A stretch of DNA of 43,233 bases. Source: a virus. Taxonomy: Duplodnaviria; Heunggongvirae; Uroviricota; Caudoviricetes. Under the pieces are notes generated by a model, which saw only the letters and a program-made list of their open reading frames with translations, did not search any database and had not been told where the DNA came from. Shown here piece by piece: positions 1-43,233 of the stretch; the stretch's first letter is position 1, and every line of letters begins with the position of its first letter. The translations under genes were made by a program, and so were the position numbers. Location of the stretch: the IMG/VR virus record IMGVR_UViG_2516143027_000009; one strand, written 5' to 3'.

Positions 1-516
1 ATGAAATTTAAAAAATGTCTTCTGCCTGTGGCAATGTTAGCGTCATTCACTCTGGCAGGATGCCAGTCAAATGCTGATGATCATGCCGCCGATGTTTATC
101 AAACCGATCAACTGAATACCAAACAAGAAACTAAAACCGTTAATATTATTTCCATTCTTCCCGCAAAAGTTGCCGTAGACAACGCCCAAAATAAACGGAA
201 CGCACAAGCCTTCGGCGCGCTTATTGGCGCTGTCGCTGGCGGTGTTATCGGCCACAACGTCGGGTCTGGCAGCAATTCCGGAACGACGGCAGGTGCAGTT
301 GGCGGCGGAGCTGTAGGCGCGGCAGCGGGTTCGATGGTGAATGATAAAACCTTAGTGGAAGGTGTTTCTTTAACATATAAGGAAGGCACCAAAGTGTATA
401 CCTCCACCCAGGTGGGTAAAGAGTGCCAGTTTACGACAGGTTTAGCCGTTGTTATTACCACGACGTATAACGAAACGCGTATTCAGCCAAATACCAAATG
501 TCCTGAAAAGAGCTAA
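1..516 (+). CDS. yfgH: Outer-membrane lipoprotein with glycine-zipper motif (host gene, likely YfgH-like)
   Basis: ATG at position 1; lipoprotein signal peptide with lipobox LAGC; Gly/Ala-rich GxxxG zipper (GALIGAVAGGVIGHNVGSG). Symbol is from memory of the E. coli yfgH-yfgI pair and length match, tentative. Confidence 0.6.
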   Translation: MKFKKCLLPVAMLASFTLAGCQSNADDHAADVYQTDQLNTKQETKTVNIISILPAKVAVDNAQNKRNAQAFGALIGAVAGGVIGHNVGSGSNSGTTAGAVGGGAVGAAAGSMVNDKTLVEGVSLTYKEGTKVYTSTQVGKECQFTTGLAVVITTTYNETRIQPNTKCPEKS

Positions 517-531
517 TAATCAGGAGGAGTC

Positions 532-1071
532 ATGAAGAAAGTTTTTCTTTGCGCCATCTTAGCCTCCTTAAGCTATCCGGCTATCGCCTCATCATTGCAG
601 GATCAACTCTCGGCTGTCGCAGAAGCGGAACAGCAAGGTAAAAATGAAGAGCAAAGGCAGCATGACGAATGGGTCGCGGAGCGCAACAGGGAAATCCAGC
701 AAGAGAAGCAACGTCGCGCAAACGCCCAGGCCGCGGCTAATAAAAGAGCGGCAACGGCAGCAGCGAATAAGAAAGCTCGTCAGGATAAACTGGACGCCGA
801 AGCCACTGCGGACAAAAAACGCGATCAAAGTTATGAAGATGAGCTACGTAGCTTAGAGATTCAGAAACAAAAACTGGCGCTGGCGAAAGAAGAAGCCCGC
901 GTCAAGCGCGAAAACGAATTTATCGATCAGGAACTGAAGCACAAAGCTGCGCAAACCGATGTGGTGCAATCTGAAGCTGACGCAAACAGAAATATGACTG
1001 AAGGCGGTCGCGATCTGATGAAAAGCGTGGGCAAAGCAGAAGAGAACAAATCGGACAGCTGGTTTAATTAA
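532..1071 (+). CDS. yfgI: Secreted Lys/Glu/Ala-rich coiled-coil protein (host gene, likely YfgI-like)
   Basis: RBS AGGAGG upstream of ATG; N-terminal signal peptide; 179 aa charged low-complexity protein; adjacency to the lipoprotein gene. Symbol tentative. Confidence 0.55.
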   Translation: MKKVFLCAILASLSYPAIASSLQDQLSAVAEAEQQGKNEEQRQHDEWVAERNREIQQEKQRRANAQAAANKRAATAAANKKARQDKLDAEATADKKRDQSYEDELRSLEIQKQKLALAKEEARVKRENEFIDQELKHKAAQTDVVQSEADANRNMTEGGRDLMKSVGKAEENKSDSWFN

Positions 1072-1110
1072 TCGATGTAAGTAACTTCAAGCCTATAATT
1101 CTTGAAGATA

Positions 1111-1142
1111 AAAAACCCTCTGTAGTAACAGAGGGTTTTGTT
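1111..1142. terminator. Bidirectional rho-independent terminator after host genes
   Basis: Hairpin CCCTCTG-TAGTAA-CAGAGGG flanked by an A-tract and a T-tract. Confidence 0.6.
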
Positions 1143-1267
1143 CATTCATAGTGCAGGGATCAAAATCATTCCCACTCAATTATTTACGGCATGCATAACC
1201 AATTGGCTGGTAACAACTTTCTGTAACCTGATTTTCACCGTACCGTTTTATATACCGTCGCCGGAAA

Positions 1268-1765
1268 TCAGTGCCACGATTTTTGCTTCTTCAGTGAATC
1301 GTATTGCTGTTCGCAGGATTCTCCTGCAATCCGATACTTTTCAGCCTCAGCTGCTGTTGCGTTGTAAACTCGATTGCTTTCTTCAAGCATGTCGGCGAGC
1401 ACACCGATGACCTTGCTGGCTGGCGTGCCAGTGGGGAAAGATCCGGTATAGTGTTCGGCGAGTCGCTTGGTTTTGTCAAGCTCGGCGCGCAGGCTGTCAG
1501 CAGCGGCATTAGCATGCTCAGCATCAACACGCGCCACATCGATACGGGATTGTGCTTCACGTTCAATTTGTGTTTTCTCCTGATCACGTTGTGACCTGGC
1601 CTTATCATCAGCCTGTTTCTGATCTTCCTGTGCCTGCGCATACCCGGCATCGTACTGGCGGCTGCCGTGTATATTCCAGGCAACCACTCCGACGATGAAC
1701 AGAGCAGCAAGCATCAACACGATAAGCAGCTGTTTCCAATATGCTTTTACGAATGTCAGGATCAT
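1268..1765 (-). CDS. Rz-like inner-membrane spanin (i-spanin)
   Basis: N-terminal TM helix, charged coiled-coil periplasmic domain, last gene of the lysis cassette, overlaps the endolysin stop; contains a nested lipoprotein ORF in another frame. Confidence 0.65.
1291..1539 (-). CDS. Rz1-like outer-membrane lipoprotein spanin (o-spanin), nested inside Rz
   Basis: Out-of-frame ORF wholly inside the Rz-like gene; lipoprotein signal with lipobox LLTAC; Pro-rich short mature peptide. Start codon uncertain (several in-frame Met). Confidence 0.45.
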   Translation of the reverse strand: MWRVLMLSMLMPLLTACAPSLTKPSDSPNTIPDLSPLARQPARSSVCSPTCLKKAIEFTTQQQLRLKSIGLQENPANSNTIH

Positions 1766-2391
1766 ACCGCCAGCACCTTACTGGCATTGATGTATCGCGC
1801 GCGCCGGTCGTCGATGCCGTTCCGGCCACCATTGATAATCAGAGTTACACGTGCAATATCGCCGGTATACTTCATGCATCCTTTGCTGGCAAAGAACCAC
1901 GCCGCGCTACGAGCCGCATATTCGTCCTGCGCCAGCAGTTCAGGGCTCTCCAGCAGGTCAACCTTCAGACCGTTTCCGCAATCACGATAGTTATTCAAAC
2001 CGGTAATCTGGATAAGTCCGCGCCCTCGGTAATTCCAGCCATCACCAGGGGCATTGTTCCCCATGCGTTTGCTGTATACCAGATTTGCGATCGCGCGCTG
2101 GCGCTCAAGTGGCAATGGTGGTTCACCAGCACGGCGCCCCAATGCGTTGGCCTGTCCCTGAGTGAGACGCCCAGCCCGAACAAAGTTAGCCAGTCCGCTG
2201 ACGCTGTAGTTGAAATTCTCCTGCAACCGGGTGAAGCCTCCAGACTCATGCCCGACCTGAGCAATAAACATAGCCTGATCTTCTGGTTTGCTGATACCAA
2301 ACTCTTTCATCGCAGAAGTTATATGCGAGAACCAGCGTGCGGCCAGTGCCTCGCTGATACCAGCAGCTCGCTGGAATTGTTTAATCTCCAT
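1762..2391 (-). CDS. Endolysin, glycoside hydrolase family 19 (chitinase-like)
   Basis: Motifs HESGGF and [11 protein letters not shown] typical of GH19 lysozymes; start moved to Met MEIKQFQ (upstream ORF part overlaps the holin-like gene). Confidence 0.75.
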
Positions 2392-2689
2392 GTTTAGACC
2401 TCGATACTTTGAAAATTTGAACGACGTTACCGCGCGTTTTAATAACCGCAGCAAGCATGACAGCGTTGATAATGACCTCGGATAAATCCACAGCCATTGG
2501 CGTACGTAACCAGATTGCATAGGCGACTCGAACAGGAATACTGGCCGCAGCAACAATCAGGAAATAAGCAAGCCATCCTCCCCACCTTCGATGTTGAGAG
2601 CCGTTACGCCGGAATGTGACAACGCGAATTGCTATGCCAGTGCAAATAACTGCATTGGTGATAAGCAAAAAAAACTCATGCGTTACCAT
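2381..2689 (-). CDS. Holin or antiholin-like small membrane protein
   Basis: 102 aa, predicted multiple TM helices, sits between holin and endolysin. Confidence 0.45.
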
Positions 2690-3080
2690 CGTCTTTTCTC
2701 CCCGGAATTAACTCGCGTGGATTATCGGAACGGTGATAGAGCCATATACCAATACGCACAGCGACAATTGCTGACACGAATGCGCCTGCAGAGAAAACAA
2801 TCCCTTTTTCAAAAGAGTCCTGCGTGATGGTAGGGATCAGGCTGGCTATGCCGATAAGAATTGATGCTGCTGGTTTGTAAAAGAGAAGGCCGCAAAGAAA
2901 GCTGAGCATCGACAGGAGCACCCGGCGACGGATGGGGTACTCTACTGCAGAGGTAACAAAAATTACCGCCCCAGCCAAAGCCCCTAAAGCAACCTCCGGA
3001 GGGACACCTGCAATAACCGCAGCAAGAGAACCAAAACTAAGCAACTGATTTAATTGCTCACTTGTTACTTGAGCAGACAT
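2676..3080 (-). CDS. Holin (class I-like, three TM helices)
   Basis: 134 aa, three hydrophobic helices, charged C-terminus, first gene of the lysis cassette. Confidence 0.55.
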   Translation of the reverse strand: MSAQVTSEQLNQLLSFGSLAAVIAGVPPEVALGALAGAVIFVTSAVEYPIRRRVLLSMLSFLCGLLFYKPAASILIGIASLIPTITQDSFEKGIVFSAGAFVSAIVAVRIGIWLYHRSDNPRELIPGRKDDGNA

Positions 3081-3361
3081 ACTTTCTCCTGTTTACTATC
3101 TATAAGCCAGTCAATTATTGATGACTAAACCCGCATAGTAAACCATATATGAATCATTATTGTTCCGTATCATATATCTCAATAAAAGTACTAATGATTT
3201 TACAGAACGAGCCAGCAGAGTGGGGGCAGTTGTACAGGAACCATAGACTTAATTTTGTATTTAATAATGCTATGGTGTAATAAACCTGAACATGTATTTA
3301 AAATACGTACTGATTCATGATAGAATTCAAAGATAACTTTTCACAAACTCCGTTTTTGATA

Positions 3362-3388
3362 CCCGCAAAATATTGCGGGCTTTTTTTT
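3362..3388 (+). terminator. Rho-independent terminator, plus-strand orientation, overlapping tailspike stop
   Basis: Hairpin CCCGCAAAATATTGCGGG followed by T8 on the plus strand; the minus-strand reading lacks a U-tract. Confidence 0.5.
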
Positions 3389-6300
3389 AACGTTCTTCCA
3401 GAGACTGAATCCGCTCTTTTATCTTATCCATTTCTCTGCGCTGCCATGCCGCCTCGATATAGAATAAGAGATCAGGTCTGACCCCCCATCTAGATCCTGC
3501 TGGCGTTATTTCAACGCGCTCAATGATGTCTTCCATTACCATCACTGGATTATCATCCTCATCAACAATGATGCTCCCTTCATTATCAGTCAGCGGCATT
3601 TCCCTTTGGCCAGTAATGACGTCATCATATACTGCGGGATAATCGTCATAGCAAAGAAAGGCATAGCGGCATGTTGTGCTTTCTTCTTCCATGAGTCCGT
3701 GAGAAATAAGAACATCACGAAGTTGCTGCGCGATTACACCATGATGTATCCTCGCCCCTTCTTCCCCCTTTATAGCGACAGCGTTCAGCCATTTATAAGC
3801 GATATACCTGACGTCACCCCAGGCATCCAGCAATGCTTCGTCAGGAGAGACCGGCTCTGTCTTTAATGTTCCGTCACTGGTAACCACAGGATTGGAGCCA
3901 AGATAAACTGTCGAGAACCTGTTTCCCGGACCACCAAGAGCATTTACATTATCAAGATAAGGTTTAACATCTCCGTTCTCAAAAAGATGTTCGAGTGCGT
4001 TATATACCGCGCGACGTGGAGTACTGCTTCCGGAACCATGCAACGTTATCATTGCACCATCTGCTGAAGACGTTGTTTCACCGCCGCTAACGATTAATCT
4101 CTGAGCGGTAACATCATCAGACGGTACTTTCTTCGCAATAATGGCGTAATTACCCTCAAGTTTGACTTCCGCGCGAACTTGTCCTGATGTACCTGCATGG
4201 ACAGTCAGTGACTGGACGGCAACATCATCTGTGAAATCAACGGGTACAGGAACCGTCCTCACGCCTGACGTCGACATAAAAGTAGGAAGCGTTCTGTTAG
4301 GAGTGGCTCCGTAGACAAAATCCCTTGAAACAAATTCTTCCTGTTTAATTTTCACCCTGAAACAATACAAATCAGCCGGGTGACCATCGTGAACATAAGG
4401 ATATTTTCTGTTGTTATCCCCTATGCTCCATGGGTTTAGAAAGTCTTCCCCACCGAAAATGTAGTACAGCCAGTTGTCTTTGATACAAACTGAACCAACA
4501 CCAACCGCAGAGTTAACTATTCCGCCCTGATAAATCTGATCAGTAACATTAACCCACTCTACATTATCCAGACTCCACTCATTGACGTTAACTCTGGTCA
4601 TAAATGTTCTTGGATAATTTCCTGCATAACGGTTATCAGGTTCTCCTCCTTCCCACTCACCAAATGCGCGCTCACTGCCAAAAATAATCAGCTCATCGCC
4701 AACTTTGGCAAAAGGAAGGTTTGAGTGATGAACATTATTTGGGAAGCGAAGAGAATTCCATGATGTACCTAAATCAGAGCTTCTGTGCAATGAACTACCG
4801 GGTTGAGTACTTAATGTCCCCCTGGTCGTCAGATACAGAATGCCATCATAATATTTTACACATGGCTCAGATGCATTCGCCTCATATTCTGCAGGTATGC
4901 GTCTGCGAACAAAGCTACCAGGAGAACCGAAAGCATCAGAGAAATAGAGTATCCCAAGCTCGCGTGGACCAATATCACCATTATGGTAGCCAACAGCAAA
5001 ACTGTTATCGCTAATCGTCGCAAAACTGTGAATCTCAGTAACAGGAGTGCTTCCGTCAACAAAAGAAGGAATAGTTCCAAGACTGGTTTTTCTCCATGGT
5101 GACGAGTGAAATGATGTACCAAAACTCCAGTATCTACCCTCGTTATTCTGATCCACATCCTGGGTATTTTGCGTCGTAACTGTAAAAGTATTTTTATCAA
5201 TAACAGTAGTCACCGTCATATTCCCGGTAACACCTGTAACACCAGAGTTTGAGAAGTTGACAAAATCACCAGCAAATAATCCGTGATCAGTAATGCGAAT
5301 ATAAGCGACTTGCTGATTTGCTGCTTTCGTTATACCACCATAAACGCGAAGGCTGCGACTCATTGGGCGATCCCACAACTCTGCAACCTGCAGTTTATTT
5401 CCGCTCACGGTCCGCGTCTCAATTACAGCAAAAAGGCGATTTCTGACAACCCCCATACTCATGCAGTGATAGTTAACTGTGGGATAGTTTTCATGTAAAT
5501 CTGTAAGCCATTCCGGCGTTGTCCAGGTCTTCCCGTCATCTCCTGAGCGAACCCATGCAACATGGAGGTTATTTACACCATGGCGGTCTCCAGCCATAAA
5601 AGGCGCATAGATGACATTGTCATATACAAACGTTTTATCCTGCGTCCAGGCGTTGTACCACGGTGTATCTGTAATTTTAAATAACTCTCCCTGGATAAAA
5701 TCTTCAGAAGCATAAAAAAGAGGCTGACCCGGTATTCTCTCAAATAAAAAACGAGCATTTTTAAATCGACTGACATCCGGAAGAGTTGATACTTTAAAAG
5801 TAAGCCCTAATCCGTCAATTTTATAACCTGGAGATGAGGCTTCAAGGCACGCGCTTATTGCAGTGGAATCGTCATTTATACCATCACCAACAGCTCCAAA
5901 ATCTTTGGGGCTAATAGCATCACGCATTTTATCCTGGAACGTTCGGTACACAGCCCCAGAACCATACTGAATAAACCAACCAAAACCACCAACAACCCCG
6001 GCGATTGCAGCATCGACATAATTACGCATTGAGCGATTATTTACAGCGTCCTGCTCAAATGATGGATCTGCAAGGTTAGAAATTTTGTTTTGCTTTGCAT
6101 CGTAATATTTTGCAAGCAAAGATGGTTTCATCAATGCACGTCTGAACCACCCAAAACATTGCTGGATCAGCATCGTCAGGTAGTCAAAGGCATCTTCATG
6201 CACTTCGGGGAAAAATTTTCCCTGATTGCGAAGGTCTGTCTCCTGCACTACATCAAGCACACGATCTATCGTAATTCGCCATCCAGTAGCAAGCGGAGAC

Positions 6301-6506
6301 GGAAGAACCACAGAACCGCCACTATAAGTGCCCGCCCCAGTTACCGTATAACCGGTATCCAGAACCAATTCTGTTACGTTTCCGTTCAGGTCAGACACCT
6401 GAACAACCAGGTCTGATTTTCTGAAAATTCGAAAAGTATACGGAAACGATGTCGTAACGCCGTTACCGGTGTATTCGTTGTGGTCAACTTCGGTTGAGAC
6501 CGTCAT
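3387..6506 (-). CDS. Tailspike or tail fiber protein with C-terminal intramolecular chaperone (peptidase S74-like) domain
   Basis: 1039 aa; N-terminal podovirus tail-fiber anchor-like segment (TGNGVTTSFPYTF); C-terminal ~150 aa resembles the self-cleaving chaperone domain of endosialidases and L-shaped fibers; position after the internal virion protein genes. Confidence 0.75.
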   Translation of the reverse strand: MTVSTEVDHNEYTGNGVTTSFPYTFRIFRKSDLVVQVSDLNGNVTELVLDTGYTVTGAGTYSGGSVVLPSPLATGWRITIDRVLDVVQETDLRNQGKFFPEVHEDAFDYLTMLIQQCFGWFRRALMKPSLLAKYYDAKQNKISNLADPSFEQDAVNNRSMRNYVDAAIAGVVGGFGWFIQYGSGAVYRTFQDKMRDAISPKDFGAVGDGINDDSTAISACLEASSPGYKIDGLGLTFKVSTLPDVSRFKNARFLFERIPGQPLFYASEDFIQGELFKITDTPWYNAWTQDKTFVYDNVIYAPFMAGDRHGVNNLHVAWVRSGDDGKTWTTPEWLTDLHENYPTVNYHCMSMGVVRNRLFAVIETRTVSGNKLQVAELWDRPMSRSLRVYGGITKAANQQVAYIRITDHGLFAGDFVNFSNSGVTGVTGNMTVTTVIDKNTFTVTTQNTQDVDQNNEGRYWSFGTSFHSSPWRKTSLGTIPSFVDGSTPVTEIHSFATISDNSFAVGYHNGDIGPRELGILYFSDAFGSPGSFVRRRIPAEYEANASEPCVKYYDGILYLTTRGTLSTQPGSSLHRSSDLGTSWNSLRFPNNVHHSNLPFAKVGDELIIFGSERAFGEWEGGEPDNRYAGNYPRTFMTRVNVNEWSLDNVEWVNVTDQIYQGGIVNSAVGVGSVCIKDNWLYYIFGGEDFLNPWSIGDNNRKYPYVHDGHPADLYCFRVKIKQEEFVSRDFVYGATPNRTLPTFMSTSGVRTVPVPVDFTDDVAVQSLTVHAGTSGQVRAEVKLEGNYAIIAKKVPSDDVTAQRLIVSGGETTSSADGAMITLHGSGSSTPRRAVYNALEHLFENGDVKPYLDNVNALGGPGNRFSTVYLGSNPVVTSDGTLKTEPVSPDEALLDAWGDVRYIAYKWLNAVAIKGEEGARIHHGVIAQQLRDVLISHGLMEEESTTCRYAFLCYDDYPAVYDDVITGQREMPLTDNEGSIIVDEDDNPVMVMEDIIERVEITPAGSRWGVRPDLLFYIEAAWQRREMDKIKERIQSLEER

Positions 6507-6610
6507 GTTAAATCTCCAGATAGTCGCAGCACCCGTTGCGCCGCATATCTGGTTATTCTATTACCTGGAAAACCACATATGGATAGAAAGGCTGTAAATA
6601 CGAATAGATA

Positions 6611-6625
6611 TTACCTTTCAGGTAA
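6611..6625. promoter_or_regulatory. Operator-like palindrome TTACC-TTTCA-GGTAA (copy 1)
   Basis: Same 5-5-5 palindrome as in the OR/OL regions; lies between the tailspike start and the 6702 gene. Confidence 0.5.
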
Positions 6626-6662
6626 TTTGCAAAACGTGCTGGATAGCAAACAAATTATTTGA

Positions 6663-6682
6663 TACTGTATAAATATACAGTT
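6663..6682. promoter_or_regulatory. LexA (SOS) box TACTGTATAAATATACAGTT
   Basis: Perfect CTGT-N8-ACAG with AT-rich spacer, about 20 bp upstream of the RBS and ATG of the 6702 gene. Confidence 0.7.
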
Positions 6683-6701
6683 ATTGCATGGAGAAGATAA
6701 G

Positions 6702-6959
6702 ATGCAGCAGTATCACTATCCACTGGAAGACGGATTTACCGAAAGGATTCACACGCCGGGAGGCGTCAGGTCACTGGTGGAGGGATCGCACTTGATGAAA
6801 TTACTCCGGGATCTCGATAAGGATGGATTTAATGTCGATGGCCCACTTGCCGAACTGACTGCACTGATTAACTACGTCACCAGCTCACAGATGTCTATGC
6901 AGGATCTGCAAACACATCTCGACTATTGTGCCGAACAATTACGAAAACAAACCCGGTAA
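6702..6959 (+). CDS. Small antirepressor-like protein: standalone copy of the module shared by three antirepressor fusions
   Basis: RBS GGAGAAG then ATG 6702; 85 aa; roughly 40% identity by eye to the C-terminal ~80 aa of the 8108, 9930 and 41299 gene products (shared PL..G...IH.P.GV..L.E.S.LM.LL..L..DG..V.G..AELT....Y......QTH..Y). Confidence 0.6.
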   Translation: MQQYHYPLEDGFTERIHTPGGVRSLVEGSHLMKLLRDLDKDGFNVDGPLAELTALINYVTSSQMSMQDLQTHLDYCAEQLRKQTR

Positions 6960-6981
6960 ATTTAAAGGCCGCAAGAGCGGC

Positions 6982-7710
6982 CTATCGTTTCGCTTTGTGC
7001 TCGTCCCAGCACGTTTTGCACCATGCCATTAAGCCGTCCGCATTTTGATTATTAGGGTAAAAGCTGGTCCGTTTTCTGCGGACATTACAAATTGGGCACC
7101 ACTTCATATGGCGTGTATTCTTTGGGCCATCGAGACACCTTGCACACCACTTAGTCAATCCATCTGGATTTTTTGACGATTTCCGGAATTTGTCATATGG
7201 AAGGTTTATTCTGCATCGCAAACACTGCTTGCGGCCACTTGAAACTCTGTTAGCTGATTCTTCTTTTGGCGGCGATACAGAAGGTATTCTTGCTGGCTCT
7301 GATACTGCCTGAGGTGCTTTTTTAGATGACTGAGACGATATGTCATCACCAGGGAATCTTCCATGATATGCCGGACGCGTTGACACTCCAGGTGGAAGCT
7401 CAGCTGTAAACGGCTTTGGCTGAATCAGTTGCCTCTCTTTTGCTAACTCCTGCTGTTTATAATATGTCTGGATTACCGCACTATCATAAGCAGGAGGTAC
7501 GGAAATATCAGGCGCGTTACCTCCAGTTTTTTGAAAATGAGTAGATGTGTGTTCTATCACCTGTGTACGACTAATCGTTACCTCCCCATCTTCGGTCTTT
7601 ATCGTTTTGTTCTGATTAACGACCGTACGATCAGAGATCTTAGTCTTGTTCTGGTTGATAACGTAAATAATCACCGCAACCACACCAACAACTATCCAGA
7701 AAACTTCCAT
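6982..7710 (-). CDS. Membrane-anchored protein with Pro-rich linker and tandem CxxC zinc-ribbon repeats
   Basis: N-terminal TM helix; two repeats C-x2-C...DGL..WC-x2-C; operator copy in its promoter region. Confidence 0.5.
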   Translation of the reverse strand: MEVFWIVVGVVAVIIYVINQNKTKISDRTVVNQNKTIKTEDGEVTISRTQVIEHTSTHFQKTGGNAPDISVPPAYDSAVIQTYYKQQELAKERQLIQPKPFTAELPPGVSTRPAYHGRFPGDDISSQSSKKAPQAVSEPARIPSVSPPKEESANRVSSGRKQCLRCRINLPYDKFRKSSKNPDGLTKWCARCLDGPKNTRHMKWCPICNVRRKRTSFYPNNQNADGLMAWCKTCWDEHKAKR

Positions 7711-7730
7711 TGCTTTTCCTCACAATAACA

Positions 7731-7745
7731 TTACCTTAAAGGTAA
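7731..7745. promoter_or_regulatory. Operator-like palindrome TTACC-TTAAA-GGTAA (copy 2)
   Basis: Sequence match to the operator consensus; divergent region between the 6982..7710 and 8108 genes. Confidence 0.5.
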
Positions 7746-7823
7746 TATCTTGCTTTCAGGTGATCAAGCGTTAAACGCAATCAACCAAATACGGTTGATT
7801 TTAATATTTCTTCGCGTTTATCA

Positions 7824-7838
7824 TTACCTTTGCGGTAA
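7824..7838. promoter_or_regulatory. Operator-like palindrome TTACC-TTTGC-GGTAA (copy 3)
   Basis: Sequence match to the operator consensus; upstream of the long leader of the 8108 gene. Confidence 0.5.
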
Positions 7839-7929
7839 ATTTACATCGCACTCCTCTTGTGCCATAGTAATCGGGCACTGGCAAAATCCAGTGCCGGGAT
7901 TGGCGTCCCGGGTTACTAAGTGGCGCATA

Positions 7930-7951
7930 CCACGCCAGACGTGGTTTTTTT
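7930..7951 (+). terminator. Intrinsic terminator inside the 5' leader of the BRO-domain antirepressor gene
   Basis: Hairpin CCACG-CCAGA-CGTGG followed by T7; about 150 nt upstream of the 8108 start codon. Confidence 0.45.
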
Positions 7952-8107
7952 ATGCGTTAAGCACAGCTATATCCGAATTATGGTGGGCTGGGCAGGGGTC
8001 CGAAAGGACGCCGGTACCACTTAGGCCGGTACGCCAACCTTGTCCAGTTCACCACCAGTAATTGGCGTTGCGGTGGTGATTAAAATCACTAAGTGGAGAT
8101 AACCACC

Positions 8108-8818
8108 ATGGCTAATGCTCAAACTTCCATCTTCAAATTTGAATCTGTTAACCCTATCCGTTCCATCATTATCGATGGCCAACCATGGTTTGTAGCCCAA
8201 GACGTTTGTAGTGCGCTGCGTATCCAAAACGTCACCCAAGCACTTGAAAAACTGGATGATGATGAAAGGTCTATGTTCAACATAGGGCATGAACATCGTG
8301 CAATTTTTGACAGCCGAGTAAAAGAGATCAACATCATCTCCGAGTCAGGCCTCTACACACTGATCCTCCGCTGCCGCGACGCAGTGACACCAGGCACTAT
8401 CCCCTACCGCTTTCGTAAATGGGTTACAGGTGAGGTTCTTCCTCAGATCCGCCGCACCGGAAGTTACATTAAAAACTCGCTCCCGCAGGAAGAACGCATA
8501 AAGATGGTTGCCGACCAGGTAGCCAACGCCACGGCGTCAGCAGTAATGCAGGCGATGAAGATAGAGAACAAAACCTACAGTGCCCCACTGAAGCCCGGCT
8601 ACCGTAGCCTGATTCATTCGCCGTCTGGTGTTCTCGGCCTGACGGAGAACTCACTGCTGATGAATCTGCTGAACCAGTTACAGGAAGACGGGCACGACGT
8701 ATCGGGCGCGGCGGCGGAACTGACCACCATGTTCTGCTACATCGTCGGTGTGAGCAAATGCCTGCGTGATATCCAGACCCACGCGGAGTACATCAACGAC
8801 AAGGCAGGGTTCTTCTGA
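8108..8818 (+). CDS. Antirepressor-like protein, N-terminal BRO-N domain fused to the shared C-terminal module
   Basis: N-terminal region typical of the BRO-N family (IFKFE...IDGQPWFVAQDVCSAL); RBS AAGTGGAG before ATG 8108; C-terminal 80 aa near-identical to the 9930 and 41299 products. Confidence 0.7.
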   Translation: MANAQTSIFKFESVNPIRSIIIDGQPWFVAQDVCSALRIQNVTQALEKLDDDERSMFNIGHEHRAIFDSRVKEINIISESGLYTLILRCRDAVTPGTIPYRFRKWVTGEVLPQIRRTGSYIKNSLPQEERIKMVADQVANATASAVMQAMKIENKTYSAPLKPGYRSLIHSPSGVLGLTENSLLMNLLNQLQEDGHDVSGAAAELTTMFCYIVGVSKCLRDIQTHAEYINDKAGFF

Positions 8819-8840
8819 CGGCGGCGGCACAGGGACGTGC
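8576..8840 (+). repeat. Copy A of a ~260-bp near-identical repeat (3' end of BRO gene plus about 20 bp after the stop)
   Basis: Near-identical to 41706..41970 (direct) and 9906..10160 (inverted); estimated over 95% identity by eye. Confidence 0.8.
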
Positions 8841-8889
8841 CTTTAAATAATTCTGTACAGATTGCAGACTGGGAGTGAATAGCGTACTA

Positions 8890-8904
8890 TTACCTCAAGG
8901 GTAA
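8890..8904. promoter_or_regulatory. Operator-like palindrome TTACC-TCAAG-GGTAA (copy 4)
   Basis: Sequence match; about 60 bp upstream of the 8964 gene. Confidence 0.5.
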
Positions 8905-8963
8905 GAAAGCATTTTTAATCTTCCCTTCAAAACGCGTCCTGTAGCCAAACATGGGAGGACGAA

Positions 8964-9596
8964 ATGAGAACAAATACAACAAGAAAAGCGATGCCATACA
9001 TTATCCCAGAAGCAGATTTCGATAGAAAACTGAACATGTCTGAGAAGAACACTAGTCACACCGAAAGCTACTTAGCGAAAGGTGTGGTTGATTTCGTTCT
9101 TCCGGGATTCACAACACCTTATGGTTATCGCCTTGTAAAATCTTGTAATGGCGATCATTACAGAATGATTACTACCAGCGATACTCCAGAAACGGTGTAT
9201 GCGGTTAAGTTAATCTTTCGGGAAGATATCGTCGAAGCCAAAAGAACATGTACGCAGATCATGGTATGGCGTACGCCTAATGTTATTCATGACCGTGCTG
9301 TTCATGGTTTGCCTCAGATTTTTTTTCAGTTCTTCCTAGAGCAATATGCGATCGTTGTATCTGATGAGCAACAAACAATCGATGGGAGAAGATTCTGGGA
9401 AAGAATGATTTCTTGGGCTATAAACACCCCGGGATATAATGTATACGTTTCAGATGGCTCTGAAGAAGATAGACCTCTTAGCTTCATGACATCATGGGAT
9501 GATTTCTATAGCCAGTGGGCTGATTTCTGTTGGGGCAGTGATAAAGATGTGCATACCCACAGACTACTGGTTATAAGCAAAGATAAACTGCATTAA
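8964..9596 (+). CDS. Hypothetical protein (accessory gene, no recognisable motif)
   Basis: Strong RBS GGGAGGA before ATG; 210 aa; lower GC than neighbours; own terminator; lies between the inverted repeat copies A and B. Confidence 0.6.
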   Translation: MRTNTTRKAMPYIIPEADFDRKLNMSEKNTSHTESYLAKGVVDFVLPGFTTPYGYRLVKSCNGDHYRMITTSDTPETVYAVKLIFREDIVEAKRTCTQIMVWRTPNVIHDRAVHGLPQIFFQFFLEQYAIVVSDEQQTIDGRRFWERMISWAINTPGYNVYVSDGSEEDRPLSFMTSWDDFYSQWADFCWGSDKDVHTHRLLVISKDKLH

Positions 9597-9600
9597 TAGA

Positions 9601-9622
9601 AGCCCGCAGCGCGGGCTTTTTT
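9601..9622 (+). terminator. Rho-independent terminator after the 8964..9596 gene
   Basis: Hairpin AGCCCGC-AGC-GCGGGCT followed by T6. Confidence 0.65.
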
Positions 9623-9694
9623 GTGGACGAAACAAAAGTCAGTGCTACACTCATTGACGCCACATTGAGGTGGCTTATAGATGGAAATTTCACA

Positions 9695-9856
9695 ATGAAA
9701 AAAGCATTTGCTGCACTGTTCGTTTTGTTGTCTCTGGTAGCTTCAACTCAGGCCTTTGCCGGTCGTTGTCAGCACGACAGCGATACTGCCGCTGACGGCT
9801 CCCGCTGCGGTGGGCGTTCTGCGGATTCCCGCCCGGGTGGCGGTGGCATTCGTTAA
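9695..9856 (+). CDS. Small secreted Cys/Gly-rich peptide (hypothetical)
   Basis: 53 aa from Met MKKAFAALFVLLSLVASTQAFA with a signal peptide; promoter-like TTGACG..TATAGA upstream; weak RBS. Confidence 0.35.
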   Translation: MKKAFAALFVLLSLVASTQAFAGRCQHDSDTAADGSRCGGRSADSRPGGGGIR

Positions 9857-9879
9857 AAACAAGGCCGCGAAAGCGGCCT
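9855..9879 (-). terminator. Rho-independent terminator of the ant transcript
   Basis: On the minus strand: hairpin AGGCCGC-TTTC-GCGGCCT followed by TGTTTTT. Confidence 0.55.
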
Positions 9880-9905
9880 GTGACATGTCACGCTAGTTTC
9901 GTTTT

Positions 9906-10160
9906 GCACGTCCCTGTGCCGCCGTTCTGTCAGAAGAACCCTGCCTTGTCGTTGATGTATTCCGCGTGCGTCTGGATATCACGCAGGCATTTGCTCACAC
10001 CAACGATGTAGCAGAACATGGTGGTCAGCTCCGCCGCCGCGCCCGATACATCGTGCCCGTCTTCCTGTAACTGGTTCAGCAGATTCATCAGCAGTGAGTT
10101 CTCCGTCAGGCCGAGAACACCCGACGGCGAATGAATCAGACTGCGGTAGCCTGGCTTCAA
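9906..10160 (-). repeat. Copy B (inverted) of the ~260-bp repeat
   Basis: Reverse complement matches copies A and C, including the post-stop segment. Confidence 0.8.
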
Positions 10161-10868
10161 TGGATAACCATAACATTTTGTCTGTGTTTTAATTGCCTCA
10201 CGAAGCGCATCTAACATCTTGACTGCCACTTCATCATTCTCTGATGCAGATCCAGCAGGGAGATACTCCCCTTCAAGCGGAACCCGAGCAACAAGAGACA
10301 ACGCTTCGGCAAATTGATCTTCACCAATTTCTTTGTACGAACAGCCAAAATGAGATTTCAGTGACGACCACATGGTGATCATCGCCTTAGCCTGTTTTTC
10401 TTTTGGCAGAGACTGACCGCGACTCATGACGAGTTGTTTAATGGCTTCCTGCTGTTCAGTTGTTATTTTACCCGGCAACGCCTTTTTAGCTTTGCGTGGG
10501 TTAACCACATGGCCTTTAGTCCAGTACTCGTAGAGCACATCGTCACACTCTTCCTGATACTGGATTACCTTGTCGCGGATTTCAGGGCGGACTTTGTTAG
10601 GGCTGATGCTGTTCAACCAAGCTGCCAATTTTCGTAAAGCCATACAAATCATGGCTTGCACCCCACCGGCAGAAGGTATGGTGATTTCCACCATACCCTT
10701 CGAGAAGCGTTGAGAAATCTTCTTATGTTGAGATTTCCAGTCTAGCCCCATTCCCTCAACGATAGGTTTCATTGGGGTATACGGTTCGCCGTTGTGATTG
10801 ACAACATAAAGCTCTGCGCCGTGGAATGGCACGTTGATAGTAGATACTGCTGTTGCTATACTCGTCAT
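9930..10868 (-). CDS. ant: Antirepressor Ant-like protein (P22 Ant N-terminal-like domain plus shared C-terminal module)
   Basis: N-terminal FHGAELYVVNHNGEPYTPMKPIVEGMGLDWKSQ resembles the P22 antirepressor N-domain (from memory); located downstream of an Arc-like gene with a divergent Mnt-like gene, as in P22 immI. Confidence 0.65.
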   Translation of the reverse strand: MTSIATAVSTINVPFHGAELYVVNHNGEPYTPMKPIVEGMGLDWKSQHKKISQRFSKGMVEITIPSAGGVQAMICMALRKLAAWLNSISPNKVRPEIRDKVIQYQEECDDVLYEYWTKGHVVNPRKAKKALPGKITTEQQEAIKQLVMSRGQSLPKEKQAKAMITMWSSLKSHFGCSYKEIGEDQFAEALSLVARVPLEGEYLPAGSASENDEVAVKMLDALREAIKTQTKCYGYPLKPGYRSLIHSPSGVLGLTENSLLMNLLNQLQEDGHDVSGAAAELTTMFCYIVGVSKCLRDIQTHAEYINDKAGFF

Positions 10869-10942
10869 GTCGTTAATTCCTATACGTAGTTTTACGATAC
10901 TGAAGCCCTGACGGTCTGGCCACCGTGGGGCTTCGCTGTTTT
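10869..10942 (+). ncRNA. Candidate sar-like antisense RNA (antisense to the ant RBS and arc 3' end)
   Basis: Plus-strand promoter TTGATA-17 bp-TATACT at 10834..10862 inside the ant 5' end; hairpin 10902..10934 followed by a T-rich tract gives a predicted transcript of about 70 nt. Confidence 0.4.
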
Positions 10943-11108
10943 ATGCCACGCTATTCTTCTCACCAGTGAGTCCATACACTTTCCTCAGCTGATAGATAAT
11001 CTCTGTATTGAACTTTCGGCATTCTTTTTCGCCATTTCTTTCAATAGCTAACTTCACATCGTCCGGAAAACGAACTCGTCGTTGACACATCTCTTTTGCT
11101 TTTTGCAT
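10941..11108 (-). CDS. arc: Arc-like ribbon-helix-helix repressor
   Basis: 55 aa from ATG 11108 with RBS AAGGAG; motif RVRFPDDVKLAIERNGEKECRKFNTEIIYQL matches the Arc/Mnt RHH pattern. Confidence 0.65.
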   Translation of the reverse strand: MQKAKEMCQRRVRFPDDVKLAIERNGEKECRKFNTEIIYQLRKVYGLTGEKNSVA

Positions 11109-11228
11109 TTCATATCTCCTTAGCCCCACCGTGGGGCAAAATAATTGTCACACCGTGCGTCATTGATGTCAAGCACACGGTGAGGCATACTTCAATCATT
11201 GCAAGTAACTCAATATTTGGTGAAGAAC

Positions 11229-11660
11229 ATGAGCAGAGAAGATCCACAACTAAGGATCAGACTTCCCGTCGAAGTAAAAGAAAAAATAGAAATTTCTGCA
11301 AAAGCCAATAAGCGATCAATGAACGCTGAAATAGTACAACGTCTTGACACCAGCTTTCTGAAAGATATTCATGAAGATGACGTAATTTCTGCTTATGAAG
11401 CAAAAATCATTGCAAACAATGCACGACATGAAATATCAAATATTATTTTCAAAAGAACCTTTAATGAAATTAATAAGAAAATAACACTTGGACATACAAG
11501 TTTTTATATAAACCTTAATGACCTTGAACTGGAATCACTTGCAGATAATGATTACCAGATCATCTTTGAAAAAACATTTAATAGGCTCAATGAACTAGGT
11601 TACATCATCTGTGAAAACTCATGGGATGCAGATGGTTTTGGAATTGAAATACCTGAATAG
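11229..11660 (+). CDS. mnt: Mnt-like ribbon-helix-helix repressor with a C-terminal extension
   Basis: N-terminus MSREDPQLRIRLPVEVKEKIEISAKANKRSMNAEIVQRL closely parallels P22 Mnt; divergent from arc-ant; AT-rich. Confidence 0.65.
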   Translation: MSREDPQLRIRLPVEVKEKIEISAKANKRSMNAEIVQRLDTSFLKDIHEDDVISAYEAKIIANNARHEISNIIFKRTFNEINKKITLGHTSFYINLNDLELESLADNDYQIIFEKTFNRLNELGYIICENSWDADGFGIEIPE

Positions 11661-11749
11661 GAAGAACAAAAGGCGTGTACATATTACACGTCTTTAATAC
11701 AATTGAAAAACGCCACATTACTGATGTATGTTACAACAAGGAGCGATAT

Positions 11750-12314
11750 TTTGAAAACCATATCTATATTAAAGGTTGCATTAGGCGTCGCTATTATTTT
11801 GACTCTCTCAATATTGTTTTATTTTTACCACAAACAAACTGCTATTGCTCTTGATAGTCACGCGGCAAACTCATTTTTCTCAGAGTACATAGTGCCGCTA
11901 TCAGGAAGCGGTATAACAAATAAATATACTGACTATGACATCAAATATGGAATTGATGATGGGGAGACTATTGTATTACATGTAATCATTAAAAACCTAA
12001 TGACAGTAAATAAAAATACAGACTTCAACGATAAAAATACAATACATCACAACAACAGCAAAACATTAATTTCTTATAGTAGCAACATCTATACGGATAA
12101 ATACCTAAAATACATATCAGAAGATACAATAAAAGAAACCCGCGAAAAGTTAAAAAACATATATTGTGCATCCGGCAGTTTTCACAAATTATCGCCGCAA
12201 GAGCGTTTATTCTACGAAGCAAGAAAACAACGTAAGTCAATAATATTACATTATTATGCTGATTCAGGGGAGACACTCATATTTAATATTGGGGTTTCCC
12301 CTGAATCATGCTAA
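11750..12314 (+). CDS. Single-pass membrane protein, candidate superinfection-exclusion protein (sieA-like position)
   Basis: AAGGAG RBS 7 nt before a TTG start (alternative starts ATG 11724 or TTG 11703); N-terminal TM helix; very AT-rich; lies between mnt and the ejection-protein genes. Confidence 0.5.
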
Positions 12315-12325
12315 AGGTGTTTAAC

Positions 12326-13438
12326 TCACCGCATCACCGGATCCACTTGGTTTATTAGTGGCGCAATCCAGAACAGGTTATTGCCGGGTATCAGGGTTCG
12401 GACATTATGCACAATACGATCACCGGCATCACCATTCAACACTCCTGAGGTCACATCAATGATGCTATCCGCAAGACCAAATGACGGTCCGAATAGAGAT
12501 CCTACGAATCCACGACTGGCATACCTGGACTGTGTGCCAGTGCCAAATAAAGCCCCCAGCCCAACAGCACCACCAGTCGCCTTTTCAGCCATGTTGTTAT
12601 ATTCCATCAATGGCCCAAGAATACCGGATCTATCTATACCCTCAAGCACCAGCTTCTCTGGTGACCAGTCAACATTTTTCCCTTTCGATGCTTCTTTAAG
12701 CGCATAGACCAGTGAGCCAAGAGCAATCTGAAATGCAGTGCCATAATAAAATTGCGCAGTTCCTTCCTGTAACCCACCAAGTAGCGCACGGTTGTATGAA
12801 GCCGTTGTGAATGATTTAAACTGAAATATCGTTCGCCCCATTGGAGTACTCGCCCATAAAGGTGTGTCACCAATACCGGGGGTGATGATAGTGTTATTAA
12901 CGTCTTTCAGAACCGCTGACTGGAATACTCCGGCAACGTACTGATCGTCCCATTTATCAAAGTTACCAATGTGCCATCCATCAATTACCTCACCATGTTT
13001 CTCGAACTCACTGCGAATACGCGCAGCCATATTGTCGTTGATACCGAGTTTTGCCATGCGACGTGCAGAAAACGCACCAGACAAAATACCGTCTGACGTG
13101 AGCATTCCGTTCATGGATTTGTTTATGTCATTAAATCGATCCATGAGTGTCAGCTTGCCGAAGGCATCAGTAATTCGCTCCATTCCTGCTTCGACTGCTG
13201 TTGTCCTGGAAGAACTGTCAACAAGATCACCAATTGCACGAGAACGTGAATGTAGTACAGTTTCCAATCCAATCCCCATCTTCAACATCTCTTCTTTGCT
13301 GGCCTTAAATGCCGGTGATTGGGATATCTGAGAAGCATAGCCTTTCATGGAGTTACGGAAACCATTAACCATAACCCCTCTGGCCAGATCTGGAATAGCT
13401 GATACTGTCATTCCACCGAGTTTGGTCGTGAAGTTCAC
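12326..13438 (-). CDS. Internal virion or ejection protein
   Basis: 370 aa, Gly/Ser-rich, last gene of the internal-protein cluster; position by analogy with T7-like gene order. Confidence 0.55.
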   Translation of the reverse strand: MNFTTKLGGMTVSAIPDLARGVMVNGFRNSMKGYASQISQSPAFKASKEEMLKMGIGLETVLHSRSRAIGDLVDSSSRTTAVEAGMERITDAFGKLTLMDRFNDINKSMNGMLTSDGILSGAFSARRMAKLGINDNMAARIRSEFEKHGEVIDGWHIGNFDKWDDQYVAGVFQSAVLKDVNNTIITPGIGDTPLWASTPMGRTIFQFKSFTTASYNRALLGGLQEGTAQFYYGTAFQIALGSLVYALKEASKGKNVDWSPEKLVLEGIDRSGILGPLMEYNNMAEKATGGAVGLGALFGTGTQSRYASRGFVGSLFGPSFGLADSIIDVTSGVLNGDAGDRIVHNVRTLIPGNNLFWIAPLINQVDPVMR

Positions 13439-15339
13439 ATCCCGCAGAAAAGCGCCAGCACGAACAAAAACGAAGACGGGTCATCAGGCATACCATATGT
13501 ACCAACAAGACGATCGCGTAATGCTGTTATGTCTCTGAGATCATTTGCTCTTGATTTTGAAAGTCTGGACTGTTCTTTCCGTAATTCCTTTTCGTACTTT
13601 CGCATTAATGAATCGAGTTTACCCTGAGGAACAACTTCACCATTGCTCTCATAACGTGCTTTCAGATTTGCCACACTTTCGTCATATTTCGCCTTTATTT
13701 TTTCAGGCACTTCCCGTAACAGACTGTCATATTCGTCCTCAATTAATTGCAGACGCTCTGTCATAGTTCGTTTGCCAAATGTTCTCGTCAACTCAATTTC
13801 TGCTGCCGCTTCACGGATATGACGTTGTAGAACGTAATTCACATCACTTTCGAGATAATCCCTGATAAGACTATCAGGCACATTTAATGTTCTTTCTTTC
13901 GTACTACCTGCGGCTTTTACAGAAAATACGCTGACAAAATCCTGTGGAACCTTAGCACCAGTAATTTTATTAATTACGATATCCGCTGCAATTTCAGCAT
14001 CCTCAGGATCCAGTGTTTTATTGCCTCTCGACCACCAGTCAACCAAAATACGTCGAAATTTATCGCGTTCACTGATTATTTTTCCAACTTTATATATACG
14101 TGGGAAATAGCTTGCCTGGCCTAATGCTTTCAGTTCTTCATCTGGCGGCAATAAACCAAGCTTTTGCATTTCAACCTTCACCCGATTTAATACAGTTCGC
14201 ATCGCCTGCGCCGTTTCCTGAACAACAGGATTAGCATGCACATCACCGCTTCGCATAGCATTCCCAACCTGCTGACGAAATGAATCAAAACTCATGTCAC
14301 CACCATCAGCTTTATACTTTGCGTATGCCTGTTTATTTCCGACAACAACAGCAGCTTCTTCACGCTGCCATCCACGTGTACGGGTTTCTACAGCTACCGG
14401 TGTTTCAATCCCCCTTTCATTTCCTTTAAGGGTGAAATTATTTTCGGCTAACTCCAGCGTTGTTTTTCGCACTGTCTTGGACGGAGACTCCATTAACCTT
14501 GTCAAAGGAGTAAGATAGCTCCCTGCTTTCCATGCAGCCTTTCCAACCACCCCACCGGAAACAGGGGTTAAATCATCCAGAGTCGCTGTATCAATTTTCA
14601 TAGCACCAACACTACCACCATCAGAAAGCGAAGCGGCAGCCCTGTCAGTCGCTGATGTAATGCTCATATTATCAAGAGCATCAGCAACCTCACGCGTGGC
14701 TGCAGCCCGGACGGATGGCGAAAGCGCAACACCAGCACTGGCAAACACGCCGCTCATCATCGCACCCGCTGCAATGTGAGCGGCACTTTCACCCCATGAG
14801 CGTGTTATTTGCTGATTATTCAGCACAACCTCGCTTAATGCTGTACCGGCTGCACCAATCGCAATCTGTGAGCCAATACGCGCCAGTGCCCCTCCTTGAG
14901 CACCGGGGATAAACATTGACGCAACAGTAACCGGATCCATTCCCGCAGCAATACTGGCAAGGGTTCCAACTACGCCAGCATCAGACAATAAACGTCTGTC
15001 TTCATTTTCATCATCTATCTGCTGCTTAATCCACGCCGTTTCCTCTGGCGATCGGGAATCTGCAAATTTCGCCCCCCAGTATTCATAACCGTGCAACTCA
15101 TTTTTATCAGCATATGGGTTATAACCTTCGACCGGTTCAAACTGTCTGGCTGGTCGGAAAAAACCAGCCAGAATATTGTTCTGTCGCATTGCAGCCCCCC
15201 ATACGGAAGGCTCCGGTGGCAATGGCTCAGGATTAGCCCCTTCCGGAAGGGCAACATCAAACCCAGTTTGTTCCGGCAAAACATTACCTGACGGGATCAG
15301 TCCGTTATTAAGATCTTCAGCTTGTGCATAAACTGGCAT
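13435..15339 (-). CDS. Internal virion or ejection protein
   Basis: 634 aa, contiguous with the neighbouring internal virion protein genes on the minus strand. Confidence 0.55.
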   Translation of the reverse strand: MPVYAQAEDLNNGLIPSGNVLPEQTGFDVALPEGANPEPLPPEPSVWGAAMRQNNILAGFFRPARQFEPVEGYNPYADKNELHGYEYWGAKFADSRSPEETAWIKQQIDDENEDRRLLSDAGVVGTLASIAAGMDPVTVASMFIPGAQGGALARIGSQIAIGAAGTALSEVVLNNQQITRSWGESAAHIAAGAMMSGVFASAGVALSPSVRAAATREVADALDNMSITSATDRAAASLSDGGSVGAMKIDTATLDDLTPVSGGVVGKAAWKAGSYLTPLTRLMESPSKTVRKTTLELAENNFTLKGNERGIETPVAVETRTRGWQREEAAVVVGNKQAYAKYKADGGDMSFDSFRQQVGNAMRSGDVHANPVVQETAQAMRTVLNRVKVEMQKLGLLPPDEELKALGQASYFPRIYKVGKIISERDKFRRILVDWWSRGNKTLDPEDAEIAADIVINKITGAKVPQDFVSVFSVKAAGSTKERTLNVPDSLIRDYLESDVNYVLQRHIREAAAEIELTRTFGKRTMTERLQLIEDEYDSLLREVPEKIKAKYDESVANLKARYESNGEVVPQGKLDSLMRKYEKELRKEQSRLSKSRANDLRDITALRDRLVGTYGMPDDPSSFLFVLALFCGM

Positions 15340-18056
15340 TATTTAGATCCCCACGAAAAGTAATCTTTAAATTTGTCCATACGTTCGTTATGCAGGCGCT
15401 GATACTGCTCATCCAGAGCGCGATGCTTGTCTTTGAAGTTTCGTATAGCCTGTCCACGCATAATTTCTTCCTGCTCGTACTGCTCCCGTTCCTGCTGCAT
15501 TTTCTTATAAGGTTCCCAATCTTCTAGTGATGGTTCCCAACGCATAGGACGCCCATGTTTGTTATAAAACGGCTGGACCCGATCGATGCCATTTTCATCC
15601 TTAGTTCTTACCATAATGGCGTAATCACCATTACGAGGTGTTAACACGTCAGGGGTTATGAATAATTCTCCATTAATACGACTCTCAGGGGTTTTTGTCT
15701 CAACTACAGGAGCATTACCTGACGTGATCCCAAGCAACGTCGGACTGGTTGTTATAATCTCTTTGCGCTCACCGTACATCAGCCGTTCTTTTTCAGCTTT
15801 CCACTGCGCCGCCTGCCAGCCTGACGGCCCATATTGATAAAGCGCCTCCGGTGCATATTTCATAAACTGCGCTTCTCCGTTAACCTCGCTGATACTCCAG
15901 GTGCGGGCTATCTGCTGGTTGGTCATTTGCTTCGCTACGTCAGCGTTACCACCAGCAACGCGGTAGTTAATGTCATACAGCGTCTGATAGTCATTACGGA
16001 ATCTAGCTGCTTCCGGCGTCTGGTCATCCGCAGACGGATCCCAACGGAACCACTGCGCCATATTGCTGACAGCAGAATTCATCGCCTTGCTGCGATTATT
16101 TTTGTACTCTTTTGAACTCTGCGTTGATGCCAATTGAGCTTTAAGAGCATCGGTCTGGTTGTACGTCAGGTTCTGCGCCTGCTCGATAGCCGCATCAGCA
16201 GACATGCCAGAATCTGTTAGTTGCTTAACAGTCAGATAAAAACCCTGCATATCCTTCGGCATATTTCCAATAGATGCATTGTCTGTTTCATATAACCGAC
16301 TAAACAAATTCGCTGCATTTTTAACCACTTCCTGATTGCTGGATCTGGATACTGCTGAAAGCTGCGTGATGACCTGCGAAGGCATGATGCCAGTCTGAGC
16401 CACAAGCCGAACAACCCCATCATGAGTGGAGGCATCATTAATACGAAAGTTCTGCGCCATTTCTGTGTAATCAGCAGCTTTCTGCATTGATTTGTTGCTT
16501 GGGTCTAATTTTTCACCTATTGTCAGCGCCTCATTGAATCTGCGTGAATCACGTTGCGCCTGAATTGCTTCATTTGATCGCTGAAGCAATGCAGACAATT
16601 TTCCGTAAGCATCGAGTTTTAACGCATAGTGAGGATCGTTAACCTCAGGCTTCACTTTCTGCATTTCTTCTTGCTGCTGAGAAGGAGGTAAATACTGAAT
16701 TGCCTGGAATATTCTCGCGTTATCAATCGCTATATCCAGTTGATTGATTATTTTATCTGCATTTTTTCCATACCCCCTGATGATAGTCTCCTGAGCCGGT
16801 ATATAATCTGGAACCTCACCGTTATATAGCTGGGCCATGGTGTTATTAATAGCTGGCTCAAGCTGTTCTAATATTAACTTCCTTTGCTTTTCTATCTGAC
16901 TATTAGCAAGGTTATCTATTTGATAAATAGTCAGCGGATCCATTCCAGTTTTATTTTTTCTATATCGGGAAAGCCACCCTTGTGTTTCTGATGGAAGATT
17001 TCGGATAAATTCTTCTTCTGATATTTCACCTTTACGTGGATCACCGACTTTGGCGATCAGTTTATCCACGTTACCCATCCCCCAGTTATATGCTGCTCCG
17101 GTCAATATTTCGGAGCCGTACTTACCATACAGTTGATTTACATAGTCACTGGCGAGCATTTCATGCTGTTGTTCGTCCGTAGGGTTGTATTTAACGCCAC
17201 GCTTGGCCGCCAGTTCTTTCCCTGTGCCCGGCATTAACTGGTATTTCCCCTGGGCTCTCTCTCCAGAAGATGTTATCGGTCCTTCAAGAAGACTACCATC
17301 AGGATTAAAATGTCGATCACCTGATTCAACAAGGCGTATGGCACGCATGTCCATGCCTCCAGAATCATTTTTCTGAAACAGACCATTTAGCCATCCTTCT
17401 GGATTGGCAGCGGCATAATTCTTCGCCCGCATTTCTGTGGCACGGCGATCATCACTTTCTATTTCTTCCAGAATGCGTTCTTGTGACCATCCCCTGGCAG
17501 CTCCATATCTAGCAATGGCTACCATTCTGGAATTTCTGGCTAAAGTGGCAGTTTGCGGGTCATTCCAGGCATCCGCTTCATTTTGTATCCATAATTTTCT
17601 CGTTGCCTGATATTGCTCATCTTCATAGGCATTTGTCTGCCCTATCTCATGTCTGAGAACTCCAGTACTGAACTGAATTTTCTGTGTTCTGGCTTGTTGC
17701 AAAAACATATTTCTTGCTGCTTCATCAGTCAATGAAGCAGCTATTTCTTCCACATCCTGATCAAATCCAGATATGTACTCTTGCCCCTTACCAATCGCAT
17801 TTTTGCCTTGTTGTGCATAAAAACCGGTTTGAGGGTTATAAAGACGTTCATTGCTGCGCTGATTAAGCTGAAGGATGGCATCCTGAGACAATGCAACATT
17901 CGCTTTCTGCCTGGCTTCACCATATGCCACCGCATACTGATCTGCGACATTCGCCAGCACCTGACCTGCTTGAGGAACATCGAAGATCTGAAAACCACCG
18001 GTTTGCACACCACGACTTTGCACCTGGCGTCCGGATGTAGTAGGAACAACAGGCAT
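15339..18056 (-). CDS. Internal virion protein with lytic transglycosylase (SLT-like) domain
   Basis: 905 aa; segment ESGDRHFNPDGS...GERAQGKYQLMPGTGKE resembles the SLT catalytic region; position equivalent to T7 gp15/gp16. Confidence 0.65.
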   Translation of the reverse strand: MPVVPTTSGRQVQSRGVQTGGFQIFDVPQAGQVLANVADQYAVAYGEARQKANVALSQDAILQLNQRSNERLYNPQTGFYAQQGKNAIGKGQEYISGFDQDVEEIAASLTDEAARNMFLQQARTQKIQFSTGVLRHEIGQTNAYEDEQYQATRKLWIQNEADAWNDPQTATLARNSRMVAIARYGAARGWSQERILEEIESDDRRATEMRAKNYAAANPEGWLNGLFQKNDSGGMDMRAIRLVESGDRHFNPDGSLLEGPITSSGERAQGKYQLMPGTGKELAAKRGVKYNPTDEQQHEMLASDYVNQLYGKYGSEILTGAAYNWGMGNVDKLIAKVGDPRKGEISEEEFIRNLPSETQGWLSRYRKNKTGMDPLTIYQIDNLANSQIEKQRKLILEQLEPAINNTMAQLYNGEVPDYIPAQETIIRGYGKNADKIINQLDIAIDNARIFQAIQYLPPSQQQEEMQKVKPEVNDPHYALKLDAYGKLSALLQRSNEAIQAQRDSRRFNEALTIGEKLDPSNKSMQKAADYTEMAQNFRINDASTHDGVVRLVAQTGIMPSQVITQLSAVSRSSNQEVVKNAANLFSRLYETDNASIGNMPKDMQGFYLTVKQLTDSGMSADAAIEQAQNLTYNQTDALKAQLASTQSSKEYKNNRSKAMNSAVSNMAQWFRWDPSADDQTPEAARFRNDYQTLYDINYRVAGGNADVAKQMTNQQIARTWSISEVNGEAQFMKYAPEALYQYGPSGWQAAQWKAEKERLMYGERKEIITTSPTLLGITSGNAPVVETKTPESRINGELFITPDVLTPRNGDYAIMVRTKDENGIDRVQPFYNKHGRPMRWEPSLEDWEPYKKMQQEREQYEQEEIMRGQAIRNFKDKHRALDEQYQRLHNERMDKFKDYFSWGSK

Positions 18057-18631
18057 CAGTAACCTCCTATTTTGAATCGGGAGTCAGAATTCATAAAACC
18101 TGAGTTAGATAACATTGGCGTCCCACCACTAGATGTACTTCCTTTAGAGAACGGACTCCACGTCCCACCAAACATCTGGTACGCACCGTATGCCTTCAGA
18201 GGCGCAGTGAGCAATGTTGTTGCTGCTCCCACATTCCCCTGTTTACGGGCTGAACTGGCTTCTGCTTTATAGTTGGCAGCCTGAACCTGATAACCGTAAG
18301 CCTCGCGTTGCGCGTTATTCACCGTCGTCAGAGAATCAAGAGCGCCAAACTGGGCAGTGTCGCCAAATATATCCAGCGCGTTACCTGTAGATAAATCAGC
18401 GCCGGTAGCCCCCATTGTCGCCGCCTGTGTACCAAGCCGCTGTCGGGTCTCTCTGCGCCGTTGCTCAGCTTCAGCGTTACCTCTGTTTATTGCATCATTT
18501 GCCTGAGCTGTGGCTATATCTGCGTTCGCTTCTGCAACCTTCGAGGCATACTTTCCCTGTTGGTACTGGGTGTATGCCTGAATGCCACTCATGGCGAGCA
18601 TTGCGCCACCAGCAATAACCGGATCGCACAT
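18056..18631 (-). CDS. Internal virion protein (T7 gp14-like position)
   Basis: 191 aa, Ala/Gly/Gln-rich; gene order. Confidence 0.5.
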   Translation of the reverse strand: MCDPVIAGGAMLAMSGIQAYTQYQQGKYASKVAEANADIATAQANDAINRGNAEAEQRRRETRQRLGTQAATMGATGADLSTGNALDIFGDTAQFGALDSLTTVNNAQREAYGYQVQAANYKAEASSARKQGNVGAATTLLTAPLKAYGAYQMFGGTWSPFSKGSTSSGGTPMLSNSGFMNSDSRFKIGGY

Positions 18632-19095
18632 TATTTTCTCTCCATGTGAAATCTGTGGAAATTAAGACCAAGAGCACCATAAGGCGCGGCTTCTTCAAGC
18701 CTGAATCCAAGCCAGTGCAGCCATGCTTTGGCAACATGGTTTCGCTCGTCGACATAGTTTTCCAGGCGCGGATAAACTGCCAGCATCTGCTGCAATACAG
18801 GGCGGCAGTGGCGAAGAAATGTCTTCTGATATTTTTCGATACGACTGGTTCCGACCAGCCAGGGCGTACCATTGCCACCGATCATTGACGCCGGAGATAC
18901 GCCAAACATGGTTACCAGTTCTCCGTTCGCAAATCCTGACCAGGCCATAGTCGCAGTACGCAGACCAACACGCAGCGCATCTTCGGTAGTCATCAGTGAT
19001 ACCGCATACAGTTCGTCAATATCAGCCTGACGAACATCCGGCAAAATCATCTGAAGATGCTCTTCGGTTGCGGGAATAATTTGAACATCGACCAT
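18631..19095 (-). CDS. Internal virion protein (T7 gp13-like position)
   Basis: 154 aa; gene order between the tail tube B gene and the internal proteins. Confidence 0.45.
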   Translation of the reverse strand: MVDVQIIPATEEHLQMILPDVRQADIDELYAVSLMTTEDALRVGLRTATMAWSGFANGELVTMFGVSPASMIGGNGTPWLVGTSRIEKYQKTFLRHCRPVLQQMLAVYPRLENYVDERNHVAKAWLHWLGFRLEEAAPYGALGLNFHRFHMERK

Positions 19096-21566
19096 CAGAA
19101 TCCCCCAACAGTAAGGCGAGGAATAACGGCAAGAACAGACAGCGGCAACGGATCAAGCTGACGGATTTTTACACGTCCGTTTTTGCCCCAGTTACTGTCC
19201 AGTTTCACTTCTACTTTTCCGGTAGCATCATCAACAGGATCATCGTAGAACTCGAATTCACGCTGTGGATATTCGTACCATTTACCGCCGGGCGTAGTCG
19301 CCCAGATGCCGCGACTGGCATTCACAACCAGAGTAACGGACGGGATCACCTGTTTTTTGTCCAGCAGCGTTTCCTGTCCGTTAATGTTGATATCCAGTGT
19401 TTCGAATTCAGCAGTTATTGGCAGGCCGATGTGCACAACAGCCCCAGGTGATTCCAGCGTGACGGCACCTCCGGAAACCACTTTCTGTGGTTCCACGTTC
19501 GCATCAGAGAGGATGTTTACGGTCTGGCCTTCAAGATGAGACAAGCCGCCAAATGTCCGGCGCGCCATCTGCCAGTTCGTGGTGGCCACATTCCTGAGGG
19601 ATGGCGGGACGTTCCTGTTAGCACGAACCACTACAGCGGTATTGCTGGTTACAGAAATAATGTCGCAACGTAATTCTTTTGACACCTCATCGCCAGTATC
19701 AGGATCAGTTCCGGTATAAGGGAACTGTAGTTGCGCGCCGACATCACTACTGGTGAAGTACGCACCACCAGAAACACTGATTGTATATTCCGCGCGGTAA
19801 TCCCATTCGCCAGAACCACCAGTGATGGTCATCGTTCTGTCAGACGTATTTCTTCCATCATAGCTAAGGCCAGAATCAACAAAGAAAGCATCTTCATCGC
19901 TGGTAAATAAACGGCTGGACAGTCGCTCGATGTATCTCACTGTTTGCCCGTTAACGGTTCGGTTAATGACGAAATACACCGCATCTTCATTGCCTTCGCT
20001 GATACTGCATGTGCTTTCATATTTTCCGGTACTGGACTGTGGTGCCCATGCAAAAACCTGTTGATCACGCAGATAGGTCATCACCAGTAATTTACCGTCA
20101 TCACGAATGCAGAAGGCGCTGGAGTAAGGGACAATAGAGAAGCACCAGTCAACAATGCTGTGCTTCTGAAAAAGATGATTGGCAAGGATAGTAAGGTCGT
20201 TCCCCTGATAGCCGTCAACATCGAATGAATAGGCCAGATCACGGACAACACTGCCTTTCTCCTGGACGAACAGAGCAATATTCGCCACGGCAATTGGTGG
20301 GACGTTGCTTGAGCCATTTGATCCCTGAGAGCTGAATGCAAATGATGATGGGGTTAACACTTTGTTCTGGTCGCCGGTGATGACGTACTCACCTCCGGAA
20401 GTCAGCGCCACCAGCGAACCAACATCAATCAGGTGGCGGATCTCATTAACCTGACGCCCGGCATAGGTGTAGATAATTCTATCGTCATCCTGCGTAGGAT
20501 TGCTTTTGCCAAAATCCTTATAATCCCCAGTACGGCTGGCCCAGATAGTCTGAGGGAACGCAGTCGATGCGGCGAAGTAAAGACGCTGTTGATAATAAAC
20601 AACAGTGCCAGGATAACCATTAACACTGTTCCAGGCATATTTAGCCCATTTATAGCTGGCATTATCCTCGCCAACGACCTGCGAAGGGATATAGGAAATC
20701 ACCTCAGCAGTTGCAGTAGTGCCATTTACAGCAGTTATACGGGCAATGCCAAAACCACTGTGCAGATACTCCCACTCAATGCCAGTATCATCATCACCGG
20801 AGCCTCCCCAGCCATCCCATGATGTGCCTTCTGTATGCGAAGGGCGCAAAGTGCCTGTTTTGCCTGCTGTAACGGCGCGATAGTAGTTACTGTCTGCACG
20901 GCGAATATCGCCAATCGACGTACTCTTACTGGTTTCCCATACCGGTACTGAATCCACTGCTGGCTGTTCCAGATAGAACAATTTGCCTACCTGCTCCGCG
21001 CCAAAAATAGAGGCGCTTGCCGTTAACGTAATTGTCCCGGTGCTGGCGCTGGCATAAACCGTCACTGACTCGTCAATATTGATATCTTCAAATGGCCCGT
21101 TCTTCGTTACCACATCAACCAGTTGCCAGTTGTCATGCGCATAGCGGCGCAACTCTTTCGGCGGGTATGCCGGATGAACCAGCGTAAGCACGTCTGCGCT
21201 TTGCGTGAATTTAATTCTGAACAGATCGGCTTCAGTATATGGCGTGGCAATTTCATAAATAACATTGCTGCTGTTCAGCACCAACGCACCATCTTTGATA
21301 ACGCGCATGTACTGGTGTCCGAACTCCAGAGCATAAGTCTGAACCGTCGAGAACTGGAACGGGATCAGGCGGCATTTCCGATTTGGGTATTTGGCGGCAC
21401 CGACAAAACGCGTACCAGGTCGACTCTCAACGCCGCCATACTGCCGCACGATAAAGTTATCGCACTTGCGCAATGCCACCTGGTACTTCGCCATGTCGAT
21501 ACGACCGTACAACGACGGTCCAATCTCACCACCGGCAAAGCTGGGCTGGATCCAACTGATAGCCAT
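19095..21566 (-). CDS. Tail tubular protein B (nozzle, T7 gp12-like)
   Basis: 823 aa; size and position match T7-like gp12 downstream of the gp11-like gene. Confidence 0.65.
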   Translation of the reverse strand: MAISWIQPSFAGGEIGPSLYGRIDMAKYQVALRKCDNFIVRQYGGVESRPGTRFVGAAKYPNRKCRLIPFQFSTVQTYALEFGHQYMRVIKDGALVLNSSNVIYEIATPYTEADLFRIKFTQSADVLTLVHPAYPPKELRRYAHDNWQLVDVVTKNGPFEDINIDESVTVYASASTGTITLTASASIFGAEQVGKLFYLEQPAVDSVPVWETSKSTSIGDIRRADSNYYRAVTAGKTGTLRPSHTEGTSWDGWGGSGDDDTGIEWEYLHSGFGIARITAVNGTTATAEVISYIPSQVVGEDNASYKWAKYAWNSVNGYPGTVVYYQQRLYFAASTAFPQTIWASRTGDYKDFGKSNPTQDDDRIIYTYAGRQVNEIRHLIDVGSLVALTSGGEYVITGDQNKVLTPSSFAFSSQGSNGSSNVPPIAVANIALFVQEKGSVVRDLAYSFDVDGYQGNDLTILANHLFQKHSIVDWCFSIVPYSSAFCIRDDGKLLVMTYLRDQQVFAWAPQSSTGKYESTCSISEGNEDAVYFVINRTVNGQTVRYIERLSSRLFTSDEDAFFVDSGLSYDGRNTSDRTMTITGGSGEWDYRAEYTISVSGGAYFTSSDVGAQLQFPYTGTDPDTGDEVSKELRCDIISVTSNTAVVVRANRNVPPSLRNVATTNWQMARRTFGGLSHLEGQTVNILSDANVEPQKVVSGGAVTLESPGAVVHIGLPITAEFETLDININGQETLLDKKQVIPSVTLVVNASRGIWATTPGGKWYEYPQREFEFYDDPVDDATGKVEVKLDSNWGKNGRVKIRQLDPLPLSVLAVIPRLTVGGF

Positions 21567-22171
21567 CAGGACAACCTCGCAATGGTAAACTCGTCAACCG
21601 GTGGCTGTGGTTCCTGTGATTCATTCTGGCTATGCGAGCCAGCACTAAGAATCACGCGATTGTACATATTGAGGGCAAACGTACCGAGGTCTGCATTCCC
21701 AGTCAGCGCCATGTTAATAGCTGCCGCAAGACGCCAGGCCAACGCCTCCATAAAAATGGCATCAAACATGTTCACATCTGTAACGCGAGAGACATACTTG
21801 AGCCATGCCTGAGGCTGGTCTGTGTAGATCAACTTTCCTGTTCCGTTGGTGTCTACACCTACTTCGTACTGAACGCGCATTGCTGCTGTTGGATTGCGTA
21901 CACCAGGAAGCATAATTTCAGTAATGCGCAGACAATCGGACGGGTACTGATACGCATATTCCCAGTCAGGCGGTGGATTGCTCGTATCTGCAAGCGCCAC
22001 GCGTTTGGTAGCAAAGTTCCAGTCAAAATCAGAAAGCACAGCATCACGGCAGGCCTCAAAGTGCAGCGAACATTCCCCCGCTTCCTTGCTGGCTTCCGTC
22101 AGGCTGTTAATGCTGCGGCTGTTGCCAATATTGGACAGCGCACGATTGCAGATCTCTACTACAGAGGCCAT
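21566..22171 (-). CDS. Tail tubular protein A or adaptor (T7 gp11-like)
   Basis: 201 aa; size and position match gp11-like adaptor. Confidence 0.55.
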   Translation of the reverse strand: MASVVEICNRALSNIGNSRSINSLTEASKEAGECSLHFEACRDAVLSDFDWNFATKRVALADTSNPPPDWEYAYQYPSDCLRITEIMLPGVRNPTAAMRVQYEVGVDTNGTGKLIYTDQPQAWLKYVSRVTDVNMFDAIFMEALAWRLAAAINMALTGNADLGTFALNMYNRVILSAGSHSQNESQEPQPPVDEFTIARLS

Positions 22172-22227
22172 AAGTTTCTATACTCCTGCAATAAAGGGGC
22201 CGAAGCCCCTTGTCTGATTCGCGAGGC

Positions 22228-22572
22228 TTACACGCCCAGTTCTTTACGCTTATCTGCGATCTTCTCGCGGAGCGTTTCGGCTTTGGCGTTATGGTGTGGC
22301 TTCTCGTTAAAGAGCAATTCGTACTCTTCACGGAGCTTATCCAGTTCACCATCATCTGACACATCGTTGATGATTTTGGTGCTGGTTGCTGCCATAGACA
22401 CCTTTCCTGCTACCTTTGCTTTTGCCTGTCTGGCTGCATCGTTAACAGGTTCCAGTGCGCTACCAGGCTCACCTTCGTATTCGATTTCTGCCCCCTCCGG
22501 CCACAGTGTGTTATGGATATGAGAGAGGCGCAGAACGCGGTATCTTGGTTTCTCACCTGACATCGATATCAC
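22228..22572 (-). CDS. Hypothetical structural-module protein
   Basis: 114 aa ORF within the late operon. Confidence 0.45.
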   Translation of the reverse strand: MISMSGEKPRYRVLRLSHIHNTLWPEGAEIEYEGEPGSALEPVNDAARQAKAKVAGKVSMAATSTKIINDVSDDGELDKLREEYELLFNEKPHHNAKAETLREKIADKRKELGV

Positions 22573-22573
22573 C

Positions 22574-23011
22574 TTAACCAGTTACTTTTGAGCGGATCGG
22601 ATACGGCGTATTGGCATCAACATCAAGATTGATACCCGCAGTGAATTTGCCAGCCGTTAGTGGGCCAGTTGCGACGGAGTAGTTAACACGCAGATATCGC
22701 TGAACACCGGCTGGCACCTTTGCAGAAACAACTCGCTTACCTGCTGTCAGGGTGGCCTTTGCCAGTGCGCCACTATCATAAATAGTGGTCCATGAGCTGT
22801 TATTCTCACTCGTCTGCAACTGGATGTTTACAGTTGCCTCACCACTTGCCGTGGCGGCTTCGTTAACCAGCACCCAAAACTCAAGCGGGTAACCCACGCC
22901 GATATCACGACGTTTTCCGTCAATTGGACCGAGATCGATTACGTCAGTAGAAGCCGCGGTATTCGTAACCGCCTGAGCTTCGGAGAACATCAACAGTTTG
23001 TCGGTGATCAT
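22574..23011 (-). CDS. Hypothetical virion protein (possible capsid decoration or minor capsid protein)
   Basis: 145 aa, beta-rich composition, immediately downstream of the major capsid gene. Confidence 0.45.
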   Translation of the reverse strand: MITDKLLMFSEAQAVTNTAASTDVIDLGPIDGKRRDIGVGYPLEFWVLVNEAATASGEATVNIQLQTSENNSSWTTIYDSGALAKATLTAGKRVVSAKVPAGVQRYLRVNYSVATGPLTAGKFTAGINLDVDANTPYPIRSKVTG

Positions 23012-23062
23012 CTTCTTTCTCCATTAGTGGGTCTGTTACGACCCACAGGTTAATAACAGGCG

Positions 23063-24049
23063 TTACACCACGCGGGCTTCTGTTTCCAGAAGCGCATCAG
23101 TTTCACGGATTGGTACACCACGGAATGAAGTCCACCACTCGCCTTCAGTCTCTTTTACGCTGATAGCCAGAGATGTTTTCTCCAGAGACTGCAGATCAAG
23201 AGCCTGGCCTACAGTGCGGTTCATGTAGAACACCGGGCGGCCCATGCCACGGTTTGGAATGCGATGTAGTGCTTTAACCATCAACTTCGCAATATTTGCG
23301 GCAGAGGAAGGTTCTGAAAGATTGCTGACATCGATATTTGCAATGCGAACAACATAACGCCAGTCACGCAGAGAAAGTCCGTTATCCCATTTGTAATGGG
23401 TACGATAGCCTTCGTACTTGCCGCCATTAGCATCTTCCAGTGTCACCTGGCCTTTATCTTCCATCTGGATGCCAGCCTTCTGCCCTTTCGGGAAGATGCC
23501 ATGCACGGTGTTTTCGCCCCACACCACTAACCAGATTGAGGTGTTATCTGTACCCGTGCCACCAGCATCAATGATGTTCTGAGCATTACCCGCAGACAGG
23601 CTGGAATAGCGGGAGGACAGTCCCATAAACTGCTGAGGGTTAACGCTGGAATCACCATAAAACAGCGTCTGCGCCATCTGCTGATTCATCGCTTCAATAA
23701 ATGCGCGGTCTTCAGACAGGCGGAATTCGGCGGTATTGCCGTTCAGATCAGCCAGTGACTTATCGACTTCAGCATAGGTTTCCAACATACCAATGGAATC
23801 GGTGACCTGCACTGTGGTTGATTTGCTTGGTTGTACACCATAGTTCAACAAACGCCAGGTAGCTGAAGGTAAACCAGAACGAATGGTGGTTTTGTGTCCG
23901 GTAGGAAGGTTCCCTTCGACAAAAGGCATATCCTGAAGGATCGGGTTAGTTTGACCGAGAAGCTCGATAATCTTATCGACTTTCCCATCTTTATCGACGC
24001 GCTTACCCCAGTCAGCCAGCGTTAGCGCAGTTAAGCCTTTAACAGCCAT
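23063..24049 (-). CDS. Major capsid protein
   Basis: 328 aa; position after the scaffold gene; composition and size typical of podovirus major capsid proteins. Confidence 0.75.
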   Translation of the reverse strand: MAVKGLTALTLADWGKRVDKDGKVDKIIELLGQTNPILQDMPFVEGNLPTGHKTTIRSGLPSATWRLLNYGVQPSKSTTVQVTDSIGMLETYAEVDKSLADLNGNTAEFRLSEDRAFIEAMNQQMAQTLFYGDSSVNPQQFMGLSSRYSSLSAGNAQNIIDAGGTGTDNTSIWLVVWGENTVHGIFPKGQKAGIQMEDKGQVTLEDANGGKYEGYRTHYKWDNGLSLRDWRYVVRIANIDVSNLSEPSSAANIAKLMVKALHRIPNRGMGRPVFYMNRTVGQALDLQSLEKTSLAISVKETEGEWWTSFRGVPIRETDALLETEARVV

Positions 24050-24063
24050 TGTTATTTCCTCTC

Positions 24064-24765
24064 TTATTTGCCATAGAGCACTTCGGCCGCACTACGCTGG
24101 CCTTCATTACCACCGGTGACCATGCCATCCTCAGACATCGCCTTTCCGATTTTCACGAACGTTTTGACCAGATCAGGGTGATTACCCAGTCCGGTGGTGT
24201 TCAGATATTCTTTGAGTTCAGGTGTCCCGAACTGGTCAAGCGCACGCTGTGCGGCGCTAAGGTTAGAAATCAACTTGTCGCCACCGATTTCTTTGTCAGC
24301 TTTTACATCCGCAGCCCACTGCTCGGTTGTTTTCTGCCAGGCTTCTGCCTGGCGCTGCTGAACACCTGCCAGAATCTTCGGATAAGCATCAACCAGCTTT
24401 TGCGCTTGCTCGTTGGTCAGGTTAAGTTCTCGCGCCACCGGCTCGAATTCCTTCAACGCTTCTGTATCCAGCTCTACGCCTTCGGCTGCCTGAAACTCGT
24501 ACTTCTCAGGCGCACCCTCTGGTTTATCGCCGTCCTTTTTTTCATCCTGCTTATCGTTTTCAGGCTTTTTGTCATCAGCAGGTTTATCGCCATCAGCAAC
24601 AAGTTGTGGCTTATCACCTTCCTGTTGTGATGGATCACCAACTGGAGCAGGGTTATCACCTGCAGGCGCTGACGGTTCTGACGCAGCCGGAGCTGCTCCA
24701 CCATCGACTGGTTGCTCATTGCAAAGACGGCGATACAGCAAACGCTCAAATAAATTCATGATCAC
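24064..24765 (-). CDS. Scaffolding protein
   Basis: Acidic, Pro/Ala/Asp/Lys-rich disordered N-terminal half and helical C-terminal half; between portal and capsid genes. Confidence 0.6.
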   Translation of the reverse strand: MIMNLFERLLYRRLCNEQPVDGGAAPAASEPSAPAGDNPAPVGDPSQQEGDKPQLVADGDKPADDKKPENDKQDEKKDGDKPEGAPEKYEFQAAEGVELDTEALKEFEPVARELNLTNEQAQKLVDAYPKILAGVQQRQAEAWQKTTEQWAADVKADKEIGGDKLISNLSAAQRALDQFGTPELKEYLNTTGLGNHPDLVKTFVKIGKAMSEDGMVTGGNEGQRSAAEVLYGK

Positions 24766-25058
24766 TCCTGTTCACTGGCCTCTTTGGCCATCTTCAAATA
24801 CTGTTCAGGGCAATGCGCCATAACGCGCTGAAACAGTTCCAGCGCCAGATTGCGTTGCCCCTCATTAAATGCCATTGCCATAGCGTCCATCGGTGAGATA
24901 GCGGAAAACACACGGCCTTTCTCCAGCACCGACCAGACAACGCGACGCCCCTGTTCACTGCTCATGACAAAGCGAATGTCATCAATTTCACGCTGCGCCA
25001 TGTCACGTTGCTTACGGGCGTTTTCTTCTTTCAGTTGATCGTCTTCGTAATCTGTCAT
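24762..25058 (-). CDS. Hypothetical protein between portal and scaffold genes
   Basis: 98 aa, start and stop overlap the neighbouring genes. Confidence 0.45.
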   Translation of the reverse strand: MTDYEDDQLKEENARKQRDMAQREIDDIRFVMSSEQGRRVVWSVLEKGRVFSAISPMDAMAMAFNEGQRNLALELFQRVMAHCPEQYLKMAKEASEQE

Positions 25059-26734
25059 TGTGATTGCCCACCCTGACCACTAACTGCATTCGCCATAGCT
25101 GACAACACACTCGGATCCGAAGTTTTAGCTTCGCTTAGCGTCTTGGCCCCCTGTGCCGCCGCCATCCCCATCGCCATCATTTGTTGCTGCTGTTGCTGCT
25201 GTGCCCGTTGCTGGCGAGCCTGCTCAACCTGTTCCTGCGGAACAATGACGGTTGGAGACACTCCGGACATATCAGCGAATGCATCGATCGCCTGATCAAC
25301 GTTGAGTTTGTCGAGAGCTTCTGGTTTCGCTTGCGCAAGTTGACCAATGAAGTTAACCGTGGACGCCAGACTGGACAGGCCGATAGACTTCTGCGCCTGA
25401 GCCATGACGGAAATGTATTCGACCTTCAGGGGCATACCTTCCATCACGTCTGGCGGTGGCGGCAGCATGTTTTTACGCACCATCATCGAGAAAGAGCGGT
25501 CAATGAGAGGATTAAGACATTCGTCGTTCAGACGCTCCAGAACCGGCCCCAACATCAGAAGTTTTTCTTCTTTCATTTCGATCACCGCTTCAACAGGCAT
25601 CGAGCGGGTATTGATGTTCTGCAACATCATGAACAGATCGACAAAGTAGGCGCTGTTAATGATTTGACGAGTGTCCTGAATGTCTGCCACCAAATCTGCT
25701 GTACTGGGGTTAACCAGATAAGCAGGCCTGAAACCATCCTGACCAGTAATCTGATCGATATACGTGATGTCGCCAGGAAGAAGGGAGGCACGCTGATTCT
25801 TGAGGGAAGTCGGAGCAACCATCGGCGGATTGGTGGCTTTATCAATCAACTGCGACTTGCGCTTCTGGAGAAGCTGCAATGCCTTAACAGGTCCAAGCGC
25901 CAGCATACCCGGGCATGATGATCCATAAACATCTTCGCCGTTAACTTCCCAGCGCGGAGCCATAATTGGAAACTCATCGAATCCGGACTCACGCAACAAC
26001 TTGTCGTTATCGCCACAAACCTCGTAATAAACCGATTTGAATGGCTTGTTCTTGCTATCCAGCTTCGATGTATCGCGGTCAATGTTCGGGTAAACCGAAT
26101 GCATCACTTCAATCCACTTCTCGTAGGTTCCGCTTTCCCACATGCTTTTTACGGATTCGCTGACGTTATTTAGCCCGAACTCCTGAACAAGCTGACGAAC
26201 AGTCATAGAGAACTTGCGAAAACAGGTGTCCACACTGCCACGAGGTGAGTTAGCCAGGTAGTAACTGCCTATCGGGAATGGCATTGTGCGAATGATGTCC
26301 TCGTCATCCTCCAGCACCGCCATTGCACCAGTGCTGTATGTGCCGAGGCTTCCGTATAACTGCGGCAGCGACTGATAGAGATTCGACTTATTGAACATAT
26401 CGTTCATGCGGTTCTGCACCGCCTCAAGCCACAACTTAACAGGGCCATAATCCATCATTTCAGGATCTGGCGTAGCCAGGCGAAACCACGGACGCGCGGG
26501 GCTTGTGATGCCTGACATCATGCCGCTGGCGAGAGTGCGCGCCGCCATAGTCCCGGTCGAATCAATAATGCGTGTATTGCGTCGATCGTTACGGTTGACC
26601 TCAGAAGTCAGAAAGCGGGAACCACGCGGGTTGATGTAATCACTCAACTCGCGCCAGTGCGGCTCGAACGACTGACGCTCGCTTTCAAATTGTGCGAACT
26701 GTTTGTTCAATCGCTCTTTAGTTGTTTCCGCCAT
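25055..26734 (-). CDS. Portal protein
   Basis: 559 aa; position after terL; Gln/Ala-rich C-terminal tail. Confidence 0.75.
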   Translation of the reverse strand: MAETTKERLNKQFAQFESERQSFEPHWRELSDYINPRGSRFLTSEVNRNDRRNTRIIDSTGTMAARTLASGMMSGITSPARPWFRLATPDPEMMDYGPVKLWLEAVQNRMNDMFNKSNLYQSLPQLYGSLGTYSTGAMAVLEDDEDIIRTMPFPIGSYYLANSPRGSVDTCFRKFSMTVRQLVQEFGLNNVSESVKSMWESGTYEKWIEVMHSVYPNIDRDTSKLDSKNKPFKSVYYEVCGDNDKLLRESGFDEFPIMAPRWEVNGEDVYGSSCPGMLALGPVKALQLLQKRKSQLIDKATNPPMVAPTSLKNQRASLLPGDITYIDQITGQDGFRPAYLVNPSTADLVADIQDTRQIINSAYFVDLFMMLQNINTRSMPVEAVIEMKEEKLLMLGPVLERLNDECLNPLIDRSFSMMVRKNMLPPPPDVMEGMPLKVEYISVMAQAQKSIGLSSLASTVNFIGQLAQAKPEALDKLNVDQAIDAFADMSGVSPTVIVPQEQVEQARQQRAQQQQQQQMMAMGMAAAQGAKTLSEAKTSDPSVLSAMANAVSGQGGQSQ

Positions 26735-26748
26735 TTCAATGACTCCGG

Positions 26749-26955
26749 TTACTGACCAAGCAGCGTTTTACCGCTGGTATTAGCGGTTGATGTGTCGCCC
26801 TGAGAACCGGTAAGCAGCGTAGAACTACGACCAGCAGCAGCGCGACGGCGACGAGTTTCTTCGTCGCGGGCATCAACAACGGCGGCATCCTGCTCCTGTG
26901 GTGCTGCCTGAACTTCTGGTGTTGCAGGCACTGATGGTGAGCTACCCATGCACAT
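26749..26955 (-). CDS. Small hypothetical protein upstream of portal
   Basis: 68 aa with a plausible GGAG RBS; low-complexity, weak support. Confidence 0.3.
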   Translation of the reverse strand: MCMGSSPSVPATPEVQAAPQEQDAAVVDARDEETRRRRAAAGRSSTLLTGSQGDTSTANTSGKTLLGQ

Positions 26956-27045
26956 ATCAATGACTCCGTACGCAATTAAATCATTACCAATTTAACCACA
27001 TATGATTTATTTATCGTAGATGATTGACATTTAACGCACGAATTA

Positions 27046-27060
27046 TTACCTTTCAGGTAA
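27046..27060. promoter_or_regulatory. Operator-like palindrome TTACC-TTTCA-GGTAA (copy 5), next to a TTGACA hexamer
   Basis: Identical to copy 1; TTGACA at 27023..27028; lies between the portal operon start and the structured region and tRNA. Confidence 0.5.
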
Positions 27061-27382
27061 GTAAAGGATTCATTCCGGTTACTAACCTGACTGGCTTGTC
27101 GTTAAATTGAACAGGTGGAGTGAGCTTTTATTTTGAGCAGTACGGCGTATGGCACATGCGCCGATAGCGGTCTGGATACGTTTAAGGGGCACCCTCCCTT
27201 GCTCGGGCAAACGAACCAGGTAGCCGGAATGTGCAAGTCGAGCGGTTTTATTCCGCGCACGGGGATTCACCATCCCGGCGATTCGGTGTGACGCCTCGGA
27301 AGAGACGAGGGTACAACGATGAGAGCATTTATGGAGCCGCGACAAAGTGTGGCGCCTTAACAGGCTAAGTGCTCTCAGCGTT

Positions 27383-27459
27383 GTGGCATTAGCTCAGTTG
27401 GACAGAGCAACCGCCTTCTAAGCGGTTGGTCGCAGGTTCGAATCCTGCATGCCACGCCA
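27383..27459 (+). tRNA. tRNA-Arg (anticodon UCU), phage-encoded
   Basis: Cloverleaf by eye: acceptor GTGGCAT/ATGCCAC, D-arm GCTC-AGTTGGAC-AGAGC, anticodon stem ACCGC/GCGGT with loop CTTCTAA, T-arm GCAGG-TTCGAAT-CCTGC, discriminator G and encoded CCA. Confidence 0.85.
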
Positions 27460-27503
27460 GAATCACGCCTAAGGACCGTGATGCCAGAAGTTCCAGGTGC
27501 TTG

Positions 27504-27546
27504 GCGGTGATGGTTTCCCTTGAAGGACTATCACCGCCCTTTTTAC
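27504..27546 (+). terminator. Rho-independent terminator downstream of the tRNA
   Basis: Long hairpin GGCGGTGAT...ATCACCGCC followed by CTTTTT. Confidence 0.5.
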
Positions 27547-27619
27547 AGCAGGACGCCATTGCGATGACTTCATGCTGTAAACCAGTACAGCCACGGAAGG
27601 CATAACTCATTGCTTCCAG

Positions 27620-27642
27620 TTCGCCCGGTTCGCCGGGCATTT
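27620..27642 (+). terminator. Hairpin plus T-tract immediately upstream of the 27657 gene RBS
   Basis: GCCCGG-TTCG-CCGGGC followed by T6, then the RBS AAGGTGAG. Confidence 0.45.
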
Positions 27643-27656
27643 TTTAAGGTGAGATC

Positions 27657-28079
27657 ATGAAGACAATTGATATGTTGGCTAAGTATCTAAATGAATGGCC
27701 ATTAAAATATTCTCGTATCGTTCAGGCTGAAGACTGCATTTTTTATGGCGTTTTTGCTGGTAATGAAATGCATTACGAAGTAATTCAGAGTGAGGGACTG
27801 GCCGGGTTAACTCTTAGCGAAGACCATGGTACTAGCGTTACGTACCATGACTGGATTTCAGCGCAGAAAACTGAAATGGAAAAAGGCAATGTGTTTGATA
27901 TTTCTCGCGCTGTATACGCCAAAGAAAAAAGTGATGATGATTACATGCGCGAAAACTTATACAACATGAAGTTACAATGCCTGGCTGAAGTGCTTAGTAA
28001 AAGATCTTTACTTGATGTGGTTGGTGCTGAGCAGGACGCCAAGGCAATCAACGCCGCATTCGATAAAATAACCTTCTAA
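27657..28079 (+). CDS. Hypothetical acidic protein encoded opposite to the late operon (accessory gene)
   Basis: RBS AAGGTGAG; 140 aa; low GC; own terminator; plus strand while the flanking portal and terL are on the minus strand. Confidence 0.6.
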   Translation: MKTIDMLAKYLNEWPLKYSRIVQAEDCIFYGVFAGNEMHYEVIQSEGLAGLTLSEDHGTSVTYHDWISAQKTEMEKGNVFDISRAVYAKEKSDDDYMRENLYNMKLQCLAEVLSKRSLLDVVGAEQDAKAINAAFDKITF

Positions 28080-28100
28080 CGCCGTGACATGTCACAATCA

Positions 28101-28125
28101 GCCCGCCGATTCGCGGGCTTTTTTA
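28101..28125 (+). terminator. Rho-independent terminator of the 27657 gene
   Basis: Hairpin GCCCGC-CGATTC-GCGGGC followed by T7; overlaps the terL stop. Confidence 0.6.
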
Positions 28126-29598
28126 TGCAAAAGGATCATAGTCTGTGATGGCTTTGCCTTGCTGGTTCTGCTGCCCGGGAATTCGCAGACGCTTCGACAC
28201 AGGGAACGCAAACGTCAGCAGTAGCGCATCGCCTTTACCAGGAGAACGCCCAAGTCGCTCTTTGATATCTTCCTTCGGTTCGATAACGATTTTACCGTCC
28301 ACGCGAACTTTGTACTCTGCCGTCGACAGGTCGTCCGCTGTTTCCTGGTCATCCAGCATGCCGCCGAGCCTCAGCCATGTCTTGCATGAGTTGAACATCT
28401 CCCCACGCTTGTTGAGCATCTGCGGGTCAGTAGACGCGCCACCGAACGGAACAAGTTGCCATGTACGACCCCAGCCGTCACCGATTGACTTCAAACCGGT
28501 TCCGTAACCGAAGTCGATGAACACCGCGTCAGCCTGATACTGGTCTTCAAAGTCAGCGATACGCTTCGCCATAATCAGATCGTCGGTAGTCTTGTTGCCA
28601 GTCCACAGCACCTTACTGTGTAGCCCCTGCCGCAGGTATATCACCGCGTCATCAACGCCGGAGTATGCCGGGTCAACGCCGATTATCACCGGAGCATGTG
28701 CCACCTGCGCAGCGGTTACCACCCGTTTCATTGCCTCGTCAGTAAGACCGGTAGGGATAAACTGCAATTCAGATGCATCAGGGAATATGCCGCGCACACG
28801 GATTTTAACGAAGTCGCTGTCTTCCCCGTAGTCATCAACCCATTTCTGCAACTGCTGTTTGTTAGTGCCTTCCACCGTTCGGCTGTCAATCTGCGCAGTT
28901 TTCCAGCGGTGTTTATATTTGCGGAAACATTCGCGGAAACGTCCGGTATTACGCGTCGGGTTTCCGAACGCCACCCAGATAATCTCAGTGTCTTCGTCCG
29001 TTAGTGCACCCTCGGCAACTTCCCACACCAGATCCGCAATGTTCGACGCTTCATCGAATACCACGATGATGCGTTTGCGCTCGTTGTGTAGTCCGGCGAA
29101 TGCCTCAGTGTTGTGCTCAGACCAGGGGATTGCGTCAGCTCGCCACCGCTTGTCGTGTCCAGGATCATTGCTGTACATCGCGGTAGCGGTACAGGTAAAC
29201 CAGTCTTTCGTGATAGCAAGGTTCGACCACTTGATAATTTCCGGCCAGGTCTTCGTTCGTAGCTGGTTGTCGGTGTTGGCGGTCACCACAACCTTACAAT
29301 CCTCGCAAGTGGACATGCCCCAGTTGATCAGCATTGAGATGAATGCGGATTTACCAATACCGTGACCAGAAGCGCGTGCCAGCATAAGCGGCTGATAACG
29401 CGTCTCTGGATTCTGCAGGTGATCACGTATCTCTCGGAACGCATCGGCCTGCCACTGACGTGGACCGGTAGCATGTGCCAGTTCAGTCCCCTCTTCCCCC
29501 CAAGGGAACGCATAGAGGGCATAGCCAAGCGGATCGTGAGTGAACCCTGCAATATCTTCGATTAACTGCTCTTCAGGAGATAACGCTGCATCTGTCAC
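28123..29598 (-). CDS. terL: Terminase large subunit
   Basis: 491 aa; Walker A-like ARASGHGIGKS ATPase motif near the N-terminus; position after terS. Confidence 0.8.
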   Translation of the reverse strand: MTDAALSPEEQLIEDIAGFTHDPLGYALYAFPWGEEGTELAHATGPRQWQADAFREIRDHLQNPETRYQPLMLARASGHGIGKSAFISMLINWGMSTCEDCKVVVTANTDNQLRTKTWPEIIKWSNLAITKDWFTCTATAMYSNDPGHDKRWRADAIPWSEHNTEAFAGLHNERKRIIVVFDEASNIADLVWEVAEGALTDEDTEIIWVAFGNPTRNTGRFRECFRKYKHRWKTAQIDSRTVEGTNKQQLQKWVDDYGEDSDFVKIRVRGIFPDASELQFIPTGLTDEAMKRVVTAAQVAHAPVIIGVDPAYSGVDDAVIYLRQGLHSKVLWTGNKTTDDLIMAKRIADFEDQYQADAVFIDFGYGTGLKSIGDGWGRTWQLVPFGGASTDPQMLNKRGEMFNSCKTWLRLGGMLDDQETADDLSTAEYKVRVDGKIVIEPKEDIKERLGRSPGKGDALLLTFAFPVSKRLRIPGQQNQQGKAITDYDPFA

Positions 29599-30191
29599 TG
29601 ATTGCCATCCTGACGTTCTTTCAGTCTCTTCCTGGCTGCCGCTATGCGATCAGCAATTGTCACATTCACATTAACATCCAGGCGTTCTTTGAATGCATTG
29701 ACATCGACGTGCTTACCAATCAGTTCGAGGTTCTTCACCTTGTCAGGCCATTTAATTTTTTTGAGGATTGTCTCTATCGAATCCTCGTCCATGTTCATGA
29801 TGGTCGATGACAGATCAAAGCCGCTAAGCGTAGTGCGCCAGATTTTCGGCCACTCGCGGATTGGCTTAAGGCTCCCATCGTCGTTGAGGATATCAATCAC
29901 GTCCATCTGGTCGATCTCCACCAGGCGCATGAGAACGTAATCAGCACTGACGCGCATTCGTTTGTTGCGCTCCTCCATCAACTCGGCAATCCGTTTCTGA
30001 ATGCGTTCATCGCGCATCATGACACTGGCTTTAACTGCCGCTGTATTTGGGGAGAATCCTGCATTAATCGCAGCCTGAGTCTGATTTTCAGGCGTTTTGA
30101 TGTATGACTGGCAATAAGCCTCCTGCATTGCTGTTAGTGGCTTAAATTGCGTTGATTTGCGTTTATAGGTTTTAGGTTCAGCAGGCATCAT
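29595..30191 (-). CDS. terS: Terminase small subunit
   Basis: Region AMQEAYCQSYIKTPENQTQAAINAGFSPNTAAVKAS resembles the small terminase DNA-binding domain; start moved to internal Met pair with GGTGG RBS (the ORF extends to 30269). Confidence 0.65.
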   Translation of the reverse strand: MMPAEPKTYKRKSTQFKPLTAMQEAYCQSYIKTPENQTQAAINAGFSPNTAAVKASVMMRDERIQKRIAELMEERNKRMRVSADYVLMRLVEIDQMDVIDILNDDGSLKPIREWPKIWRTTLSGFDLSSTIMNMDEDSIETILKKIKWPDKVKNLELIGKHVDVNAFKERLDVNVNVTIADRIAAARKRLKERQDGNQ

Positions 30192-30196
30192 AACCA

Positions 30197-30230
30197 CCAT
30201 GGTAATAGTTACCGTTGTGGTAATAGTACC
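30197..30230. repeat. Tandem GGTAATAGT(T)ACC repeats directly upstream of terS
   Basis: CCATGGTAATAGTTACC-GTTGT-GGTAATAGTACCATG; half-sites related to the operator but in the opposite arrangement. Confidence 0.5.
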
Positions 30231-30233
30231 ATG

Positions 30234-30260
30234 CAAAATAAAGCCGCCATAGTTGGCGGC
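30234..30260 (-). terminator. Intrinsic terminator between the 30266..30478 gene and terS
   Basis: Minus-strand hairpin GCCGCC-AACTAT-GGCGGC followed by TTTATTTTG. Confidence 0.45.
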
Positions 30261-30265
30261 AGTAT

Positions 30266-30478
30266 TCAAAGTCCATCAAATTCATCGTAAAAACTCTCGT
30301 CAAGATACCCTTCCCATTTACCGCGAATGAAAATTACATCCTCGCCGCAAGGGTGCTGACTGTCGATAACTATATCCCTCCTGGCGCAACCATACTTATG
30401 CATGAGAAATTTAACCTCTTTCGGAAAATTTGCTGAGTTATCTCTCATATCTTCAAGGTCGTAGCGTATTTTTGGCAT
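30266..30478 (-). CDS. Hypothetical small protein
   Basis: 70 aa from Met MPKIRYD with RBS GAAGGTG; the ORF track's upstream extension starts at a GTG inside the palindrome. Confidence 0.5.
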   Translation of the reverse strand: MPKIRYDLEDMRDNSANFPKEVKFLMHKYGCARRDIVIDSQHPCGEDVIFIRGKWEGYLDESFYDEFDGL

Positions 30479-30495
30479 AACACCTTCGTGACATG

Positions 30496-30837
30496 TCACA
30501 CTATTAATTTCGTTTCATGCCAGCCTTTAGTCACCCAGCATTGCGAGTCACCATTACACGGGCATGAATTAACGGGAACTCTCTCGCCGCACTTACCGCA
30601 AAGTTTTCTGCTGATCGATTTTATACGCCCGCGCACACGTGCATCATCCTGGCGGATCAGCAGCGCGATGTACTCGGCCATTTCATAGGGATCGTGACCA
30701 GGGCGCCGGGCGGCGCAGTTCCGCGCCAGCATTTCCTGCTCCTGCTTATCCAGCACCAGTTCAATTTTGCGCTCACCGGCGGCGGACTGCCGAGCGCGCT
30801 GCGCGGCTTTGCGCTCTGCTGCTGATTTAGCCATCAA
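30496..30837 (-). CDS. Small basic protein with C-terminal zinc-finger-like cysteine cluster (possible regulator)
   Basis: 113 aa; Arg/Ala-rich N-terminus; CGKCG...CPCNGDSQC cluster; located just upstream of the packaging genes. Confidence 0.5.
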   Translation of the reverse strand: MMAKSAAERKAAQRARQSAAGERKIELVLDKQEQEMLARNCAARRPGHDPYEMAEYIALLIRQDDARVRGRIKSISRKLCGKCGERVPVNSCPCNGDSQCWVTKGWHETKLIV

Positions 30838-31108
30838 TATTCACCTTTATAGCGAACACCTTTACCGGTTTATCGCCGAAGTGCGGATGTGTGATTGTCT
30901 TGATTTCATATCCGTCATACGGGACGTCAATTCTGCGGCTGGAATCGTCGCGCTTCGGATATCCCTTTGTGATAATCAGGCGGTCATACTCGCGGAACAT
31001 AATTCGCTTATTCCAGTAGTCATTGCACAGGCGATACTCTTCCGTTTTCTCTCCGCGAATCATGGCATCGAAGTATTCACCTTTAACGGCAAGTTGCAGG
31101 TTAGCCAT
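30827..31108 (-). CDS. Hypothetical protein, possibly ASCH/PUA-like fold
   Basis: Strong RBS GGAGGTGAGG before Met MANLQLAV; 93 aa; weak resemblance to ASCH-domain proteins. Confidence 0.45.
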   Translation of the reverse strand: MANLQLAVKGEYFDAMIRGEKTEEYRLCNDYWNKRIMFREYDRLIITKGYPKRDDSSRRIDVPYDGYEIKTITHPHFGDKPVKVFAIKVNIDG

Positions 31109-31368
31109 TACCTCACCTCCAGTCTCCATACCGCCTGACCAATCCGGCTGGCATGGGTATCTTTGGATACTGTTCCGTCTTTAGCCAGCTCCATAAGAAT
31201 TTTGCGCAAATCTGCCGAACGCCATTCTTCATCAGGAAATTCCTTCTCCATTGCCAACCGCAGATTCCAGGTTGCCATCCTGAATGGATATTCCCCGCCG
31301 AGAGCTTTATCTTGCAGGGCAGCCCGGGAACGCATCACCTGCAAAACCTTCTCTTTTACATCCATCAT
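31108..31368 (-). CDS. Hypothetical small protein
   Basis: RBS AGGAGG before the Met-Met start; TAATG overlap with the downstream gene. Confidence 0.45.
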   Translation of the reverse strand: MMDVKEKVLQVMRSRAALQDKALGGEYPFRMATWNLRLAMEKEFPDEEWRSADLRKILMELAKDGTVSKDTHASRIGQAVWRLEVR

Positions 31369-32081
31369 TTCGCCTCCTGCGGCGGTTCTGGTAGCGGCAT
31401 CCAGAACAAGGCGTTCCCTAACCACGATAAAGTGCCGTCGCTCAACTCCACGTATTCCCCTTGTACCTGTCCAGCCATATACTCGCCGTGCTTTGAATAA
31501 ATTAAAATCCAATCATCTTGAGCGGGCATTCGCTCACTACAGCTTATCCAACCATCCGGAGTTACCGGATAGTTGCCAGCCTGAACAGTAGGCATATCAG
31601 GACCTTTGCGAATCGCCCTGGCAAGATCGATTGGGTCGTCGTACAACCAGTCACCTGTTTGCGGATGATTGGCTTCTGCCAATTGTGCAGCCCACTCCAG
31701 GCCGTCTTTGTGTCCTTGCAGATAGTCCAGCGGTAACTCATCACTATTACTTACAGGTTCGGCTTCCAGTTCTGCAATGCGCTTCTCTGCAGCTTCCAGC
31801 TCAACACGCAGCTTCCCTACCGTTAGCGCAATATCCTCGTTCTCCTGGTCGCGGCGTTTGATGTATTGCTGGTTTCTTTCCCGTTCATCCAGCAGTGCCA
31901 GCACGGTTTCTGGTCCGGTCAGAAATTTGAAGGCGTTGAGCGCATCAATATCCACACCGTAATCTTTAAGTTCCTGTTCACTTAACAAATCATCATCAAC
32001 TGGCAACATTAACAGGCGATCCATTGCCGGAATTGCACGCTCTGCCTCCTCACGCAGTGCCTGATAGTCAATCTTGCTCAC
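31365..32081 (-). CDS. Ead/Ea22-like protein with C-terminal DUF551-like domain
   Basis: Acidic coiled-coil N-terminal half; C-terminal DGWISCSERMP...WMPLPEPP resembles DUF551, common in lambdoid early regions. Confidence 0.55.
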   Translation of the reverse strand: MSKIDYQALREEAERAIPAMDRLLMLPVDDDLLSEQELKDYGVDIDALNAFKFLTGPETVLALLDERERNQQYIKRRDQENEDIALTVGKLRVELEAAEKRIAELEAEPVSNSDELPLDYLQGHKDGLEWAAQLAEANHPQTGDWLYDDPIDLARAIRKGPDMPTVQAGNYPVTPDGWISCSERMPAQDDWILIYSKHGEYMAGQVQGEYVELSDGTLSWLGNALFWMPLPEPPQEAK

Positions 32082-32614
32082 TGGTTGCCTCCTTTGCGAA
32101 GCTGGGCAGCAAAGTCAACTAACCACTCAGTCATTTCAACCTTCCCTACCAGGTCTGAACCAGGGTGCATACAGCAATCACTCTGCGCCGCTTTGAAATC
32201 CTTATACTCATATTCTTGGGCCACCAGATTTTTTGCAGCTTCTATAGCAGCATCCACCCCCTGCGCCCGTACTTCAGCCAGGAATGCGTCGGTGGCTGGG
32301 GTGTCTGATTGCAGAGACTTTGCGCGATAGTCATTCCACCCTCTTGCATACATGGGATTAACTTGCACTCCATCTTTTACGCAATATGCCTGACCTCCAC
32401 GGTTGATAACCTTGATTTCGCCCATAGCGCCAGACTTCAGCCCCGCATTCTCCACAGCCAGCGCATTAGCACGCACCAGTTGCACTTCCAGTTGCGTTGC
32501 CAAATCGCTGAGCAGCTTTGCCACACTGCGCATATCAACGGCACCACATTCTGCTTTCAGTTCCGAAGCCATCTCATGCCCGTCGGCAACTAACCCTTTG
32601 ATATTACTTTCCAT
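32078..32614 (-). CDS. Hypothetical early protein
   Basis: 178 aa ORF overlapping neighbours on the minus strand. Confidence 0.45.
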   Translation of the reverse strand: MESNIKGLVADGHEMASELKAECGAVDMRSVAKLLSDLATQLEVQLVRANALAVENAGLKSGAMGEIKVINRGGQAYCVKDGVQVNPMYARGWNDYRAKSLQSDTPATDAFLAEVRAQGVDAAIEAAKNLVAQEYEYKDFKAAQSDCCMHPGSDLVGKVEMTEWLVDFAAQLRKGGNQ

Positions 32615-32675
32615 CTTTACCCTCGCTTATCCACATAACTTATTGATTACATTGATAACTAAAAAGATCGTCGAT

Positions 32676-33023
32676 TCAGAACTCTTCGATGTTCCAGCCA
32701 CCACCTGCTTTCTTTGGTTTAACCGTTACCCCGATGATTCGGAACGGATACTGATCTGCGGCGACTTTGGTTTTCACCCTGGCGTCGTCGGTCCAGAATC
32801 CCCCTTTCACTTCGTGCAGCTCCATCTCGCCGGTGGCGAGCATCACAGCAAAATCGGGCGTATAGAACGTGTTGTCAGCTAACCGCAGCTTGATACCCTC
32901 AAATCGATACCAGACGATTTCTCCTGCACGTTTACGCATCTCAAGGTGCTGGCAATACGCAGATTCTGTTTTGTTCATCTGGCCTGTTTTGAGTCGACCA
33001 AGAGCCTGTATCTGTTTTCTCAT
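32676..33023 (-). CDS. DUF1064-like protein (possible PD-(D/E)XK-type nuclease fold)
   Basis: 115 aa; motif YTPDF...ELHEVKG reminiscent of a D...E.K nuclease core. Confidence 0.5.
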   Translation of the reverse strand: MRKQIQALGRLKTGQMNKTESAYCQHLEMRKRAGEIVWYRFEGIKLRLADNTFYTPDFAVMLATGEMELHEVKGGFWTDDARVKTKVAADQYPFRIIGVTVKPKKAGGGWNIEEF

Positions 33024-33026
33024 GAT

Positions 33027-33103
33027 TTACCTCTGAGGTAATTAAAAACCACATAAGACACGAAATCAATAGAGTTTAGAATATTTTGTTACCCAACAGG
33101 TAA
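33027..33103. promoter_or_regulatory. Two operator-like palindromes (TTACC-TCTGA-GGTAA and TTACC-CAACA-GGTAA; copies 6 and 7)
   Basis: Sites at 33027..33041 and 33089..33103 between the P-like gene stop and the 32676..33023 gene start. Confidence 0.5.
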
Positions 33104-33140
33104 CTATCAAGACATAAAAAAATGCGCTATCGCGCTGGTA

Positions 33141-33917
33141 TTACTTGATAAATCCTGCCGCCTTTCCCCGCCTGTATTCCTCCATCAGCCACTGCGCCGG
33201 TGTTATTCCCCCCAGGGTGGCGGCGTTAGGCATGCACCCGAAACTTCGCCCTGGCGGGTGGTAAACGTCTCTCCCTGTGTCCGGAGGCGTACTCATGGGT
33301 TCTGGCTTTGCCTGTATGCTGATCACCGGATCGGGTATCTGCTGTCCGGAAGCCACCTTTTTCGCCCAATCATCGAGCAGCCTGCGCGCGTGTTTCTCAA
33401 CCTCAATCTCGCTAAGCTGGCGCTGATACATTGCACGGCGGGTATCACATACGACCCAGTACATAACCGGATGCCGCCACGGGAATCTTTCGGGACCACC
33501 AGGATATAAACTTTTTTCCTTGCTGTACCGGTGAAACTCCGCCATCACATCGTCAATGGTGACGCCAAGAACCATCTTGCTGTCTTTACACCACTTGATG
33601 AATTGCCCTGGCGACGGCCAGAACGGAGACTCACTGGCGCGGGCGTGGCGCATACCAGCGTTAACCTGTTCCATTGTAGTGATCCCATTCTCCAGAAACG
33701 CAAGCATCCATTGCTTACGGAATTCATTAAGTTTGTTCTGCTCCCTTATGGTCGAAACGCTTGCAGGAAATGCAGCCTGTAACTGGACAAATAGTTCATT
33801 GAAAATTCTAGCGACCTGCTCCTTTTTGCCATTGCTGTCACGCCGCTCTTCATGCACAGCAACACCATACTCACGTAAGCGATCGTACTCATTGAGAAGT
33901 TCTGGAGTTGATTTCAT
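33141..33917 (-). CDS. Replication protein P-like (helicase loader)
   Basis: Segment FPASVSTIREQNKLNEFRKQWMLAFLENGITTMEQVNAGMRHAR...PSPGQFIKWC aligns by eye with lambda P. Confidence 0.75.
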   Translation of the reverse strand: MKSTPELLNEYDRLREYGVAVHEERRDSNGKKEQVARIFNELFVQLQAAFPASVSTIREQNKLNEFRKQWMLAFLENGITTMEQVNAGMRHARASESPFWPSPGQFIKWCKDSKMVLGVTIDDVMAEFHRYSKEKSLYPGGPERFPWRHPVMYWVVCDTRRAMYQRQLSEIEVEKHARRLLDDWAKKVASGQQIPDPVISIQAKPEPMSTPPDTGRDVYHPPGRSFGCMPNAATLGGITPAQWLMEEYRRGKAAGFIK

Positions 33918-34719
33918 CCCACACCCCTTCTATCCAGTCAGTGTTATTCCAGTCAAGCTCATCGCTTTTCCCGACGTTTTTTGATTTTCCCCTGATATGA
34001 TTTACGTGCCTGGCGAATTTTTGTTCCCACTGAACCTGCGTGAACACTTTGCCCTCAGCCATCCAGTAATCCCGGAATGCAGCAAGTTCAGCAGGTGTAA
34101 ATTCCGGTTCCGGCAGGGCCGTTCCCCACAGCGCAGCACGCCGTCGAAAATCCGGCGACGGATGCCAGCCATCGGTCATCGGAAATTTCCCAATAGGTTC
34201 ACTCAGGCCATCCAGAAATGCAGGTTCTGCCACCTGCAACGGCGTACCGTTCGCTTCACTGGTCGGAGCACCCTCGCGCACGTGCGCTATGTGTGGGGTT
34301 TTATATATATCTTCCTCTTCCTCTTCCTCTGGTAACTCCTTTTGTAACGCTGTTGGCGTTACTTTTTGCGTTACTCGTTTTCGATGCTCTGCCACTCTTC
34401 TATTCGTAAGTGCACGTTTTTTCGATGATTCTCCATTATGTCGCTCAAAGTTTGGAAGAATTAGTTTGCCGTCATGATAAGCAAGCCATCCGACGCTAAT
34501 GAGGGCGTCAGCAAATCCTGTAATAAAAGCGAGTCTATCAAGTACTCCTTTTGTAACGCTGCCAGCGTTACCGTCTATTGTTTGCTGGTCAGCCCATGCC
34601 CATATACGAACCAGCTTTCCAAGAACAGCATCTGGATCAATACCCAGAATTTCTGCTATCTGAAAAATTTCAGGTTTATCAGGAGTGATAACTTCAACCT
34701 TAATCCAGCTGCTTGCCAT
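33889..34719 (-). CDS. Replication initiation protein (O-like) with C-terminal DnaT-like domain
   Basis: Position upstream of the P-like gene; acidic linker EEEEEE; C-terminal FTPAELAAFRDYWMAEGKVFTQVQWEQKF resembles DnaT-type domains; start Met uncertain. Confidence 0.6.
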   Translation of the reverse strand: MASSWIKVEVITPDKPEIFQIAEILGIDPDAVLGKLVRIWAWADQQTIDGNAGSVTKGVLDRLAFITGFADALISVGWLAYHDGKLILPNFERHNGESSKKRALTNRRVAEHRKRVTQKVTPTALQKELPEEEEEEDIYKTPHIAHVREGAPTSEANGTPLQVAEPAFLDGLSEPIGKFPMTDGWHPSPDFRRRAALWGTALPEPEFTPAELAAFRDYWMAEGKVFTQVQWEQKFARHVNHIRGKSKNVGKSDELDWNNTDWIEGVWDEINSRTSQ

Positions 34720-34912
34720 AGGTTTCCCCTCTTGCACTCTTTAGTGCACAAGCAAATTCATTACGATGGCGGTTGGCGCTATTCATTGCACATTCAACAC
34801 ATGTTCCGTTCAGAACATACCTTTCAGAGAGATGGCCGTGACGGCACCGCTTTCCTGTGAAATAGCGATTTAACCCGGCTTTTGCGGCCTCCATTCTGGT
34901 TACTATCTTCAA
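34700..34912 (-). CDS. Small cysteine/histidine-containing protein in the cII position
   Basis: 70 aa; C-x15-C-x2-C with His residues; between the tR1-like terminator and the O-like gene. Confidence 0.45.
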   Translation of the reverse strand: MKIVTRMEAAKAGLNRYFTGKRCRHGHLSERYVLNGTCVECAMNSANRHRNEFACALKSARGETYGKQLD

Positions 34913-34990
34913 TTTTTCCGCCCCTTTTTGTTATTGATATTGGCTATTTTGCACAATTGGAAAATTTGATCAACCAGATTTGGTTTTTTA

Positions 34991-35005
34991 TTACCTTTGA
35001 GGTAC
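34991..35005. promoter_or_regulatory. Operator-like variant TTACC-TTTGA-GGTAC (copy 8)
   Basis: One mismatch in the right half-site; between the Cro-like gene and the next gene. Confidence 0.35.
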
Positions 35006-35011
35006 GAATAG

Positions 35012-35039
35012 ATATGAAAAGACCGCCGGGTGGCGGTCT
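35012..35039 (-). terminator. tR1-like terminator hairpin after the Cro-like gene
   Basis: Minus-strand hairpin AGACCGCC-ACCC-GGCGGTCT followed by TTTTC. Confidence 0.45.
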
Positions 35040-35060
35040 ACAGAGGGTTGTAGCTGGATA

Positions 35061-35291
35061 TCATGAGTAGAAGAAGTATGCCAGTTCTGCTTTTGAGCGC
35101 AGCCATTGTCTTGTTTTACAGGCTTTAAAAAGCCCATTCATCAATACCTTACCTGGCATTTTGCGCTTGCCTGTTAAGTGAGTCTGGATATAGTGACTCG
35201 TCGTTCCGGCTTCCTGTGCGAAGGCTTCACGCTCATCCGGAGTAAGTGCAAGCCAGTGCTTTTTGAAATCGAAATGTCCGTTATCGCTCAT
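35061..35291 (-). CDS. Cro-like HTH DNA-binding protein
   Basis: 76 aa; HTH-like segment EAFAQEAGTTSHYIQTHLTGKR; divergent from the repressor across a three-operator region; followed by a terminator and the O/P-like genes. Confidence 0.55.
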   Translation of the reverse strand: MSDNGHFDFKKHWLALTPDEREAFAQEAGTTSHYIQTHLTGKRKMPGKVLMNGLFKACKTRQWLRSKAELAYFFYS

Positions 35292-35327
35292 AGCTATTGC
35301 CTGATATTTATTTCAGATAATAAATAT

Positions 35328-35390
35328 TCACCCATAAGGTAACAAAAATCAAGGATGGTTACCTATGAGGTGCATTTACCTGTTGGGTAA
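35328..35390. promoter_or_regulatory. OR-like region with three operator palindromes between Cro-like and repressor genes
   Basis: TCACC-CATAA-GGTAA (35328..35342), TTACC-TATGA-GGTGC (35359..35373), TTACC-TGTTG-GGTAA (35376..35390). Confidence 0.65.
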
Positions 35391-35445
35391 TATTGCTTTA
35401 AATTGAATCATCTACTGATTCATATATGAGGCGATTTTCCAGAAA

Positions 35446-36030
35446 ATGAAAAGTATCCAGGACGTCCGCAGGCAAAATCTCAACGACTTGATCGACCGTG
35501 AATTCAATGGTGTTCAGACGCGGATGGCAGAAAAACTTGGAACTCAGGCAAATCTGGTAAACCGCTGGGCTCTTGGCAAGAAGGTTATCGGCGACCAGGT
35601 TGCGCGAAAAATTGAAGCTGCCGCCAATAAACCCCGTAACTGGCTTGATATCGATCGCTCGCTTTCTCAGGAAGGTTTTCAGCCTGTCGGCCCAAGCGAC
35701 ATTGGTCAGCTGGCGGCTCACAACCTGGAACGCTGGATGAGCGAAAGCCGCGACCTTTCAACACAGGGAAAACTTCACCGCGCATCCGGCGTCGCCCAGG
35801 TGACAATCAGCCGCCTGTTAAACAATGAGGTCAGCGTTTCCATTTCCACCCTGGAGAATGTTGCATCCGCATTCGGGCGTCACGGATATGAACTACTGAT
35901 TCACCCGCACGACCCTGCGACTATCAACTATGACCGCTCACGCTACGCATTGTTACCCGAAACCGAGAAAGCAAAGATCGAAAGTTACATTGAATTTGTC
36001 ATCAACCAGAACGAAAAAAGCAAACAATAA
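35446..36030 (+). CDS. Immunity repressor (CI-like), dual HTH, no S24 peptidase domain
   Basis: N-terminal HTH (TQANLVNRWALGKKVIGDQVARKIEAAANKPRNWL) and a second HTH-like segment (ASGVAQVTISRLLNNEVSVSISTLENVASAFG); no Ser/Lys autocleavage motifs; flanked by operator clusters. Confidence 0.65.
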   Translation: MKSIQDVRRQNLNDLIDREFNGVQTRMAEKLGTQANLVNRWALGKKVIGDQVARKIEAAANKPRNWLDIDRSLSQEGFQPVGPSDIGQLAAHNLERWMSESRDLSTQGKLHRASGVAQVTISRLLNNEVSVSISTLENVASAFGRHGYELLIHPHDPATINYDRSRYALLPETEKAKIESYIEFVINQNEKSKQ

Positions 36031-36050
36031 AACTATATTTTTCAGTAAGT

Positions 36051-36075
36051 AAGCCGCCTCATGGCGGCTTTTTTA
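36051..36075 (+). terminator. Rho-independent terminator after the repressor gene
   Basis: Hairpin AAGCCGCC-TCAT-GGCGGCTT followed by T7. Confidence 0.65.
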
Positions 36076-36087
36076 TTGCCATCAAGA

Positions 36088-36164
36088 TTACCTTATGGGT
36101 AATTTTTTTAACTCATATCTATTGACATCAAACCAAATACGCATAATCATTACCTCAACGGTAA
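36088..36164. promoter_or_regulatory. OL/PL-like region: two operator palindromes flanking a TTGACA promoter
   Basis: TTACC-TTATG-GGTAA (36088..36102); TTGACA at 36122..36127 with CATAAT about 15 bp downstream; TTACC-TCAAC-GGTAA (36150..36164). Confidence 0.6.
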
Positions 36165-36182
36165 CAAGCCGAGGTAACAAGT

Positions 36183-36332
36183 TATGCAGTGGAAAATCAT
36201 CAACGGTTGGTACTGCGTTACTGCATGCGGATTCATGAGCTGGAAGTTCCGCACCTTACAGGAAGGCATCAAGTGGGCTTTCGTCAGCAAAGAAGCTCGC
36301 GATGTGGCAAACGATAACGAGATATGGGAGTA
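36183..36332 (+). CDS. Small hypothetical protein, first gene of the early-left operon
   Basis: RBS GAGG 8 nt before ATG; 49 aa; below the ORF-track length cutoff. Confidence 0.35.
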
Positions 36333-36341
36333 GGTTAGCAA

Positions 36342-37376
36342 ATGAGTGAATTATCAATCATCGAAATCACACCAGACATGGCACCAAGAATTTACGTTGA
36401 AAAAGGGCTGGAAAAGTTTCTCGAGCAGATCCGTGAAGGTGTTAATGAAGTGCCTGACATTAGCACAGACAAAGGCAGAAAGCGCATTGCATCTCTGGCT
36501 GCGAAGGTTTCAAGAAGTAAAACAGCGGTAGAAAAACCAGGACGTGATTATCTGAAACGCCTGAAAGAACAGCCGAAAGTAGTTGAAGCAGAGTTACGAC
36601 GCTTCGTAACCGAATGCGATCGGCTTCGTGATGAAGTACGCCGCCCACTCACCGAGTGGGAAAATGCTGAGAAATTACGCACTGAAGCACTGCAACAACG
36701 CCTGACAAATTTGCGAGCACTAGCTGACGTGATCGATCTCTCCGGAAACTACTTGCCATCATCTGATATTCAGGAACGAATTCAAGAGGCTAAATCAGTA
36801 GCACTTGATGAAAGTTGGCAGGAGTACGCAGCAGAAGCTGGAGTAGCCAAGGATTCAACCATCAAGAAACTGGAAGAATCACTCGCAGTAGCTCAAAAAC
36901 GCGAGCATGAAGCCGCTGAGCTGGAGCGACTTCGCAAAGAAGCGGAGGAAAAAGCGCGCATTGAGCGAGAAGAGAATATCCGACGGGAAGCTGCTGAACA
37001 GGCCAGGCTCGAAGCTGAACAAAAAGCGAAAGCTGAAATTGAGGCTGCGGCACGCCTGGCGGCGGAAGAAAAAGCACGTGCTGAAGTAGCAGAACGTCAG
37101 CGAATTGAAGCAGAGCAGCGTGCACGACGCGAAAAAGAAGAAGCCGTTGCCGAGGAACGCCGACGCCAAGAGGCGGCAGAAAAAGCCCGCCTTGACGAAC
37201 AGAAGCGTATCGCCGACGAAGAAGCGCGCCGAGCTGCAGATAAAGAGCATCGCCGTACCGTTAACCGCAGAGTAATCGCAGATCTGATAGCCCAAGGCAT
37301 TCACGAAGAATTCGCGCAGAAAGCAATGTTGGCTATCGCTGGCGGCAAAGTGCAGGACGCGTATATCAAATATTGA
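36342..37376 (+). CDS. Coiled-coil protein with Ala/Glu/Lys/Arg-rich TolA-like repeats
   Basis: 344 aa; globular N-terminal domain followed by a long EAxxKA-type repeat region. Confidence 0.55.
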   Translation: MSELSIIEITPDMAPRIYVEKGLEKFLEQIREGVNEVPDISTDKGRKRIASLAAKVSRSKTAVEKPGRDYLKRLKEQPKVVEAELRRFVTECDRLRDEVRRPLTEWENAEKLRTEALQQRLTNLRALADVIDLSGNYLPSSDIQERIQEAKSVALDESWQEYAAEAGVAKDSTIKKLEESLAVAQKREHEAAELERLRKEAEEKARIEREENIRREAAEQARLEAEQKAKAEIEAAARLAAEEKARAEVAERQRIEAEQRARREKEEAVAEERRRQEAAEKARLDEQKRIADEEARRAADKEHRRTVNRRVIADLIAQGIHEEFAQKAMLAIAGGKVQDAYIKY

Positions 37377-37377
37377 G

Positions 37378-37683
37378 GTGGGTATGAACGTTAATCAGCA
37401 GAAAAATCTTCAAAAAATCATGCTGGCATTCGACAAGGACTACCGCCTGTCAGAACAGCTATATGACCGACAAGTTGAACTGATCGATAGCATCCGGCTT
37501 CATCAACTGGCCTCAACTTTTGACGCTGTAACAGGCAAAGGAGTTCGCCAGGAAGTACTGGAGGCTGCTAAAGACAGCCCTGAGTTCGAAGAACTGATGG
37601 ATGCCTACCGGCGAGAGGCAATGGCAATTATCGCCCGCTGGGATCTGGCGGATCGGATTGATGGGCAGAGGGAAGCGGCATGA
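37378..37683 (+). CDS. Hypothetical protein
   Basis: 101 aa ORF, translationally coupled between the coiled-coil gene and the nuclease gene. Confidence 0.5.
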   Translation: MGMNVNQQKNLQKIMLAFDKDYRLSEQLYDRQVELIDSIRLHQLASTFDAVTGKGVRQEVLEAAKDSPEFEELMDAYRREAMAIIARWDLADRIDGQREAA

Positions 37684-38501
37684 AACCGGGAATTTATTTC
37701 GACATCAGCAATGAGGACTACCACGCCGGTGACGGCGTGAGTAAGTCGCAACTGGACATGGTTGCCAAGAATCCGGCGCTTCTTAAATGGGTTCAGGCAG
37801 CACCAGAAGACGAAGAGAAAAAGTCTGCACTGGATATGGGAACCGCATTGCACTGCCTGCTTCTGGAGCCTGGAGAGTTCGACAAACGCTTCATTGTTTC
37901 ACCGAAATTCGATCGTCGGACGAAACAAGGTAAAGCTGACGAAGAAGCATTTCTTCGTGATGTAGCGGATATGGGGATTACGGTACTTGATGCCGAGCAG
38001 TGGCGGAAACTGGAGCTGATGCGTGATAGCGCAATGGCTCACCCGGCGGCACGCTGGATGCTGGAAGCACCTGGTTACTGCGAAGCATCAATGTACTGGA
38101 ATGATGAAGAGACTGGTGAGTTGTGCCGCATTCGTCCAGACAAATGGCTGAACGAGCACAACGTGATCGTCGACGTGAAAAAGGTTGCAGATATGGACCG
38201 TTTTGCACGCCACATCGAGGAATTCCGCTACCACGTGCAGGACGCAATGTACCGCGAAGGCGCAATGAGGGTTACTGGTCAGCCGCATGGTTTTTTCTTT
38301 CTTGCCGTGAGCGAAAGCATTGATTGTGGTCGGTATCCGGTACGCGTGTTCGAGCTGGATGCGCCGGATGTCGATGCCGGGCACGCTCTGTTCCGCCGGG
38401 ATCTGAATACCTATCACGAATGCCGCATCAACGATGAGTGGGGCGGAGTGGAAATTATTAAACGCCCTGACTGGGCACGTAAACAGGATATGTACGTATG
38501 A
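37680..38501 (+). CDS. recE: RecE-like exonuclease (PD-(D/E)XK nuclease domain)
   Basis: 273 aa; resembles the C-terminal nuclease domain of exonuclease VIII; immediately upstream of a RecT-like gene with start/stop overlap. Confidence 0.6.
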   Translation: MKPGIYFDISNEDYHAGDGVSKSQLDMVAKNPALLKWVQAAPEDEEKKSALDMGTALHCLLLEPGEFDKRFIVSPKFDRRTKQGKADEEAFLRDVADMGITVLDAEQWRKLELMRDSAMAHPAARWMLEAPGYCEASMYWNDEETGELCRIRPDKWLNEHNVIVDVKKVADMDRFARHIEEFRYHVQDAMYREGAMRVTGQPHGFFFLAVSESIDCGRYPVRVFELDAPDVDAGHALFRRDLNTYHECRINDEWGGVEIIKRPDWARKQDMYV

Positions 38502-39379
38502 GCAATGATATCGCAATCACATCACAACCAGGCGCAACTGTAGGTACTGCTGCGGCAATCTTCAGCCCGGAGGGCATGAATCAACTGGTGCGTTTCGCGG
38601 AGTTGATGTCACAAAGCAAAGCGACTGTACCGAAACATCTTGAAGGCAAACCTGCCGATTGTCTGGCGGTGACCATGCAGGCGGCACAGTGGGGAATGAA
38701 CCCTTTCGCCGTGGCGCAGAAAACGCATGTGGTAAACGGAACGTTAGGCTACGAAGCACAGTTGGTAAACGCGGTCGTATCCTCTTCCAGCCTGCTAGCG
38801 ACACGCCTGAATTATCGCTGGAGCGGTGACTGGTCGAATGTTAACGGCAAAACAGATAAATCACCGAATCTGACGGTAACTGTGTCAGCAGTTCTTAAAG
38901 GAGAAGCAGAACCCCGTGAGCTTACCATCAGTATGGCGCAAGCCGGAGTGCGTAACTCTCCATTGTGGGAACAGGATCCGCGCCAGCAGCTTGCCTATCT
39001 TTGCACGAAACGATGGGCTCGCCTGCACGCTCCTGATGTGCTTCTCGGTGTTTACACCCCTGACGAATTACAGGAAACGGCACCGCGCGTTGAGCGAGAC
39101 ATTACTCCGCAAACGACTACTGCTGCGGGAATGAACAGTCTGATCAACGCTAAACCAGTGAAAAAGCATGATGAGCAAACGCGTAAAGCGGATAGCCGTG
39201 ATCCAGAAGAAATGCTGATGGCCTTTACCAGCGCAGCGATGAATTACAGCACTGTCTCCGAACTGGATAAGGCTTACAAATACATTGCACAAAAACTTTC
39301 AGATGATGACGAACTGCTGGCAAAAGCCACCGACGTTTACAGCGTTCGTCGGGAAGAATTAAACGAAACATCTATGTAA
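38498..39379 (+). CDS. recT: RecT-family single-strand annealing recombinase
   Basis: 293 aa; conserved RecT-like central region (QAAQWGMNPF...GYEAQLVN); paired with the nuclease gene. Confidence 0.7.
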   Translation: MSNDIAITSQPGATVGTAAAIFSPEGMNQLVRFAELMSQSKATVPKHLEGKPADCLAVTMQAAQWGMNPFAVAQKTHVVNGTLGYEAQLVNAVVSSSSLLATRLNYRWSGDWSNVNGKTDKSPNLTVTVSAVLKGEAEPRELTISMAQAGVRNSPLWEQDPRQQLAYLCTKRWARLHAPDVLLGVYTPDELQETAPRVERDITPQTTTAAGMNSLINAKPVKKHDEQTRKADSRDPEEMLMAFTSAAMNYSTVSELDKAYKYIAQKLSDDDELLAKATDVYSVRREELNETSM

Positions 39380-39428
39380 CCACCACCGCGGCGCCACACG
39401 CGCCGCACTGCAACCAAGAGAGGTATTT

Positions 39429-39677
39429 ATGAAAGGTGCATTAGGTAAGAAGGAACTCCTGGCGGTGGTGCCACTGTCATGGAGCACTATCGACCGTATG
39501 GAGCGCGCAGGGGAATTTCCTAAACGCTGGTATATCACTGACAAACGCTGCGCATGGAACCGTGACGAAGTTGAGCGTTGGCTTGATGAACGTCAGGCAG
39601 CAAGCCCGGCAGAGTTCCAGGGTAAAAAACCTCCTGTTCAGCAACGTGTATATCGTCCCGTGAGCAACGCTGCATGA
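39429..39677 (+). CDS. AlpA-family transcriptional regulator or excisionase-like protein
   Basis: 82 aa; HTH region LSWSTIDRMERAGEFPKRWYITDKRCAWNRDEVERWL typical of AlpA/Xis-like proteins. Confidence 0.65.
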   Translation: MKGALGKKELLAVVPLSWSTIDRMERAGEFPKRWYITDKRCAWNRDEVERWLDERQAASPAEFQGKKPPVQQRVYRPVSNAA

Positions 39678-39791
39678 GTGCGCTGCTAAGGCACTGGATC
39701 AAATGGTCAGGATGGTACTTATTCCTGGCCTCTGTTTCAGCATGGCTTTATCTGCTGGCATTAATTTTCAGAGAGGGTTGGATTAAGTGAG
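39675..39791 (+). CDS. Small hydrophobic membrane peptide (38 aa)
   Basis: ATGA overlap with the AlpA-like stop; single TM helix WYLFLASVSAWLYLLALIF; below the ORF-track cutoff. Confidence 0.3.
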
Positions 39792-40086
39792 AAAGTTAAG
39801 CCGACTTGAAAAATATCACATGAATAAGGTTTCAATGCGCAGTCCGTCAAAGATTGTCGCCGTTACTCCTGCGGCGATAGAGATCGAAAAACGCGCGATT
39901 GAAAGAGAGAAAAAAGGGCAGTTCCGCATTGCCGCTCACCTTTGGCTTCAGTGTATGGATGTTGCTTCTGGTGATGTTGAGCGTGCAAGGATCGCGGTTC
40001 GCAGGGACCAATGTATCACAAAAGGTAACGGCCTTCGCCGTGGAGACTATAGCGGTATAGGATGTTGCGGGGTGGTTTATGACTAA
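39787..40086 (+). CDS. Hypothetical protein
   Basis: 99 aa ORF (GTG start, alternative ATG at 39820) overlapping neighbours. Confidence 0.4.
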   Translation: MRKLSRLEKYHMNKVSMRSPSKIVAVTPAAIEIEKRAIEREKKGQFRIAAHLWLQCMDVASGDVERARIAVRRDQCITKGNGLRRGDYSGIGCCGVVYD

Positions 40087-40729
40087 GAAATACACACTAA
40101 TCTATGCAGATCCACCCTGGGTATACCGGGACAAAGCCGCAGATGGTAATCGCGGTGCCGGTTTTAAATATCCGGTTATGAGTGTGATGGATATCTGCCG
40201 CCTTCCTGTGTGGGATTTGGCCGATGAAAACTGTCTGTTGGCCATGTGGTGGGTGCCAACACAACCACTCGAAGCACTAAAAGTTGTTGAAGCCTGGGGG
40301 TTCCGTCTGATGACCATGAAGGGCTTCACGTGGATAAAATGTGGTAGTCGACAACCAGATAAACTGGTTATGGGTATGGGACACATGACTCGCGCCAATA
40401 GTGAAGATTGCCTGTTTGCAGTTAAGGGAAAACTACCTCCGCGCATTAATGCAGGGATCGTTCAGTCATTTACCGCACCGCGGCTTGAGCATTCAAGAAA
40501 ACCAGATGTCGTTCGTGAAAAACTTGTGCAATTGTTAGGCGATGTTTCTCGCATTGAACTGTTCGCCCGCCAGACGTCTCATGGCTTCGATGTTTGGGGT
40601 AATCAGTGCGAAGACCCGGCAGTGCAACTACACCCCGGATACGCGTTGGATATTGGCGGATTAACAAATGCATTCAGCAATGCTCCGCTGTCACCAACAG
40701 ACAACCAGGGACGGGAGCGTGCAGCATGA
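40079..40729 (+). CDS. MT-A70-family DNA N6-adenine methyltransferase
   Basis: Catalytic motif DPPW near the N-terminus (IYADPPWVY); 216 aa. Confidence 0.75.
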   Translation: MTKKYTLIYADPPWVYRDKAADGNRGAGFKYPVMSVMDICRLPVWDLADENCLLAMWWVPTQPLEALKVVEAWGFRLMTMKGFTWIKCGSRQPDKLVMGMGHMTRANSEDCLFAVKGKLPPRINAGIVQSFTAPRLEHSRKPDVVREKLVQLLGDVSRIELFARQTSHGFDVWGNQCEDPAVQLHPGYALDIGGLTNAFSNAPLSPTDNQGRERAA

Positions 40730-40974
40730 AGCAGATTATGGTTGCACACAACGGCGTCAGGTTTGAAGTCGTCATGGTTTTGACTAAGTTCCACAATGAT
40801 GAGGTATTGCACAGAAAAGAAACTGTAACTTACCGTTATAAACACCGCAGTTCAGCTGTTAGAAAATTACGGAAGATTGCGGAAGAACTAAAAAATGATC
40901 CTCATCGTGTTATTGAGGTAAAAGGCAACCCATATAAAATCAAAACTTCAGTGGAGCTAAGACATATGCAATAA
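40726..40974 (+). CDS. Hypothetical small basic protein
   Basis: ATGA overlap with the methyltransferase stop; 82 aa. Confidence 0.45.
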   Translation: MKQIMVAHNGVRFEVVMVLTKFHNDEVLHRKETVTYRYKHRSSAVRKLRKIAEELKNDPHRVIEVKGNPYKIKTSVELRHMQ

Positions 40975-41097
40975 AATCACGCCTGACGAATCGCGATTAT
41001 CTCGCTATTGGTATTGCAGAGATTGCTGGACTCAATGGCGCATGATTTGACAATGCCGCCAGAGCTATCGCATACTGACCGCACTAGAAAACAAACA

Positions 41098-41135
41098 GCG
41101 GTCATCCGCACCCGATAGCTTTGCGGCTTTTTTAT
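41098..41135 (+). terminator. Rho-independent terminator ending the early-left operon
   Basis: Hairpin around CCGCA...TGCGG followed by CTTTTTT. Confidence 0.5.
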
Positions 41136-41298
41136 GCCTGCAATCTGGCATAGTCACATCCGTACAAAGGTCGGGTGGAGAGGCGTAATACAACACCCGA
41201 AAGGGGAATATGCCCGGAGCTACTGTTTGTGCTCTAGTTGACACCCGATCACCAGCTACTAACTGGTTTTCGTAACTAAAAACAAACAGGAGGTCATC

Positions 41299-41949
41299 AT
41301 GACCAGTCAACTCATCCCCGTATTCAACGGCACTATATCCAACGAAACCGCTCTTCTCGTTAATGCCCGTGATTTACACACTTTCCTCGATGTGGGTAAG
41401 CGATTTGCTTCGTGGATTGTCGAACGAATTGCTGAATATGGTTTCGTTGAAAATCAAGACTTTATGATTATTTCCCAAGTTCGGGAAAAAATAGGCAGAG
41501 GCCGTCCTGCAAAAGACTACCACCTCACCCTCGATACAGCCAAAGAGCTGGCGATGGTCGAGCGTAATGAAAAAGGTCGTCAGGTACGACGCTACTTCAT
41601 TGAATGCGAGAAACGTTTAAGACAACAAGAAACAAAAGTGGAGAAGGTCTTGTCAGGCTTCATGCCCGCCATTATGGAGGCGATCAAGCTGGAAGACAAA
41701 AAAGAATACAGTGCCCCACTGAAGCCCGGCTACCGCAGCCTGATTCACTCGCCGTCTGGTGTTCTCGGCCTGACGGAGCACTCACTGCTGATGAATCTGC
41801 TGAACCAGTTACAGGACGACGGGCACGACGTATCGGGCGCGGCGGCGGAGCTGACCACCATGTTCTGCTACATCGTCGGTGTGAGCAAATGCCTGCGTGA
41901 TATCCAGACTCACGCGGAGTACATCAACGACAAGGCAGGGTTCTTCTGA
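41299..41949 (+). CDS. Antirepressor-like protein, AntA-type N-terminal domain fused to the shared C-terminal module
   Basis: RBS CAGGAGG; N-terminal segment NARDLHTFLDVGKRFASWIVERIAEYGFVENQDF resembles AntA/AntB-type domains (from memory); C-terminal 80 aa near-identical to the 8108 and 9930 products. Confidence 0.65.
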   Translation: MTSQLIPVFNGTISNETALLVNARDLHTFLDVGKRFASWIVERIAEYGFVENQDFMIISQVREKIGRGRPAKDYHLTLDTAKELAMVERNEKGRQVRRYFIECEKRLRQQETKVEKVLSGFMPAIMEAIKLEDKKEYSAPLKPGYRSLIHSPSGVLGLTEHSLLMNLLNQLQDDGHDVSGAAAELTTMFCYIVGVSKCLRDIQTHAEYINDKAGFF

Positions 41950-41970
41950 CAGAACGGCGGCACAGGGATG
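41706..41970 (+). repeat. Copy C of the ~260-bp repeat (direct with copy A)
   Basis: Near-identical DNA including about 20 bp after the stop codon. Confidence 0.8.
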
Positions 41971-41982
41971 TGTCGGGCAAAA

Positions 41983-43233
41983 TTATTCCCCCGCTATCCA
42001 CTTCTCAAACTTCGACGGGGAGAACGGAATCAGATCTGTATGCTCCCCGTTAATCCAGGAATCAATCATATCGGCCCACTGCTGCAACATGTAGGCGCGC
42101 TGTCTGGCGTATTCCGCTTTGTTATATACGGCGCGCACACCTTTCTGCTCATGTGCCAGAGCCTTTTCAATCCAGTCTGAAGGATAACCAGCCTCATGCA
42201 ACAACGTACTGGCTGTACGGCGCATATCATGTACAGTGAAGTCCTGAATATGCTCACCATCTTCATTTATTATTTTCACCGTTCTGTCGATCAGAGAGTT
42301 CAGCGCGGCATTAGATAATGGCTTCCGGAAATTGTAACGACCAGGAACCAGATATTCACTTCCACCAGCGCACATCTGCAACCCGACCAATATATCCTGT
42401 GCCTGTTTAGGCAGGTAAATAACGTGCGCCCGGCTTCCCTTCATGCGGTCTGGAGGAATTGTCCATGTCCATTTTTTAAAATCTATTTCATCCCACGTTG
42501 CATTGGTGAATTCGCCCTTACGAACCATAGTGATAAGCACCAGTTTTAAAGCCATTTTCATAGTGCCCATAGCACCAATGGCATCCAGCGTACGGAAGAA
42601 CAGGCCAATTTCTTCTGGTGTCAGTGTTCGCTCTCGTGGTTTAAATATGGCGATAGACGAAGGTTTAATGTCAGCCGCAGGATTAAACAAACCATGACCA
42701 CGGTCATTGGCGTGACGGTATACGCTGCTGATGATCTCCCTTGCCTGTACTGCTGTTGCCCGACCACCGCGTTCGACAATCCGGTCACACAAATCACGAA
42801 CCATCGATGTGGTAATTTCAGCCATCATTTTGTTGCCAAGAACCGGAAGTATGTCACGGTCGATCACTGCCTGCTTCATTGCGCGGGTACTTTCAGCCAG
42901 GATGACGTGTTTCATATAACTGTCGGTATGTACCGCAAACGTCTCGGCACCACGAATCTTTTTGATACCGTCACGTTTAGCCGCAGCCGGCGACTGGCCT
43001 GCTTTAAGCAGCTTCTTTGCAGCAATCAGTTCTTCTCGCGCTTCTGCCAGGCTGATACCGTCACGCCCATACTGCCCGATTACCAGTGTTTCGCGGCGAC
43101 CGTTGATACGGTAGTCATAGCGAAACGAGACCGTGCCTGACGTAAGCACAGCTACATACAGCCCGTCACGATCGGAGACCTTGTACAGTTTGTCCTGCGG
43201 CTTGAGGTTTTTTAATTTTGTATCGGTAAGCAC
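41983..43233 (-). CDS. int: Tyrosine integrase (P4-like), 5' end cut by the window edge
   Basis: N-terminal DUF4102-like arm-binding region (LTDTKLKNLKPQDKLYKVSDRDGLYV...), catalytic core with HDMRRT and C-terminal Tyr; the ORF reaches the window end without a clear start. Confidence 0.85.
   Translation of the reverse strand: MLTDTKLKNLKPQDKLYKVSDRDGLYVAVLTSGTVSFRYDYRINGRRETLVIGQYGRDGISLAEAREELIAAKKLLKAGQSPAAAKRDGIKKIRGAETFAVHTDSYMKHVILAESTRAMKQAVIDRDILPVLGNKMMAEITTSMVRDLCDRIVERGGRATAVQAREIISSVYRHANDRGHGLFNPAADIKPSSIAIFKPRERTLTPEEIGLFFRTLDAIGAMGTMKMALKLVLITMVRKGEFTNATWDEIDFKKWTWTIPPDRMKGSRAHVIYLPKQAQDILVGLQMCAGGSEYLVPGRYNFRKPLSNAALNSLIDRTVKIINEDGEHIQDFTVHDMRRTASTLLHEAGYPSDWIEKALAHEQKGVRAVYNKAEYARQRAYMLQQWADMIDSWINGEHTDLIPFSPSKFEKWIAGE

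Follow-up and report, generated by a model that had tools for sequence, protein, structure and literature searches.

A predicted repressor-controlled promoter and a predicted terminator upstream of the terminase genes of an epsilon15-like prophage

The window analyzed here is a stretch of 43,233 nucleotides. It is part of an E. coli chromosome, from yfgH-yfgI to guaA, and contains the whole of a Uetakevirus prophage of the epsilon15/phiV10/TL-2011b type. The gene map was taken from the PGAP annotation of the best-matching genome, an avian pathogenic O2:K1 strain. In sequence comparisons, phiV10, TL-2011b, PAS61, ZX5, epsilon15, SPN1S, and Tyrion all matched positions 29400..31200 of the window, and homologous sequence was present in 1954 of 5426 complete E. 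coli genomes (259 with most of the region). The late genes lie on the minus strand, in the order Zn-finger 'regulator' gene (30837..30496), 70-aa gene (30478..30266), terS (from 30188), and terL. The region upstream of terS probably represents the junction of the early-right operon with the packaging/late operon. Its features are as follows.

30266..30478, minus strand: the 70-aa gene, ending in the stop codon TGA (30268..30266).
30235..30260, minus strand: predicted intrinsic terminator closing the early-right operon (stem 30260..30243, loop ACTA, U-tract 30242..30235), from a terminator scan.
30223..30231, minus strand: predicted extended -10 element TGgTACTAT (TG at 30231..30230, hexamer TACTAT at 30228..30223), from conservation.
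30208..30224, no strand assigned: predicted operator site A, reading ATTACCACAACGGTAAC on the minus strand, with one mismatch to ATTACC-N5-GGTAAT; the epsilon15 orthologue is annotated.
30190..30206, no strand assigned: predicted operator site B, ATTACCATGGTGGTTAT, weak or auxiliary, 18 bp centre-to-centre from site A and overlapping the ribosome-binding sequence.
30198..30194 and 30188..30186, minus strand: ribosome-binding sequence GGTGG and terS ATG, a start kept in all relatives.
29595..30188, minus strand: terS, small terminase subunit of 197 aa and first gene of the controlled operon (Pfam Terminase_2, E = 9.8e-30; labelled terS in relatives).
29598..28123, minus strand: terL, large terminase subunit, after terS.

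Read along the minus strand, the TGA of the 70-aa gene is followed by the hairpin GCCGCCAACTATGGCGGC (30260..30243), then by TTTATTTT (30242..30235) and GCATGGTACTATTACCACAACGGTAACTATTACCATGGTGGTTATG, and finally by the ATG at 30188. The epsilon15 coding sequence begins at the same terS codon, and the epsilon15, Tyrion, and TL-2011b records all start terS at this conserved ATG. The PGAP, phiV10, and SPN1S records instead give a protein of 224 aa that starts at a TTG (30269), which would make the whole region an N-terminal coding extension of terS. No stop codon interrupts the frame from 30269 on, either in the window or in many relatives, but the stretch before the ATG shows indels of 1-2 nt, which are not multiples of three, and in-frame stops lie 2-14 codons before it in 5 of 11 distant relatives. 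The extension would also span the terminator hairpin. We consider a coding role of this kind extremely improbable and rejected it on the indels and in-frame stops of the distant relatives. Since the extension runs through terminator and operator, the long terS of PGAP, phiV10, and SPN1S would start too early.

The terminator that the sequence-only reading had placed on the minus strand after the 70-aa gene was recovered by the scan at 30260..30235. It combines a 7-bp stem (six G-C pairs), a 4-nt loop, and the U-tract tail UUUAUUUU directly after the stem. The hairpin RNA folds at -16.2 kcal/mol (z = -5.6), and none of 200 shuffled sequences folded equally well. Most relatives keep the structure; in one of them (L096), substitutions preserve G-U pairing. 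Two relatives, L087 and L090, have no terminator. The epsilon15 orthologue is annotated as rho-independent (39646..39672).

Between terminator and start codon, the plus strand carries the repeats GGTAATAGTTACC (30201..30213) and GGTAATAGTACC (30219..30230), which share an exact 10-nt direct repeat, TGGTAATAGT, at a spacing of 18 nt. By itself, a local repeat of 10 nt is within chance, as we estimate that about two are expected in 43 kb. The operator-type pattern ATTACC-N5-GGTAAT, with up to two mismatches, matched 14 times in the whole window against 1.5 expected, and none of 100 shuffles reached 14. The earlier description of tandem repeats followed by the terS ribosome-binding sequence was accurate in every element. 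Its view that the half-sites stand in the opposite arrangement to those of the operator was not. The GGTA(A)CTATTACC units on which that view was built are not sites themselves but places where two elements meet: the upstream flank and site A in one case, sites A and B in the other, the sites being abutting 17-bp palindromes of the normal arrangement.

Comparison across relatives distinguished the two ways of parsing the repeats. Spacing within each site is constant at 5 nt, while the gap between A and B ranges from 1 to 3 nt. A protein reading the junction palindrome GGTAAT-N-RTTACC would need fixed spacing; therefore, the conserved unit under constraint is the 6-5-6 operator. The repeats before terS are thus best taken, with fair probability, as two side-by-side predicted repressor sites of the ordinary operator type. 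The GGTACT upstream of site A was considered as a third half-site and rejected, because real sites are invariant at positions 2 and 5, where this hexamer varies: G, T, or A stands at position 2, and C, G, or T but never A at position 5. An attempt to read the motif CATATGTGGTT as a promoter element led to no assignment.

The same motif is found elsewhere in the prophage and is not specific to the late region. In total, 13 predicted sites of the operator type lie at regulatory regions across the prophage. At least 8 of the 13 fall outside every ORF, in sequence that makes up 5.8% of the window, and the other five, within ORFs, coincide with frames that are probably spurious. The same set occurs at the same relative positions in all five complete relatives. 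Apart from A and B, the motif search gave the following sites.

36087..36103 and 36149..36165, plus strand: OL, two operator sites 62 bp apart that flank the early-left promoter PL (TTGACA-17-AATCAT), after the repressor gene.
35375..35391, 35358..35374 (weak), and 35327..35343, no strand assigned: OR, between rep and cro; the site at 35327 is also among the weaker sites.
34990: operator site after cro.
33026..33104, minus strand: operator pair 62 bp apart (sites at 33088 and 33026) after the replication genes and before the DUF1064 gene, whose ribosome-binding sequence the downstream site abuts; epsilon15 orthologue at 35906..35922.
27045..27061, minus strand: operator site before the gp3/portal operon; epsilon15 orthologue at 2931..2947.
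6610..6626, no strand assigned: operator site between ant and the tailspike gene; epsilon15 orthologue at 19895..19911.
8889, 7823, and 7730: other sites which, with 6610, belong to the antirepressor/BRO/tailspike region.

This distribution bears on the suggestion that the repeats form part of a pac-like signal recognized by the small terminase, as in SPP1/SF6, where pac lies at the 5' end of terS. The position directly upstream of terS would suit such a role, as would headful packaging in this genus (Tyrion is circularly permuted) and a terS of the Terminase_2 type, for which the epsilon15 annotation cites an HHpred match to the SF6 small terminase. With 13 copies in the genome, immunity operators included, the motif is not a unique packaging mark. 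It also tracks the repressor system rather than one type of terS, and is kept before terS proteins that are only 54% identical. A pac function for the repeats is accordingly highly improbable, and pac itself may lie nearby. Papers on ZX5, PAS61, Tyrion, and the phiV10 reporter phage contained nothing on operators, promoters, or packaging ends beyond the circular permutation of Tyrion.

To compare sites A and B with the rest of the family, we used a weight matrix trained on non-terS sites from six genomes. Site A is a 17-bp 6-5-6 palindrome that scored 17.7 bits, inside the range of the other sites (12.9-27.2). Site B is a weak example of the same type; its 11.4 bits fall below the real sites and above the best background match (8.8), and its single mismatch falls at a normally invariant position. 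Among the sites of the window, A ranked 10th and B 14th, both exceeding background.

In relatives, half-sites are constrained and the spacer is free. The half-sites of A are almost invariant, apart from the final base on the right, either T or C, and single differences in L090 and L096, while the 5-nt spacer reads ACAAC, AAAAC, ATAAC, AAAAT, TTCAT, AAATC, or ATATT. The bases between A and B differ in identity as well as number. The epsilon15, phiV10, Tyrion, and E. dacicola lineages retain site B, in each case with one mismatch that damages it and with its right half-site abutting the start codon. In other terS lineages it is absent or degenerate, for example in leaders reading ...GGTAATAGTTTTGAGGTTGATATCATG. 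Tandem sites 17-18 bp apart also occur in OR. Site B is best seen as an auxiliary, lineage-specific site; its role is uncertain, because it is weak and missing from several terS lineages.

The element that carries these sites also encodes a homologue of the cognate repressor, together with an antirepressor gene behind a LexA box.

35446..36030, plus strand: immunity repressor Rep, a 194-aa HTH protein and the proposed binder of sites A and B (SPC32H repressor PDB 5D50_A, E = 3.5e-42, full length).
6663..6682, plus strand: LexA box CTGT-N8-ACAG, TACTGTATAAATATACAGTT, read from the sequence, before ant.
6702..6959, plus strand: antirepressor gene ant, with an 85-aa product (PDB 5D50_E, E = 5.4e-47).

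The N-terminal domain of Rep, with the motif NLV(N/S)RW, is present in every relative whose flank reaches the immunity region. Every relative found shares both this domain and the operator motif, and none combines a different repressor with a different motif in a specificity swap. The shared domain agrees with one operator sequence common to all relatives. We infer that Rep binds sites A and B. Cro could occupy the sites instead of, or besides, Rep.

An annotated counterpart exists in epsilon15. Its RefSeq record (NC_004775.2) carries an annotation, 'protein_bind / repressor / lysogeny', at 12..27, directly before terS at 47, and this feature aligns with site A. Further repressor annotations stand at 2931..2947 (before gp3), at 19895..19911 (before the tail fibre), at three positions after the repressor gene, and at 35906..35922. 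The record ends with the annotated terminator, which lies just ahead of position 1; the sequence there reads ...GGCCGCCGACTATGGCGGCTTTGTTTT joined to GCGTGTTACTATTACCAAAACGGTAATTATTACTTCGGTGGTAACAATG, collinear with the window. Both phages thus share the order Zn-finger gene, terminator, site, and terS, the same distance to the terS ATG, and a weaker second site after the first, the palindrome being ATTACCAAAACGGTAAT in epsilon15 and ATTACCACAACGGTAAC in the window. They differ in the 70-aa gene, which in the window is inserted between Zn-finger gene and terminator, in the right half-site of A, which ends in C in the window, and in the mismatch of site B. The epsilon15 record annotates neither a promoter nor site B. 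The operator consensus ATTACCWDWWNGGTAAT reportedly goes back to Kropinski and colleagues in 2007.

The sequence-only reading had proposed a different occupant: an activator or antiterminator of late genes, for instance the Zn-finger protein encoded at 30496..30837, that would switch on late transcription at the repeats. In most relatives the gene of this protein directly precedes terS, under the label 'transcriptional regulator' (phrog_536). The label has no recognizable family behind it, since the protein has no Pfam, NCBIfam, or PDB relative. Nothing ties the protein to the sites, and L087 and L090 keep the sites where the upstream gene has been replaced by another. The repeats are of the same family as OL and OR, their epsilon15 orthologue is annotated as a repressor site, and the spacing of the junction palindrome is not kept. 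An activator at these sites is, on this evidence, very unlikely. Searches of Pfam, NCBIfam, and PDB likewise revealed no recognizable homologue of the lambda Q antiterminator.

Site A is directly preceded by the pattern TGnTAnnAT, which overlaps it by two bases, the operator beginning with the final AT of the pattern. As an extended -10 element, it would start a transcript near 30216 with a leader of about 28 nt, and site A would cover about -8 to +9. A scan of 29400..31200 for canonical two-hexamer promoters found none. No -35 is recognizable, the hexamer at 17-nt spacing being TATGGC, and TACTAT fits the consensus at 4 of 6 positions. Promoters of the extended -10 class do not require a -35. 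Here TG stands at -15/-14 and the hexamer has A-11 and T-7. As the canonical scan was negative, the case for a promoter rests on conservation.

Conservation was assessed in two samples. The first comprised 95 upstream regions (27 distinct) from IMG/VR, phage records, and GTDB genomes of Pseudocitrobacter, Citrobacter, Klebsiella, 'Ca. Erwinia dacicola', Scandinavium, Superficieibacter, Kluyvera, Pseudescherichia, and Buttiauxella, and spanned about ten enterobacterial genera. As a guard against circularity, the second comprised 80 loci selected by similarity to a divergent terS protein alone (54-100% identity to it, with several distinct N-termini), which contained 42 distinct upstream sequences. 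Among the distinct sequences of both samples, the bases T, G, T, A, A, and T of the element (TG, T-12, A-11, A-8, and T-7) are constant, while the 'n' and hexamer positions 3 and 4 vary, giving TACTAT, TAGTAT, TATTAT, TATGAT, TACCAT, and TAGAAT. The varying positions are those least important in sigma-70 -10 elements.

An operator-type site precedes terS in all 80 of the protein-selected loci. TG and a hexamer TA[C/G/T][T/C/G/A]AT accompany it in 42 of 42 distinct sequences, in the register of the window in 40; in the remaining two, the hexamer (TATGAT or TATTCT) is shifted 2 nt relative to the operator. A scan of IMG/VR with the composite pattern pointed to the same location: among the matches listed, 103 of 121 exact ones lay 31-43 nt upstream of a terS homologue. 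L087 and L090 have an unrelated upstream gene; there, similarity sets in precisely at the TG, and the element is kept.

The register of this element matches that of PL. The -10 of PL is AATCAT in the window and GATTAT or AATTAT in relatives, its final 'AT' forms the first two bases of the operator, and this arrangement is the same in all six genomes compared. Because both elements end in the operator's first two bases, the terS element shares the geometry of a bona fide repressed promoter, with TG replacing the -35. We therefore favour a reading in which terS probably has its own promoter, occluded by the repressor.

The most serious rival is a roadblock that needs no promoter. Sites A and B would still bind the repressor, but transcripts reaching terS would start at PR and run through the terminator, perhaps with the aid of an antiterminator, and bound repressor would act in the lysogen as a fail-safe block to elongation, like the stoperators of mycobacteriophages. 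Such a scheme would account for the missing canonical -35/-10 promoter, for sites that lie downstream of the terminator in a possible transcribed leader, and for the conserved regulator gene just upstream. It leaves unexplained why TGnTAnnAT is conserved in all lineages and varies as a sigma-70 -10 does, why it is kept where the terminator is missing, and why it shares the PL register. It would also have to contend with a strong terminator and the lack of a recognizable lambda Q homologue. We regard the roadblock as unlikely.

Read-through transcripts figure in another alternative, in which a hairpin in the leader RNA hides the ribosome-binding sequence and start codon and so insulates terS translation from early transcription. 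RNA from 30234..30180 folds at -20.7 kcal/mol (z = -4.3), with ACCAC paired to GUGGU and the AUG buried, while RNA from the predicted start point barely folds (-6.6 kcal/mol, z = -0.1). Any tandem palindromes, however, would fold in this way. Twelve relatives gave differing structures (z from -1.4 to -4.6), lineages without site B have no 3' arm, and Rfam returned no match. With folds that differ among relatives and no Rfam match, a conserved leader-RNA structure was rejected, and insulation by a hairpin appears very unlikely.

Our data thus bear out the earlier proposal of a late or packaging control region in part. A control region it is, probably with a promoter, given the extended -10 in 42 of 42 sequences. 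An activator or antiterminator site it does not appear to be, as the repeats form two adjacent palindromes of the OL/OR type and their epsilon15 orthologue is an annotated repressor site. The best reading is that control here would be negative, through the immunity repressor.

Taken together, the sequence elements, their conservation, the site family, and the protein homologies make the following model probable. The terminator (30260..30235) would stop PR transcripts coming through the Zn-finger and 70-aa genes. The extended -10 promoter TGgTACTAT (30231..30223), without a -35, would then start the terS-terL transcript near 30216. Site A begins within the -10 hexamer and would cover the predicted start, and the weaker site B would cover the leader as far as the ribosome-binding sequence. 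In the lysogen, the SPC32H-type repressor (35446..36030) would bind A, probably with help from B, shut out RNA polymerase, and keep the terminase silent. Upon SOS induction, the LexA-controlled antirepressor (6702..6959) would strip the repressor from terS and from the other operators, roughly 11 in number, and the promoter would fire. A counterpoint is that direct repression without an activator leaves the delay of late expression after infection unaccounted for.

The protein components of this model resemble those of the SPC32H immunity system (PDB 5D50), which was reportedly described by Kim and Ryu in 2013 and by Kim and colleagues in 2016. The window encodes homologues of both repressor and antirepressor, with a LexA box before ant. 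A review of the SPC32H work describes the repressor as a tetramer on palindromic DNA that is disassembled by a tetrameric antirepressor. A tetramer as reported there would fit paired sites 17-18 bp or 62 bp apart.

In its predicted promoter architecture, the terS element resembles OL/PL and OR/PR of lambda, where a palindromic operator also lies over the -10 and start of a sigma-70 promoter and sites occur in tandem; here the terS element is in the PL register. The lambda repressor, however, acts only at early promoters, and late genes are controlled via Q antitermination at PR'. In the window, sites of the operator type stand before the packaging, portal, and tail-fibre units as well, and in relatives before the lysis unit. 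Repressor sites spread through the prophage, late region included, recall the stoperators of mycobacteriophages L5 and Bxb1, whose many repressor sites extend over the whole prophage and its late region. Stoperators are asymmetric 13-bp sequences in one orientation inside transcribed regions. In contrast, the sites described here are symmetric 17-bp palindromes between genes, and one overlaps a promoter-like element.

As judged from sequence, the element is real but ordinary: an orthologue of the annotated epsilon15 repressor site and terminator, and not a new kind of element. To this annotation the analysis adds a corrected parsing of the repeats, a second and weak site, a well-supported predicted extended -10 overlapped by an operator, and the corrected terS start. 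More tentatively, the immunity repressor of this phage genus may gate every transcription unit directly, packaging by way of a terminator-insulated extended -10. The dozen operators would then form one flat regulon that the antirepressor frees all together, with no lambda-style cascade through an antiterminator or late activator, and tetramers would bridge the pairs at 17-18 bp and at the conserved 62 bp.

The value of these results lies mainly in annotation and in the understanding of a common prophage family, for which they provide a concrete predicted promoter for the packaging operon. They support the view that the epsilon15-like repressor acts directly on late operons, which bears on phiV10-based reporter phages and on the prediction of prophage induction.

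The conserved start of terS, the small terminase gene, was the ATG at 30188, which gives a 197-aa product. Records from PGAP and those of phiV10 and SPN1S place the start upstream of the terminator, resulting in a terS of 222-224 aa. This long annotation recurred as follows:

29595-30269, minus strand: long terS annotation, window
12965-13639: long terS annotation, close relative L001
41-715: long terS annotation, locus L003
1-669: long terS annotation, locus L004

Two further features lie upstream of the terminator:

30266-30478, minus strand: 70-aa gene, phrog_1541
30488-30499: perfect 12-bp palindrome GTGACATGTCAC, overlapping the Zn-finger gene's stop codon

Relative to phiV10 and TL-2011b, the 70-aa gene is an insertion. 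Relatives without it retain the remnant ATGCATGATGAATTTGATGGGTTTTGA, an 8-codon mini-ORF which joins both ends of the gene. Because of this insertion, the distance between GTGACATGTCAC and the terS promoter varies. The palindrome itself is conserved: epsilon15 (39612-39623), Tyrion and Buttiauxella have it, among others. It is a possible protein-binding site.

In an additional lineage of IMG/VR loci (L139, L156, L174, L193, and L199), the leader after TGTTATTATTACCCTTCAGGTAA(C/T) is longer, at ~40 nt, and ends in GGAGGTGGTTATG. A quick test of these five loci found no terS match. Here a variant form of the module may stand ahead of another first gene.

A second motif, (C)ATATGTGGTT, occurred at four positions:

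3141-3150, minus strand: (C)ATATGTGGTT
6571-6580, minus strand: (C)ATATGTGGTT
26994-27003, minus strand: (C)ATATGTGGTT
33047-33056, minus strand: (C)ATATGTGGTT

At the tailspike gene and gp3/portal of the window, the motif sits ~29-41 nt downstream of the preceding operator-type site, while one copy falls between both sites of the post-replication pair. It also precedes the lysis cassette in the window, where an operator-type site is found in relatives only. The motif was conserved in all five of epsilon15, phiV10, SPN1S, Tyrion, and TL-2011b; it was not present as such in the region upstream of terS. It could be an activator site or a component of middle or late promoters.

The late region is interrupted between terL and the portal operon:

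27383-27459, plus strand: tRNA-Arg(TCT) gene
27657-28079, plus strand: opposite-strand gene, whose counterpart in L001 is annotated 'Gp49 family'

The tailspike gene lies at 3387-6506 on the minus strand. Its counterpart in a closely related prophage, from an avian pathogenic O2:K1 strain, carries the annotation endosialidase, an enzyme that degrades the K1 capsule. The prophage in the window is therefore read as epsilon15-like with a K1-specific tailspike.

The operator pairs, PL, the LexA box and the antirepressor gene lie as follows:

33026/33088: operator pair after the replication genes, window
36087/36149: early-left operator pair (OL), window
35906/35968 and 32554/32616: operator pairs, epsilon15
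36122-36150, plus strand: early-left promoter PL, TTGACA-17-AATCAT
6663-6682, plus strand: LexA box, directly before the antirepressor gene
6702-6959, plus strand: antirepressor gene (~85% identity to the PDB 5D50 antirepressor)

The start-to-start distance was exactly 62 bp in the post-replication and OL pairs, in the window and epsilon15 alike. This shared spacing suggests that one repressor tetramer bridges each pair. PL lies directly behind the repressor gene's terminator (36051-36070) and is overlapped by the operator at 36149-36165. With a LexA box ahead of a PDB 5D50-like antirepressor gene, induction probably proceeds through SOS-controlled antirepression rather than repressor cleavage.

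Follow-up and report, generated by a model that had tools for sequence, protein, structure and literature searches.

Within the window, by which we refer to the entire analyzed stretch of 43,233 nucleotides from a record of a virus of the class Caudoviricetes (IMGVR_UViG_2516143027_000009), the gene that we term rep is encoded on the plus strand by an open reading frame with an ATG start, whose extent was confirmed exactly as described in a previous reading of the sequence alone (Table 1). The gene diverges from a cro-like gene that is syntenic in the phages phiV10, SPC32H and TL-2011b and beyond which genes for DnaT-domain and lambda-P-like replication proteins are located. On its other side, it is followed by a terminator and by an early-left-type operon containing exonuclease and RecT genes. 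With the cro-like gene transcribed divergently and an early-left-type operon at the opposite end, rep thus occupies the position of cI, and the reading frame, the divergent gene and the flanking operons bear out the proposal of the sequence-only reading that a repressor of 194 residues resides at this site. A scan for the promoter consensus revealed no convincing sigma-70 promoter of rep.

The identity of the protein became apparent in phmmer searches of the PDB, where residues 1-190 align to residues 2-197 of the Rep protein of Salmonella phage SPC32H (5D50_A, E=3.5e-42) and where the fragment of the same protein encompassing residues 92-198 is detected as well (5D4Z_A, E=3.6e-20). Both proteins share about 43% of identical residues over their full length, corresponding to 53% in the N-terminal domain (NTD), 34% in the middle module and 43% in the C-terminal tail. 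When using the predicted model of Rep as query in Foldseek, the best 11 matches were all chains of 5D50 or 5D4Z, with a TM score of 0.79 to the 92-198 fragment. Proteins with 99-100% sequence identity are found at the same locus in phiV10 (gp40, 99.5%), vB_EcoP_ZX5 (in the following ZX5; ORF21) and TL-2011b (gp10), and gp38 of epsilon15, annotated as repressor, is located at a matching position and shares 43% identity across 99% of its length. In total, the family of Rep relatives comprises 86 homologous cluster representatives of 106-235 residues. Functional data is available for ZX5 ORF21, whose reported sequence is identical to phiV10 gp40 and whose overexpression abolished free phage and lowered the mRNA of endolysin and holin by 99.97-99.99% (PMC9782041). 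The homology to SPC32H Rep and this block of lytic growth both support the earlier assignment of the protein as immunity repressor. We thus consider it very probable that Rep is the immunity repressor of a phiV10/epsilon15-like, TL-2011b-like (Uetakevirus) E. coli prophage and that it works like SPC32H Rep, as a non-cleavable protein that is switched by Ant and LexA. The features common to both systems encompass homology and architecture of the repressor, an Ant protein preceded by a LexA box, the cI position and shared palindromes.

Table 1. Features of the immunity region, the antirepressor genes and the candidate operators in the window.
Feature	Position	Strand	Evidence or context
Rep-type palindrome TTACCTTTCAGGTAA	6611..6625	.	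tailspike/ant divergent intergenic region
LexA box CTGTATAAATATACAG, perfect	6665..6680	.	22 bp upstream of ant ATG
ant, small antirepressor, 85 aa	6702..6959	+	PDB 5D50_E 'Anti-repressor protein' E=4.1e-47; GGAG ribosome-binding site
Two exact palindromes, 7731-7745 and 7824-7838	7731..7838	.	intergenic, upstream of Bro-N module
isrK (7875-7951) and C4 antisense RNA (7976-8059), leader of Bro-N/Ant gene	7875..8059	+	Rfam gathering-score matches, 67.7 and 66 bits
241-aa Bro-N protein with Ant-like C-terminal domain	8093..8818	+	Pfam Bro-N; 38% identical to small Ant
Exact palindrome	8890..8904	.	upstream of 210-aa ORF 8964-9596
312-aa P22_AR_N protein with Ant-like C-terminal domain common to Bro-N/Ant protein	9930..10868	-	Pfam P22_AR_N E=5.9e-45; alignment
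P22 immI-like control region	10870..11660	.	sar RNA, Arc-like ORF, Mnt/Arc-like ORF
sar RNA	10870..10937	+	Rfam 44.8 bits vs cutoff 43
Arc-like 62-aa ORF	10941..11129	-	ORF in immI-like region
Mnt/Arc-like 153-aa ORF	11199..11660	+	ORF in immI-like region
Exact palindrome	27046..27060	.	upstream of head-gene operon
Neighboring palindromes, one with a single mismatch and one exact	30191..30223	.	5' end of small-terminase gene
Palindrome pair 62 bp apart	33027..33103	.	downstream of P-like gene
One-mismatch palindrome	34991..35005	.	after terminator of cro-like gene
cro-like 76-aa gene, divergent from rep	35061..35291	-	phrog_35 'transcriptional repressor' E=5.6e-13
P_R-like promoter TTGTTA-17-TATTAT, for cro-like and replication genes	35317..35345	-	consensus scan only
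O_R-like candidate operator cluster: TCACCCATAAGGTAA (35328), TTACCTATGAGGTGC (35359), TTACCTGTTGGGTAA (35376)	35328..35390	.	palindrome scan
rep, immunity repressor, SPC32H Rep family	35446..36030	+	ORF, 5D50_A homology, phiV10 gp40/ZX5 ORF21 identity, Foldseek
Rep aa 1-72, N-terminal HTH, putative DNA-binding domain	35446..35661	+	AF2 helices, conservation, SPC32H Rep DBD N-terminal
Rep aa 89-150, HTH_3-like five-helix module, putative middle dimerisation domain (MDD)	35710..35895	+	Pfam, AF2, 5D4Z coverage
Rep aa 151-194, C-terminal tail, putative tetramerisation and Ant-binding domain (CAD/TetDloop)	35896..36027	+	aligns to 5D50_A/5D4Z C-terminus
Intrinsic terminator after rep	36051..36070	+	terminator scan; phiV10 annotates terminator at matching place
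O_L-like pair, 36088-36102 and 36150-36164, 62 bp apart	36088..36164	+	palindrome scan
P_L-like promoter TTGACA-17-AATCAT, flanked by O_L-like pair	36122..36150	+	predicted

Small and large antirepressor genes

The multiple antirepressor genes and the LexA box, with which the repressor had been proposed to act, were all located in the window (Table 1). The small Ant protein is 86% identical to its counterpart from SPC32H, the Ant chain of 5D50. The LexA box preceding its gene is conserved in SPC32H, phiV10, TL-2011b and Tyrion and, as we read it, overlaps with a TATAAA element; a promoter scan provided no acceptable sigma-70 promoter of ant. In the Klebsiella phage BUCT711, ATGT naturally takes the place of CTGT in the box. 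The nearby palindrome at 6611 is kept in SPC32H, Tyrion and the Klebsiella phage and contains a single mismatch in phiV10 and TL-2011b. Another match to CTGT-N8-ACAG at position 23033 was rejected as LexA box, as it is placed inside a long reading frame of the structural-gene region and probably occurs by chance. A further match at 27575 is intergenic.

Proteins containing an Ant domain were found only in phage records that also carry a member of the Rep family. Scans of viral contigs for relatives of both proteins retrieved only copies of 99-100% identity, with rep and ant residing on shared contigs, and due to this lack of diversity our comparison was instead based on four phages with existing annotation (TL-2011b, SPC32H, Klebsiella BUCT711 and Tyrion). 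In NCBIfam, Ant did not match any entry and Rep showed only far-sub-threshold matches (RstR, HigA, TreR), with no model covering either protein. By analogy to SPC32H, where a LexA-controlled Ant is described as route of induction in the citing paper PMC7380047, it is most likely the small Ant that would switch Rep off. The regions of Rep that are expected to contact Ant are 34-43% identical to SPC32H Rep compared to 86% for Ant, and the conservation of their interface is therefore an assumption.

The prophage also encodes two larger proteins with Ant-like C-terminal domains. In the 241-residue Bro-N protein, the C-terminal 80 residues are identical to those of ZX5 ORF4, a tested anti-repressor. 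In the 312-residue P22_AR_N protein, Pfam found no P22 C-terminal domain; its gene adjoins the immI-like region, and the annotation of TL-2011b lists an 'Arc-like repressor' next to Ant. We infer that both fusions probably feed other signals into the Rep switch. With dedicated regulators accompanying both large genes, it is conceivable, albeit unlikely, that one of them, under the control of either C4/isrK or Mnt/Arc/sar, would act as dominant inducer of an antirepressor-controlled Rep and that induction would be largely independent of the SOS response. Such a scenario could account for the spontaneous induction of the ZX5 lysogen to 10^7 PFU/mL and for the about 1000-fold decrease of lysogens upon overexpression of ORF4 (PMC9782041). 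Conversely, conservation among the relatives from E. coli, Salmonella and Enterobacter is highest for the small Ant and its LexA box. The Salmonella phages lack the large fusions, as each of their records contains a single place with an Ant domain, and the switch described for SPC32H in the citing papers PMC9638917 and PMC7380047 is the small Ant. We thus favor the small LexA-controlled Ant as main inducer.

Domain architecture of Rep

In the AlphaFold (AF2) model of the Rep monomer, the N-terminal HTH is followed by a disordered linker, a module of five helices and a C-terminal helix. The helices of the NTD (residues 4-19, 24-31, 35-43 and 50-59) are predicted with pLDDT values of 85-91, and repressor families of PHROG match residues 1-76. 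In an alignment of four divergent Reps, 35 of the 72 columns of this domain, which carries a net charge of +5, are invariant, including the stretch N36-L-V-N-R-W41 of the recognition helix (residues 35-43). Similarly, among 49 sequences, 15 of 25 invariant columns fall within residues 1-50, the most conserved part of the protein. When submitted separately to Pfam, residues 1-79 remain below threshold (HTH_3, 16 bits, E=0.012; YdaS_toxin, 20.5 bits at a cutoff of 30). Based on the model and the PHROG matches, we nevertheless consider the N-terminal HTH to be real. HTH_3 matches two stretches of Rep and scores 38.5 bits for the whole protein (cutoff 23), which places it into the XRE/HTH_3 (Cro/C1-type) superfamily, with the main contribution originating from residues 106-147. 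Residues 80-154 alone exceed the cutoffs of HTH_3 (26.9 vs 23 bits) and HTH_26 (25.9 vs 22 bits). The predicted helices of this middle module span residues 83-151 and are covered by the crystallized 5D4Z fragment. The C-terminal module is weakly defined in the AF2 monomer (pLDDT 53-77), where the beta-strands described for the CAD of SPC32H Rep are not reproduced, and a Pfam search with residues 151-194 gave no match. An internal duplication as source of both HTH-like segments was dismissed after a BLASTP comparison of residues 1-75 with residues 86-194, which retrieved nothing at E≤100.

The presence of two HTH-like segments, as noted in the sequence-only reading, is thus confirmed by Pfam, AlphaFold and PHROG, whereas the second one is probably not a DNA-binding domain, as its counterpart in SPC32H Rep is a dimerisation domain. 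In the citing paper PMC9986798, the latter protein is described to consist of a DNA-binding domain (DBD) followed by the MDD and the CAD, with Ant being bound by the CAD. By analogy, the middle HTH_3-like segment of Rep is probably a dimerisation domain, and two HTH domains would not equal two DNA-binding domains. The alternative of a tandem-HTH repressor, where both modules bind DNA, or where the C-terminal one serves as DNA-binding domain as proposed in the ZX5 paper, appears improbable. It would be in line with the middle module passing the Pfam thresholds of HTH_3, HTH_26 and a LacI-type HTH, with the invariance of R123 in its third helix and with its description as TreR-like DNA-binding domain in the same study, which did not include an experiment on this point (PMC9782041). 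However, besides the N-terminal location of the DBD in SPC32H Rep, the fragment 92-198 of that protein was crystallized as oligomerisation and Ant-binding piece. In addition, among four Reps with a common operator sequence, the presumed recognition helix of the middle module contains 3 invariant positions out of 14 and no net charge, compared to 8 out of 14 and a charge of +3 for the equivalent helix of the NTD.

We regard it as very improbable that Rep would instead be another XRE-family regulator or an antitoxin of the HigA/VapI type, as suggested by the label 'plasmid maintenance system antidote protein VapI' of a 99.5%-identical gene in phage BP9 and by a weak NCBIfam match to HigA. Latter scores 18.7 bits, far below the cutoff of 47.7 (TIGR02607), the neighbors of rep are the cro-like gene and the terminator with the early-left operon instead of a toxin-like gene, the protein is homologous to a characterized phage repressor over its full length and no free phage is obtained when ORF21 of ZX5, its near-identical counterpart, is overexpressed (PMC9782041).

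As stated in the sequence-only reading, Rep lacks the Ser/Lys region of LexA-like repressors. Pfam searches for Peptidase_S24 (PF00717) found no match at E≤1 for the whole protein or at E≤10 for the separate modules, neither AG nor CG dipeptides, as contained in the linker of LexA and lambda cI-type proteins, are found anywhere in its 194 residues and the S24 domain is contained in none of the 86 cluster representatives. Without an S24 protease module, RecA* could not trigger self-cleavage, and Rep is thus most likely non-cleavable during the SOS response. A classical repressor of the lambda cI or LexA type, with RecA-stimulated autocleavage as its mode of inactivation, to which the cI position, the N-terminal HTH and one PHROG match to the generic 'transcriptional repressor' family phrog_4, which includes cI-like proteins, would conform, is on these sequence grounds effectively refuted, the more so as the C-terminal half of Rep aligns with and superposes on the helical 5D4Z fragment.

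Candidate operators and the proposed switch

In the whole window, the palindrome TTACC-N5-GGTAA is found at 11 exact sites compared to 0.03 expected, all of which are either intergenic or located at the extreme 5' end of the small-terminase gene. A genome-wide comparison covering TL-2011b, SPC32H and Klebsiella BUCT711 identified the motif at syntenic locations, including the pairs spaced by 62 bp. Overall, syntenic copies were observed in four relatives. In the O_R-like cluster, the candidate operator at 35328-35342 occupies the spacer of the P_R-like promoter. The three-site layout, with spacings of 17 and about 30 bp, is also present in SPC32H and its 17-bp pair in the Klebsiella phage. The O_L-like pair is conserved at a distance of 62/63 bp in TL-2011b, SPC32H and Klebsiella BUCT711, and the pair at 33027 is conserved in the same phages. 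The second site of this latter pair (33089-33103) lies within the spacer of a promoter-like TTGATA-16-CAAAAT (33110..33083, minus strand). The palindrome at 27046 has syntenic equivalents in SPC32H (3175) and the Klebsiella phage (34570), those of the small-terminase gene in SPC32H (12) and TL-2011b (11590/11608). It is from their position only that we assign these sites to Rep as opposed to the cro-like protein or to both.

In the proposed mechanism, which is modeled after SPC32H, the N-terminal HTH with its recognition helix around N36-W41 would read TTACC-N5-GGTAA, the middle HTH_3-like module would dimerise the protein and the C-terminal tail would join two dimers to a tetramer, which would thus contain two DNA-reading heads. 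Such tetramers may occupy operators that lie within or close to the P_R-like and the P_L-like promoter, as well as those of several other intergenic promoters, with some of the sites paired at a distance of 62 bp. Upon DNA damage, the inactivation of the host LexA would free the box at 6665-6680 and permit production of the 85-residue Ant, whose tetramer is predicted to bind the C-terminal domains of Rep and to split its tetramer into dimers with poor DNA binding, whereupon lytic transcription would begin. For SPC32H, the citing paper PMC9638917 describes Rep as tetramer whose DNA-binding pairs originate from different dimers and which is broken by the Ant tetramer.

A broader proposal, which we advance tentatively and hold to be possible rather than probable, combines three elements. 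Rep might act as genome-wide silencer with at least 11 operators at almost every transcription unit, where phased 62-bp pairs are bridged by the two heads of one tetramer. At the same time, three classical antirepressor circuits may converge on Rep by means of a portable Ant domain of 75-80 residues, namely the LexA box with the small Ant, a P1/Gifsy-type arrangement of isrK, C4 antisense RNA and the Bro-N fusion, and a P22 immI-type arrangement of Mnt, Arc, sar and the P22-Ant-N fusion. Finally, since conservation among Uetakeviruses of E. coli, Salmonella, Enterobacter and Klebsiella extends to the operator half-site, the recognition helix and Ant, there might be cross-immunity or cross-inducibility between these phages despite the 43% identity of their Reps.

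Occurrence and comparison with known systems

Among the 5,426 complete genomes of E. coli, 540 contain the immunity region, one of them being APEC O1, and phages of strains with the serotypes O157:H7 and O103:H25 carry rep as well. Linking these records predicts that in a tenth of sequenced E. coli, prophage induction would proceed by the SOS response via LexA and Ant instead of repressor cleavage. The Rep family, its missing protease domain and its induction by Ant and LexA are already known and published for SPC32H, and with the mechanism solved in that phage, our finding on Rep is correct but ordinary. It adds little by itself, as the annotation of the near-identical protein from E. coli dates back to phiV10, whose GenBank record already contains the label 'putative transcriptional repressor; two helix-turn-helix motifs', and as experiments on this protein were performed in ZX5. 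The finding is of practical use for annotation, as RefSeq names the protein just 'helix-turn-helix domain-containing protein' and the sole experimental paper on an E. coli ortholog assigned DNA binding to a domain that is probably the wrong one (PMC9782041). The palindrome also offers a candidate operator sequence for the engineering of phiV10-type phages.

The closest described system is Rep/Ant of SPC32H, which resembles the prophage in the homology and three-module layout of the repressor, its genome position, the operators at syntenic sites and the small Ant that is located behind a LexA box and adjoins the tailspike gene. The two differ in the host, which is E. coli in the present case, and in the two extra Ant-domain fusion genes, which are absent in SPC32H. 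The repressor gp38 of epsilon15 stems from a Salmonella phage and is said to have been identified genetically as the major repressor by Kropinski and colleagues in 2007. The proteins phiV10 gp40, ZX5 ORF21 and TL-2011b gp10 do not differ from Rep in any substantive way, but the study of ZX5 did not link ORF21 to SPC32H Rep, LexA or a small Ant and attributed DNA binding to the C-terminal HTH (PMC9782041).

The same logic of a non-cleavable repressor, with DNA damage sensed by a LexA-repressed antirepressor (Tum/Ant), is described for the Gifsy and Fels-2 repressors and for CI of coliphage 186 in PMC7380047. We detected no sequence relationship to these repressors or to Tum. The SPC32H-type Ant is reportedly a structurally distinct small protein, as attributed to work of Kim and Ryu in 2013. 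An N-terminal HTH DBD combined with a p53-like C-terminal tetramerisation domain (TetDloop) and with inactivation by an antirepressor-like partner is found in Rco of the Bacillus plasmid pLS20, and PMC9986798 states this likeness for SPC32H Rep. Rco does not contain a middle dimerisation domain, and its likeness is structural and would, in the present protein, concern the C-terminal tail, which is of low confidence in AF2. With lambda cI, P22 c2 and LexA, Rep shares the genome position, the N-terminal HTH, the divergent layout of P_R/P_RM type and clusters resembling O_L and O_R, whereas it differs from them by the absence of an S24 domain and cleavage site. In place of the oligomerisation mode of S24 repressors, Rep would, by analogy to SPC32H, employ an HTH-like dimerisation module and a short tetramerisation tail.

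Locus and standing of the repressor

The gene rep, which encodes the repressor protein Rep, occupies the cI position of a prophage that is phiV10/TL-2011b-like and of the epsilon15 type (genus Uetakevirus) from E. coli. The sequence-only reading had placed an open reading frame of 194 residues there, and its coordinates proved exact, with a cro-like gene running divergently. The cro-like gene is in turn followed by genes for a DnaT-domain initiator and for a loader of the lambda P type. On the 3' side of rep, a strong terminator precedes an operon of the early-left type that includes exonuclease and RecT genes. Identity of the immunity region to the phages HEMP4, ZX5, TL-2011b and phiV10 amounts to 98-99%, and the HEMP4 copy of Rep is 100% identical in sequence. 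At an identity of at least 95%, positions 35040-36180 are found in 540 of 5,426 complete E. coli genomes, nearly always as a single, chromosomal copy. RefSeq names the repressor generically as 'helix-turn-helix domain-containing protein', and among NCBIfam models none covers Rep or the small antirepressor Ant. An annotation as antitoxin in one phage record is contradicted by score and genomic context. The observation of two helix-turn-helix (HTH) segments is not new, as the phiV10 GenBank record already lists a 'putative transcriptional repressor; two helix-turn-helix motifs (PF01381)'.

Experiments on ORF21 of the E. coli phage vB_EcoP_ZX5, stated to be identical in sequence to phiV10 gp40 (PMC9782041), bear on Rep because gp40 and Rep share 99.5% of their residues. 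Overexpression of ORF21 reduced free phage to zero and lowered the transcripts of endolysin by 99.99% and of holin by 99.97%; overexpression of ORF4, a Bro-N 'anti-repressor', decreased lysogens about 1000-fold (PMC9782041). Together with the cI position and full-length homology to Rep of the Salmonella temperate phage SPC32H, this block of free phage supports the interpretation as immunity repressor. Since Rep is 99-100% identical to phage proteins that have been published, annotated and in part tested, and the mechanism has been described for a homologue, we regard it as already known, and the main gain as an improved annotation of this region.

Features of the proposed repressor-antirepressor circuit in the window
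Feature	Position	Strand	Remarks
Exact palindromes TTACC-N5-GGTAA	6611, 7731, 7824, 8890, 27046, 30209, 33027, 33089, 35376, 36088, 36150		15 bp each
LexA box	6665-6680		perfect, CTGTATAAATATACAG
ant, 85 aa	6702-6959	+	22 bases downstream of LexA box; GGAG ribosome-binding site
isrK RNA	7875-7951	+	Rfam, 67.7 bits; leader of Bro-N/Ant gene
C4 antisense RNA	7976-8059	+	Rfam, 66 bits; tandem with isrK
Bro-N protein, 241 aa	8093-8818	+	Ant-like C-terminal domain
P22_AR_N protein, 312 aa	9930-10868	-	Ant-like C-terminal domain
sar antisense RNA match	within 10870-11660		Rfam, 44.8 bits, just over cutoff of 43
Arc-like ORF, 62 aa	10941-11129	-	
Mnt/Arc-like ORF, 153 aa	11199-11660	divergent	
cro-like gene, 76 aa	35061-35291	-	divergent from rep; phrog_35, E=5.6e-13
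rep, 194 aa	35446-36030	+	ATG start

Domain organization of Rep

The Pfam profile HTH_3 matches Rep in two stretches. Scored alone, residues 80-154 exceed the curated cutoffs (HTH_3 26.9 bits versus 23; HTH_26 25.9 versus 22), residues 1-79 stay below them (HTH_3 16 bits; YdaS_toxin 20.5 versus 30), and the last 48 residues, scored separately, have no Pfam match. The structure predicted by AlphaFold from an alignment of 49 sequences of the family (mean pLDDT 78.6) contains an HTH domain composed of helices 4-19, 24-31, 35-43 and 50-59, a disordered linker (74-83), a five-helix module (83-151) and a long terminal helix (172-193). In a sequence search of the PDB, residues 1-190 align over the full length with residues 2-197 of chain A of 5D50, termed 'Repressor' (E=3.5e-42), and a second match is 5D4Z, which holds 107 residues from the C-terminal part of that protein; the entry titles describe a Rep-Ant complex and a Rep fragment, respectively, both from SPC32H. 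The first eleven Foldseek matches of the model in the PDB are all chains of these two entries, with a TM-score of 0.79 on the 92-198 fragment, followed by generic XRE-HTH proteins (SinR, DdrO, Stl, HigA). This homology supports an organization in three modules with a single HTH that would bind DNA; of the two HTH domains proposed initially, the two profile-matching stretches stand, but a second DNA-binding unit is improbable. A recent duplication as their origin is excluded because we found no pairwise similarity between the two segments.

As to which segment reads DNA, the ZX5 study assigned this role, without a test, to a C-terminal 'TreR-like' HTH (PMC9782041). Comparative data point instead to the N-terminal domain, as does PMC9986798. 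Among four Reps with a common operator, 35 of its 72 columns are invariant, including the unbroken stretch N36-L-V-N-R-W41 in the second helix of the predicted HTH, whereas the corresponding helix in the middle module retains 3 of 14 residues. In an alignment of 49 sequences, 15 of the 25 invariant columns fall within residues 1-50, and the net charge is +5 in the N-terminal domain and 0 in the middle module.

The claimed lack of an S24 domain was confirmed. Rep shows no match to Peptidase_S24 at any threshold used, its 194 residues contain no Ala-Gly or Cys-Gly dipeptide, and S24 is absent from all 86 cluster representatives (106-235 residues) retrieved from 5.8 billion proteins, whose Pfam content is solely of the HTH type and whose named members belong to Enterobacterales (Escherichia, Citrobacter, Lelliottia, Pluralibacter, Raoultella, Serratia, Superficieibacter). 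With both defining features lacking, domain and cleavage dipeptide, Rep does not belong to the autocleaving S24 repressors. SPC32H Rep is reported not to be cleaved upon SOS induction.

Candidate operators and antirepressors

The palindrome TTACC-N5-GGTAA, first spotted by eye near rep, occurs in 11 exact copies compared to 0.03 expected from a first-order Markov simulation, and all 11 are either intergenic or at the extreme 5' end of the small-terminase gene. Three copies, one exact and two with one and two mismatches, fill the region between rep and cro, where one occupies the spacer of a predicted P_R-like promoter. Just past the rep terminator, a near-consensus promoter (TTGACA-17-AATCAT) is bracketed by two exact copies at a distance of 62 bp, and a second 62-bp pair, with one member within a promoter spacer, follows the P-like gene. 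One further copy precedes the ant LexA box by 40 bp, and others lie ahead of the Bro-N module, ahead of the head-gene operon and at the small-terminase start. TL-2011b, SPC32H and the Klebsiella phage BUCT711 carry the palindrome at the corresponding syntenic places, both 62/63-bp pairs included, although Rep is only 43% identical in SPC32H and 44% in BUCT711. From position and synteny we infer that Rep would bind these sites; their pairing fits a tetramer with two DNA-reading heads, and their number, placing and synteny suggest that a single repressor may shut down nearly all transcription units. One copy also lies 21 bp upstream of a 242-residue ORF (6982-7710, minus strand) between ant and the Bro-N module, which has a hydrophobic N-terminal segment, a Cys-rich C-terminus and a weak Stc1-domain match (E=3.8e-4).

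The multiple antirepressor genes and the LexA box, both noted earlier, are present. The box precedes ant, whose product matches the Ant chain of 5D50 (E=4.1e-47; 86% identity to SPC32H Ant). The upstream region can be aligned across the window, SPC32H, phiV10 and TL-2011b with the box kept in all, and the box is also intact in Enterobacter phage Tyrion. A single base change in the LexA-box consensus of ant is reported to render the sister phage SPC32N constitutively lytic. In Tyrion, the ant homologue is annotated too short (gp21, 54 residues, about 21440-21700, minus strand), the full ORF starting with an ATG behind the box and a GGAG ribosome-binding site. In the sewage isolate vB_KpnP_BUCT711, the box at 17010-17035 is ATGTATATATATACAG, in which one C of the first half-site is replaced by A. 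A second CTGT-N8-ACAG match in the window (CTGTAAACCAGTACAG, 27575-27590), intergenic between tRNA-Arg(tct) (27383-27459) and a 140-residue ORF (27657-28079, plus strand), could mark another LexA-regulated gene or be due to chance.

Over their final 75-80 residues, the Bro-N and P22_AR_N proteins do not differ from one another and share 38-39% identity with small Ant, with 30 positions invariant across four aligned sequences; the last 80 residues of ZX5 ORF4 are identical to those of the Bro-N protein. This Ant-like domain occurs in 34 phage-collection records, all from the genera and phage set carrying the Rep family. The three genes come with three different control modules of classical type: the LexA box for small Ant, isrK/C4 for the Bro-N fusion, with a terminator (7929-7945) inside the isrK match, and sar/Arc/Mnt for the P22-type fusion. 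An Rfam match to sRNA-Xcc1 (41169-41258, plus strand, 64.8 bits) lies near the integrase end. The three-gene set is the most interesting feature nearby, though beyond the repressor itself, and we only tentatively propose, as possible rather than probable, a genome-wide phased operator set combined with a three-input Ant-domain circuit.

Comparison with known systems

The isrK/C4 tandem resembles the RNA control modules of P1 immI and Gifsy-1, and the cassette at 10870-11660 beside the 312-residue fusion is P22 immI-like. SPC32H Rep is described to switch between dimers and tetramers, with the dimer binding DNA weakly, the tetramer being the DNA-bound form and the N-terminal domains on one palindrome supplied by different dimers (PMC9638917). 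A second account describes an N-terminal DNA-binding domain, a middle dimerization domain (MDD) and a C-terminal, p53-like tetramerization domain (CAD, 'TetDloop'), which also binds Ant (PMC9986798). In such Salmonella prophages, SOS acts via LexA self-cleavage and antirepressor synthesis and not via repressor cleavage (PMC7380047). As in SPC32H, ant in the window is divergent from the tailspike gene. An SPC32H-type repressor, for which oligomerization, Ant binding and non-cleavage would follow by homology, is supported, and SPC32H Rep/Ant is the closest known system, which agrees with the window in protein sequence, module layout, antirepressor partner, LexA box, genomic position and operator palindromes.

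Follow-up and report, generated by a model that had tools for sequence, protein, structure and literature searches.

The locus raises two questions: what kind of operon is formed by the ten tightly packed plus-strand genes at 36184 to 40974 of the 43,233-nucleotide stretch analyzed here (the window), and what is done by two of its products, a 344-aa long-helix protein and an MT-A70 methyltransferase, for which an earlier note had suggested actions on the host envelope or cell division and protection from restriction, respectively. Our results identify the block, with a probability of about 0.8 for this explanation as a whole, as the early-left (PL-type) operon of a Uetakevirus (phiV10/epsilon15-like) podophage integrated in E. 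coli. Positions 36000-41000 are 98.0% identical to phage phiv142-3 over 95% of their length, while phiV10, TL-2011b and ZX5 match at 95-98% nucleotide identity with gene order unchanged; because this level of identity is to annotated phages, the assignment is firm. Nucleotide identity and collinearity with the type members, on which membership in the Uetakevirus early-left group depends, are both present, and the structural half of the prophage is a 97% match to TL-2011b. Minor mosaic differences aside, the region is already sequenced and annotated in phiv142-3, phiV10, TL-2011b and ZX5, and the block is an ordinary one, consisting of the already known early genes of a phiV10/epsilon15-type prophage.

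The order of elements is common to phiv142-3 (MN187550), phiV10 (NC_007804), TL-2011b (NC_019445) and Salmonella phage epsilon15: repressor, terminator, p39, (344-aa protein), p38, RecE, RecT, AlpA, 38-aa peptide, PerC, MT-A70 and integrase. The same 344-aa gene is Orf45 of phiv142-3, whereas phiV10, TL-2011b and epsilon15 lack it. RecE and RecT are annotated in phiV10 as a single fused CDS, and where phiV10 has its DUF1382 gene an 82-aa ORF stands here. Relative to phiV10, TL-2011b and epsilon15, this prophage also gains an AntA antirepressor with a promoter of its own; the arrangement of the 82-aa ORF with AntA is shared only with phage HEMP4. The genes lie on the plus strand where the earlier note had placed them, and the operon starts one gene before the span it described, with the 49-aa ORF. 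They are as follows.

36184..36333, + strand: 49-aa ORF, homologue of phiV10p39/epsilon15p37 (the DNA aligns to phiV10 p39)
36342..37376, + strand: 344-aa long-helix protein, PHROG 1376 (Sf6 gp33 / D3 Orf53 family), by its phrog_1376 match
37384..37683, + strand: p38, a 99-aa acidic (pI 4.8) helical protein, phrog_856, phiV10p38; 4-nt overlap with recE
37680..38501, + strand: RecE-type 5'-3' exonuclease, 273 aa (Pfam DUF3799/PDDEXK, PDB 3H4R)
38498..39379, + strand: RecT single-strand annealing protein, 293 aa (Pfam RecT; phrog_561)
39429..39677, + strand: 82-aa AlpA-family HTH protein (Pfam Phage_AlpA, phrog_66)
39674..39790, + strand: 38-aa single-pass membrane peptide, phrog_17484, phiV10p35 (hydropathy and conservation)
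39787..40086, + strand: 99-aa PerC-family putative transcriptional activator, phrog_868; 8-nt overlap with the methyltransferase gene
40079..40729, + strand: orphan MT-A70 (class beta) N6-adenine methyltransferase, 216 aa (Pfam MT-A70)
40726..40974, + strand: 82-aa ORF, phrog_9805, last gene of the block, replacing the DUF1382 gene of phiV10

Successive genes are separated by 8, 7, -4, -4, 49, -4, -4, -8 and -4 nt, a packing that has the look of a single transcription unit. The sole sizeable gap, of 49 nt, folds at -17.3 kcal/mol in RNAfold and holds a hairpin that was considered as an intrinsic terminator and rejected, as it has no T-run. The control elements are listed below.

35446-36030: repressor gene, 194 aa
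36051..36070, + strand: intrinsic terminator after the repressor gene, an 8-bp GC-rich stem followed by a T-run
36088..36102, no strand assigned: operator-like palindrome TTACC-N5-GGTAA upstream of the -35 hexamer, its position conserved in phiV10
36122..36150, + strand: early-left promoter candidate TTGACA-17-AATCAT, between the terminator and the first ORF
36150..36164, no strand assigned: second operator-like palindrome TTACC-N5-GGTAA, at -10/+1, recognized by its recurrence and its conservation in phiV10
39388..39406, + strand: GC-rich 7-bp hairpin GCGGCGC-N5-GCGCCGC

The terminator, which the phiV10 annotation also carries, insulates the early-left operon from repressor transcription. The sigma-70-type promoter call is a consensus match only, with 10 of 12 positions in agreement, and a promoter scan of the whole region returned 8 promoter-like sites versus 9.6 in shuffles, no excess. 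The palindrome occurs at 14 sites in the window, where 0.71 would be expected, and recurs intergenically around the prophage; the two copies listed bracket the candidate promoter, and relative to phiV10 their arms are conserved while their spacers differ. Judging from position only, the phage repressor would bind these palindromes, and the operon would then be repressed in the lysogen and expressed once the phage is induced or infects a cell. As operators bracket its promoter, the operon is probably silent in a lysogen.

Several of the small genes could be placed in families. The AlpA-family protein, likely to be an excisionase or regulator, passes the PF05930 threshold marginally (24.2 bits versus a cut-off of 21) and matches phrog_66 (excisionase/regulator) at 2e-16, and the PerC-family protein passes PF06069 with 30.1 bits versus 22.6. 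The p38 reading frame is open from 37378, and its homologues begin at the ATG of 37384, for a product of 99 aa; a fold search with p38 gave no match. The small membrane peptide reported previously is a real conserved gene, with a Kyte-Doolittle score of 1.92 (19-aa window) and a reading frame that is unbroken, with conservative substitutions, in 38 related loci; the coordinates given for it then, 39675..39791, were off by one.

The core of the operon is a RecE(C-domain)/RecT recombination pair with p38 directly before it, and the Pfam and PDB matches uphold the earlier recognition of a RecE/RecT-like pair, RecE being the C-terminal nuclease domain only. The RecE-like protein scores 79.5 bits against Pfam DUF3799/PDDEXK and matches the Rac RecE nuclease domain (PDB 3H4R) at E=8e-78, and the PD-(D/E)XK catalytic residues are present, RPDK...DVKK here aligning with RPDK...DVKT of 3H4R. 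Its nuclease domain is ~50% identical to that of Rac prophage RecE (exonuclease VIII), with the RPDK...DVK motif kept, and, as in Rac, a gene for a RecT-family annealase (PF03837, 110.8 bits versus a threshold of 24) lies directly downstream and overlaps recE. However, Rac RecE has in addition an N-terminal part of ~600 residues that is missing here, and only the C-terminal catalytic domain of ~270 residues remains. A full-length RecE of ~870 aa is thus rejected: the match to the NCBIfam exonuclease VIII model covers only positions 606-873 of 877, and because of the absent N-terminal part the score of 311.9 bits misses the equivalog cut-off of 1269.

The methyltransferase is also what it had been taken to be. 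It scores 79.8 bits against MT-A70 (PF05063; cut-off 23.9) over profile positions 1-172 of 172, and carries the catalytic motif IV DPPW at residues 11-14 in MTKKYTLIYADPPWVY. PADLOC reports MTase_II at 5.6e-77, the methyltransferase only. A restriction-modification system was rejected, the adjoining genes being the PerC-like gene and the 82-aa ORF with no endonuclease, and restriction enzyme models had no match among the ten operon proteins scanned. The nearest studied relative, 83% identical over residues 1-187, is phiPA8 gp5 (M.EcoPA8orf6770P). This enzyme, like M.EcoGV an MT-A70 methyltransferase of Stx phages, also has DPPW, is encoded near the integrase end of an early operon and is preceded by a gene that overlaps the start codon. 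The C-terminal ~29 residues, however, are unrelated to those of the phiPA8 enzyme, and PNB-2 (143 aa) is missing, with the PerC-family gene in its place and no sequence similarity between the two; BLASTP gave no alignment of the PerC-family protein to either gp6/PNB-2 version. A holoenzyme of the M.EcoPA8orf6770P type was rejected for want of an adjacent PNB-2 specificity subunit.

Candidate substrates are GATC DNA, methylated in a Dam-like manner, and rRNA. Protection of phage DNA from host restriction by adenine methylation, most likely at GATC or with relaxed specificity, is a possible function, if short of a probable one. The class is that of orphan phage methyltransferases, the N6-adenine motif is intact, and the nearest PDB relatives are the ciliate enzyme MTA1, which methylates DNA to 6mA and is the closest of those solved, and METTL3. 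The close relative M.EcoGV methylates GATC in vivo if overproduced (as cited in PMC10810198). However, protection is not what the phiPA8 enzyme, at 83% identity, does: Gong, Chakraborty & Koudelka (2023, PMC10810198) found that with its PNB-2 partner it methylates 16S rRNA, and that it has only weak activity on DNA, unmethylated GATC DNA included. The window contains 162 GATC sites versus 168 expected, neither a depletion nor an enrichment, which also counts against the protective role. GATC is already methylated by host Dam in Dam+ E. coli, where such methylation would be redundant.

It is more doubtful that the enzyme is mainly a 16S rRNA methyltransferase that tunes prophage induction using another specificity subunit, such as the translationally coupled PerC-like protein. 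The identity to the characterized phiPA8 enzyme and the overlap of an upstream gene with the methyltransferase start in both phages agree with this, as does the difference seen here in the C-terminal tail, a segment that in phiPA8 is suspected by its authors to bind the partner (PMC10810198). On the other hand, a PNB-2 homologue is absent, and the same authors allow that variants without PNB-2 may behave differently (PMC10810198). Moreover, in 41 related loci the slot upstream of the methyltransferase is hypervariable, being filled by at least 10 unrelated gene families, and the tail type does not covary with the upstream gene. Whichever substrate applies, the proposed search for a new m6A motif in lysogen DNA is a poor test, because the operon is probably silent in the lysogen and GATC is already Dam-methylated; a lysogen with no new motif would tell little about the enzyme.

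The 344-aa protein and the 38-aa peptide were correctly described as uncharacterized. For the former, Pfam and PDB searches gave no match (best E=0.16 in a PDB structure search with the model), and a full-text literature search found no biochemical or genetic data on the family. It belongs to PHROG 1376 (E=1.8e-121, residues 2-344 on profile positions 5-362 of 362), a very large phage family without a Pfam family. The protein consists of a conserved N-domain (1-115), a middle part (116-185), an E/A/R/K single-helix spacer (186-300) and a C-domain (301-344); in the family alignment the spacer varies in length while the N- and C-domains are conserved. The central stretch of 115 residues is 28% E, 25% A and 27% R/K, and has 59 opposite-charge pairs at i/i+3 and i/i+4 versus 36.7 +/- 4.7 in shuffles, an excess that fits an ER/K single helix. 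The AF2 model (pLDDT 84.9) renders it as one unbroken helix of ~160 residues. Sf6 gene 33 protein, Pseudomonas phage D3 Orf53 and JBD44 gp65, at 34-43% identity, have the same three-part architecture, the same N/C domains and the same slot upstream of the recombination module, though their partner recombinase is Erf (with YqaJ or SSB) rather than RecE/RecT.

The TolA-like repeats and coiled coil that had been attributed to this protein were not borne out. TRF detected no repeat array in the gene; residues 186-300 are 10% hydrophobic, with a heptad-position maximum of <=0.25 and no heptads, and so are not a canonical coiled coil. The TolA model scored 17 bits against a cut-off of 213, the match being confined to the E/A/K/R region. 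A similar central helix is found in TolA domain II and in ER/K single alpha-helix (SAH) domains such as that of myosin VI, but TolA has a membrane anchor and domain III, and the 344-aa protein has no signal peptide, TM segment, hydrophobic N-terminal anchor or domain III. The likeness to TolA is one of composition, not homology.

The gene is an optional single-gene cassette: phiV10 differs from the present sequence by exactly one gene, which lies here between the stop codon of p39 and the start codon of p38, and among 5426 complete E. coli genomes 563 match the query 36100-37750, only 35 of them over >=80% of it, hence with the gene present. Its surroundings are less free. In IMG/VR, a strand-annealing gene lies at most 4 genes and 1.5 kb downstream on the same strand in 77/77 untruncated loci, in modules of RecE+RecT, RecT+YqaJ, RecT alone, Erf, Sak4+SSB or Rad52+SSB. 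The same adjacency occurs in the annotated phages D3 and JBD44 (Erf+YqaJ), Sf6 and GF-2 (Erf+SSB), Vibrio 1.086.O (RecE+RecT) and Serratia Eta (RecE+Bet), while upstream neighbors are variable. This synteny suggests a function connected with recombination or DNA ends, not with the envelope. We therefore favor, tentatively and at a little under even odds, a role as an accessory of the recombination module. As C-domains 92-94% identical to that of the 344-aa protein adjoin both Sak4 and Erf genes, the recombinase family is not mirrored in the C-domain; the protein probably acts on a feature that every module of this kind has, for example DNA ends, ssDNA or a host factor, rather than on one given recombinase or the envelope. 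Against an accessory role, adjacency may reflect a mosaic joint and not shared function, and the RecET-type modules of phiV10 and TL-2011b work without the gene, which is thus dispensable.

It is improbable that the gene is instead a moron-like cassette at a recombination-prone joint, unrelated to recombination and acting on the envelope or cell division. Its gene-sized presence/absence polymorphism, the mosaicism of the gene itself, the TolA domain II-like helix and homologues labeled "TolA protein," "cell envelope biogenesis protein" or "EnvC" are in keeping with this, but the labels stem from low-complexity matches, and the failed TolA model and missing envelope features described above argue otherwise. 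Recombinase adjacency also holds for at least nine module types that are unrelated to one another, in hosts that range from Escherichia to Vibrio and Pseudomonas, while the upstream neighbors change. The earlier proposal of an envelope or division target is not sustained, as it drew on E/A/R/K composition alone while the neighbors are invariably recombination genes.

A specific version of the recombination-accessory idea is that the protein inhibits RecBCD (the host nuclease) or protects DNA ends, so that linear phage DNA or recombination intermediates are shielded. The corresponding slot of Firmicutes phages, upstream of erf/sak4, is occupied by Mu-Gam-like, Gp157, DUF2483 or DUF1351 genes, and these have been proposed to have an analogous function (PMC8093625). 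Mu-Gam-like, Sipho_Gp157 and DUF1351 (PF07083) genes lie there whatever the SSAP family and encode helical proteins of 160-310 aa, whose resemblance to the 344-aa protein is one of position only. That the latter is such an inhibitor or protector, as their Proteobacterial counterpart, is unlikely, if less so than an envelope function. Like lambda gam and the Firmicutes Mu-Gam-like and Gp157 genes, it lies directly upstream of exonuclease/annealase genes; its N- and C-domains are basic (pI 8.7 and 9.7); and Pfam and PHROG profiles recognize no Gam, Abc2 or MuGam in the RecE/RecT module here. However, Sf6 carries gp33 alongside the anti-RecBCD gene Abc2, close relatives without the gene are viable phages, and the window holds 5 Chi sites, all co-oriented, versus 1.2 expected, a pattern that in lambdoid phages goes with an absent anti-RecBCD function (PMC12315714). 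Comparisons of fold and profile revealed no likeness to Gam, Mu Gam or Gp157. The lack of detectable Gp157/DUF1351 homology and of a PDB structural match also counts against an accessory role in general: hmmscan for DUF1351 and Sipho_Gp157 was empty even at E<=10, there were no PHROG cross-hits, and hhalign gave probabilities of 0.3 (Gp157) and 0.1 (DUF1351), a single-sequence template making this a weak test.

In summary, an accessory role in recombination remains our preferred, tentative reading of the 344-aa protein. The one useful lead of this region is a long-helix protein that is always encoded just upstream of phage recombination genes.

The early-left operon lies in a prophage of a well-sampled group. 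A megablast search with positions 36000-41000 matched Escherichia phage phiv142-3 at 98.0% identity with 95% of the query covered, while phiV10, TL-2011b, ZX5 and O157 typing phages 9 and 10, at 95-98% identity, covered just 69-79%; all of the phages matched are Uetakevirus (epsilon15-like) temperate podophages. TL-2011b matches the structural half of the window at 97%, and positions 36100-37750 are 100% identical to a chicken E. coli chromosome. Together, these matches indicate that the window is a mosaic yet ordinary member of this group. The locus is already known and common, with the same operon present in GenBank phages. As a locus, therefore, the operon contributes little: its promoter-to-recE segment (36100-37750) is matched in 563 of 5,426 complete E. 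coli genomes (~10%), of which only 35 reach 80% coverage or more and so include the 344-aa gene. The prophage also carries a tRNA-Arg gene (27383-27459; anticodon TCT), which reads the rare AGA codon.

The earlier note had described an operon combining RecE/RecT-like genes, a TolA-like coiled-coil protein, an MT-A70 methyltransferase and small unknowns. This observation is confirmed, every open reading frame named being present, whereas the interpretation placed on it is only partly supported. The operon starts earlier than was reported, at a 49-aa frame, and comprises ten genes.

Genes of the early-left operon, plus strand
36184-36333, p39, 49 aa, named after its phiV10 homologue
36342-37376, the 344-aa protein (PHROG 1376; Orf45 of phiv142-3)
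37384-37683, p38, 99 aa, most likely starting at the ATG at 37384, as in all homologues
37680-38501, RecE
38498-39379, RecT
39429-39677, AlpA-like protein
39674-39790, 38-aa peptide
39787-40086, PerC-like protein
40079-40729, MT-A70 methyltransferase
40726-40974, 82-aa frame spanning the whole of phrog_9805

Successive genes are spaced by 8, 7, -4, -4, 49, -4, -4, -8 and -4 nt. The window and its annotated relatives share the order repressor, terminator, phiV10p39, p38, RecE, RecT and AlpA-family protein, followed by the 38-aa membrane protein, PerC-type activator, adenine methylase, a small frame and, on the opposite strand, the integrase. The 344-aa gene is an exact one-gene difference from phiV10, inserted between the p39 stop and the p38 start, and among the annotated relatives only phiv142-3 has it. 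The right end (40726-41949) is mosaic: the 82-aa frame replaces the DUF1382 gene of phiV10 and TL-2011b, and an AntA/AntB-type antirepressor (41299-41949) with its own promoter-like site (41047-41076) lies between the operon and the integrase, an arrangement shared among GenBank phages by HEMP4 only (94.7% identity).

The operon is preceded by a control region, and one palindrome recurs throughout the prophage.

Control features of the early-left operon
36051-36070, good intrinsic terminator at the end of the repressor gene
36122-36150, promoter candidate TTGACA-17-AATCAT, downstream of the terminator
6611, 7731, 7824, 8890, 27046, 30191, 30209, 33027, 33089, 34991, 35328, 35376, 36088 and 36150, palindrome TTACC-N5-GGTAA

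With at most one mismatch, this 15-bp palindrome has 14 sites in the window against 0.71 expected, a number reached in 0 of 100 shuffles. The copies at 36088 and 36150 stand on either side of the promoter candidate, and two more lie in the divergent cro/repressor region. Judged from the ORF maps, the sites across the whole prophage and the immunity region appear to be intergenic or at gene starts. In phiV10 the palindromes are found at matching positions; their arms are conserved and their spacers differ. From this pattern we infer that the repressor uses TTACC-N5-GGTAA as its operator and that the lysogen does not express the operon. The scatter looks like one repressor governing many promoters, resembling the C1 operators of P1 or the 'stoperators' of cluster A mycobacteriophages. 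The repressor gene (35446-36030) points in the same direction as the operon and straight at it, the terminator at 36051-36070 being the sole separator; read-through from the repressor promoter would thus express the recombination genes. The operon's only sizeable gap, between recT and the AlpA-like gene, holds a perfect 7-bp GC hairpin without a T-run (GCGGCGC-N5-GCGCCGC, 39388-39406), which could be an RNA processing or attenuation element.

The RecE/RecT assignment was correct, as judged from Pfam, the exonuclease VIII model and matches to 3H4R. Pfam assigns the 273-aa protein to DUF3799 (PDDEXK). It aligns with positions 606-873 of the exonuclease VIII model (877 residues) and, at E=8e-78, with 3H4R, the crystallized nuclease domain of Rac RecE, and the RPDK...DVK(K/T) motif is conserved. 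What is encoded is thus the catalytic domain of RecE, the long N-terminal part being absent. RecT clearly belongs to Pfam RecT. The recE and recT genes are separate and overlap by ATGA in the window, TL-2011b and phiv142-3; the phiV10 record (3636-5396 of our locus L002, equivalent to 37680-39379 here) gives them as one fused 586-aa CDS, so that either the genes are truly fused there or the record contains a frameshift.

The small genes were also examined. The p38 protein is acidic (pI 4.8), helical (AF2 pLDDT 74.7) and confined to Enterobacteriaceae (53 clusters), and its gene shares 4 nt with recE. It stands where gam does in lambda, which is a lead only; a Gam analogue was not borne out by the AF2 model, a helical hairpin matching no PDB fold, and the small genes in the corresponding place in other phage groups resemble it weakly (best hhalign probability, 20%). 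The 38-aa peptide was rightly called, at slightly wrong coordinates. One segment of it is strongly hydrophobic (Kyte-Doolittle 1.92 over WYLFLASVSAWLYLLALIF). Its frame overlaps each neighbor by 4 nt and is intact in 38 related loci with conservative substitutions; it is a real gene. The AlpA- and PerC-family proteins both pass Pfam cut-offs.

The MT-A70 assignment holds (Pfam MT-A70, 79.8 bits; DPPW present), and the nearest solved structures are the ciliate DNA 6mA enzyme MTA1 and METTL3. PADLOC reports a type II methyltransferase with no nuclease, so the enzyme is an orphan. By tblastn, 512 phage records contain relatives; over 100 of these phages are Stx-converting, with relatives at ~83% identity. 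The proposal that it may protect phage DNA from restriction has to be set against its nearest studied relative, phiPA8 gp5 (M.EcoPA8orf6770P), which is 83% identical over residues 1-187. Alone, phiPA8 gp5 is weakly active on DNA; with PNB-2, the product of an upstream overlapping gene, it forms a 1:1 complex that prefers 16S rRNA in 30S subunits, and the intact gp5 gene raises spontaneous induction (PMC10810198). M.EcoGV, a close relative of gp5, methylates GATC in vivo when overproduced (PMC10810198). The window differs from phiPA8 in that the upstream overlapping gene is PerC-family and has no similarity to PNB-2, and in the last ~29 residues of the methyltransferase. A partner-subunit role for the PerC-like protein was rejected, as it lacks similarity to PNB-2 and as the C-terminal tail does not covary with the upstream gene across 41 related loci. 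In the same loci the slot upstream of the MT-A70 gene (39787-40086 in the window) is hypervariable, holding at least 10 unrelated gene families, and genes in this slot (loci L007-L086) usually overlap the methyltransferase start by 4 nt. Phage Lys19259Vzw had no match to the primer or terminator sequences of the phiPA8 paper. A search of lysogen DNA for a new m6A motif, as had been proposed, would probably be negative whatever the truth, because the operon is likely repressed and GATC is already Dam-methylated. Given that phiPA8 gp5 and its partner subunit together methylate 16S rRNA, an anti-restriction role cannot be assumed for the MT-A70 "DNA methylases" of enterobacterial prophages.

The 344-aa protein is not a TolA protein. 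The TolA match reaches 17 bits, where the cut-off is 213, and extends over the E/A/R/K stretch only, a match to the myosin VI SAH is ER/K-helix noise, and TRF finds no DNA tandem repeat in the gene, contrary to the "TolA-like repeats" of the earlier note. There is no Pfam match to the whole protein, its domains or 37 family members, and NCBIfam (above cut-off), PADLOC and PDB sequence and profile searches gave nothing apart from ER/K-helix noise. The protein belongs to PHROG 1376, to which no function is assigned; an exhaustive search with the N-terminal 175 residues (E<=1e-3) recovered 4,892 clusters at 50% identity. When 37 diverse members are aligned, four parts emerge. The N-domain is conserved, with the motif EVRxPLTxWE and invariant G45, K60, G67, R100 and P102; conservation is moderate in the middle part; the helical spacer that follows varies in length by ~100 residues; and the C-domain, of ~45 residues and ending in I-x-Y, is again conserved. 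AF2 (pLDDT 84.9) predicts helices at 11-33, 43-73, 78-134, 140-152 and 322-333 and a single helix over 157-317. Residues 186-300 are 28% E, 25% A, 27% R/K and just 10% hydrophobic; they contain 59 pairs of opposite charge at i/i+3 and i/i+4, where shuffles yield 36.7 +/- 4.7. This spacer has no heptad register and bears the signature of an ER/K single alpha-helix rather than of the classical coiled coil claimed previously. Foldseek with the AF2 model found nothing in the PDB (best E=0.16, TM<0.25) and only unnamed family relatives in BFVD. A profile search to widen the folding alignment was of no help, returning mostly Klebsiella proteins 74-77% identical. Literature searches brought up no study of the family, and the paper on ZX5 leaves these genes aside.

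A single result here deserves pursuit: PHROG 1376 genes are strictly associated with recombination modules of many unrelated types. We collected 80 IMG/VR loci encoding relatives at 41-99% identity, clustered their open reading frames and named the clusters by Pfam. A strand-annealing protein gene lies at most four genes and 1.5 kb downstream on the same strand in all 77 loci with enough downstream DNA; the genes upstream vary by group.

Modules downstream of PHROG 1376 genes
RecE-C and RecT, 47 loci
RecT and YqaJ exonuclease, 18 loci
RecT alone, 6 loci
Erf, 4 loci
Sak4 (AAA_24) and SSB, 1 locus
Rad52/Sak and SSB, 1 locus
Erf and YqaJ directly downstream, annotated phages D3 and JBD44
cIII/kil-type small genes, then Erf and SSB, Sf6 and Edwardsiella GF-2
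RecE-like protein and RecT, Vibrio 1.086.O
Exonuclease VIII and Bet, Serratia Eta

The annotated phages in the last four lines encode more distant relatives of the 344-aa protein and follow the pattern of the IMG/VR loci. Acinetobacter WUPSU is unannotated and therefore uninformative for this comparison. The C-terminal 49 residues of the 344-aa protein are 92-94% identical to those of relatives (L049 and L045) that adjoin Sak4 or Erf, whereas the N-domains are only 48% identical; the gene itself is thus mosaic, implying recombination within the helical spacer. From the neighbor survey and these mosaic C-domains we infer that the gene accompanies recombination modules in general, and that its conserved domains do not follow the family of the annealase. 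Rather than the annealase itself, the protein probably targets something that every module shares, for example DNA ends, single-stranded DNA or a host factor.

Our tentative reading, to which we give a probability of about one in three, is that the PHROG 1376 protein (Sf6 gp33, D3 Orf53 and the 344-aa protein) is an unrecognized, widespread fifth component of homologous-recombination modules in phages of Proteobacteria, beside SSB, nuclease, annealase and anti-RecBCD. It would be a two-headed protein whose ER/K helix keeps the conserved N- and C-domains ~15-25 nm apart. Whatever the annealase family, it may act by bridging DNA ends, by shielding them or by linking the module to a host factor. 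It may also be the functional counterpart of a slot in Firmicutes phages that holds DUF1351, Gp157 or Mu-Gam-like genes. In those phages the equivalent slot is filled by Mu-Gam-like, Gp157, DUF2483 or DUF1351 genes, for which analogous functions have been proposed (PMC8093625); Sfi21 orf157, directly before Sak4, is currently annotated as Mu-Gam-like end protection. The likeness is one of position only, as hhalign gave probabilities of 0.3 against Gp157 and 0.1 against DUF1351, with no PHROG cross-hits; the DUF1351 negative is weak, a deeper alignment scan having found only six close relatives.

Two observations bear on a pure RecBCD-inhibitor role. Sf6 also has Abc2, and the prophage holds five co-oriented Chi sites (GCTGGTGG) against 1.2 expected, with 1 of 100 shuffles reaching five.

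Chi sites in the window
15949, 18606, 20408, 23559 and 42362, all minus strand, four of them in structural genes

Among lambdoid phages, being rich in Chi is associated with having no anti-RecBCD gene (PMC12315714). Both observations argue against inhibition of RecBCD as the sole function of the 344-aa protein.

The "TolA protein" and "envelope biogenesis" labels on this family of ~4,900 clusters (50% identity) are compositional artifacts and should be dropped. The strict placement of the family ahead of recombination modules of nine or more unrelated kinds turns a mislabeled hypothetical protein into a testable candidate recombination accessory. Whether it supplies a missing accessory function can be tested cheaply, and the question is relevant to the recombineering toolkits built on RecET-type pairs.
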